A stretch of DNA of 64,000 bases, from assembly GCF_964355755.1 (NCBI RefSeq), contig NC_092679.1, positions 14,119,432-14,183,431 on the forward strand, read 5' to 3'. The notes under the pieces are model-generated. The model did no database searches and was not told the DNA's origin. It was given only the letters and a program-made list of their open reading frames with translations. The position numbers and the translations under genes were made by a program. Position 1 is the stretch's first letter. Each line of letters opens with the position of its first letter. Below are positions 1 to 64,000 of this stretch, in pieces. Origin of the DNA: Antedon mediterranea (lineage: Eukaryota; Animalia; Echinodermata).

Positions 1-314
1 TACGCACGTAATTATATTGCCATGATGATTTATGCCCTGAAATTTATGAGTACCAAATTTGATTTAATTGTGATTCATGCTTGTGAAGTTATGATTACAA
101 ACATGATTTCGTTAAATCGTCCGTAGACCGCGTAATTTTTGATTGCGCACCGTGAAAACATAACAACATCGATCCCTGGCCATAAGAAATATACTGTGAA
201 AAATTGACTTAGCTAGATGAAACTGATATCAAGACAAGGCCTTATACAAGTTAGTGCTTACCGACCGACCGATATAGTGAGCTGTAGAGTCGCGTTGTTG
301 CACGCGACTAAAAA
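1..314 (-). mobile_element. Helentron-associated non-autonomous element (HINE/DINE-1-like), partial at window edge
   Basis: Ends in hairpin GTCGCGT..ACGCGAC plus an A-run, has a (CCGA)n microsatellite, and is near-identical to 3287-3588. Confidence 0.6.
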
Positions 315-1037
315 TGTGTAGCATTATTTTCATTGTATAATTGTTTAGTCTAATCTACTTAGTGTATACATCAATGTGTATCTATACCCTTTCTACCATA
401 ATCATGAAAGAATACAAATCTTTATTTCAGTCTTTTGCAAATTGTTATTGGAGAGGATGATGAATGTATCTACTGCAGTTTATTAGAGGCAGAGCTGACA
501 GTTGCGCAAAGACGGCTCTGGGTGGAACAACCGGCCAACTACCAGAGAGAGGTCATAATGCAGCGAGTTGAATTATCTATATACAAAAAAGTTACTCAAC
601 AAACACATGAGATTGACCATCGAGAATGTAGTTTATCTTGTGTATAACATTTTATTTTCAAATCATTTCATATTAATTCAGACGTTTAAAAAGTATGCAA
701 TTATGTGTCTTGAAAATTTATTTTGATCACGTGGTTCCCATGCAGGTTTCCTTTCATTCGAATCATCAAACGGTCGCTTTCACCCACTGTCATCATGCGA
801 AGTTAGACTATGGTTAATTAGGAATTGGGATACACTCTCACATTAATACATTTAGTTTATTCTGTGACAGTACTCAGTTCGCTGCCATGATCATTGGAAC
901 GAAACATGGCTCTGGGTTTTACCACGTTCTCGGAGTACATACATCTTGAGAGTACAGTAACTTTAAATAAATTAAATTTAAATCATTAAAACAGTCTCTG
1001 ATACTATGAATTCCTATACCACTGTTGTATGGTTTGT

Positions 1038-1832
1038 CTATTGCCTAGGTCCTTTGTAATTTCGACGTAAACTGCTGCTCTGATTTTGAGGTCGTGTCAG
1101 GTCTGGTGGTCTTGGTGCTACTTTTGAGGGTTTTGACATTTTTCCTGTGGCATTTATTGATGGTAATGTCAAATGGGTATCTTCGTCACTGGGAAGACAA
1201 GTTTCAATCAGCCGTGGTGGGCTCAGTTGTGGCCTGTTCGTTAGTCGCCCATTTGGTGGTTGCTTCCTCGCAGCTTTCTTGTCTGTTGCTGTCTGACGAC
1301 CAATGCTATTCGTGGATCGTCTTCCAATAGCAGCATTATCAAGCGATGGCCTACTTCCTGATTGGATGGTTGGAAATAAGTTAGTAGTACATCCGACGCT
1401 TCCATCTGAAAGTTTTTGTCTTGTCTCAGAAGTGTAGTGGTTGCCCATCTTTTGACAGCTTGCAGTCGTTGAGCTAGAGTTGCCTCTATGGAGTCTTTTA
1501 AATAAAGGACTAGATTTACCAGCAAGATCAACCATATCCAGAAGACTTCTTTCGTGCTGCTTCTTTCTTTGAGGCTTTCTTGTGTCCTTGATTGAGTCTG
1601 CAAAGTGAAATATAAGTTACACTTTTAATTAGGTCTTGTTTAATTTCAATCCATTTAAAGCATGGTAGACTGGTTTGACTCCATCTCCTATCCCATCAGT
1701 GGTAGCCTATGTGGTTCTTAATTGGGAGACATGTGTTTTACCTTCATGGTTAGAGAATCCTATTTTCGATGACATCAAGTCAGACCCAGAAGCGACATCT
1801 GAAGAATGCACATCAAAGATCTGAAAATCCAT
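1038..1832 (-). CDS. Putative orphan, basic, disordered protein (~216 aa), copy 1
   Basis: ATG at 1832; exon 1742-1832 (MDFQIFDVHSS...NHE); GT donor; polypyrimidine-CAG acceptor; exon 1038-1597 joins in frame. Possible 5' non-coding exon with GTAAGT donor near 2112. No recognised domain. Confidence 0.45.
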
Positions 1833-2375
1833 GTTTGATCTATATCTACGATCGTCAGATAATCTATATAAGACATGGATTTATAAACAATAATGTTGTT
1901 CTAAATGATTTCGGTACAAATAACTAAATACGGTTATGTATGTAGGCCTATATATTGAATTGGCGTGTGGTGTGTAGGTGTGTGTAGCCTACCTAGGCTA
2001 AAAAAACATTGATACAAAAAATCGTTCAAAAAATGTTTCAAAACACAAATCTTTTATCTATTTATTAAACATGCGATTGAAATTTCATTTAGACTATAAT
2101 TTAGTAACTTACCGTTTGTTTTTTCGTGAAGCCATTAGTAAATTATGCTGAAATATTTTCGGAGAAATTGTAAGACAGTGTGGGTAGTAAGCTTGTTTGC
2201 TTTTAGACGTTTGTATGCTGTAGTTACTATACTAACGCGATACGTATACGTGGCAACAATCACGCGCTGCGCCCGTTACCATGGCTTGAAGTTAGAGCAT
2301 GCGCATTAATGCACTGTAATCTGCAGCTGTGATGTGTGGCAAACAAGTATGACATGAACTTACATTGTTATAAAT

Positions 2376-2964
2376 TAACACGACCATTATTATATATGGC
2401 TGCAGTTGCGTGCGAAAATTTAAGTTAGTGTCAGACCGACCGACCTACAGACCGATCGACATAGTGAGGTATAGATTTGCGTTTGCACGCGATTAAAAAT
2501 GTTGAACAATTGTTAAAATATTTATATTTGCCTCCAAGTATTAATATCGAGTGTCAAATAATAAAGAAATATGAATATGAGTTAGTGTTTACCGACCGAC
2601 TAACAGACCGAAATTACTGAACATGTTAACCGACTAACAGACCGAAATTGCTGAACAAGTTAAAAAATGTTGAAAACATTTTTTAAACATTTATATTTGC
2701 CTCCAAGTATTAATATCCAGTGTCAAAATAACGAAAAAAAGATGAAGATGAGTTAGTGTTTACACCGACCGACCGAGGGGCGACCGACCAACCGAAATTG
2801 TTGAAAATGATAAAAAAAATGTTAAACACATTTTAAAAACATTTATATTTGCCGCGCCTCCAAGTATTAATATCCACTGTCAAAATAATGAACAAATATG
2901 AATATGAGTTTGTGTTTACACCGACCGACTGAGATATAGAGTCGCGTTTGCACGCGACTAAAAA
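2376..2964 (-). mobile_element. HINE-type element with internal tandem repeats
   Basis: Same termini as 3047-3588, (CCGA)n tracts and three internal repeats (TTTATATTTGCCTCCAAGTATTAATATC...) spaced about 170 bp apart. Absent from the paralogous site near 9030-9050. Confidence 0.65.
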
Positions 2965-3046
2965 CTTGATTTGCATGTTATTCTAAATTTACATATAACA
3001 GGCTACAGGTGTGCTAAAAAACCAAAGCGCAACAGAAGAAAAAACA

Positions 3047-3588
3047 ACAAGGCCATATAGATGGCTGCAGTCACGTGCTCAATTTAGTGATTACCGACCG
3101 ACCAACCGACCGACCCACCCACCAACCGACCGAAATTGCTGAACATGTTTAAAAATGTTTAAATCTGCGCACTCATGGCAATTTTTTAAACGCTTAAAAT
3201 TGCCTGAAACGTACTCTTATTTCATCGAAAATAAATTTTGACAATTTTCAAAATTTTAAGCGCGAATATGCATGCGTTACAAGCGCTACGCACGTAATTG
3301 TATTGCCATGATGATTTATGAGTACCAAATTTTATTAAATTGTGATTCATGCTTGTGAAGATATGATGTGCAAACATGATTTCCTTAAATCGTGCGTAGA
3401 CCTCGTAATTGTTGATTGCGCACTGTGAAAACATAACCTCATCGATTCCTGGCCATAAGGAATATACTGTGAAAAATTGACATATAGCTAGATTAAACTG
3501 ATATCAAGGACAAGGCCTTATACAAGTTAGTGCTTACCGACCGACCAATATAGTGAGCTGTAGAGCTGTAGAGTTGCACGCGACTAAA
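3047..3588 (-). mobile_element. HINE-type element
   Basis: Subterminal inverted motif (AGTCRCGTG/CACGCGACT), terminal palindrome GCCATATAGATGGC, (CCGA)n, A/T-run flanks and no TSD. Empty site visible at about 9125-9140. Confidence 0.65.
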
Positions 3589-3890
3589 GTGTAGCATTAT
3601 TTTCATTGTATAATCGTTTAGTCTAATCTACGTAGTGTATACAGCAATGTGTATATATTATACCCTTTCTACCATAATCATGAAAGAATACAAATCTTTA
3701 TTACAGTCTTTTGCAAATTGCTATTCGAGAGGATGATGAATGTATCTACTGCAGTTTATTAGAGGCAGAGCTGACTGTTGCGCAAAGACGGCTCTGGGTG
3801 GAACAACCGGCCAACTACATTGTTCAGCGTCGTGAGCGGACGTGTTAAATCTGCCGCTCCTGGATAGTGTTAAGTCATACGATTTTACCT

Positions 3891-6800
3891 ATGGCTACCA
3901 CTATTATTTGCCTAGCACTGATATGTTTATGCGTTGTGGATGATTATGCGGTTCGAGCCCAATACTTATCATCATATGTTGTCCATCCTAACTCATCTAG
4001 TCGCAGCAGAGATTGTTGGTATGAATCACCACTACAATTTCGATCTAGGCCAAGATTGTTACGGCGTACCAAGCATGGCCATTACTCTGCACCGTATAGG
4101 AGGTATGATAATTCCACTTCTTCATTTCAAACATCTTACGGGAAATTCTACTTTAACAATCTATACTTATGTGGAGATATTGAAGAAAACCCTGGACCAC
4201 AAAATGCGCAACATGTTGGAGACGAAGGTATGCGACCCGATGGTTACGTAACCAACTATGCACTTCAAGGTGGCGTTAATTGTTTAAATATCAACGCTCA
4301 CAGCATTGTAAACAAGTCATTGTGTTTACAATCAGTGCTTGTAACCGAAACAATTGACATCGTTTTCATGACTGAATCATGGCTAGATGGTCATATAAAT
4401 TCCACTGAAATATTCCCCAGTGAAAGGATCGCAATCGTCATGGAGGTGGTGTTGTTGTTGCGGTACATGAGGATTTGCGTGCGACACCATGTCTTAATTA
4501 TTCCTGTCCTGGAATCGAGCTAATATGGTGTACAATTGAAAGCAAACACGGGAACATTTTAGCAGGGACACTGTACAGACCTCCGGGTAGCAGAGTGGAT
4601 TTCTTCGAAAAACTCCAGGAATGTGTCGATCAAGTGTTAGTGGACGCCCATTTGTACAGTTTAATAATTATTGCAGGTGACCTTAACATTAACTTTAAAT
4701 CTACTGGTACAATTTCAACGGAACAACGAAATATGCAAAACACAGTAGACGTCTTAAATCTAAGGCAATGTGTTAATTTTTACACGCATTACAATAAGAA
4801 TTCGGCTAATACAATTATCGATCATGTTTACTCTAGTAGTACTGACATGGTAGCTGAAATTCAACCTCACACAGGTGTCGACAGTGATCATGAAGGAGTT
4901 TCCTTCAAACTTCGTATCTCAAAGGAGAACATTTCAAGACCAGCGGGTACTTTTTATGATTATTCTAAAATTTGTCCCCAACGTTTTATTGACAAATTCG
5001 CAAATATTAACTGGAACTGTGATTCCACTGACGTGAATGAGTTATGGTTAAACTTTAAATGTAAATTTATTGCAGCTATTAATGATGTTGTACCCCTAAG
5101 GTCGGCCAAAAGGCGCCCTAAAAAACCTTGGATCTCAAGGGAGATTCTTAGTTTAATTAGAAAAAAGAATAGATTTTATAAAGCAGCTATTAGGTCTGTA
5201 AATAAGGACAAGTGGGATAGATACAAACGTAGTCGTAATGACTTGAAATCTAAAATTAAAAAATCATATAAAAGTTATCTAAAGAACCTTTCCTTAAAAA
5301 ACGACCATTGTAAACAGTTCTGGTCCTTCGTTAGAAGCTCCAGAGCTAAACCCGGCACTGATACCTTTGTCATTGAGGGTAATCGTGTCAACAACCCAAA
5401 GATCATAGCTGAGGCCTTCAATAAAAGATTCTCAGCTAATTTTTCTCATGACTACCCTGACCACCTTTTAAATAATTCTTGTATTTTGCATGCTGGCTGC
5501 CCCAAATTCACTGATATCCAAACCACTAGTGCTGAGATATTATCTGTTATTAACAAACTGAAAACAGGTAAATCTCCTGGACCTGATGGAATAACCACAA
5601 CTATGATTAAAGTTGCTGCTATTTACATAACTGAACCATTATGTAAAATATTTAATCTATCTCTCAGCTCTGGTGTGTTTCCCATTGAAATGAAGGCAGC
5701 CAACATCATTCCAATCCATAAGTACAGTCAGGTGACTATAGTGATGTTTCTAATTATAGACCGATTTCCTTATGTTCTACAATTGGTAAATTGCTTGAGA
5801 GAGTTGTTGGTCAAAAGTTACTATCTTTTCTTGAAGAAAATACACTTCTCTCCGAGAAACAACATGGCTTCTTGAGGGGTAGGTCTTGTACAACCTTACT
5901 TACAGATGTTACAACTGATTGGTCTAAAATACTTAATGAGCGTTCTCCGCCCCATATCGATGCGATTTTTCTCGATTGGCGGAAAGCTTTTGATAAAATT
6001 AGCCATAAGATTCTGTTAAGTAAATTACATAATTTTGGTATCTGTGATTCAATGCTGGACTGGTTTAAATCCTACCTATCCTGTAGATCTCAAAGAGTTA
6101 CATTTAGGGGCTCCACTTCCGAGAATATATTGGTAAAATCCGGGGTTCCTCGGGGATCAGTGATTGGGCCAATCCTCTTTAATCTCTTTGTATCCGATCT
6201 CCCCTCCTGCATTGAATCACAGATACAACAATATGCTGATGATACTCTCATATACAGAGCCATCAGAAACAAAAACAAAGATAAAGATAACCATAATGAT
6301 AATGATGAAATGATCTTGCAGTCGGATCTTCATGCTATTAACAACTGGTGTGTGACGAACAAAATGCTACTAATACTGACAAATGTTTTGTAATGCACAT
6401 AACTAGATCTAACAGTCGCCTTGAACAAGCATGTGATTATTTTATTGGAGATGATAGATTGCCCGTTACGAATTCCATTAAATATCTTGGAATTCACCTG
6501 AATCGCAAACTCACTTGGGCTGATCATGTCCAATATGTTAAATCCAAATCTAATCGCATGTTTGGTTTTGTGAGACGTATTGTCAAATGTCGTGATAAAG
6601 CTATTATATTGCGACTATATATATCGTTAGTTAGACCATATATTGATTACGGTTTACCTGCCTGGATCCCCTTTCTTTAAAAAGACATCGCTGCTCTTGA
6701 AGCTGTCCAAAGGAGGGTCACCCGCACATGCTTCCCAAGATCAGCCAGTCTCCCTTACCCTGAACGTTTGAAACGCCTTAATCTGATGTCCATTAACAAT

Positions 6801-7076
6801 CGCATTAGGTATTTATGTATTAATTTTGTTACCAAATGTATGTACAAATTATATGATGTTAATGTTTTTAAATATTTATCTTTTAATTGCAGACATGTTA
6901 ATAACCTTAAGTTGCGCAATAATTTTATAGCCCGGACTGATTTATTTCATAACTCTGTCTTTAATTTTTTTGTTAGACATTTTAGAGATCTGCCTGCGGA
7001 TCTCTGCGACCAACTTTTAATTAATATAAACTGTTTTAAGCATAGCCTGAAGAAATATTTTAACAATCTGTTTTAA
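3891..7076 (+). pseudogene. Disrupted LINE polyprotein: hydrophobic leader - 2A - AP endonuclease - reverse transcriptase
   Basis: ATG at 3891; frameshifts near 4420, 5725 and 6370 and an in-frame TAA at 6678-6680 split it into the ORF-track pieces. Confidence 0.9.
4176..4199 (+). other. 2A (StopGo) ribosome-skipping motif
   Basis: GAT ATT GAA GAA AAC CCT GGA CCA = DIEENPGP, preceded by LYLCG. Exact match to D(V/I)ExNPGP. Confidence 0.9.
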
Positions 7077-7792
7077 TCTGAACATATGTATATTTTAAAG
7101 ATATTTTCTTAATTCTATCTTTTTAAATTAACAATTTTTTATAAAAACACATTGCTGAATTTTATAGTTTTATCTAAATTTTAATAGAATCCATGTATTA
7201 TTCATTTTAGGTTATCCGGCCTCATTGACTTACTTTTGTATTGTTTTTTTGTACTTTTCTGTATATTGGCGAAATAAATGATATGATATGATATGATATG
7301 ATAACTACTAGAGAGGTCATAATGCAGCGAGTTGAATTATCTATATACAAAAAAGTTACTCAACAAACACAAGAGATTGACCATTGAGAATGTAGTTTAT
7401 CTTGTGTATAACCTTTTATTTTCAAATAATTTCATATTAATTCAGACGTTTAAAAAGTATGCAATTATGTGTCTTGAAAATTTATTTTGATCACGTGGTG
7501 CCCATGCAGGTTTCCTTTCATTCGTATCATCAAACGGTCGCTTTCATGCACTGTCATCATGCGAAGTTAGACTATGGTTAATTAGGAATTGAGATACACT
7601 CTCATATGGATACATTTAGTTTATTCTGTGACAGTACTCAGTTCGCTGCCATGATCATTAGAACGAAACATGGCTCTGGGTTTTACCACGTTCTCGTAGT
7701 ACATACATCTTGAGAGTACAGTAACTTTAAATAAATTAAATTTAAATCATTAAAACAGTCTCTGATTCCTATATTACTGTTGTATGGCTTGT

Positions 7793-8538
7793 CTATTGCC
7801 TAGGTCCTTTGTAATTTCGACGTAAACTGCTGCTCTGATTTTGAGGTCGTGTCAGGTCTGGTGGTCTTGGTGCTACTTTTGAGTGTTTTGCCATTTTTCC
7901 TGTGGCATTTATTGATGGTAATGTCAAATGGGTATCTTCGTCACTGGGAAGACAAGTTTCAATCAGCCGTGGTGGGCTCAGTTGTGGCCTGTTCGTTAGT
8001 CGCCCATTTGGTGGTTGCTTCCTCGCAGCTTTCTTTTCTGTTGCTGTCTGACGACCAATGCTATTCGAGGATCGTCTTCCAATAGCAGCATTATCAAGCG
8101 ATGGCCTACTTCCTGATTGGATGGTTGGAAATAAGTTAGTAGTACGTCCGACGCTTCCATCTGAAAGTTTTTGTCTTGTGTCAGAAGTGTAGTGGTTGCC
8201 CATCTTTTGACAGCTTGCAGTCGTTGAGCTAGAGTTGCCTCTATGGAGTCTTTTAAATAGAGGACTAGATTTACCAGCAAGATCAACCATATCCAGAAGA
8301 CTTCTTTCGTGCTGCTTCTTTCTTTGAGGCTTTCTTGTGTCCTTGATTGAGTCTGCAAAGTGAAATATAAGTTGCACTTTTAATTAGGTCTTCTTTAATT
8401 TCAATCCATTTAAACTAAAGCATGGTAGGCCTAGACATGTGTTTTACCTTCGTGGCGGGAGAATCCTATTTTAGATGACATCAAGTCAGACCCAGAAGCG
8501 ATATCTGAAGGATGCACATCAAAGATCTGAAAATCCAT
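7793..8538 (-). CDS. Putative orphan protein (~216 aa), copy 2
   Basis: Exons 8448-8538 and 7793-8352; same exon lengths, splice sites and open frame as copy 1. Confidence 0.45.
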
Positions 8539-10377
8539 GTTTGATCTATATCTACGATCGTCAGATAATCTATATAAGACATGGATTTATAAAACAATGA
8601 TATGATAAATTATTTCTGTAAAAATAACTAATACGGTTATGTATGTAGGCCTATAATATACTGGCATGTGGTGTACCTAGCTATAAGTATAAAACATTGA
8701 TACAAAACATCGTTTAAAAAATCTTTCAAAACACATTCTATTGTCTATCTTTAAATGCGATTGAAAATTCATTCAGAATATAATTTAGTAACTTACCGTT
8801 TGATTTTTCGTGAATCCATTACGAATTTTGCTGATATAATTTCGGAGAAACTGTAAGACAGTGCAAGTTTGTTTGCTTTAGGAGTTTGTATGCTGTGGTT
8901 ACTATACTAACGCGATACGTATACAATGACAACAATCGCGCACTGCGCGCGTTACCATGGCTAGATGTTGGAGCATGCGCATTAATGCACTGTAAACTGC
9001 TGTGTGGAAAAACGACATGAAATTACCGTACAAAAAAAATTGTTGATTATTTCAAATTTACATATAATAGGCGTGGTCAGCTTTAGCCTACCTTTACAGT
9101 AACAAACACCGAAGCAGAAGAAAACAACAAAAATGAGTAGCATTATTTTCATTTTATAATCATTCTTTTATTTTAATAATAGATCAGGCACACAGCAGGC
9201 TACTTAGTGTATACAGTAGTGTGTATTTATACCCTTTTACCATAATCATTAAAGCATACAAATCTAAATTTCAGTATTTTTAATGATCTCTTTGAGAGAC
9301 AAATTTTGTAAATTATTATCTGAGGATGGTGTAAATGCATCTACTGCAGTTTAGCATAGAAGGCTCCTGGCATTTAACTGCTGCCCAAAGACTGTTCTGG
9401 GAGCGGAACCATACTACTGGAAAGGTTATAATGCAGTGAGTAAATTTCCTGTACAAACACAAGAGGTTCATCTTTACAGCACCGCAGTAGACTCATTTCA
9501 CATGTTAAATAAATTGAATACAGTATCCAGTAACTCAACAGGCCAATACATCAATAACTCACAGAGCCATTTAACAATTTCACAGCAAAATCAACATAAC
9601 TTCACACATATGATTTTGATTGAATTGAATAATCAATTAAATAATTTTTACTTTACTAAATGGTTATATTTACAACAAAGGAATTGTTTATTGCATTTCA
9701 ATGGAATACCTAAGAATGAAATGAGGTACTGGTATATGTCATTAGAAAACTAGCTTATTACGGAAATATGTAAATTAGTGTTTTTAGAACAACAAAAGAA
9801 AACGTTGAATTGAAAAGTAAAAGTTGACATAATGTATTATAACATTTTGTGAGCTTAAAAATGGAAATACCTTTACCAAAAACATTTAGTTAAACGTCAA
9901 ACATTTTAAGAGTGAATGAACAAATTCTAATATGAAATTGTACATAAACTGGTGGATTTAACATAGAAGAAATAAATGCCAATTCCTGTTGTTTACTTTA
10001 ATCTACAATCAACAAATAATGAAAATATAATCTATGGATCAATAATATATTTGAATAAATGATTTATTTAATATGGTGCACATTAGACATTATAACACAT
10101 TTTGCTTCAAGTAAACTATAAATAGATTTTATGTTTCAAACAACAGCTGCAATCCTATAGAATGTAATGAATATTTACCAATGCTTTACATATCAGTGTT
10201 GTGATAGCTTCTGCAACTACCCCAATGTTTTTATAGTTATGAAAGCCTTCACAACAGCTATTTATTTGTAAGAATGGAGTAAAGTTTATTATGCTTGTTG
10301 ATGTTCCAAAGTTTACAAAGTAAAAGTGTATAATTATGTCTAATTTGCACCATTCCTTACAATGGATGATTGAGTGG

Positions 10378-10407
10378 TTATAACTTGGCTTGCTGAGGTC
10401 CAAATTG
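10378..10407 (-). other. Predicted stop-codon readthrough extension of MDH1 ending in PTS1 (AKL)
   Basis: Minus strand after the last sense codon: TGA CAA TTT GGA CCT CAG CAA GCC AAG TTA TAA = X-QFGPQQAKL-stop. Confidence 0.75.
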
Positions 10408-13400
10408 TCAAGCGCTGCTTAGAAACTTAATGGCCATGTCTTTCTCCTCCAAAAGCTCCTTTGCGGTTATGTCCATTTTTTCCTGGGCAAAGTCACTAAT
10501 GCTCAGGCCGTCTACAACACTCCAGCTTTTGTCAGCTCCAATTTTAACAGGCATACTATACACAATGTCTTTTGGGATACCATACTTTGTTCCATCGGAG
10601 AGAACACCCATCGACACCCATTCATTCTGAGAAAATGCAAAGTTAACAAAGATGTACAAAAATTAGTCAAGCGGTAAATCAACAATATTAATGGTCTTAT
10701 TTTTATACAAATGTACATACAGAATCATTTTTTTTAAATTTATATTTTACACATAATAATGGGCAAATTTTAGTTTTACAATTGCATATAAATATAAAGC
10801 TAAGCTTATGAAATGCTGGTCAGTGGCGTAATGGCTATGAGCGCTCACTGGCTAAAGGGGCCCCAGAGCATGAGCCGTCCAATGCAACTACCCAGCGTCA
10901 GAGGGCCCCTTAAGCTTGGTTCCCACTAGAACGTAACGCAAGGACGTAAACGCAACACAAGCGTTTTAACCAATGACAAGCGAAGTTATAGACAGTTAGC
11001 AATCACAAGCGAATAAGCCGTCGCTTGTGATTGGTCAATTCACTTGCGTTGCGTTACGTCCTTGTGTTGCGTCGCTAGTGGGAACCACGCTTAAGAAGTG
11101 CTAAACCAGGGGCTATTTCCTATTGCGCTATGCAACTGACATTGGCTATCCTGTTTTTGCATTTATGCTTTTATATACAGCTTTGGCTTCCAATACTGTC
11201 CTAATAGTACCAACTATTAAATTTGTATCTTCCATTAACAGAGCTCCAAACAAAATATATATTACTATCTGATTTTTTTTTCAAATAAAATGATCAGAAA
11301 AAAACAAATATTTTATCATTGATAGATTTATATCATATAATATCATTATTCATTACACTTGCACTGATGAAGGGCTAGTGTTGCCCGAAAGCTTCTGGCT
11401 TTATCGTTTAGATTTAGCTTTTCACGTTTTTTTGTATCTCCATTGAGATCCAGCCACTGATACCCACAGCATTTTCATTTTTTCAGTAATTTGACTTTGG
11501 ATTTATATAATATCATTATATAATATATACCTCTTTGGTTCCAAACCACCAATCCCTCATGTGATCACCAATAGCCTTTGCAGCTGACATGGCACTGGAC
11601 AGCTTACGGGCCTTGATCACTGCACTTCCACGTGTTTGTACCGTCTGGAAAAAAAAAATAGAAAGTTACCAATAAATGATTGTATGTATCATTACCCTAT
11701 TCAGTGTTCAAATTTGATTTTAATTGGTGGTAAACAGAATTATGTCCATTCTCTACCATTCACAACTTCACTTAGCCACGTAATGTTTTATAGTTTTACG
11801 CTGTTTATCTAAATAGTCATTGGTGTATTTAAAAAACTGCAGAATTTGTCTTTATATTCTTCAAACTTTCAATAGCTGTTCTACTAAAAAAATTGCATTA
11901 TTTTTAAAAAGTATATTTCGAAGTTGTCTTTAATTGGAGAGAAAATTTTAAGGAAAATTCTCAGTTGGATCCACCAAAACCGTGGTATTTGATCTCTAAG
12001 TAGAGAGAGTATTTAATTGGAGGTAGCAACTATGGGAAAAGATAGGTGATCATCCAAGGTCGTGGTACAGCGGTCTTTAAATGGAGGGAGTCTTAATTGG
12101 AGGGGTCTTTAATTGGAGGGCAAGCCTTCATTTCATGTCATAGCATTAGTATAGGCTTTGTAGGTAAACTAACGCTACTGACCTTGACAAATTCTCCAGT
12201 TAACCAAGCATCATCCTTGACAGCATCATACACTGATGTAACTGACCCATCTGCTCCAACTACATTGCCATGGGCAGCATCTGGGAACTGTGTTGAGGAG
12301 TGGTTGCCCCAGATTATTAGATTACGAACAGATTCACATGGTCTTCCTAGACGTGATGCAACCTATTTTTGCAAAAAGAGGTTATTATCTAGATCCCACT
12401 TTTTCGTCTTTGTTTTCATGATGTGCCACAAGACTACGTAGCCATTTCAGGTTAGCAATCATTCTACATTTTACTCATGTAAGGGGCGTGTGGCACTGTG
12501 TGTTGGACCAAGGAAGGGGTCGATTGGATGCTGGACTAGTGATCGTGAGATCATGAATTCGAATCTAAAGCTAGTCGCATTGCTTGTATCTTTAGGCAAG
12601 AAACTTTACTTACGTTTGCATGTGTGTGTAAATGGGTACCTGGTAAAGGTCAACACAACCGCGCTGATTACTGGCTGCAACATTATAGGAGTATGTTTCC
12701 AGATGTTTTTGATCAAAAAACATTACTGGGGTAATAATGTGAAGCACTTAGAGGCTTTGTGCATTAAGCTCTATATAAGATTGACGTATTATATTATTAT
12801 TTCTGAGAATATATAACACAACATCACTCTTACTTGTGGATGGAAAAAAATGATTACCTGTGCCTGAGCTCTATTTAAATCCAATCTGGTTAGGCATGTG
12901 AAGTTAGCAGCAGGAATAGATGGAGCAGATCGCAATGTCAACACACAGTTGGTATTAGCTGGGTTTCCAACAACCAGTACCTATTACAAAGGGGATAAAA
13001 CATGTTTTAGAGAACAGAATAAACACTGACATAAGACACAGGTTTATGCAAAAATAAAAGAAATTCAAAATCAAATATTTCGATATTTTGTCATGTTTAA
13101 TGATGAGTTGGCATCTTCAACTGATTCTCTGTACTGTAACTATCAAATATGGCATTCTGTATATAATCCTTTACGTTAAGCCATTAATATATGACAAACT
13201 CATTTCATCTGAAAAGCCGAAGAACTTCAGCAAATGCTCTACAACTAGCAACCACTAACATCTAGTAATTGCCAGAGGAAGATTTGTTGACAACAAGTCG
13301 AAACGTTGAACAAGTATGTATTTATTAATGGTTTAACGTAAAGAATTATATACAGATAGTTAATATAAGACCAAATGAAAACTATTTTCGAAAATACAGT

Positions 13401-16400
13401 ATGGTATTCTTTGTCCAGTATCAGACTTATTCTATAATACAGCATCATACTGTATGACTGTATGTGCATAAAATGCGAGTTCTCTAGTAGTATGTCAGGG
13501 CTCGATTTATCTTTTTCATGTTGCTAGCCCACTGGGCTAGTTCACTGTAGATTTCACTAGCCCATACATTATTTTACTAGCCCACTCTTATTATCGCACC
13601 GTGATAGCAGGGCCGCCATATAAATGAATTCAGGCATTTTGTACAATAGAGGGCGCACTAATCTAAACGCTCGAGAATTGCTCCACATTTACATACAAAC
13701 TGTATTAAACTATTATTGCATGAAAAATTACACAAAATTGTATTTCTTTATTGTTCACATCCCGGTTCACATTATAAAAATGAACTTTGCGTTGCGACGC
13801 ATAGTTTATTTCATGCTCAACATATTCACAGAATCAATTTATTTTGGTCTTTTTGTTGTTGGGCTTCAACCTAGCCAAGAAAACTAATTAGATTCTGTCT
13901 ACCTTAGTTTAGGCTAGAGGCCTAGAGCCTATTATTATAGTAGGGTAGCTAGGATAGACCTACCTACTACTACTAGGCCTAGATCGCATTGGAGCACCTG
14001 GCAGGCCTAGGCCTAGGTAGGTAGTATCTAGGCCTAGCTGCTGCTGAGCAGCCATCACGATGCCAAACGATGGCTTTTGATTCTATCTAGGCCTCCTACG
14101 CATATTATAAAATATGGCCTCCATGGCCTATTTCTTACAGGGATAGAGCCAGCCACCCGGCCCTGCGTACAAAATATCCCTAGCTTTGATCTGTGACAAC
14201 CAGGCCTGATGACAAGACTAGACAAGTTATTTTTAACATTGGCAAAATTCTACTACATTTGGCCAATCACAGTTCGTTATTTATGGTCATCTTTTTGTGA
14301 CATGTTTGACCTGATAATGAAGCTCCGCCTACTTCACAATAACCTGGGTGACAAAAACATAAATGGCCAATCATAATTCGGGAAATTTGTTTGATTATGA
14401 GAGGCTCCGCCTACATCATCACTTGTTATGGCCACAGCAGCAGCGCGCGAGTGGTTTTTTTTGCTGATGTTGCCAAGACATGTCTTTTATGCTGGAGTTA
14501 TTTTTATGAGGTCATTTCGTCCCAATTTCGAGTTCCCACAACCTACTAGCCATCCGGGCTTAAAGGAAGATACTTTAGGTAGCCCGGAGCTGTTTTTACT
14601 AGCCATTGTACGCCGGGCTAGCACTAAATCGAGCCCTGTATGTATCATTGAATTATTTTAAGATAGATATGTGACATTGTTTCTAGAATACAGACATCAT
14701 GTGTGACACTGTAACAAAACGATATTGGACAAATTGCAAAGTATTTCAAATGTTAACTTACCTTGACTGTCTTCTTTGCGAAATCATTCAGTGCCTTGCC
14801 TTGGCCTTCAAAGATTTTAGCGTTTGCTTTCAGTAGATCTTTGCGCTCCATACCCTCCTTCCGAGGCATGGCGCCCACCATGATGACGGCATCACAGGCC
14901 TTGAATGCCTCATTAGGATCAGCAGTTGCAACAGTCTCTATTTAAATAATAAAATAAACTTTTTATTGCACTGTCACCTAAAACTTTAAAGAACCTAGTA
15001 CATCTTTATACGAGTAGGGGTTTACCAGCTCACACAGTCACTGTTGTGGACAAACTCAATGGTGGCAGCTGTTGACATGACCCTTAGGGAAGAAAAATTT
15101 TGTTGAAACTTCTACGTCCACAGATGTGGATATAGCTCTATATAAATTATCATTATCATCATCAATTCTCTAGTTACATCAATTTAGTGTCATGAAGAGT
15201 AACGCCCGTATTCTTAAACCGGACTTTAGTCGTAGTTCGAGCTAAAACTAAAAAAATGACGTCATTTTAATTCATAAACCAAACTTCAACTAAATCGCTG
15301 ACTTAATCAGGCCAACCTCGACTAAATCTTGACGGATTTTGATCGATTTTTTTAGTCCTGGAGGGGGCAGGCTAAATGGTCAACTAAATGGTTTTTAAAC
15401 GATGTTTATAAAAAACGTAACAGTCATTGAGTTGTTATATTGGCCAGATATTGAAGGATGAAATATCTATATTTATATTAGCTTAATTAAATATACATTG
15501 GTATAAGTTATAATAATGAAAATCATCTTTATTTACAACTGTATACAAATTACATTATTTTCTTCGCGCAAGTCCGACTTGAACCGACGTCACGCCATAG
15601 CAACAATGGGAGATGCGGCAATTCACTACGCGATGGAATGTTTAGGGGGCCTAGCGCTTTCTTGTCACGCTATGAAGTGCGTGGTTCGTCGCGATCATAC
15701 TTTGTTGGAGGCCTAGGAAATATGAAAGTTACCGTACCTCCATGGTTTCTAAATATATTTTGATTTTGTTTGTTGTTAATCAAAAGTACTTCACTGTTAA
15801 ATTAATACTGATCTTGTTCTAATAATTAACGAATAAAATTATTTTTCATGTATATAGTCCTGATGCGTAAAAGGTTTTGTAAGAAAATGGAAAGTGATAT
15901 CAATGCGCAAAATTTTGTCTGCTCCTCAAATACTCTCTTGTCATTGGTTAATGTTTAGCCTTTGTTACCCAGACGTGTGGAACTCGACTAAAAGCTCGAC
16001 TTCATTAAGTCGAACTGCAAACTTCGACTACTTCGTTTTTTAATCGAATTTGAAGTAATAGCTCGAACTACGACTTTTTCAAGTCGAACTTCGAACTACG
16101 ACTAAAGTCCGGTTTAAGAATACGGGCGTAAGTCTAATCATATACAGCACTTTTTATATCGCCAAACACTGGAGTTTTGCTTGGTGATGTGAAATTGGTC
16201 CATAAGTTTACAATAATGTAGAAATAATCATACTCTTAACAAGTGGAAGGGCACAGTCCTGTAATTCCATCACAACTCCATCTAATACAGACATCATTGG
16301 AGGTATATCAAGGAGAACCAGCTCAACTTCCTAAACAGAAATATAAACAAATATACATAAGTTTTAGTGATGAAAAAGTTGTATCATATTCAGAGATGAG

Positions 16401-17345
16401 CACATGAGTTCCAACTTGAAATATCAGACTTTATAAATAAAGCATATAAATGCACTATAATTCCTTTTAAATATATCCAAACACAGCATCTATTGTAAAC
16501 AATGGTATACCATGGTCTTTCAAAGCAAGGTAAATACTCATGTGCTTTGGCAAAATGTGTGATGTTTTGCCTTAATAAAAAAGGTGGGCCTAGTATTATA
16601 ATAGAGCCTAAATTATAATGTATGCACTATTTTGATGTTTCTTTATATCCACAACAATCAGGAGAAACGTGCACACATTTAGAGGGAGATGGTGGATCAC
16701 TCGAAATAACTCTGTAACAATGCAATGGCACAAAATCATACAGCATAATTTAAATGAAATTATAAATGAAAATATTTGAGTATAATTTATAAATTTATCT
16801 TTACCTGATTAATACCAAACACATCTCCTTTGGCAATAGAATACAAGAGAGAGTAGGCAATCTGCCCTGCAGCACCAGTTACGACGACACGAAGGGCCTG
16901 AAATAAATATTTAAAAACATTATTATTATTAATATTATTATTATTATTTTATTATCATCATACTTGAAAGATCTGCTGGTTGGTTGCAAGAATTGTGGAT
17001 GACAAGAAACTGTGTAGGTTTATATAACTTCAGTTCAGGGCCTGTCTGTGTAATTCAATTGTGAAGTTATTTTTGTTCATGTCATATGAATGATAACTAT
17101 AAAAAGTCCATAAAGGCCTAGCCATATTTCTTTTTATTCAGCAGTGCCTAGCCATTGCTGTGAATGAATACAACTACTAGTGACAGCTACATCCATACAC
17201 ATTGAATTCGCACCACCACCACCGCCGCCGGTGGTGGTAAAGTTTATAAATGTAATCAGTTCATAAACATTACTATACTTTCGATTTATATTATATATAT
17301 AATCTCTGCAAATTCAAGATTTTATACATTTATCAATCTTACCAT
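10408..17345 (-). CDS. MDH1: Cytosolic malate dehydrogenase (334 aa)
   Basis: Exons 17343-17345 (ATG only), 16805-16897, 16234-16330, 14762-14937, 12858-12980, 12183-12362, 11531-11644 and 10408-10626, all GT-AG and in frame. Motifs [54 protein letters not shown]; C-terminus FLSSA. Confidence 0.98.
10913..11091. mobile_element. Palindromic PIF/Harbinger-type MITE nested in an older degenerate MITE (~10821-11138)
   Basis: TIR AGCTTGGTTCCCACTAG / CTAGTGGGAACCACGCT with TWA flanks; relatives at 26874-26988 and about 45120-45189. Confidence 0.75.
11350..11504 (+). mobile_element. Penelope-like element remnant with minimal hammerhead ribozyme core
   Basis: CTGATGA-A-GGGC-tagtgtt-GCCC-GAAA-GCTTC at 11364-11395; 15-bp direct repeat ATATAATATCATTAT at 11335-11349 and 11505-11519; related inverted fragment at about 55382-55430. 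Confidence 0.65.
12484..12801 (+). mobile_element. tRNA-derived SINE
   Basis: A/B box-like head (TGGCAC..., ATTCGAATC), conserved core GGCAAG..CTTTAC..GTAAATGGGTACC and (TAT)n tail; relatives at 44851 and 55643. Confidence 0.75.
13496..14638. mobile_element. Non-autonomous hAT-like DNA transposon with 5-bp TSD
   Basis: TIR CAGGGCTCGATTTA / TAAATCGAGCCCTG, subterminal CTAGCCC repeats, TATGT on both flanks. Confidence 0.8.
15203..16128. mobile_element. Non-autonomous PIF/Harbinger element
   Basis: ~38-bp perfect TIR CGCCCGTATTCTTAAACCGGACTTTAGTCGTAGTTCGA; TAA TSD (15200-15202, 16129-16131). Confidence 0.85.
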
Positions 17346-17639
17346 TTTATTGAGAAAATTTGACCTAAATCACAACTTATAACTGAACTATGTATGTAAA
17401 GCTGACTCGCACCGGTCAAACAAAAATTCAAGAGGTCTTTTTTCCAGTAATCACGCCACCAACCGGTTTTAACACTAACAGCCACGTGATAACGTTCCAG
17501 ATCAATGATTCCCAGGGGCCAGGTCAGTGTGTCGTTCTTTTTCGGTACGTACACACACGACACATGCTTCTTCGCCCCTATCTATGAGAAAGAACTGTAG
17601 GGCCTAGCCGTGGGCCTAAAGTTTATTTGACAGTCAATT
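17346..17639. promoter_or_regulatory. Bidirectional promoter region MDH1/COX20
   Basis: Divergent ATGs 294 bp apart, raised CpG content, SRE-like ATCACGCCAC (17450-17459) and E-box CACGTG (17483-17488). Confidence 0.6.
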
Positions 17640-20600
17640 ATGGTTAACAGTAACCAAGAAGTAAGTTTAGGGCACATATGATTAACGACTAGCCCTATAG
17701 TTAGGCCTACTTACTAGGCTAGTCAGTAAGTAGAATAGTTATTTATAACGCCGTGGTTAGGATTCCGGCACCAGAACTCAACTGCCTAGCGTTAGGGAAT
17801 CCGACACGCTATTGCGCATGCCCAGAGCGAAGTAATTATAGCTTTGCACTTACCGCGCACCACCACACCACCGAGAGTCGGAGAGTGTTAGGGATTTACT
17901 GTAGCCTATTGCCTATATGTGACCTGCTCTGGCAAAGTGAAACATAAGTCGAAAATTTAAATTTTTCAGATTTGTATTCTATCTGGTAGGAAATGTTATA
18001 TCCTTTACAATGATACCAAACTTAATATTTAACATGAAGGGGATCCCGAGATATTGTACGTTAAGTCGAAGCATGTATAAAGAAATATACAAATAACAGT
18101 TTTGAGAAAATCATGATTGAATGTCAATGTTATTTTATAAAACAACAACACAAATTAATATTTGTTAATCTAATAGTGTATACTTTCTAAGTATCACACA
18201 ATCACAAAATATGATACAATGAAATGTTTTTTGGTAGGATATTGATTACTGTGACAATGCATACAAAAACATATTTCCACATTCTATGTTAAGTACATAC
18301 TTGTGTTTCTTTTAAGCACTTGCTCAAAATGGTAAAAAAGGGGGTAAATTAATGTTTTTACACTAAAAAAACTGTATTATTCTTTAGGAATTAATTGAAT
18401 GTATACAATAAATTAAGTTATATAACATTAAATACCATTTCTTGAACTACTGGATTTAAGTACGTTCTTAAAAGTTACTTAAATAATTTAAATTTTAGTT
18501 GTGTAGTGCCTGCTGATTAGATAACAAATACAACTTAAATAACATTATGCGATTGCTTTAATCAATTAAATAATGGATATGTTTTAAGCACATACTAATG
18601 TATTAAGTTTGTTTTAAGCATTTACTTACAATTGTGTAATGTTCATGAAATTATGTTGGTGTAAGGGCATAATCATAGCCTACAATAACATGAATTAATA
18701 CAATACTTATTATGTAAAAACAATAAATATGGTAGGCCTATGTGATATGTAGGCAAATAAAAGTGCCACTTAGGCCTAGCCTACCTATCCTAGCTAGGCC
18801 TATTATTTGCCCTGCAACCTACCTAGGCCTAGCTAGTCTAGTCTAGACCTGCTAGGCCTACCCTAGGGCCTAGCTAGGCTAGGACAAGTAGGCCTAGAAG
18901 GACCCAGCCTGGAGTCCAAAAGGCTACTTAGTAGGCCTAGGCTAGTCACTACACTGGCTGTAATAATTTAATATCATAGGTCCTTTGCTACTCTCATTGT
19001 GTTTTTATTTTTTAGTCATTGTATTTGGCCTAGACCTAGGCCCTAGACTAGATCCATCGATTATCTTAAATCTGAATTGTTTACACTCTCTTCTCCGCGT
19101 AAAAAGTAAACAGGTCAAAGGTCATTATAAGGATAAGCCAATTACAGTACTGTATTTCTACTACGCGCTAGCCATTACGTGGCGTATCCTTGACAACGGA
19201 TTTCTGTTGTGTAAAAATCACGTCAGAGAAGCTTTTTACCTCCTCTAATTCCCGCTGAAGAGCCAAAAATATTGAAAACCACTTGAAATACCCACTGAAT
19301 ATGGCTTATGAATATTTAAATTTTCAGACTCTACCATGTTTCTAAAGGTAGCTATACAAATATTTTCATAAACTGCACAGTTTTCTAACAGTGTTTCATG
19401 CACTTTATTTCATTTTTTTGCAACAAAATGAAATCAAGACAAAAAAGGTACTCATTAAAATCACTTATTTAGCCCTTTTATAAACTTAATTCACACAAAA
19501 TGAAACTTGATCTTGATTCTTAAATAGTTGTAGATTCCAAAAAGGGGAAAACCCTATTTTCACCAAGATAGTGATTTTTAACGTACATAGTACTTCTATA
19601 GGTCAATACACTGAATAAAGATCAGCGAGTTATGTTTCACTATGCCAGAGCAGGTCACATATAGTTAGTCGTTGCGCGAGCGAGAGAGCGATGGATGAAA
19701 CTTGTAGACCAGTCGTATTTGAGGTGTAGGTGTCACTTTTTGCAGAATTTACTTCATGTACTTTTTCTGGGGTAATTTTGGCTGTAGAATACGAATATGA
19801 ATGTTGATCGCGACGGGGAGGGGGCGTTTTTGAGATATGAAGGGTCAAAGGTCAAATTAGGTCAAATAAGTCATTTTATGAAGAGGAAATCGTTTAGATA
19901 TGTTAAATGCAACAGAAATGTGTTGTCTAGTTGATATAGTCCAAATAAACATCATATCCAAAATTTATCGAAATCGGACACCGGAAAGTGGGTTAATTGG
20001 CATAAATTCAAAATGGCCGCCATTTACCATTTGAAGTTCCCATATCTCCTCAACGGTTGGTTTTAGACCACCTAAGTGCATTACGAGTAAATATAAATGT
20101 GACATTAAACTTTCAAACTAGCATATTTAAATTACCATATGACGTAACTATGACGTCATAAGGTAGTTGTGACGTCATATATTATGTTATAACTGCTTAA
20201 ATGACATTATCCTATGCTAAAAAAAATGTAGAAACCGCAGGAAAACAATTTTCTAACATTTTCCTGTTGAAATGAACATGATACGGTCAGACATCAAAAA
20301 GGTTAATTAGCATAAATTCAGAATAGCCGCTATATAAATGTGGTATTAAACTTTCCAATTAATATTTAAATTACCATATAACGTACCTATGACGTCATAA
20401 GTTAGTAAAGTATGATGTCAAAAGAATGCGCAATTGGCATATTCTAAGAAAAAATATGTTTTAAATCTCATGAAAATAGTAAAACATCCAGGTTAAGATC
20501 ATCAACTGTGTATCCGCATGGGCTCTATCCATCCATATCTGGGAACACAGGTACTTTTTGTCGAGTCGGGGAATACTGTAAAAATCGTTGGCGTTCACTT

Positions 20601-23600
20601 CGTAGCCTCAGCGCCTAGAAAACCGCGACGTTCCATTGACCGCGAGTACGTCGGAGGGCTATTATGCATTCATTATTGCCAGCTATGCAACTATTAAACA
20701 ATAGGTACGCACTTGTCTGGCGGTATCCCTTTGTACGAATCGTTCAACGTTGTGTCCAAACGCGTGATATCATATTCCATCCAGGGACCAAAATGTGTCG
20801 TAGTATTACTTTCCAGGCGAAGTTTACTGACGGTTACGTTATGTACTGTGTATCGACGTATGCTACAGCAAAAACGAATTATGTTAATCTGATACGTTTG
20901 TAATGAGTTTAATGTCGTTTATTTCCACCCTTACCTAAAAGCCATCCTAAATCTGGAGGGGCGAAGCAAATTTGGTTAAATGACACCTCTAGATGGCCGG
21001 AAATGGTATACTCTCGCACATAACATTCATGATAAATAGCACCTCTAATTAGTCGGAAAAGACACTCTCATGCAGCATGCTACCAATGAGCAAAACGATC
21101 GTATTCGTACCTTTTTTGATCATTCACTTGCGTTCAAGTTCAATGTGAACGTACGTACGTCTAGGGGAATCCCCAAAAAAAGCACTTTGTGTGAGAAGGC
21201 AAATTCAATGCTTATTATAGCTCTACCTATATTTATTTACAGCAATTTGAAGAAATTAAATATTAATCAATCTTCTAATAGTAACCCACACTCTAATAAT
21301 AGTAACCCTCCTTTTAATAGTAATAGTGTAACCCAGTCAATAGTCAATCTATAATAATAACAACCCACTACTCTGATAGTAATAAGGAGATAATGCATGT
21401 TGATCTCGGGTGTGGGGAAGGATTGAGTGTTTTTGAGTTTATAAGTTAGTTAGATAGTTAGTTCTGTTCAAACAAATGTGTTTATCCGTACTGTTTTATT
21501 ATTTTGCTATGAGCTGCTGACCGGAATAGTTGGGGTGGGTTACTATTTTCAAGTAATAGTAACCCACTACTCTAATAGTAATCCCCTTCTAGTAGTAACC
21601 CACCCTAAAAAACAATCAAAGAATAATATAATAACCCAGGGTTACAATTAGAAGATTTACGGTATACTTTATGCATGCTGACTGCCGTGATCTAAACAAT
21701 ATAGGTACGTACGCTATTGTCTGGCGGTGTCCTTTGTACGAATCGTTCGTGCCCCAGCTCACTTTATGAGTACGATACACGCATCAATATCATGTTACAT
21801 CCAGGGATTTCAGGTGAAAATCGGCAATTCATTTGCAACTCGTAAATTTACAGACACGTATCGCTCGACATACGCTCATACAGTGAAGAAGGTATCGAGT
21901 TATTCACGAACGAATTTTTCAAATTAACCTTTTGTACTGTGTGTGTGGGGCACGTATTTGGAGGATTTTCAGAGATGAGGGTGAGGTATTGGGCATGTCG
22001 GGAATGGGGGTTCGCCCGAACCATAAAAACCCCTCTGGCTACGCGCCTGTACATATACATAGAAAATGCAATAGTTCATCATCAAAATACAGTATTACTA
22101 TTATGGAATCAAACCACCATACACGCAAATTCCACATTTATCAGTTGGTCTTTGACATTTTAAACCATAATTATTATATGATGCTGGCTGTTTATTTTGT
22201 AGAATACATTTGGTATGATATAGCCATGTTTATTGGAATTATGTTGGTTCAGGGACAGAGAAACATTGTTTTATGTGATTTTCTACAGCTAGTTCTTTAG
22301 GGCAACCTTATTTTCTTTTATTGTTTAAAACATGATCTCAGTCAGAGAGGAAATATGTTCATGCTAGATGCAGCTTTCGTAATAAATAATACATTCAATA
22401 TCGTTGTAGTATTTTCACAATGTTTCCACCTGAACAATGATGTCACCTGTGAGAAATCGTTGGTTGATAGGGTTGCTGAATGTATTGTTATAATCAGCTG
22501 AATATACGGGTAGTAGTACACAGCATTTATTAGATTTATGTATACAAAAATAAATGTTTTAGCTGTAAGACTACACACACGACACCATAATACATCTACA
22601 CCTACGCTATTATTATGCCAGCTAGTTATGTACTACACCAGTACTAGGCCTAGTAGTATAGTAGTAGCCTACTCTAGAAGCCTGTCAGTAATAATAATAT
22701 AAGTTCTAGGCCCTTACACCACCTAAAAATCGGGGGAAAAAATTTAAAAACAGTAGTACACATGTTTATGTAAAGCTAGCGCTGCATGCAAAATAAGCTA
22801 GAGAAAGATGTTTCATGCATACGGTCACAATACGCTAGGCTAGTAAAAGCCTACCCACTATTCACTTGAGCGAACTTTATATGCGGTCATCGCGGTTTAA
22901 ACGTCCTTTGTTTACATACGTCGTACGCTGGAAGCATTCATATTCGGGCCTAGACAATATCATTTTTGATCACTGAAAACGCGAAAATGAAAAGTTCTAA
23001 CTAACTTTATACTACACAGTGTATTACTAAAACAATTTCAGCATATAAAACCGATCAGATTTATAAATTATTTTCACATTTACGTGAATAAAATTAACAG
23101 CAACGAAGTCTTTTTTAATCCAATTTACTCATAATTATGTAGAAAGTGCGCCCTCTATTGTCTAAATTTGTTTTATTTTGATTAATTTCGGCTCTCAAAA
23201 ATCAAGATTTTAAACGTTTATATCTTTAAAAAGCCCCCACGTTAGTCCGATCAACAACCAGATTCGTAATCTACGTCAAAAAATGCACTAGAAAAAGTTG
23301 GTTTGGAAAATTCTGCAGAAAAGTGACACCTGCCTCCAGATCCGACTGGTCTATTGGCCTAGCCTAGGCCATATGAATTAATAATTAAAATACCACTACG
23401 CCACGCGTTGAAATAATTATTATGATATTGATAAGAATCAGCCTATCTATCTATCTAAGAATCGTAATGCTGTAATTTTATTAGACAGAGTGAATAGCGT
23501 AGCGACCCCGACTTCCCGAACGGTTCTGTTTTTTTCACATCATATCTGCGCGGCGGCTGCCGTCAACAAATCAACTTGTATACGCATGTTATTACAGTAT

Positions 23601-26600
23601 AATGCGTTATATGAAATCTTTTATTTTGTACTTGAAAAATCATAAAACTAGTCAGGAAGCAACCATTTTTTAAAATTACGAAATAAATAGGCCCCTGGTC
23701 ACATTTAGCTGGTAGGCATCTATCTAGGCTAGTTCGCCGTGGCGCAGCTATAATCCATCGCTGTTTATAGTCTGTAGATGGATCGAGTATAGAGTCGCCG
23801 ATTACCTCACTCTGGGCATGCGCAATCGCGTGCCGGATTCCCCAACGCTGGGCAGTTGAGTTCCGGTGCCGGAATCCTAACCACGGCGTATTTATAAATG
23901 CTATTAATAAATATTATAATAATAATACTGTTATGCGCGATTTGAACGATTTGCGCAATTTGAAATTGCGCAAAAAAAATCCTTGCGCAATTTGAATTGA
24001 AACATGTGTTTCAAATTGCGCAAGCAACGTATTAAATTGCGCAAGTAATCTGCAAATTGCGCAAGGTTTTTCGACAGATTGTGAAATCATGCAAACCCAT
24101 ATTTTTATAGTAATTTCTAAGAATGATTCAAAATTTCCTTATTTTAGTAGTGCAAATATTGTTATAAGTTAGCATACCGTCGAAGAACCGACGAAGGAAA
24201 ACGAAGCGGTGGTGTTCCACCAGGCGGGCGCGGCGCGGGCGGCCGGCTATACTACTCTAGCCTAGCTAGGGTCTGGACTACTGATACTGACTAGGTTACA
24301 TGGCCTAGCTTAAACTAATATTAAAAACTTAAAAAGTGAGTATTAAACATTATCTTCATTGAAATGGTCTTATTTATATAATAAAATACTAAATTTTAAA
24401 CTCCTCTGCCTAGGCCTAGCCTAGCCATGTATGGGAAAATTTACAGTTCGTTTTCAAATTGCGCAAAGGTGTCATATTGCGCAAGAACTATCTTGCGCAA
24501 TTTACAAATTGTGCAGCGCAATTTAAAATTGCGCAAAGATTTTCTTGCGCAATTTGAAATTGCGCAAGTTGATTGCGCAATTTGAAATTGCGCAAAAAAA
24601 TCCTTGCGCAATTTTAAATTGCGCAAGAATTTTTTGCGCAATTTCAAATTGCGCAAGGATTTTTTTGCGCAATTTCAAATTGCGCAAATCGTTCAAATCG
24701 CGCATAACAATACTGTAGGCTAGGCCTAGCTAGTTTACTTTGTTGCAATAAATGGATTTGATTTGATTTTATATAAATATAAACTAGGCCTAGGCCTAGC
24801 CTTTAGTTAGTTACTATGTCGGTCGGTTGGTAAACACCAACTTGAGCACGCGACTGCAGCCATGTATATATATGGCCTTGTTTTTCAGAAATGTAATTTC
24901 AACAAAATTGTTCATATCGCACGTAAATATATTTAACTTATAAAGCCTGTAGAGTAGTAGGTATGCTTGGCTTAGTCTTTATAAATAATATGCTGTGCAT
25001 AGTGGTTTGGTTTTGGCATGGAACTCAACTTCACATCGGTTTCTGACCGACGCTAATGCTAAGGCGAAAACCTAAAAAAAACATCCCTCTTCTCTAGGCA
25101 ATGGTGGGTGAAAACAAAACCACTAGACCTCTAGCTCCAGTACCACAGCACAAACCAGTCGAAAAAATATGTGTTAAACTTTGTTCATGAGAATGTGCAT
25201 GCATGAGCAATTTTAAATTGACCAATCAATTGCGTTAATTCTGCCGGAATAATATACTTTATATAAATAATGTATTAATCTCTTGTTATACTTTGTAATT
25301 TCAGGATGGCTGGTTTGTTCGTGTGTCAAATGCATTTCATAGTGTTCCTTGTATGAGAACCTCTCTTCTGTATGGGATCGGTGGTGGTGTTGGCACTGGA
25401 ATTGCTTACTTCTTGTTCACAAGTAAATAATACGCCTTTGTTTACGAAACGGAAGACATCTTCTTCTTGTTTTGACACACAATTCTGTGCAGGGAAGTGT
25501 AACCTGCAGAAATAACATACAGTAGTGTGGCGAGTATATTTTCTGAGGAAAAGTTATTAAGGATTCGTAATTAAAAAGAAAGTAATTTAAAAATGGTTAA
25601 AATCCAACCGAGGGTTACACTCTGCACAGCATTGTTTGTCATCGATCGAAGATGTTTCGTGAAAAAGAAGTATAATGTTTTACAAAATTCATTGAATGAA
25701 TAGATAATTACTGCATTTATTTTTATTTAATGATGATCGCAGTGTATGTGTCCATTTTTAACATCTTAATTATTGTACATTCTATAATAACATTTATTTT
25801 CTTCTTACTGTTACAGGTCGAATAAAAAGAGCATGTGATTTTGGAATTCTTTCAATGTGTGTTGTCACATTGGGTACTTTGTAAGTTATACCAAAGAACT
25901 TATAACACAAGAATCTCCTGTTCGTCCGAAGCGTGTAACCATTTCGAAAGGCATTGTGGGATAGAATAGAGCTATGGGTGGCGCCATTGTGAGCCATGGA
26001 GTAGGGCGCCCGCATCAAATTAGAAAGTCAAAATCATAGAGGGGATCTGCTAATGCTCTAGGGGGAATAGAGTTATTGACTGAGGAGTAGGGCGCCTGCA
26101 TCAAATTAGAAAGTCAAAATCATAGAGGGGATCTGCTAATACTCTAGGGGGGGTAGAGTAATTGACTTCCTAGTTTGGAGGGGGCGCTGCTCCATGCTGT
26201 GAAATGGCGTCGCCCAGTTTGACCTTTTAACCCTGTACTTCCGATACTGTGTTTTGAATGCAAATTGAAGAACAGGAGATTCTTGTGTTATAAGTTCTTT
26301 GGTTATACTTTTACATGAGAAATGGCACTCTACACAACTAGATAGTGGGGCATTCAATTCATCATCTTATCCATTCCAAATTTCACTCCTGTCACTGTCA
26401 GACGTGTAATACTATAACATTTCCATTAAATGGTAATTTGATCCTACATCTTTTGCTTACTTGGGTTTTTTTCCAAGTTGCATAGTATAGTAAGCTTTTT
26501 AAATTACATTTTATTATTCTTTTCAGTGGCAAATGTAGATATTCTAGAGCACAGAAAAAGTTAGCAACCAGACAACTGCAAAGAGTTGATGCTGGGCCTC

Positions 26601-26614
26601 TTGATGAAGTCTGA
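17640..26614 (+). CDS. COX20: Cytochrome c oxidase assembly factor COX20 (~96 aa)
   Basis: Exons 17640-17660 (MVNSNQE, GTAAGT donor; least certain), 25305-25422, 25817-25880 and 26527-26614. Sequence VPCMRTSLLYGIGGG..YFLFTSRIKRACDFG..VTLGTFGKCRY matches the COX20/FAM36A pattern. Confidence 0.9.
17918..19659. mobile_element. Ginger-like (TGT..ACA) non-autonomous element
   Basis: ~33-bp TIR TGTGACCTGCTCTGGCAAAGTGAAACATAA; TATA on both flanks. Confidence 0.75.
19705..23353. mobile_element. Academ-like non-autonomous element
   Basis: TAG...CTA termini, imperfect ~45-bp TIR TAGACCAGTCG...AGGTGTCACTTTT(C)TGCAGAATTT, 3-bp TSD TTG. Confidence 0.75.
23929..24709. mobile_element. Ginger-like MITE with TTGCGCAA arrays, copy A
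   Basis: TIR TGTTATGCGCGATTTGAACGATTTGCGCAATTT; 4-bp TSD ATAC; reverse complement of 35778-36575. Confidence 0.9.
25892..26301. mobile_element. P-element-type MITE
   Basis: 32-bp TIR CAAAGAACTTATAACACAAGAATCTCCTGTTC; 7-bp TSD GTTATAC (25885-25891, 26302-26308); internal ~85-bp tandem duplication. Confidence 0.8.
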
Positions 26615-26873
26615 TGAACTCACAGTGCTACATTGTTATAGAAAAACATACTTTAACAAAGAAGCTATGGCCTAGAACATGTCATCTAAATGAAGTTAAA
26701 AGATGAACTGCCGTTAATTCAGGATGAAAGTGCGAGAGTGTCAATTATGGGAATGGCATTGCAGGTCATCTGACATTGCTCCTGTATTTTCATTCAATAC
26801 GTTTTAAAAATATACTACTTACACTATTCTATACTACTCCCCAACATACATAGTGCATGCGAGTGATTACTAA

Positions 26874-26988
26874 AGCTCGGTTCTCACTTGGATGCAATGC
26901 AAGTAAAGTTGACCAATCACAAGCAACAGTTCAAATTAATGGTGTCATGATTGGTCAAATTACTTGTGGTGCAAGTGGGAACCAAGCT
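26874..26988. mobile_element. Short Harbinger-type MITE in the COX20 3' region
   Basis: TIR AGCTCGGTTCTCACTTG / CAAGTGGGAACCAAGCT, TAA TSD. Confidence 0.7.
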
Positions 26989-28531
26989 TAAGTTACTTAC
27001 TGTGTGATGTTAAAATCAAATATTTTGTGAGGTTTTTGTAATGCAACACTGTACAATAGTGAAAATAAAGAAAGACTAGATTTAAAGTGTAAAATCTCTT
27101 TAATATTTATTATATAAGTTTATTACATATTGTTCTTAAGATACTTTATTAATATTCATTGCAGCCTGTATGTAGCATAGACTTTAGGTCAGACTAAAGT
27201 ATCATAAGGAGTATCTAATATTTGGCAGATTTAATAATTTCTGCTTTTTTTTGACGAATACCAATTGAAATAAGAACATTTAAGAAGGAAGATTGAGCCA
27301 GCGTAGTGTACAAGATTATACCAGACTACAGTCATACATAATTGACTGGTGAACAGAAAGTAATTGAGCAAAGTTTACTGTTCAAAAAAACAAAAAATCT
27401 TAAATGAGGGTAAGAGCAATCAGTCACACAAGGGAACAGAACTGGATATATTGACAGATGAAAGATCAAGTGCTTACTCGCTTCTCTACACCATCTGTTG
27501 GCAAGCATGGCAAGTGTTCATCAATTAACAAGTACCTTCAGTGTGATGACACAATTCCTAGTGAAGATGGTGAAACCATTTCTGTCACTGACAGTCCAAA
27601 AGAGCAATGTTCTAAGTACCTGGTAGGCATATTAAAGACATTTTTAATAACCCTGATTTTCCATCTGGTCCACTTGTGCTTAATCCCCACCCTGTGGTTG
27701 AAAAAAGATCATGATACTGGAAAGAAAAGCGCTTCAAAAGTAAGCACCACTCCATAATATTGATCGATGGAGCTTGTTTGTATGGACTTCTTATCATGAG
27801 AGCCTGAAAATCTTATAAAGATCATTTTACCTGATACACACAAGCTTATCCCACTATAGACTAAACTGCAGGCAGAGTATACAAAAATCTGTTGGAGCAG
27901 TATTACTGCTCCAAAAGATTTTGGATGTAATGTTTAATTAAATTAAACATTACAGTACAGTCTCTCCCAGGATCACTCTGACCAAGGCCCTCAATTTAAG
28001 AATAAATCAATCACAAAACTGCTAGCTATTCAAATGTCTACCACAGATTGTACCACGCTGAAGGCAATCACCAGTCAGAACAATTCATAGTTAGAGAGGG
28101 GGGAAGGTGTAACCAAATAATGGTGAGGACAAGAAATGTATAAACAAACACAAGATATTATTATGGGCTCATACCATAGCAGGCAAATTGCTAACTTAAC
28201 ATTACTATTTTAAATCCTACTAATTATTCATTGACGACGTGCACTGATTATTAACTGTACATTGTTGAGTAGGTGTTTGATAAACAAAATAAAAGTCCCT
28301 CTTACAATAAAATAAACAGTTTTGTTACTTTAAGAGGACCCAGAAACCAAATTATATTCTCAATTAATAGCATATCCTATACTATTTCACAGATTTAAAT
28401 AACTTCCAACTGAATAAACTCCGGAATAATACAAAGTTATTTGTAATTCAAGTTCTATCATCATTTCAAACAAGGAGTATTACAGATATACACTAGAGGT
28501 TGTTGAAAACATGCTGTCTGTTGAGTAAATG

Positions 28532-31500
28532 TTACCTATGAGCATCTGAATCATCTCCTGGGCAGTTGGTTGATAAGTCTTCTCTATCTATAAATCAAGA
28601 ACAGGTTACATATACATTACCCAAAGCCAGCATTGCTACTAAACGTTTTATTTGTTTATTTTTATCTTTTAAATGATCAAAATGGAAGTTTCTTAAAGCT
28701 ATCAAACTAGTTTGACCAAAAAGTATGATGTGCCCAAATATGGTAGTGATATGACGTCATCGTGCCCGTATATGGGCACATCACATTTTTTTGTCACATA
28801 AAGTTTGATAGTGTAGACAGCTTTAAAGATGTGTTCTTCATTTTTTTTCCTGTTTTTTTTTTACAGAAGTGATGAACTTTATGAAAACTACAAAATTAGC
28901 TATTCAATTTTGGGGATAATACATATTGAATGTTTACACTGTTAATATCATTGTGCACATGTGTAAATGGCACAACTTGACTTAATCAATGTTAAGTTTG
29001 GAACTATTATTCTCAAGGCATTATGTTGCAATTTACACCTGGTGCAACATAGAAACATTTTTAGACAATGGCCATTCATATTTGCAGTATGCTATTTTAA
29101 ACGATAAACAAAATGATCAAATCTGACTTTTAGAATCACTGTATAACCGAATATGCACTTTTACTGCTTGGATTAGGCTGGCAAAGACATATACAGTATA
29201 TAATATAGATATATCAGATATTTTTTGTTTACATAGAGTAGTAAACTTACCATTAAATGATGTTCCACACCATATACAGTAAAAGTGTTTTGTTCTTAAA
29301 TATCTGGTAATGTCATCTAATCGTTCTTGAATCTAAACAAAAATTAATCAAGTGAGTAAGTAATAGCCAATGATGTCGGACTGCAATGCATGTTAAATTC
29401 CAAGTTATATGTACTGTGTGCCTGAATTTTAGTCACAATTCTTTATTGGAAAACATGTCATAATTTTTGTCATCAAGTAACTCAACCAAACCAGCTTCCA
29501 TTTATTGAAATATCTATAGAATGTCTTTTACTCCTTCATGTTTTTATGGAAATACTAGGAAAAGATAGGAACAACTGGCATCAATTGGGAGAGACCTATG
29601 CCCAGCAGTTGGACGATATGAGCTGAAGAAGATTGTTCGACATTTAACAAATGTAATTTGATTGTAATCTTGTTAATTAATGAACTAGTATGTTGAGGCT
29701 AAACATTACTGTCTCTTCATGAAAACACAAAATTTATTTCATGTGCGTAGTGTTTGTAGACACAAAAGTGTCACTTTGTGGCATAGCCAACGATTAACTA
29801 CTATAATACAAAGTAATAATCATCTAAACCAAAATACCAACCGGTATATCATCTCCAACATCTTTTTGTGCTTCTTCTTCTTCACTGCCTTCATCTTCTC
29901 CATCAACATCATCATCGTCTTCATCCTCGTCTGTTTTTGGCCTCAAGTGTTTGGGCCAGTACCATAGAACAACAGGTTCTTCAACATCCTAAACAAAAAT
30001 AAAACTGTTATTCTGCAATACCTAGCCAGCCTAGGCTAGCTGTAGTAAACACACTGAGCCATAAGGTCACACTGCGTGCCACCAATTCTTATTGCCATTT
30101 CACAACACTCTCAACAAACTATGAATTACTATAGAGGTTTCTGTACAGAAACATGTTATAATGCAAAACATACGGTACAGTGAGGTATTAAAACTTAAGT
30201 CATAATATCTTAATTTCTACAACCCAAATAAACATTAACAATCAAAATATTCTTTTTCTTTGGCTCAGACACCGACAAATTCAGGTACTGTATATATGCT
30301 ATTATTTTCACGGTGGTTTAATTTTTGAGATTGGGAACCTTTATATTGACAATTACGTAGAAAACTAGCCACCGATTCAAAAGGGAAAACCCAGAAGCAA
30401 ATTTACACGCACTTATAACATCCACATCGTTATCATGAACACAAAGCTTCCGTCGTGTGTCAGTTTCACAGTGGAAGGTTTGTGATACAAAACAACTTTA
30501 AAAGATATAGAAACATTAATTTACTAGTACAGTAGGCCTACTTCCGTAAATGCGGGTGAAAGCCTACATAGACCTTCTCCTAATTAGGCTTAGTCTAGGT
30601 CGGTACGGTGGATGTTGAAACTACTGACACTGTATACGGCACCTTGACTAGACCTAGGCTGTCTATTTGACGAAAAAGTTCAAGGTATGTTAGGCTTAGG
30701 CTAGAATATACAGTAACTTTTAACTAAAATGGCATCCGTAAAAATATAAACACGCAAAAACGTTCCAGCTGGTGATTTTTTTTTTTTTACCATATTTAAT
30801 GAGAGTGATCCATCCAGCACTTGCTGATCATTTGGGACCCTCAGGTAAGGCAATGAGAGTAAAGCATCTTGCCTAATGATGCAATTAGTATGGTAGAGAT
30901 AACCTTGAATCCTTGCCTATCACATGCTAGTCTGATATTATCATTACACCATCACTTTCCGGTATACTGTATACAGCATCCGCCGCTATTTCTAAACGGT
31001 GTCCCAACCCGAATGCAACCGGGCCTAACGTTGCTTAACTTTGGTAATCTGACGAGAACCGGTGTTTCAACGCAGTATGGCCGTATAAAACATATATATA
31101 TATATATAATAGACCCAGAGACTGAAATCCCGTCAGTTTCACTTACATGTGTGCGATCCAGTTGCTCACAGACATTCTGGCTCTTATAGAAGTCCTTTTC
31201 TACTTCTTTGTTCACCCGTTTTTCTCGTACACGCTGAAGGAATTCACCTTTACTTCTTTCTTGGTTTTGCATTCTATTCTTTCGCATCTGTTCTCGAAAT
31301 AACTCAACATCTTGTTTTTGTTTCTTCATTTGTGTTTCTCTGCCTAGTCCTCCTCTACCTATAAAATTAATAAATAAAAATTATTTTATCTTGCCTGTGT
31401 ATTTAAATGTGTAGTGTAAATTAAATGTAGGGTTTAAAACATCTGATAATATTTGATTTATTTCAAAATTGTACAAGTACAAATACAGATAAAAATGAAC

Positions 31501-33143
31501 ACAAAATGCAATAATTTTGTATGGTACCAAGGATAGTCCTCTAAATCACCAAAAGAGGATTTACATCCTGAGAGGTACCCATAGACCTATTTCGTTTAGA
31601 TTTCTTTATTTAGCAATAAATAGATAAAATAGATGTAACTACACTGGTGTTTAAATTGTAGTAAAATAACTGTAAAGTTTACCTGTTTTAATTTCAATTG
31701 GCACAGGTTCTTTTCTTCCAGTGCCTATACAAAAAATAAAAGCAAATCATTTTTAGATAAAGCACAGACATTAAATAGATATGGCCTCATACTTGTCATT
31801 TGTTTTCTTGGTCACCTCTTATGTAATACAATATTTTTTCACTACTGTGGATGAATTATGAAAAATAATTGCCACCTCTAACGGCATTATAGGAAAACAC
31901 AGCAGTTGCAATTTATATATCTTTTTACATGGAATAGAATGTTGGGAGGACTACACAATCTTACAATTTGTCTTTGTATGTCTTAATCAAAAGATTTAGT
32001 CAGTAATCAAAGTATAGTACATTTTATTTGTCCATTTATATTTTTGCGAAACTGGCAAAAACATGAAAATGCCAACAACAATACAAATTAGTACAAAAAA
32101 GATATGAAAATACTAAAAACATATAAACAATTTATTACCTGATTTTCCTAGCCCCATTCCCTTTGAATATCCCATCTTTTGCAGCATAGCAAAGCCTTTA
32201 TTTTCACTGCTAATTTCATTCTTTAAACCTTCCTCAAGTTGTTCCCTTTGCTGTATTTTCAAGGGTTTTTGAATCTTTTTTGATGATTTGTTTGCCTCAA
32301 TGTGTCTACTTTGTGTCTTGTTCTGCTTGGCTACTTTACCCCATGCTAAACCAGGATTTACTGATTCACTAGTAATCAAAACACAAAACAGCTTAGCAAA
32401 AAAATCATCTTAACTATCAATGATTTCACTTAAATAAGTTTTCAAAATAAATACAGTATATCCTCTGGTATAATCCCACCCACCTAGAACACGAAACTTG
32501 GGCCAATGGGGGTGGGACTATACTCAGGGAAACCATGGTTCAGGAAAAAACTCTGAACTGGCTAGAGAACTACATCCAGATGATCCCAACATTTCCACAT
32601 GCGCACAATGAAATACTGTAACACGACGGTCATCGGAAATCGTAAGCTCTTTATTGTCTATTTTGATTAATCATTTTTGATGAGAAAGTGGTTACATATA
32701 AATAATGATGTACAAACTTATTTAAATTATTGCAACATGTACACAGATATAAACAACACATACAACAAAAAAGGGGGATGGAAGTTTTTTTATCTTTGTA
32801 GTTTTACTGGGGGTTACCCCGGTGAACTCGTTCACAAAATAGCCCCTGTATCAGGGGGATGACAACCTCTGATAGGACAGTGATTAATTTACTAAAGACA
32901 TAAATAACTACACTATTTAAACGATTGTAACATGTGTTTAATATTTTTGGATGATGTTACCGAAATACAGATTGAGGAAAATGTTAATAAGACAACTGTA
33001 TTTAAGTTTTTCAAGTGTGTCTTAACTATGCCAATAAAAATGAATTTCCATTTTAAGTGGATCAATAACATTTCGTTTTTTATTGCATAATACCTTTGTA
33101 CCAAAAAGTTGTCAGACATGTAATCTTCCTCCTCATCTGTCAT
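28532..33143 (-). CDS. GPATCH11: G-patch domain-containing protein 11 (272 aa)
   Basis: Exons 33094-33143, 32139-32368, 31683-31724, 31147-31358, 29842-29988, 29251-29332 and 28532-28587 in frame. Motifs EEEDYMSD, G-patch NKGFAMLQKMGY..GMGLGK..GR.EPVP..IKTGRGGLG, CEQLD, YLR..HFYCIWCG, CPG....H. Confidence 0.96.
28695..28825. mobile_element. Small palindromic MITE
   Basis: Imperfect inverted repeat CTATCAAACT..TGATGTGCCCA / TGGGCACATCA..AGTTTGATAG. Confidence 0.55.
30969..31088 (-). pseudogene. 5S rRNA-derived sequence (pseudogene or SINE3 head)
   Basis: Minus strand TACGGCCATACTGCGTTGAAACACCGGTTCTCGTCAGATTACCAAAGTTAAGCAACGTTAGGCCCGGTT...ATGCTGTA; ~120 nt; 5' half close to metazoan 5S, box C region diverged. 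Confidence 0.85.
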
Positions 33144-33559
33144 TATTGTTTTTGCAGTGAATGAAGACAGCAAATCCTATTCTGAAAACTGAATTTAAAT
33201 AATAAATGATTATACAGTAATATTGTTGACATACAGTGCATTATTAATAATAATAATAGCCTAGCTAGTCCTACTACTAGCTACAGGGCCAGCCCTTACT
33301 CGCCAACCTAGTTAGGCATAGGCTATGCCTAGGCATAAATAGTAGGCCTACTAGGCCCTAGCTAGGCCTGGCCCTAGCCTAGCCCTAGGCCTATATCTAG
33401 GCTAGAGTCTTAGAGAGAGGGCTGGTGGTGGTGCAAGCAAGCTAGGCTAGCATGCCATTTTGATGAATCGAAAATACTAAACTGTTTGTTTGCTTGGTTC
33501 TGTATTACATTATCATAATTTAAATTAAAGTAAAGCTAGGCTACTCACTCACACTTACG

Positions 33560-33810
33560 CCGTACAATAGATACACTGTGTGTACAGTATTATATCAAAG
33601 ACCTAGGCTAGGATAGGCGCGGCCTATACTACTAGCCTCCTTCACAATATCAATATATTATTATCAAAGATATTATTTTTGGAAATAAATTCCATTGATT
33701 GATGGCGCTTTGATTACATGGCGCCCTCTATTTTTTACGTCACAACAAACGTACGGAAGGGGATTGGATGAAAGTTTTTCTCTGGTTTTTATAACAACTT
33801 TGTTGTAAGT
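33560..33810. promoter_or_regulatory. Likely bidirectional promoter GPATCH11/MAJIN with non-coding first exons
   Basis: Divergent GTAAGT donors (minus ~33557, plus ~33805); two YY1-like ATGGCG motifs at about 33702 and 33718. Confidence 0.5.
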
Positions 33811-34398
33811 TCTTTTGCTGTTTACTAAAGTCCTATAATCTAATTAAACTGCATACTGTTAATAATAATATTCAAAGATCATTCTATTTGTCGTTTCATT
33901 CTTTGGAATATGTATTATTGATACATGATCCTACCTTTTGCCTACTAGGCTAGGCTAGGCCTAGTCTAGCCCTAGAGGCTAGACATACATAGGCCTAGCT
34001 AGGCTAGGCCTAGCCTGGCTAGGCCTAGCTAGGCCTACTACTACGCCTATTATTAGTAGGCTAGATTGAGTAGAAGTAGGCCTAGGCTAGAGGCCTAACT
34101 AGGCCTAGTAAGTAGGGCCTAGGCCTAGTAGTAATAGTACCAGCCAGGCCCAGACCGTGTCTAGCCACCACGCACGAAACAGGTGTAGGCCTACCTACTA
34201 GGTAGGTAGTAAAATACCAGCAGTACCCAGTAGGTAGTAGTAGTAATAGAATGTGTATAATAAAGTCTAGTAGAAATACAGGTAAAATATATCCCAGCTA
34301 TGTCATCTGACTGTGTTTATAACAGACATTAATTGGTTTACTTTAAAAAAAATGATTCTTATTATATTAATTATTATAAAAAAATTTTCAGGACCAAC

Positions 34399-37300
34399 AT
34401 GGCACTTCAGTTCAAACTTCCTGGTATTAATGTACGGTACATAAGAGCTGATAACATGCTTTATAAGGTGATTATCACAATGACGTGTGAGGTACCGTGT
34501 GACCATGAAGTGTTTCACAATGAAGTAGAAGATTTGCTGCGGGCAGTTATTGCAATGGCAAACTTGTACCCCATCAAAAGTGATCATCTGTTAGCTGTGC
34601 CGTGTAAGTATAGTATCCGATCATTATAAAGCTTATTGCTAAGAATTCTTGCCTGAAAGGGAAAGATGTGAGAATTTTAGCCTTTTTTTACAGTATATTT
34701 CTTTTTTTCCTAAAATAGAAGGTAAAACTTTACTTAGTTATTATTTATTAACTATTCATATATTCCTAACAAAAACATCCTTTCTTTCCCTTACGAATGA
34801 GTATGAATTATATTCTCTCCGGTGCTAATTCTTTGATACAGTGTCACATGTGATGCCTGTATCATAACTTTTACAGCCTATACATCATGTGATTCATATG
34901 TGATGCTGTATTGCCAAATTTGCCTATGATATTGGGCACATAATGTGGAGATACTGTACAGAGAATCGTGTATGTTATATTGTATGTAAACTGTGTTATT
35001 ATTAATCTATATTTTCTCATTGCAGCAATAAAGCCATGGTCTCCAAAGAATAAAAATCTTACAAAGTTTTCCAAAAACAAGAACTTGTTATACTGCCATG
35101 ATTTTGTTTATAAAATTAGGTTGAGAAAACTGGTGCCTCTTGTCACTCACTTACCAACAAAAAGACAGGTATGTAAAAAGAATCTCTTACTAAATATTAT
35201 CAATATACAGGCAAATTAACTCTAACTTATAAAAGTCTGTTTTTAACTAAGCAAATTAATTTATTCACGCAATTAAAAAGCATCAGTTTAACACAAAGCA
35301 ATACAAAAAAAATGTGTAATCAGTCACAACTCGGTATATGCTCAATTTGCATGAATAGATTTCCCAGTAGGGGAAAACTTTAAACCCTTTTCACACAAAA
35401 ATGTTAATATTTAACTAACATCAAAAAGCAGGTAAAATTTTTAATATTCAATAGCACAATTTTGTTATAGTTTTATCAGTGAGTGTTAAATACTGTAGTA
35501 TGATTGACAAGTATGCGTCAGTCAATATATAAGTACATTTACACCCTCTATTGGCACTTAAATTAATTAATCCACTTACTTAATATAATACTGTACTGTA
35601 TCCGTGTTTAAGCTTTGGAATAATTGATTCATTCAAGTTTATGAGCTTGAGTAGATTTATATCTGATTGATCATCTAAAATAGAATATTCATTTTTAGAT
35701 GGAAATTTAAATAAAAATATTTGTTATTTTATATAATTCAACATTTGTTTTTGATAAATAATATTGTAGAATATATATGTTATGCGCGATTTGAACGATT
35801 TGCGCAATTTAAAATTGCGCAAAAAAATCCTTGCGCAATTTGAAATTGCGCAAAGAATTCTTGCGCAATTTAAAATTGCGCAAGGATTTTTTTGCGCAAT
35901 TTTAAATTGCGCAATCAACTTGCGCAATTTCAAATTGCGCAAGAAAATCTTTGCGCAATTTTAAATTGCGCTGCACAATTTGTAAATTGCGCAAGATAGT
36001 TCTTGCGCAATATGACACCTTTGCGCAATTTGAAAACGAACTGTAAATTTTCCCATACATGGCTAGGCCTAGGCAGAGGAGTTTAAAATTTAGTATTTTA
36101 TTATATAAATAAGACCATTTCAATGAAGATAATGTTTAATACTCACTTTTTAAGTTTTTAATATTAGTTTAATAAGCTAGGCCATGTAACCTAGTCAGTA
36201 TCAGTAGTCCAGACCCTAGCTAGGCTAGAGTAGTATAGCCGACCGCCCGCGCCGCGCCCGCCTGGTGGAACACCACCGCTTTCGTTTTCCTTCGTCGGTT
36301 CTTCGACGGTATGCTAACTTATAACAATATTTGCACTATTAAAATAAGGAAATGCGATATTTATCTTTAATTTTGAATCATTCTTAGAAATTACTATATA
36401 AATATGGGTGTGCATGATTTCACAATCTGTCGAAAAACCTTGCGCAATTTGCAGATTACTTGCGCAATTTAATACGTTGCTTGCGCAATTTGAAACACAT
36501 GTTTCAATTCAAATTGCGCAAGGATTTTTTTTGCGCAATTTCAAATTGCGCAAATCGTTCAAATCGCGCATAACATATACACATCAAAGTGTATGTAAAA
36601 ACCAAGATCATACTTTAAGGGATCATTTCTATAATGTGTTTCACGGAGAAATGAATAAAGTTGATCAAATCGCACACCCACGAGGATGAGTAAGTATTCT
36701 CTTCTGAGCGTGAAGCAGAGCTTGAGAATTCCATCTGGAATGACCTTGCTCATTGATGACTGTTCGACCAAGACTTTGGTCTTGGAAGGATGGAGAGAAT
36801 GCAATCTGAGTGGTTCCAAATATGTTTTTTTAATAAAACGGAAGAAATATTCAGAAACTGTTGACATACACAAAATAAAATTTTAAAATTATTATTATTT
36901 TTGTCTGGATAATGAACAAATGTGTATGTGTAGCATTGAATATATTAACAAGCCTTCAGTTGTACTGTAGGTTTCTAGTATATTATAAACTCATTTTACA
37001 CAGAAAATGTTACAACTTGCTTGATATCCTCACACATATTATCTACAAATATCAGATATAAAAATATTTCAATAGTTCACCTTTATTGTATTATTATTAT
37101 TATTTTTTTTTTTTGCTTATTTCCAAACATGTTCAACTGTAGTAAGATTGACAAGTTCAATAGTTAGTATGATTTAAGTCAAAATCTCAGTGAACTCATC
37201 CCCTCTATTGGCTCTGAAATTAATTATTCCACGAATTTTAATATCATTTGTTTAAATTATTGTTTAATTATTTTCAGTTCCTCCATGTTTCAATTTGAGT

Positions 37301-40300
37301 CAATCTGTATCTGGTAGGTCATCTAAAGTAGAAATTTCATTTTCAGATGGAAATTATTGCAAAGAAATGTTTAAATAAAAATATTTGTTATTTTGTACAA
37401 TTCAACATTTGTTTTTGATAAATAATATTGCAGAATATATACACATCAAAGTCTATGTAAAAACCAAGATCATACTTTAAGGGATCATTTCTATAGTTTG
37501 TTTCACGGAGAAACGAATAAAGTTGATCAAATCGCAAACCCACGAGGATGAGTGTAAGTATTCTCTTCTGAGCGTGAAGCAGAGCTTGAGAATTCCATCT
37601 GGAATGACCTTGCTCATTGATGACCGTTCCACCAAGATTTTGGTCTTGGAAGGATGGAGAGAATGCAATCTGAGTGGTTGCAAATATGTTTTTTAATAAA
37701 ATGGAAGAAATATTCAGAAACTGTTGACATACACAAAATAAAATTTTAAAATTATTATTATTTTTGTCTGGATAATGAACAAATGTGTATGTGTAGCATT
37801 GAATATATTAACAAGCCTTCAGTTGTACTGTAGGTTTCTAATATATTATAAACTCATTTTACACAGAAAATGTTACAACTTGCTTGATATCCTCACACAT
37901 ATTATCTACAAATATCAGATATTAAAAATTTCAATAGTCCACCTTTCTTATATTATTATTATTTTTTGTTGTTGCTTATTTCCAAACATGTTCAACTGTA
38001 ATAAGATTGACATGTTGAATAGTTAGTATGATTAATTAAGTCAATATCTCAGTGCACTCATCCCCTCTATTGGCTCTGAAATTACTTATTCCACTAATTT
38101 TAATATCATTTGTTTAAAGTATGGCTTAATTAATTCCAGTTCCTCCATGTATCAATTTGAATAAATTTGTATCTGGTAGGTCATCTAAAGTAGAATATTC
38201 TTGAAAATTATTTTATAACAATGTCTCAATAAAAAATATTTGTTATTTTGTACAATTCAACATTTGTTTTTGATAAATAATATTGCAGAATATATACACA
38301 TCAAAGTCTATGTAAAAACCAAGATCATACTTTAAGGGATCATTTCTATAGTTTGTTTCACGGAGAAACGAATAAAGTTGGTCAAATCGCTAACCCACGA
38401 GGACGAGTGTAAGTATTCTCTTCTGAGCGTGAAGCAGAGCTTGAGAATTCCATCTGGAATGACCTTGCTGATTGATGACCGTTCCACCAAGACTTTGGTC
38501 TTGGGAGGATGGAGAGAATGCAATCTGAGTGGTTGCAAATTTGTTTTTTAACAAAAGGAAAAAAATATTCAGAACTGTTTACAAACACACAAACAAATCA
38601 TTTTAAAATTATAATTTTTTTGCTATAATATAATGAATATATGTATAAACAGTCACATTGCATTGAATATATTTCCAAGCCTTTAGTTGTAGGGTTCTAA
38701 CAGATTGTAAACACAGTTCACACAGAAAATGGTACAACTTGCTTGATATTCTGAAACATATTATTATCTGCAAATATCAGATAAATAAATATTTCAAATT
38801 CAATAGTCCACCATTATTGTATTTTTAAAATATTTTTTTTTTATTTCCAAACATGTTCAACTGTAGTAAGACAAGTTGAATAGTTAGTATGATTAAGTCA
38901 ATATCTCAGTGCACTCATCCCCTCTATTGGCTGTGAAATTAATTATTCCACTAATTTTAATATCATTTATTCAAATTATGGTTTAATTATTTTCAGTTCC
39001 TCCATGTTTCAATTTGAGTAAATTTGTATCTGGTGGGTCATCTAAAGTAGAATTTTCACATGAAAATTATTGCATAACAATGTCTCAATAAAAATATTTG
39101 TTATTTTATATAATTCAACATTTGTTTTTGATAAATAATATTGCAGAATATATACACATCAAAGTCTATGTAAAAACCAAGATCATACTTTAAGGGATCA
39201 TGTCTATAGTTTGTTTCACAGAGAAACGAATAAAGTTGATCAAATCGCAAACCCACAAGGACGAGTGTAAGTATTCTCTTCTGAGTGTGAAGCAGAGCTT
39301 GAGAATTCCACCTGGAGTGACCTTGCTCATTGATGACCGTTCCACCATGACTTTGGTCTTGGAAGGATGGAGAGAATGCAATCTGAGTGGTTGCAAATAT
39401 GCTTTTTAATAAAACGGAAGAAATATTCAGAAACTGTTGGCATTCACAAAATCAATTTTAAAATTGTTATTATTTTTGTCTGGATAATGAACAAATGTGT
39501 ATGTGTAGCATTGAATATATTAACAAGCCTTCAGTTGTACTGTAGGTTTTTAATATATTATAAACTTATTTTACACAGAAAATGTTACAACTTGCTTGAT
39601 ATCCTCACACATATTATCTACAAATATCAGATATAAAAATATTTCAATAGTCCACCTTTTTTTATTATTAATATTATTTATTTTTTTTGTTGCTTATTTC
39701 CAAACATGTTCAACTGTAGTAATTTTGACAAGTTCAATAGTTAGTATGATTAAGTCCATATCTCAGTGCACTCATCCCCTCTATTGGCTCTGAAATTAAT
39801 GATTCCACGAATTTTAATATCATTTGTTTAAATTATTGTTTAATTATTTTCAGTTCCTCCATGTTTCAATTTGAGTCAATCTGTATCTGGTAGGTCATCT
39901 AAAGTAGAATATTCATTTACAGATGAAAATTATTTTATAACGATGTCTCAATAAAAATATTTGTTATTTTGTACAATTCAACATTTGTTTTTGATAAATA
40001 ATATTGTAGAATATATACACATCAAAGTCTATGTAAAAACCAAGATCATACTTTAAGGGATCATTTCTATAGTTTGTTTCACGGAGAAACGAATAAAGTT
40101 GATCAAATTGCAAACCCATGAGGATGAGTGTAAGTATTCTCTTCTGAGCGTGAAGCAGAGCTTGAGAATTCCATCTGGAATAACCTTGCTCATTGATGAC
40201 CGTTCCACCAAGACTTTGGTCTTGGAAGGATGGAGAGAATGCAATCTGAGTGGTTGCAAATATGCTGTTTTTTTATTAAGGGAAAGAAATAGTGCTGAAA

Positions 40301-43300
40301 ATACATCAAATTGAGTCATTTTTAAAATACCTTTTAAAGCTCTTATATGCAGTATGAAAACATATAAAAAAAATCACAGCTCAAAGTATGTTCAAATTGA
40401 ATGAATAGATTGATCCTTAGCTTGGTAGAAAACAGACTTTAGACTTTTTTCACACAGAAAAAACTTGCTTAATATTATATCACACAAATTATCTGCAAAT
40501 ATCTGATAAAAAATATAATACAGTATATATATTTTTTTCACATAATTCCAAATTATTTATCATTAAATGACTTGCCTCTATATTTCAGTTTTACTGTATA
40601 GAATTACTAGAGAAATACCTGCCTAGAGTGGGTACCTCTCGCCCACCAAAGTTTAAAAGCTCTACAGTACAATTTCCGGTCATTCCGAACCCACAACACA
40701 TGGTGTTGATATCATATTATATGGAGTGGAGCTGTAGCTTGGTGGTTAACGTGCTTGCCTTCCAATCCCAAGGTCCCGGGTTCAATCCTGACCTAGTGCA
40801 GGGTTGTAACTCATGACTCTTTCAACTCCACCCCCTAAGCCTCAAATGAGACTTAGTTTATAAGCACGATAAATTATTAAATAGTTTATCCATCCTGTAA
40901 TTGGCGAGTTACTCGCTGTTGGATGAGTATGAATAAAATTAAAAAAAAAAAAAAAATATAGTTTAAAACCTTCAAAGTGCTAATTTGGAATACATTTTTC
41001 ATTTCAATAAGTTTATTCATCCAAAAGAGAAATATTGAAAAAAATAGAAAATACATTAAAAGATGAAAGCGCCCATCAACACAAAGCTTGTACATGGTTG
41101 ATGACCTAACTTACTAAACATACATAAAACAGTTAATACAATAAATAAAAAATATACAGTTAAAAAGTACATATGAAAATATTGATACCAATTGATACGT
41201 GCAGGTGCGTATCGCAAATATTGTACAGTATAATGAACAAATGTAAACACTCTCTCTTACAGAATTTCTATGTTTTCTCCTAGTGTAATGCCATATCCAG
41301 AGAGAACTATTCCAATGCATATGCAACTGAGCCAATGATTGCTAACACTGCAGAAACTGACACTAAACCTACTGAACCTGAAGGTACTATATGCTAACTT
41401 ATCAAATAAATGCCATTACTTTTTTCGTAGATATTAATATGAAAAATCATAAATCCTAAATTTAAATATATGGTGATAATGTGTAATGCAATTGAAGTTT
41501 GTTCTCCTGTCTGTTGTTCTGATAATGTTGGCCTTTTGTCATTTCAGCCGCGCCATTCTTTTGATAATTTGCTCACCAGTCTATTGAGTACAAGGGGTAG
41601 GCCAGTCTTTACTCACCATAATCTCATCCAACAATTGCCTGTTCTACTGGCTGTTCTTCCTATCAGATTTTACTTTCCTGAATGTGTACATATTTTGATA
41701 TTCTATTGTACTATGTGTATAATATTGTATAAAAAAAATCTATAATAGTTAATATACTTTTGTTTGTAGATTTTTAAAATTTTTTTTTATTTAATCAGTG
41801 GCATCTTACAGAAGAAAACGAAAGCACAGTAATAAACCAGCAGACAACATTTTACAGGAAAATAAACAATTAAAGTTAAAGGCTCCAAGACGAACTAGGC
41901 CTACTGAAGATAAAGAAAATGTGAATCCTGAAGAAACTGAACGTGTAGGCTTTGTACATGGTTTTGTAAGGTACAGTAACATCAAGTTAAACTTTTAGAA
42001 GGGTGGGTCCAGAGCAAAGGTTGGTGACATCAGAACTGTGACGCTCTACTTTATTGAGATGCTTTGAAATATGTTAAAAAACTAAAACCATTTCATACTA
42101 AAAAGGAGTATATCTTGGTTAAATTAAAAAAAAAACAATTATGAATGTTCTACTGCAGTAAACTCCATTTTGTTTACTCCTTAACCTGTTCACACAATTA
42201 TTTAGCAAGCTTTTTTGGGTAATCACACACTGTTATTACACTGCCTTTAACAAACTAAAATCATGTTATTGCAGCAACAAATGTAGTTACTGTAGTAACT
42301 GCAGTAGAATAATTTGTACATGATCCTTCAGAATATTACGATTTTCCTATACACATGGACCTCTGGTGTGGTGCCTCTAGATTATGTTCAACACGTGTGT
42401 TTTCTAAAACCCATTGGCCATGTGTTTTCAAACACTACTCTACAGTCCCAGAATTTATCTGTGATTTTAAGCCGTTTTCTATTGTAGTACAACTGAGATA
42501 GCACCTTCATTCATTCTATAATCATCATATTGATTATTACAGAACTAGGAAGCCTAGACCTACCGTATTTACGCCGGAGTAACCCCCAACTCGTCCCGAA
42601 AGATGTACTAGTATACAAATAATGAATGTTTATGAGTGTAATGGTACAAATAATGGCATGAGGTGAATGATGAAAGGTTATATTAACCTTTCATCATTCA
42701 CCAAATGCCATTATTTGTACCATTACACGAATATAAAACATTTATTTGTTTTATATAACACCTAAATAGATTCCTGTCATTTGAATCAAATAAAAGGTAG
42801 GCACCCTAGCCTGGCCTACATTTGATTCACATTGATAAAACAGTAACATAGTAGTTTTTAATAATTTTATATTAAATGTTATATTTATATGGATTTTATA
42901 AACACACCTACTTTTGCGTTAATTATGTCAACAAATGACTAAACAATCCTAGGCCTAGCAAGGCTAAAACACCTAAGCTATAGGATAGGTTTAGCCTAAT
43001 TAATACTAATTCAGGCCTAGTCTAGACCTAGCTTGGCTGAAAGGCAAAACTTCAACAATTGGAACTCATCTAGGCTAATTATGGTTTTTCCAACGATTCC
43101 ACGTTTTAGAGATGTTTCCATTAATTAATCAAAATCCTACAAACGATCTAAAGCTAATTTAAATGCCTTTTTGAAAATTAGTACATATATCTCTCCAGAA
43201 ATGTAATTCCATCGCAAAAAAACAGTCATAACATTCAAATCCCGGCGAAAGTACAAAATAGGTGGCGCTGTTGTATTTTAAAAGCAATAGTATAAAACAA

Positions 43301-43601
43301 AATATTTTCCAAACGCAAATAGTTTTTTTTTTCATACACGAAAAAAAGTACTATTAAACGAACATTTAATAGTGCGTACTATTGCACGCCATGTGACCCA
43401 CATTAGTCCAATCAAATGACAGGAATTTATTTAGGTGTTATATAATAATAAAGTGCACCAAGAATTTTGTGTTTATCGGACCCACAGTTTGTTGTCCTTA
43501 TCCAAGACGACTCATTCTACCACTATTAATTTTACTACTTTTTAAAATTTTATTTTCATAGATCTGTCATCAATCCTATAAGAGTACTGTTTGGAAAATA
43601 G
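34399..43601 (+). CDS. MAJIN: Membrane-anchored junction protein (meiotic telomere TERB1-TERB2-MAJIN complex), ~219 aa
   Basis: Exons 34399-34603, 35026-35168, 41284-41383, 41799-41970 and 43562-43601 join in frame. The N-terminal domain aligns by eye with mammalian MAJIN (F..P...R...A...YK, E.ED..R.V....NL.P....H...P...W, KF......L....FV); RKRKH basic patch; C-terminal amphipathic GFVHGFVRSVINPIRVLFGK. Confidence 0.85.
35778..36575. mobile_element. Ginger-like MITE with TTGCGCAA arrays, copy B
   Basis: Same TIR as copy A; 4-bp TSD TATA confirmed by the empty site GAATATATAC in the other array units. Confidence 0.92.
36604..36814 (+). ncRNA. U3: U3 snoRNA copy 1 (probably inactivated)
   Basis: U3 boxes present, but it has a 2-nt deletion, several private substitutions and a MITE inserted 28 nt upstream. 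Confidence 0.85.
37466..37678 (+). ncRNA. U3: U3 snoRNA copy 2
   Basis: AAGATCATACTTTAAGGGATCATTTCTATAG (boxes A'/A), CCACGAGGATGA (C'), CTGAGCGTGAAGC (B), TTGATGACCG (C), TCTGAGTGGT (D); 213 nt. Confidence 0.95.
38321..38533 (+). ncRNA. U3: U3 snoRNA copy 3
   Basis: Same boxes; C' variant GAGGACGA. Confidence 0.92.
39179..39391 (+). ncRNA. U3: U3 snoRNA copy 4 (variant)
   Basis: Same layout; substitutions in box A (GATCATGTCT), C' (AAGGACGA) and B (GAGTGTGA). Confidence 0.88.
40042..40254 (+). ncRNA. U3: U3 snoRNA copy 5
   Basis: All boxes intact; 213 nt. Confidence 0.95.
40728..40800 (+). pseudogene. tRNA-derived sequence (Gly-TCC-like SINE head or tRNA pseudogene)
   Basis: A box TAGCTTTGGTGG, B box GGTTCAATCC and CTTCCAA loop; acceptor and anticodon stems do not pair fully. 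Confidence 0.6.
42611..43445. mobile_element. Non-autonomous element with long terminal hairpin plus internal TIR pair
   Basis: Hairpin at about 42616-42748; inverted pair TATATAACACCTAAATAGATTCCTGTCATTTGA (~42752) / TCAAATGACAGGAATTTATTTAGGTGTTATATA (~43444); decayed inverted relative at about 56060-56240. Confidence 0.7.
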
Positions 43602-44850
43602 TGATGTTCTTTTTTTGTTTGGAACCTCAAACAAGCTCTACCACATGTTGGGTTGTTGTCAATATTAAAAGCATTATAGTTATGTGTAGAACATTTGTTT
43701 TATGTATATTTTAAAAAAGGAGAGAAAAACAATTCTTTTTTCGAAGTTGGTGGTTGCAACAAAGCTTTTACTATATAGTGCACTTTACGTTAGTCTTTGG
43801 TATAAATTTATAGAGTTCAAATAATAAACACCAAACTGCACATTGAATTATTATACAAAATAATGTAGTTTATTTACCATCTGCAAACTTATATAAAAAT
43901 ATTTGTAATGTCATACAAAGAATAAATAATGAAATTATTATACTAAGATATGTTAAATTAGAAAATAAACCGTTCCTGTGATAAAAAGCAGTAAGAGTGT
44001 GTAATGGCACAAGATTACATAACATTAACATGTTATGTATACAATATACAGTTTTCTCATACACTACTGTACTTTACTTTAAAATAATTAACAAAAAGAA
44101 GTATATCTGTAACCACCCAATGTATCTTAATTTAATAATCATTATACAAATTACATTCCATACACTAAAAGAAAAGGTTACTGTTTCACATTTCACAATT
44201 ACAGATACAAAAACTACATTAATACACTTTTAAATATTTTTATCAAGGTTTTATAAAGTACTGCAGACTGGAATGTTTAATATATATATTATTTTCAAAC
44301 AAAAAGGATGTTTTATTGCTGTTGGCTTAACATTTAAATATTGCATTTTTAAACTGTAGTATCAATCATAGATATCATAGTGAACTAATATCTCTATGTA
44401 TCAATTAAGGCCATCATTATTCTCATACCTAATTTGTTGTATTGTGGCAGTAACAAGGTTTTGTTTTATGACAAATGTTAAATACATTAAAATCCATGCT
44501 TCAGTTTTTCATACTGTAAAACAAATATTTTTTAACTTTTGTTAAGTTATTAGTGAATATATTCCTATCAATTAAACCATACTCAAATAGTTTACCCTAT
44601 TCCAATAAAAATATTTAAATAAAACCTTCACCAAATATTATTTCTACATTGCTTACATCTTGTCTGTCTTGCAACCAAAACATGTTTACAACAAAATTAG
44701 AATTTCAATAAATAAAGTAAAAACAACTTTGAGATATCATAGCCTTTCTTTCTGTTCTAATCTCCTTTCAATTTCAGCATTTTTAGCAACCATATTTGAG
44801 TTGGGGCTTTACTGTATCTTCTAAAACTAATAAAATTCCAATACCATGTA

Positions 44851-45105
44851 AGGGCGTGTTGAACGTTCAACTACTCGCGAGATCATGAGTTCAAGTCCAA
44901 CGCTTATCGCATTGCTTGTGTCTTTACGCAAGCCACTTTACTTACGTTTGCCTCTCTCCACCAAGGTGTACAAATGGGTACCTAGTAAGTAAGTTCAAAA
45001 CAAATAAATATGTTTCCATTCGTGTTCGATCCAAAATTAACCAGGGTAATAAAGTGAAGCGCTTAAAGCCTTTATGCATAAGAATGACATGTTATTTATT
45101 ATTAT
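44851..45105 (+). mobile_element. tRNA-derived SINE (same family as 12484)
   Basis: GTTCAAGTCC B box, core CTCTCTCCACCAAGGTGTACAAATGGGTACC, (TAT)n tail. Confidence 0.75.
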
Positions 45106-45189
45106 ATGGATCATATCAACTATCATTTGTGATTGGTCAAATCCTTTGCATTGTGCTTATGTCGTTGCATCCAACTAGAAACCTATCCT

Positions 45190-49867
<4,678 letters not shown>

Positions 49868-50299
49868 GTTGGATGTAATATTCCTAACACCTCATGTGAT
49901 TGGATGCATACTAAATGTCTGTGAACAGTATACCAATCAAAATCGTCGTGCTATAAGAGTAAAGTCCGTGTGTAAAAAGTACACCGATTTTTACCCAATT
50001 ATGTTTTAAGGTAAAACTTCGAAATTAAGCATTTTTGCAGATATTGGACGAAAAACGTTTTGAACAATATTACCATTTATTTTTGCACAATAAGTTGTAG
50101 TAATAAACCTTTTGAACATCGCCTAAAATACAAACAAAGCAGAAATAAAAGAAATACGGAAGTACACGCACACACAACACACACACATCAAATCAAGGGT
50201 CTATTTATGTTGTAAAGAGAAGGCGGTGGTCGGGTCCAAAAACTGAGAGACGTTTGCTGTTCCTCGTAGAGTTGGTCTACGAAATCGGGAATCATCAAA
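49868..50299. promoter_or_regulatory. Bidirectional promoter region NENF/ARP2
   Basis: Divergent ATGs 432 bp apart; opposed CCAAT boxes (~49900, ~49933) and an ETS-like CGGAAGT (~50157). Confidence 0.6.
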
Positions 50300-53200
50300 A
50301 TGGACAGTGAAGGGAGGAAAATATTAGTATGCGATAATGGTACAGGTGTAAGTATTCTATTATTTCTCGTTATTTTTTGGACTAAAACTTTATTATTTGT
50401 ATGCAAAAATTAAAGATAACAATTGGATATAAATGCCGGAAGTGTCATCATGATTACTATACAAAAAGATAGCGCTTCAGAAATCAGGAAGTGATCTTTC
50501 TTCCGAGCCTAGCCTATCCTTATTATTATTTTTCCACCTAGGCATAGGGCCTAGTAGTAGGGTAATCAAATTTACATTTAATCCTGTACCAACTGGAGCC
50601 GCCCCCACGGTCAGCCTAGAGTAGCGTAGCTAGCGTACACACCGGCCAGCGTAATAACGACCGTTTCCTCCTGGCTGGCTGGACTGAAAGTCCTCTGCCG
50701 GCCTGGGTTTACAGGGCTAAGTTCCTACTCCTAGCTAGTAGTGCAGTACAGTACTCTAGTAGGCCGTAGAGGCCTAGCATCTTGCTGTAATGTGGCAGAC
50801 ATATAAACAAATATTAGTTATAAAATTGTTTTTTTGTGTGCAGAGTATGTTTTTATTATTGATCTCATTCAGATAACTTGGTTGACAACGACATGCATGA
50901 TGTTGATTATCAATTTATAACAATGATATGATGATAATTGTTTTTAAATATTATAAGGAAGTATAACATAGGCCTACTTGGCTAACCCTATCTCCCGCTA
51001 CTATATATGCCCAACTCAACCTAGATCTAAAGAACATGAAAAATTACCAGTATTAATATTACCATGGTTTTCATTAATTATTGGGTATAATAAAATAAAC
51101 GATATATACGATTTTTAGGGGCGTATCCAGGATGTTGTGAAGGAATTTTTTAACGGAAAACGAAAGGTGTAGAGCAACAAAAAAACTTACTCATACTGGC
51201 TACTGGATGTAATATACCTTCAGATTTTTACTGATGAGCCAGTTCCTGGGAATCTAAGATGGAGTCTAGAAATTTAGGGTGCAATATTCCCACAGATTTT
51301 CATTTGTTTGTATTCAATATTCTTTTGTTTTTCAGTTTGTTAAATGTGGATATGCAGGAAGCAACTTCCCTGCCTTTATTTTTCCTTCATTGGTTGGACG
51401 ACCAATCATACGGTCCACAGCAAAAGTCGGCAACATAGAAGTTAAGGTACTGTATTAGATTTTGTCATTCATAAATAAATATTAGGAAATTTCATGTTTA
51501 CCTGCTTTTTATCAGACTAGAGCTTTGAAAAACAACATGCTTTTAATTTTATGAAACTAGCTTATAATTCATAAAAATGATATTCATTTAAAATTTCTAT
51601 TAATCGGCTAAGCAATTGTAGAAATTGTATTAAAACTGGAACTTTCTAACGTAAAAAGATAATTTTTATAATATAAAACATTTATTTTTTGCAAAGCTTA
51701 ACTTATACTGCAAATTTTTTATCATCTTTAATTGCAGTTTGCTTGCAAAAGGATAGTATTTCTAAAGTTATACAATTGTAACCATCATAATGCTTTTACT
51801 GCCAATCCTATCCTATATTAAATCAAAAGTGGTTAAACATTCAAGTAGCATTTGTCGAGCATGGTGACAGTTATTAAGCCCATATTCAGTATTTTTATAA
51901 AGGAGTTTATTTTTCCACAATAGGGGACAAATCGAACTGGCCCTAATATTTACCATTATCATACTGAGCCTGGATTCCGGAGCTGGTTGCTAGATAAAAA
52001 AAAATGGGTGTAGTGTTTTAAGAATAAAAATTCACATTAAGTGGATTGGATTCTGTATAAAATCATATACTTACATGTGAACACAACTTCAGGTATGGAT
52101 TAAATCCAGGCTCTGTCAGTGTGAACAAGTTGTTAACATAGTTAATCTAAATCTCTTTTCATGGACTGAATACAAACATCTATAATCAGAAAACCAGTTT
52201 GTTTCAAGATTGAAAAGAGGACATTATTTTCATATGTTTACATTTACATGCTTAAAGACTGTTTATCAGTGGAAATTTCATAACTATCATTTATTTTGCT
52301 TTTTCTTTCTTTTGTTTTGTTTTTAATCCCTTACTTCATTTGTTCCATTGCAAAGTACAGAAGGTAGGCACACATTCTCAAACTCAACTCATTTTATAAT
52401 TCTTCCATTTTTAGCTTTACAGTGTTGTTTTTCATGTGCAATGATGCGTGACCTATCTAAAGCAATGTTGATGTGAATTTAAAATAGTACATACATTTCT
52501 GTTGTGAATCCCAATTTTCTTCCTTCAAACACAATTTAATCTTTAATTTGAGTGAGGAGAAGGGGTGGAAATAAATGAGCATTTTTACCACCAATAACAA
52601 ATATAACTAGATTTAATTCGTCACTATGACGAATTATAGGTTATATGCATTGATTTAAATAAAGAGAATTGATTTTTTAAAGATATATTGATTGATTGTT
52701 TTTCTCAGAATCTTTAATTATTTATAATATATGATAGGACCTTGCTAGCGCGAATACAATAGCCGGTATCACAATCCGATCAAAGATCCCTCTGCGTATA
52801 ATGTCATAAACCACATTTGTTGTTACATATATTAATAAAGACATAAGTTACTTTTTATCTAGATTTCATTATAAATCATGTGTATAATCTATACACTAAG
52901 AAATAAACTTGAACAAACAATACAGATAATAAAAAAAAAATCTTATTTCGTTTCCCAAGGTGAGACTCGATCTCGGTACCTTGAATGCCATAGACACGAG
53001 CACAGACCATCGAGCCATACACAACTGACTAAAGTTATGGAAAGATTCCTCCGTGTATTTACTATGCAGTAACCACTTTGGTGCAGATAGATTATTACAT
53101 ACCGCAATGAATTATAATGTTTTACTATGATGACATCTTTAAAAATTTAAAAAAAATGATGCACTGTCAAACTATATACTTTTAACTTTAATATTTGAAC

Positions 53201-56200
53201 TTCTTAAGGAAGAAAGTTAATGTTAAGTTTGTTATTTCGACCTAAGAAAATGTTATAATTTGATTGATTGTCATAATTAATTTTTTTTAATTTAATATGC
53301 CATTAATGATGACTTAATCAACTTTTTTTCTCCTAATTTCATAATAAATCATACATATGATACATACACTTCAAGAAAATGAAATAAAAAATAGGTGTTC
53401 CCGAGCATTCTAACGATATATATTAATTTTTAAATTTAGCATATTTTCACCATTTTGTTAACTTACACGTGCGTAGACTGTCACTTTAGACGTGCTCGTA
53501 TAACGCTGTTTGGCGTTGAAAAGTGAATAAAATATGATATTATTAAAGAAAGGTTATACAACAGTAATCGGACAAAAAAAGTGCGCATTAATGTTTGAGC
53601 GCGTGCAAAAATCTGCGCACTCATGGTAATTTTTTAAACGCTTAAAATTGCCAGAAACGTACTCTACTTTCATCGAAAATAAATTCTGACAATTTTTGAA
53701 CATTTTAAGCGCGTACGCATGCGTTGTATGCGCTACGCACGTAATTGTATTGCCATATGATGAAATATGACCTGAAATTTATGAGTACCAAATTTTGTTT
53801 AAAAATGATTCATGCTTGTGAAGATATGGTTACAAACGTGATTTCATTAAATCGCGCGTAGACCACGTAATGTTTGATTGCGCACCGTGAAAACATAACC
53901 ACATCGATTCCTGGCCATAAGGAATATACTCTGAAAAATTGACTTAGCTAGATGAAACTGATATCAAGATAATTCACGGACAAAATAGTGCTAAGGAAAG
54001 AATAAATAAACAAATAAAGATTCTGACCGAATCAAGAGGTTATATGCATGAATGCATATAACCTAATAAATCTATTTCCTGGAAATGTATGGCTATAATA
54101 AAAAAAATGTATATTTGTTTTTGTAATCATTTGGTCACAATTTAGATTTAAAAAAAAAGGTTTTTTAGATACACTTTGATGTGGCGAATGCAGTGTACTG
54201 TAAAGCATGCTTTATTTTGTACTGTTAATTTTGTGTGTCTGTGTGTTTGGCCAATTATTTGCATGCTTTTTGGTTTTTGTTTTTTGCTAATTTCCATTTA
54301 TCCTTTGATTGCTGTTCATTACTTTTTTACTGTCGATATTCTGTTTGTTCTTTTCTTAAACGCTATGAATTTTTTTTGTATTGACATCGTACTGTACGTT
54401 TATGTTATAGTTTGTCTCTTTTAATTCTAATTTATTTATACTGTAAATGGCATTCATACATTTACATACATTTTCCAACCAAATTGTGGTTCGTCTTGTC
54501 AGTTGGCAGTACATACTGCAGATTAAGGCACTACAAAATCTACTCTGTGTAACAGTACTGTAGAAGTGATTCCTTTTCGATTGTGTAATACAAAACCATT
54601 AAATTTAATAATAACTAGTATAATGAACATTTGTGCATGAAACGGGTTTGTTTTCGTAGCTCACTACAATAATTCCATTATTGAGATAGTCCCAAAAAAT
54701 AATAATAATAATAATTTTTTTTTAATTAAACTTCATTTAATAAGGGTGACTCAAAACAGCCGAAGCTGACATGCATGAGCCCTCAATACTTAAAAAACGG
54801 GAACAATACAAATACGAAAATACTAGAAAAAGGATAACAAACAGAGAGAAAAAGACCAATAAAAAAATATACAAATATATGGCATCATTGTGGTCTTCAT
54901 TACCATGCATTATGAGGAAGTTTTAATATTTATTCTCTGTAAACATACATTTTATTGCGAGGTTTCACTTGTCTGGGCTTAATTTCTAAAGTTTTTCAAT
55001 CGAAGTTGATTAATTTGAATGAAAAATTCTTTCTTTTTAAAGGATTTAATGGTTGGAGATGAAGCAAGTCAATTGAGGTCTATGCTTGAAGTGAATTACC
55101 CTATGGAAAATGGAATAGTTCGAAACTGGGACGACATGAAACATGTTTGGGATTACACATTTGGCGAAGAAAAACTAAACGTAGATCCCAAAACATGTAA
55201 ACTGTTACTTACGGAACCTCCAATGAATCCAGGAAAAAATCGAGAAAAAATGGTTGAGGTAAATCGTGATTTAAGTAAAAAGTTCATATACAGATATCAT
55301 TTGAATTGAGATGTTCTCTTTTTATATCATTCAGGTTATACTTTAAATTAAATCCAAAGGCAAATTAATACAAAAAATTACAATGCTGTGGGTGTTATTA
55401 GTGGCTGGATCTCAATGGAGATACAAAATAAAAAAAACAGACAAATGAGATCGACTACATACTGTATACTGTACCTCCTTGGCGGAGGTAAATAATCAAA
55501 AAGCTTAATCAACTTATATATGTTTTATTTTTTTACAGGTTATGTTTGAACAATATCAGTTTGCAGGCTTGTATATAGCTATTCAAGCTGTTCTGACACT
55601 CTATGCACAAGGTAAATATTTGTATAGCATTTTTCTTTATAACGTGTGTGGCACAGTTTGTTGGATGTTGGACTACTGATCATCGGTTCGAATCCAACGC
55701 TCGTTGTTTTGCTTGTATCATTAGGCAAGATACTTTACTTAAGTTTGCCTCTTGCCACCCAGGTTTACAAATGGGTACCTGGTAAGGTCAAGACGCAACT
55801 TTGTTTGCAACTAAAGGTGGATATATGACTAGACAACTGCAAGGAAGATACTTTTTGTATGATTATCAATGAAAATAAAATATACAATAAAACCTTTAAG
55901 AAGTTCTGAGCAGTTTCTCAAATGATTTTAAGAACACTTGATACAAATAACACATTACGCCTCTCTCCACCCAGGTGTTTGATCCAAAAATGGCCGGGTA
56001 ATAATATGTACAGCACAGGGGTCTTACAACATTAAGCGATTTATAAATCTAGAATATTGTTTTTAACACACCAATCTTTTGATTGGAGGATTTTGGGTCA
56101 CATGATCAATAACTACTCCATTGAAACAATGTTCTCAAGATTTAAGTCAAACATCACGATGACCTTTCACATTTCTCCTTTCACCTCATGAATTTATTTG

Positions 56201-59200
56201 TACCATGTTGCACTCATCAACATTCATTATTTGTATAATATACAATACAAAATGTCTTTATTATTGTCCAAGCAATGTCAATAACGGCACACATGAGTAG
56301 AAATAAAGTGGGTGATCGTTTGTTGCTAGCAGTAGAGCGCGTTCAGGATTGGAACACACAAACTCATTACTTTCCCACCCTACTCAGCACCCTCTCAAAT
56401 ATTATCCCCTTTCCTGATATTTTCACCTTTGACTAGAAAAATAACAGCATATAATATAAAGCATTACAGCTTAAAAATTGCAATGGGTCTTTTTAGTAAA
56501 TTTTATGAACTTAGACATATTTTAGACTTTTTGGTTTGTAAGTAATGACTCATATTAAGATCTAAAGATTCTGTTTCCTTTAAAAGATTAAAGTCTTTGA
56601 TTGGTGAAGATTTCTTGGATTAGTGATTTCAAATATGTACATACAGTATATAGTAACATTTAAAAATGGGCTACATTCACATCTACACAACAAGTTGATT
56701 TTAAGATATACCCCAAGATATTACCATTACCAAAATTACATCCTGCAATAGAGAAGTGGGTTTTCTTTATAAGATATGTTACAAATTGCGTAATCTAAAA
56801 TGTTGATTTGTTTGTGTTTTTCAGGTCTTTTGACGGGAGTTGTGATTGATTCTGGTGATGGTGTAACGCATATCTGTCCTGTTTATGAAGGCTTTGCTCT
56901 ACCTCATCTCACAAGGAGGTTGGACATTGCTGGCAGGGACATCACAAAATATCTTATAAAGGTAATGATGTATGATAGCCCACTTCACAACAGTACATGT
57001 TAGTGTTGTTGCATGCCCAAAAGAATTTAATGAGCAATTAGGTTATGCTAAAAATAATACTAATTACTTTTCATACCTGCAAAAAGTAACTTGTAACAAG
57101 TTGTAACCAGGTTTGCATAATGTGAAGACAATTTTGTGGAAAATCTCACAAGAGACCTATGTGAAACCTTGGGAGAAAAACTATCGATGAGAGGCATGTT
57201 TTTTGTTCCGAGATGTCCCGAGTCGTTCGTGAACAAGTGTATTGCCCTGGTATTAAACTGACCAATCATAGTAATCAATTTGCACTCAACTATGCTTTCT
57301 CCCGCATATGCGTGTATGAAAATGTGTAATATGAGATACATAATGATGTAAAACATGCAAGTCAATCATTGTTTTTACATCATGAAAACATTTTGGTAAA
57401 ATTAACTGCGTGAAAAATGCAAGAGCGAACAATGGTAAAAATCTTCCAATGACATTGAGTAAGGCTACCGTGGTTAAATTTACCATTTTTCAAGTCCAGT
57501 GCGAACAAGGCCTAAAGGTGGATATATAACTAGACAACTGCAAGGAAGATACTTTTTGTATGATTATTAATGAAAATAAAATATACAATAAATCCTTTAA
57601 GAAGTTCTGAGCAGTTTCTCAAATGATTTTAGGTACACTTGATAAAATAGCACATCACTAAAAACTACACCTTTTTCTAAACTGGACCAAGTGTCTGGTT
57701 TTAAGAGAGGTCACTGACAGATAGACCGACACAATGAAAAAGCTTACAATATATCATGCCAACTATCAAAGACTACATGATTCTTTATTAACAATACTAT
57801 TGTAGATATACAATTGTTAGTCTTTTTGGACTATACATGTGTGCAAAACATCTTTTGATGAATGTTTTTCACTTGGTATGCCCTGGTCCAGCCAGCCCCT
57901 CTCAGTACCTACTGGTTGACTTTAAAAGATGCATTGTAAGCCAATGCTGTGCATTGATCCTTAAAACTAATATCTTAATAATTTATTTTTCTTTATAGTT
58001 GCTTCTTTTACAAGGATATGCATTCAACCACTCAGCAGATTTCGAAACAGTCCGAATTATGAAAGAAAAATTGTGTTATGTTGGGTGAGTATAGATAAAC
58101 AATATGTGCAATTAATCCACAATTTATATATGTATGTATATAGGTATTGGGTAACAGAAGATTATTACAGAAAATGTGATATTTGAAAGGATAGCATGCA
58201 GATTTTAAGGGAAAAAAGATCTTTGTTTTTAAATATTTTCGATCAGTTGAATAATCAACTTTCAAAGAAATTTTGTTTATTGAAAAAGAAAGGAATGTTT
58301 TATTTGATTATTGAAATAATGTTTTTTATCAGGTACAATATTGAACAAGAACAGAAACTATCAAGAGAAACAACAGTCTTGGTTGAGAATTATACAGTAA
58401 GTATTGAAAACAAAATACTACCCAAATTAAAATCATTTTGTACCCAAAAAATGGCATCGGAAGACTTGATAAACCCTTTTCATTAAAATTATTTAATACC
58501 TTTTTGACTGCAAGGATGACACAGATTAGTTCTGATAACACTGAAGAAAATCATTTTTTCCTCTAAGAAGTTCTGAGCAGTCTAGATACAACAATTACAT
58601 ACATTAAAAATACAGATAATAATTTTCTCAAGCCATACCAAACAAGTTGGTGCTTGTTTTGTAAAGAAAAAGTACTTTTACAAGTAAATTGGAATACAGC
58701 ATGGGATTCATTCTACATAAAACAGCTTTGTTTTAGTTGAAATCGTAAACATTAAAATATAACATTGAATGGCTATATAAAAAGACATTTTGATTCCCAG
58801 CTTCCAGATGGGCGAGTCATAAAGATTGGAGGTCAGAGGTTTGAAGCACCAGAGGCCCTCTTCCAACCACACTTAATCAATATAGAGGGAGTTGGTATTG
58901 CGGAACTTCTGTTTAACACAATCCAAGCAGCAGATATTGATACACGATCAGAGTTCTATAAACACATTGTCCTATCTGGTGGATCAACAATGTACCCTGG
59001 TCTACCATCAAGGCTAGAGCGAGAGATAAAACAATTATATCTTGAACGAGTTCTTAAAGGCGACACTACAAAACTAGCGGTAAGTCTTGTTTATGATTTA
59101 GATAATATATATCAGACAATTTAAGGTTATTGAACCTGTATTTGTTATTAGGAATACTTTTTTGTTACAATAAATAAATGAAAGTATAAAAATATTTGTT

Positions 59201-59924
59201 AACTGCAAGGATGACTTCGTTTATCTGACATGAGTGAAGAAATCATTTTTCCTCTAAGAAGTACTGAGCAGAAAATATTCACATACTTTACTTAACTACA
59301 ACACAACTAAATAGTACTAAAGCCTGTTTTCCATGAGGTGTGAATTTATTTACGCTAATGTTCTTATGTCTTATTGTAATATTCGCTGAAGAGAAAATTT
59401 GAGAGAATTTGTTGCAGAAGGGAATTTTTAAATGGAAATATGAATAAGCATGCATTTAATAATAAAGTTATGGAAAACAGGCTTAACAGAGGTGTCAAGT
59501 CCATAGTCAGGATTTTTGCAGGGGAATTCTTTTTTTCCGCTGAACAAAAGATAGATTTAGGCATAGATATAAAGTAATTTGCCTTCTGGCTATGCAACAG
59601 TAGGATTGGCCAAAAAATGGTCATAAGCCTATTAGAAATTTTACTGATTTTCACATTTTTATTTTTGACTCAAAATACTTTTTAAAAATAACAAAATTAT
59701 ATGACATTTGTGCAATTTATGCAAGCCTTAAAATGTTAATTTTGTAATAATTTCAGAAATTCAAGATCAAAATTGAAGATCCACCTCGTCGTAAACACAT
59801 GGTTTTCCTTGGTGGCGCTGTTCTAGCTGATATCATGAAAGATAAACAAGACTTTTGGATAACAAGACAAGAATACGAAGAGAAAGGCCTGAAATGTTTA
59901 GAGTCGCATTCAGTGAAAGTATAA
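50300..59924 (+). CDS. ACTR2: Actin-related protein 2 (393 aa)
   Basis: Exons 50300-50347, 51336-51446, 55043-55258, 55539-55611, 56825-56961, 57999-58084, 58333-58396, 58801-59079 and 59757-59924 in frame. Motifs [50 protein letters not shown]. Confidence 0.98.
52605..54068 (-). mobile_element. Second HINE-type family element in ARP2 intron 2
   Basis: Terminal palindrome AATTCGTCA-cta-TGACGAATT plus subterminal TAGGTTATATGCAT; opposite end AGGTTATATGCAT-ga-ATGCATATAACCTA; shares a ~350-bp core (53611-53970) with 3163-3510. Confidence 0.7.
55643..56052 (+). mobile_element. tRNA-derived SINE fragments flanking a snoRNA-bearing segment
   Basis: Head/core at 55643-55812 (GGTTCGAATCC), resuming at about 55958 with core and tail. 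Confidence 0.7.
55835..55915 (+). ncRNA. SNORD61: Box C/D snoRNA, SNORD61-like, copy 1 (ARP2 intron 4)
   Basis: Terminal stem AACTGC/GCAGTT, variant C box AGGAAGA, guide CCTTTAAGAAGTT plus D box CTGA. Confidence 0.7.
57536..57616 (+). ncRNA. SNORD61: Box C/D snoRNA, SNORD61-like, copy 2 (ARP2 intron 5)
   Basis: Near-identical to copy 1; guide TCCTTTAAGAAGTT-CTGA. Confidence 0.7.
58506..58582 (+). ncRNA. SNORD61: Box C/D snoRNA, SNORD61-like, copy 3 (ARP2 intron 7)
   Basis: Stem GACTGC/GCAGTC, C box AGGATGA, D' CTGA, C' TGAAGA, guide TTCCTCTAAGAAGTT (antisense to 18S AACUUCUUAGAGG), D CTGA. Confidence 0.88.
59203..59271 (+). ncRNA. SNORD61: Box C/D snoRNA, SNORD61-like, copy 4 (ARP2 intron 8)
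   Basis: Stem CTGC/GCAG, AGGATGA, D' CTGA, C' TGAAGA, guide TTCCTCTAAGAAGTA, D CTGA. Confidence 0.85.
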
Positions 59925-62900
59925 AAAAGTAAAAATAAAAAAACTATTTTATACTTTTTTTGATAATATAAACACATTAGCTTCTTTTTTCATCATCAAC
60001 CAAAGTGATATATTAAGTTGATGCTTGATTTTTCTAGAACATTTTTCTTTTCAAATTTATATAAGTCAAGAATTTTAATGCAACATTTGAGATAAAGGAT
60101 TTTCTAAATGTTTAATTTGCTCTGCAGTTTGTAACAGCAACTTCTATGTTTAGACTCAAAAGTATGAAATAATATAGCCACTATAATGAGTACAAATATT
60201 AATTATTATTATTATTATTATTATTACATAATGTGTTGCATTACATGATTTTTCAAATTTTTATTCTGGAGTATTTTATTAGATATACAGTATCCCAAGT
60301 TTTCCAAGTAATTTGTGTTATTTTAAAATCAATATATTTATTTTTCTTTACTGGACAAAGAACTGGTTTCTTTTTTTGATGATAGCAATTAGCAATTATT
60401 TTTTTATAAATAAATAGTAATAATGTACAAGTTATGAGAAGTTGAATAAATAATTGTAGTAGGTAATTTTTTTTTATACTGTACTCATATAAATGATTAG
60501 TTTGTATGTATTGGGGTAAGTTGGTGATGGTGGGAGGTTTGCCCTTATATGAATACAATTGAACCCCTTCCTTTGGTCACCCCTTATAAGAGAACACACT
60601 TTTTAAAGGGACACTTTCATGTGAATTAAACGAGAGAAAATACAGTAATGTCTTAACTATTCTGATGACACCCCTATTAAGGTGATGCTTTGTTGGTTCC
60701 GAAGTTGTACTGTTATTACACTGTAGTACTAAATTTCAATCTTTTTTTCTTTTTGTATACAAGGAAAAGCTATATAATATTAATTATACATTTAAAATAA
60801 CAAATGTGATAGTTTTTCATTTATGAGTACTGGAGTGGTCCACTTAATTTAAAGCAACTAACCATTACCCAAACATTTAGCAGAACAATAAAATTTATCT
60901 TTAATTGGTATTTGTTCTTAGTTTAGCACAAAAGATTAGCGAATAATTTTCATTTTAAGATATAAAATCTTTAAATATCAAAATTAATATGCTGCAGTTA
61001 CTGCAGTAACTACATTTTTATGCAATTATTTAGCCATCTTTTTTTGTTGGGTTATATGCACACTGTTTATTAAGGTGACTGGTGCAAAAACTAAAACCAT
61101 ACATTATTGCAAATAAAACTAATGTTGTTACTGCAGTAACTGCAGTAGAATAATGTTGACATGATACCTAACATAATGAATATGAAAATGTTTATGAAGT
61201 TAATACTACTATTGCAATTCTAGCCTTTAGGTATATAAACTCGGTAGCCTTAAAAATATATTCTAAATTGCGAATGTTTAAAGTTGTGTACTAAAAAATG
61301 ACCAAATAGGCCTAATTTTTTATGTAATATAATATTCTTTTTCAGCATCTTTGCTACTAATAATTTTTTTATGTTGGCGAACATCAGATCTTTGTAAATT
61401 TAATTTCAATGCAGTTTAAATTCTGGATAGCTTAGGTCATAACATCTAATTTTGACTGCTTAAACTGGGGGTAAGGATGCATATAAAATGATGATAGCAC
61501 ATTCGGTAATGTATCATTTTTCTAAAGGATTATTTGAGATATTGTTTGCATGATGTAGTATATAAGAACAAATTAACTATAAAGATGTTAGTAACTTTCG
61601 AAATATGTGTCAAATGTTTTTAGTAAGTATTACATTGGTTGAATGACTGGATTGAATGTTTGTTCGACTGACAGGCAGACTGGACTAATTTGCACTTGAC
61701 AGACAGCAACCTGAGATATGGCATGGCAAACAGGCATTTTAGTCTGGATCCATCACTGACAATTTAAAGAAATAGATGCGATTTTGTTTGACAATTTTAG
61801 TTTTAAAAGAAATTCAGTATGCCTATGTAATGATTATTAATTTGTAGCCAAGTCGAGTTACATGCTGCTTTTTCCAACTGAAATAATTTATTCCAATAAT
61901 TTCATATTTATATAGCACATTTCAATTGAGTTAACGTCTGTTATTAGGTCTGTGGGGCGTATGTACATCAGTTGGCAAAGCAGAAGCTTTTGCAGTGACT
62001 GGAGAAAATAAAACAATGGAATGCGAGTAATGCACACAGGTAGACGATGATCGGTTCGGAATCACAATCCATTGAATTGCATCTATTTGAAATAATAGAG
62101 GATTACTTCTTTCATGATTAATAGGTGGTTCGATATTGAAATTTGTAAAAATAAATAATGATTTAACGTTAATAAGATGGAGGAAATATCCTCCATGATT
62201 ATAATAATAAGGTACAATCACATTTAATTACATTAATTAAAATTATAACGAAATAAGAAAACATGAGACCGTAAAACACACACAGACACGCACAAACCAA
62301 CTTATAAATGATAAACATTTTCCCATGTCATGACTGAAAAGTATGTGCACTATTTTCGTTTCAAAATTGATACAACAGAGAAAACGTTATTGTCATTAGA
62401 AACAGCAATAACAAGAATACTTGGAAACTTTTTAACAGAAACAAAACTTAAAAGAAACAAGAAGTATAGGCCTAGCCGAAAATGTGGAAACGTGAGCTGA
62501 AAAAATAGTTATATAGTATGTATAATAGTGGTTATAGTTATTTTTTAGTAAAAAAAAAGAAGCGGTGACCGTTTCTTCTTCGACCAATTCGTTATTGGTA
62601 CATTGTCATTATGCAGGTTTTGGCCTATTTAGTCGTCCTAACACTGTAGAGGGATACACTTCCCTGGTCCTACAATCATAAATCATATCAACCAATAACA
62701 AGTGTGTGCTACAACGAATGTGTTTATTGATAAAAATGTGAACATCGTTTCGAAGGGGTTTTTAACCTTTGCGTGCTTTCTGTTGATAAAAACAGCTTGA
62801 GAAATATTCTACCTGAAATTGTTAAACTCTTTAGCGATTTCTTTGACCTAGTTCTAGTGAGGTTCTGCCGGGGGACATCGAAATGGCACGGTATGAGTAA

Positions 62901-64000
62901 CTGTTATTATAGCATAGAGACTAATTAAATACTAGGCAAAGTATTATTAAATACAGAATTAAAATAAGGGAAATATATCGGTTTCAGCTTTCATTTGATT
63001 ATCCTCCGAATATCAGTTAAAGGAATCAGATATCGGATTTGTCGGATCTAAATATTGGTCACGTTCTGAAACTTTGTTTGCAACGTCGAACGAACTTTGT
63101 TGCCTAAAAAAGTTGTAGTACCATTCATTGCCACTATTTTTACGATTATTTGATTAACTTGTTCATATTGTATGCAACCAACAACTCTTGAACGTTCCTG
63201 TGATTCTCAAACAATATCGATCGTAACTTTTTTAAACAAAAATAATTTCAATAACAGCCTATGCGCACATAGCAACTCATCCTTCAATTCAATTCAAATC
63301 GGGGAAACGATTTTAAAGGTTTAGATAACCCGTCAAATCAAATTATGTGTATGGTATGTATTGCCAAAACGTCGGCCCTATTTATTATGACTTCGACAAA
63401 AATTGATTGATATATTTCTATAATAATTCACTTACTGTGTTAAATGACCAGTATCAACTATTGTTGATTTTTTGTATGAATCTACACATTCTGTGTCTCA
63501 CATTACACCTGGAAATATATTTATAATATTTCATGCTTAGTTTTCCTCCGGGCGTCATCACGTTTACTTTCGTGCGAGCACACGTTTCTGCTGCCAACCT
63601 TCTGAGGGAACTGATCTTTCTTCAGGTCTATTGCGCAGGTGCTAAGGTAAAGCGGTATCATGACTTTAATTGTTGACATATCTAATAATAACTTTTATAG
63701 ATGAGAGAAACTATCTTGGTGGCATGAACCATGCCATGCCAAACAGCGGTGGTTATCTATCGACAAACTACGGTATATCATTATCACGGATGAGTCTATA
63801 AATAGACCTTTCTATCTATCTATAACAAAGAATGGAGTATAATAATTTCATGTTGATGCCAACATGCATTGTATAAAACTGTTTACTAATGATTTTTATA
63901 GGGATTATAACTTTGAGATGTGTTAAAGGAAATTGTCAGGATGTAGGCCTACGCATAATATAACGACTTATTGATCCGAATCATGTTCATAATCATGATT

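What the first reader, a model, noticed from the sequence alone, without database searches (positions are those of the whole stretch)
10378..10410. Hidden peroxisomal MDH1 isoform: UGA-CAA-UUU readthrough exposing a C-terminal AKL
Seen: the MDH1 stop is TGA, followed in frame by CAA TTT GGA CCT CAG CAA GCC AAG TTA TAA, giving ...FLSSA-X-QFGPQQAKL-stop. Established: AKL is a canonical PTS1; UGA-C is the leakiest stop context; vertebrate MDH1 makes peroxisomal MDH1x by readthrough of UGA-CUAG; stop-CARYYA is the TMV-type readthrough signal. Inference: this invertebrate reaches the same dual targeting with a different extension (10 residues including X) and a different context (5 of 6 match to CARYYA, not CUAG). 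That would mean either deep ancestry with motif turnover or convergent evolution of a peroxisomal malate shuttle.
Basis: partly seen in the sequence, partly recalled or inferred. Interest (0 to 1): 0.9.

Follow-up and report, generated by a model that had tools for sequence, protein, structure and literature searches.

The report
Feather-star MDH1 hides peroxisome tag
A feather star's cytosolic malate dehydrogenase gene ends in a UGA stop followed in frame by nine codons that finish in a peroxisome address tag, so a small share of the enzyme is likely made longer and sent to peroxisomes, a trick already described for this enzyme across animals, here with a less usual stop context.

Summary
Observation confirmed. 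On the minus strand an 8-exon MDH1 (identical to the Antedon mediterranea protein) ends TGA-CAA-TTT...GCC-AAG-TTA-TAA, giving X-QFGPQQAKL. A spliced contig carries the tail. Chance is about 0.3-0.8% per stop. It is not new in kind: Stiebler 2014 already reports the cryptic MDH1 PTS1 as animal-wide, back to Hydra (Fig. 4C not visible to me), and this scan noted an arthropod case on other DNA. New support: of 21 database MDH fragments read with W at the homologous stop, 15 end in a PTS1, including two sea-cucumber-like tails (X-L...SKL) and one sea-urchin-like tail (X-Q...SRL). Deep ancestry with tail turnover fits better than convergence. The sea-urchin-like Q implies UGA-CAR, so the non-CU context may be shared within echinoderms. 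Hemichordates instead end directly in ANL/SNL. Against efficient readthrough: human UGA-CAA-U gave 0.10% in HeLa, all six CARYYA positions matter, no 3' structure was found, and local polymorphism shows no measurable constraint. The TMV-motif reading is not supported. Readthrough and import are inferred, not measured. Verdict: new member of a known kind.

The parts
17343..17345 (-). MDH1 exon 1, coding part (ATG only)
   Evidence: joint 16897|17343
16805..16897 (-). MDH1 exon 2
16234..16330 (-). MDH1 exon 3
14762..14937 (-). MDH1 exon 4
12858..12980 (-). MDH1 exon 5
12183..12362 (-). MDH1 exon 6
11531..11644 (-). MDH1 exon 7
   Evidence: joint 10626|11531
10411..10626 (-). MDH1 exon 8, coding part, ending ...KFLSSA
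10408..10410 (-). TGA stop of the cytosolic enzyme, followed by CAA TTT; lies at the position where vertebrate and other echinoderm MDH1 proteins end
   Evidence: unchanged in the contigs of X9, X5, X10, X11 and X1
10381..10407 (-). In-frame tail QFGPQQAKL, predicted to be translated on readthrough; codon 3 is Gly in the window and Arg in runs X9 and X11
10381..10389 (-). AKL, a canonical type 1 peroxisomal targeting tripeptide
   Evidence: sequence; matches the PTS1 pattern printed in Stiebler 2014 methods; called canonical in PMC8919083
10378..10380 (-). Second stop, TAA
9600..10377 (-). 3' UTR, at least this long in X9's spliced contig; AATAAA hexamers start at 10290 and 10266

Best explanation
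The feather-star MDH1 gene carries a nine-codon in-frame tail ending in AKL behind its UGA stop, and ribosomes likely read through that stop now and then, which would give a minor C-terminally extended enzyme predicted to be imported into peroxisomes. SHOWN: gene, splicing, stop, tail, and the same stop + tail + PTS1 layout in orthologous fragments (the W at their stop position is inferred to be TGA). INFERRED: a near-cognate tRNA decodes UGA (Trp or Arg in human MDH1x, Hofhuis 2016 abstract); C at +4 makes the stop leaky, probably at a lower rate than UGA-CUA-G; the PTS1 receptor PEX5 (recalled) binds AKL; the imported MDH reoxidises peroxisomal NADH as part of a malate/oxaloacetate shuttle. 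It is best read as the crinoid member of the ancient animal MDH1x arrangement, in which tail length and sequence turn over while UGA, +4 C and a terminal PTS1 persist.
For: Tail is in spliced RNA-type contigs. Chance of a PTS1 tail is 0.3-0.8% per stop, and MDH1 is a gene for which this was expected beforehand. Of 21 fragments with W at the homologous stop, 15 end in a PTS1 at the next W or the end; all 15 begin with L, Q, H or P (C-compatible codons), and 0 of 4 beginning with V, S, S or G have one. Three fall among echinoderms: P0323 and P0328 with Holothuria (SH-aLRT 100), P0318 with Lytechinus (98) inside sea urchins (99). P0328 is 100% identical to P0051, which ends just before the W. A jellyfish-like spliced locus L002 shows the DNA: TGA CTG, tail LPGKL. 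0 of 12 named echinoderm MDH1 proteins end in a PTS1 themselves, while 3 of 3 hemichordate ones end in ANL, ANL or SNL. TGA-CAA ranks 9 of 192 under Schueren's LINfs3 weights. The one allele change seen in the tail (Gly to Arg) leaves the stop, the CAA and the AKL intact.
Against: No readthrough or localisation was measured. Human FBXL20, TGA CAA TGG, read through at only 0.10% in HeLa, the joint lowest value in that table, against 2.91% for MDH1, so the LINfs3 rank overstates this context. No stable structure 3' of the stop (z = 0.24). Constraint on the tail is not detectable in close relatives: 1 change in X9 and 0 in X5 against 1.3 and 1.5 expected from the UTR rate (P = 0.62, 0.23), the one change is non-synonymous, and the next 72 nt of UTR are as conserved. 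No other crinoid genus, starfish or brittle-star 3' end was available. The 21 rows are conditional on a TGA-type stop, are not independent (3 Acropora-like, 2 bird-like, 2 sea-cucumber-like), and came from a query that included the W-read tail. Five of 8 eukaryote-type metagenome loci (L003, L004, L005, L007, L008) have TAA or TAG stops and no PTS1, and C. elegans lacks it, so the trait is losable.
Confidence: 0.75

Rival explanations
1. Decaying relic: the tail is inherited from the ancestral MDH1x, but the change from UGA-CU to UGA-CA has cut readthrough to background, so little or no peroxisomal enzyme is made in crinoids.
For: UGA-CAA-U gave 0.10% in HeLa; +5 identity mattered in fungal and human reporters; no constraint detected on the tail.
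Against: A canonical AKL and an open frame persist; a sea-urchin-like orthologue also begins its tail with Q and ends in SRL; 3 of 15 PTS1 tails begin with Q, H or P, which cannot be CU codons.
Confidence: 0.13
2. TMV-type programmed readthrough: the CAAUUU hexamer works as a CARYYA signal and gives high readthrough, acquired independently of the vertebrate CUAG system.
For: 5 of 6 match; UGA-CARYYA gave about 15% in the OPRL1 context.
Against: All six positions appeared important in that study; the sea-urchin-like tail is CAR-ACN by translation; sea-cucumber-like tails begin with L, as vertebrate and cnidarian ones do, which points to a shared origin.
Confidence: 0.06
3. Chance: a random 3' UTR that happens to end its first open frame in AKL.
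For: About 1 stop in 130 to 350 does so, so a genome holds dozens; no local constraint seen.
Against: The gene is the one known for this in animals, and 15 of 21 orthologous tails end in a PTS1 against a 0.76% background.
Confidence: 0.04
4. The tail is exposed by another route (alternative splicing, a sense allele or editing at the stop, or an assembly error) rather than by readthrough.
For: Other enzymes use splicing to expose a PTS1.
Against: TGA is unchanged in the contigs of five runs that cover it; no joint within 10000-10760; contigs drop rare forms, so this is not exclusion.
Confidence: 0.02

Closest known systems
Vertebrate MDH1x (Stiebler 2014 PMC4207609; Schueren 2014 PMC4359377; Hofhuis 2016 PMC5133446)
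   Same: Same gene, stop at the homologous position (...FLSSA), UGA stop, C at +4, short in-frame tail ending in a PTS1.
   Different: Context UGA-CAA-U rather than UGA-CUA-G; 10 residues including X rather than 20 in the bird-like fragments; AKL rather than CRL/SRL; no alignable tail sequence; readthrough not measured.
Invertebrate cryptic MDH1 PTS1 reported for Hydra vulgaris and 'the animal kingdom' (Stiebler 2014, text to Fig. 4C)
   Same: Non-vertebrate animal with a predicted readthrough-derived PTS1 on MDH1.
   Different: I could not see Fig. 4C, so I cannot say whether an echinoderm or a non-CU context is shown there; Table S2 lists neither for MDH1.
MDH1 with a PTS1 in the normal reading frame (Drosophila SNL; hemichordate ANL/SNL and some insect SKL)
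   Same: Same predicted outcome: part of cytosolic MDH1 in peroxisomes.
   Different: No readthrough needed; the hemichordate and fly tripeptides are non-canonical.
Tobacco mosaic virus UAG-CARYYA readthrough
   Same: CAA directly after the stop; 5 of 6 positions match.
   Different: UGA stop, sixth position U instead of A, and no sign that the hexamer is conserved among echinoderm orthologues.

Membership tests
Cytosolic MDH1 (TIGR01758) | Full-length score above the curated cut-off | tested here: met
   493.4 vs 470.4 bits
MDH1x (readthrough-extended peroxisomal MDH1) | UGA stop at the homologous position | tested here: met
MDH1x (readthrough-extended peroxisomal MDH1) | In-frame tail in the mRNA, ending in a PTS1 tripeptide | tested here: met
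MDH1x (readthrough-extended peroxisomal MDH1) | Layout conserved in orthologues | tested here: met
   15 of 21 W-read fragments, 3 of them echinoderm-like; W = TGA inferred, DNA seen only for L002; no other crinoid genus
MDH1x (readthrough-extended peroxisomal MDH1) | Measured readthrough above background | not testable with these tools
   needs a reporter, ribosome profiling or mass spectrometry; a human UGA-CAA-U context gave 0.10%
MDH1x (readthrough-extended peroxisomal MDH1) | Tail directs import into peroxisomes | not testable with these tools
   no PTS1 predictor or imaging available; tripeptide is canonical
UGA-CU(A)(G) readthrough motif class | CU directly after UGA | tested here: not met
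   context is UGA-CAA-U
TMV-type CARYYA readthrough | Full CARYYA hexamer after the stop | tested here: not met
   CAAUUU, sixth position differs; all six important
Structure-stimulated readthrough | Stable RNA structure 3' of the stop | tested here: not met
   151 nt from the stop: -16.7 kcal/mol, z = 0.24; long-range pairing not tested

The most novel reading that the evidence does not exclude
Crinoids and some sea urchins run their peroxisomal MDH1 on a UGA-CAR stop context that is nearly silent in human cells but leaky in echinoderms. Across echinoderms and hemichordates the peroxisomal share of one enzyme would then be set by interchangeable designs: a canonical PTS1 behind a leaky stop (UGA-CU or UGA-CA), or a non-canonical PTS1 in the normal frame.
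Probability: 0.3. Interest if true: 0.5.

Novelty: new member of a known kind. Interest (0 to 1): 0.3.

Why it matters
It extends the predicted peroxisomal MDH1 isoform to echinoderms, for which my searches found no paper (Stiebler's Fig. 4C unseen). It also shows that screens limited to UGA-CU, such as Stiebler's, would miss it: 3 of 15 PTS1-bearing orthologous tails start with a codon that cannot be CU. It offers a natural series (CU, CA, direct PTS1) for testing how little readthrough is enough for a peroxisomal redox shuttle. It does not reveal a new mechanism.

Tried and rejected
No whole genome was held, so no genome-wide background of real stops; six-frame and Markov backgrounds were used instead. 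No listed run was on record as RNA (no RNA holder listed); X9 and X7 are treated as RNA-type only because their contigs are spliced. Scans of viral contigs found nothing; the prokaryote genome scan gave one bacterial MDH. Whole-protein searches gave no cluster representative with a read-through tail; such tails appeared only among short cluster members and the 50%-identity representatives. Cluster members of echinoderm proteins held no W-read form. The test for purifying selection on the tail lacked power. The tree misplaced two fragments (P0338, P0378) and was rebuilt without them; those two remain unplaced. P0400 (fish-like, two W before an SRL) was missed by the filter and is not in the 21. 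Paper searches: 0 papers; 1 unrelated; CAAUUU only inside a vector sequence; nothing on Antedon MDH among 10 listed; only Stiebler 2014; one search was flawed (whole-word 'peroxisom') and counts for nothing. No complex or structure prediction was run. Rejected: premature stop truncating a longer protein (the stop aligns with vertebrate and echinoderm ends); TMV-type signal; convergence as the leading account.

Full report
1. The observation. The finding lies on the minus strand. Window 10410-10378 reads TGA CAA TTT GGA CCT CAG CAA GCC AAG TTA TAA, that is stop-QFGPQQAKL-stop, in frame with a last exon ending KFLSSA. Eight exons with GT-AG introns join to a 334-residue protein with the same sequence as P0002, labelled Antedon mediterranea cytoplasmic malate dehydrogenase, XP_071962923.1. 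It passes the curated cut-off of the eukaryotic cytosolic MDH family. Contigs of runs X9 (organism A) and X7 (organism B) skip six of the seven predicted introns exactly; the seventh joint is not among the rows shown. X9's contig continues through stop and tail into the 3' UTR, and X1's contig matches 10192-10452 with no difference. One search showed no joint within 10000-10760.

2. More than chance? Among 8563 stop-to-stop segments of the window's six frames, 25 end in [SAC][KRH][LM], 65 match the broader pattern printed in Stiebler's methods, and 7 do so behind TGA-C. A Markov model of the gene's own UTR gives 0.25% for the strict pattern. Genome-wide that is unremarkable. For MDH1, where such a tail was expected beforehand, it is meaningful.

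3. Close relatives. In one search, X5 (organism B) has no change in 10306-10483; X9 and X11 carry Gly to Arg in tail codon 3 and Ala to Asp in the last sense codon. Stop, CAA and AKL are unchanged where covered. This does not show constraint: 1 and 0 changes against 1.3 and 1.5 expected (P = 0.62, 0.23), and the neighbouring UTR is as quiet (two rows of the difference table were not shown).

4. Distant orthologues. No tool held echinoderm genomes, but some database proteins run past the usual end with W where the stop should be, as if called with TGA read as Trp. This is an inference; it is backed where an identical or near-identical protein ends just before the W (P0328 vs P0051, P0244 vs Hydractinia, P0259 vs Acropora). 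From the 150 best hits (18 rows) and three cluster members, 21 rows have W near the homologous stop. 15 of 21 end in a PTS1 at the next W or the end; 6 do not (P0260, P0359, P0382, P0387, P0411, P0448). First residues after W are L 14, Q 1, H 1, P 1, V 1, S 2, G 1; all 15 PTS1 rows start with L, Q, H or P, and none of the four starting with V, S or G has a PTS1 (Fisher P = 0.0025; rows are not independent). A quick tree places P0323 (X-LFAGEGNVSKL) and P0328 (X-LIAGDGNVSKL) with Holothuria (SH-aLRT 100) and P0318 (X-QTARGMSTDETKSRL) with Lytechinus (98) inside sea urchins (99), on about 65 residues each. Q after the stop means CAA or CAG, the crinoid's kind of context. Limits: only TGA-type stops are visible this way, the query carried the W-read tail, and the DNA was not seen. 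With DNA: of 8 eukaryote-type metagenome loci, L002 (86% to Rhopilema) has TGA CTG and a tail LPGKL, L001 and L006 end directly in ANL and SNL, and five have TAA or TAG and no PTS1; none of the 9 GC-rich bacterial-type loci has one. 0 of 12 named echinoderm proteins end in a PTS1 themselves, whereas 3 of 3 hemichordate proteins end in ANL, ANL or SNL.

5. How leaky is UGA-CAA-UUU? Schueren 2014 (passages with Tables 1 and 2): C at +4 has the largest positive weight, and TGA-CAA ranks 9 of 192 under those weights, yet FBXL20 with TGA CAA TGG measured 0.10% in HeLa against 2.91% for MDH1; two TGA CAG contexts gave 0.25 and 0.27%. Loughran 2014 (passages and one section): UGA-CARYYA gave about 15% in the OPRL1 context, but all six positions appeared important; this site lacks the sixth. 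No structure follows the stop (z = 0.24). So a low rate is the fair expectation. Stiebler argues that about 1% is enough because peroxisomes are 1-2% of cell volume; whether 0.1-0.3% is enough is open.

6. Mechanism. Most ribosomes stop at UGA and release cytosolic MDH1. A small fraction likely insert an amino acid (Arg or Trp in human MDH1x, Hofhuis 2016 abstract passage), add QFGPQQAKL and stop at UAA. The exposed AKL would bind the PTS1 receptor (PEX5, recalled), and the imported enzyme would reoxidise NADH in a malate/oxaloacetate shuttle (as discussed for zebrafish in PMC8919083, passages). Gene, tail and orthologous layout are shown; readthrough, import and shuttle are inferred.

7. What is known. 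[quoted passage not shown] Its Fig. 4C is an image I could not see and may include an echinoderm. Table S2 also lists non-CU contexts for pyrophosphatase tails. Hofhuis 2016 (passages) covers vertebrates only. Bittner 2022 (passages) notes the patchy distribution of such tails. Jungreis 2016, Biziaev 2022 and a 2026 Viruses review (passages) and Smoljanow 2025 (abstract and outline) added nothing specific. Searches for an echinoderm case found none. The scan's own notes hold an arthropod MDH1 case with UGA-CUAG and GKL, which I did not test directly.

8. Verdict. A real, expressed, hidden PTS1 tail on crinoid MDH1 that most likely gives a minor peroxisomal isoform (0.75). It works like MDH1x and meets the sequence-level tests of that kind; it fails the UGA-CU and CARYYA motif tests; rate and import are untested. 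Deep ancestry with turnover of the tail fits better than convergence, though the tails cannot be aligned and independent gains are not formally excluded. The only fresh element is the UGA-CAR context, possibly shared with a sea urchin. Interest 0.3.

Noticed in passing
Its tail could not be read.
   Followed up: partly
P0048, P0092, P0115 (hemichordates); P0014-P0016 (insect-like); P0118, P0135 (sponge-like); L001, L006: MDH1 proteins ending directly in ANL, SNL, SKL or GKL, so direct and hidden PTS1 alternate across animals.
   Followed up: partly
P0338, P0378: Animal-like MDH fragments whose tails start with H or P (CAY, CCN) and end in ANL or PKL: further non-CU contexts; could not be placed on the tree.
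   Followed up: partly
window 4424-7073 (+): Frameshifted LINE-type retroelement: endonuclease (PF14529) and reverse transcriptase (PF00078); a second LINE-like piece at about 47656-48807 (-) had no Pfam hit.
   Followed up: partly
window 546-2363 and 7310-9026: A 1.8 kb local duplication at 89% identity holding overlapping minus-strand ORFs with no Pfam match.
   Followed up: no
window 36568-40291: About 4.3 head-to-tail copies of a roughly 860-bp unit at 89-94% identity, with a related inverted piece at 23929-24709.
   Followed up: no
window 10909-11095, 24459-24687, 35800-36028: Short palindromic, high-copy repeats that look like miniature inverted-repeat elements; the first lies in MDH1 intron 7.
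   Followed up: no
window 58756-59121 (+): An exon of an actin-family gene (PF00022).
   Followed up: no
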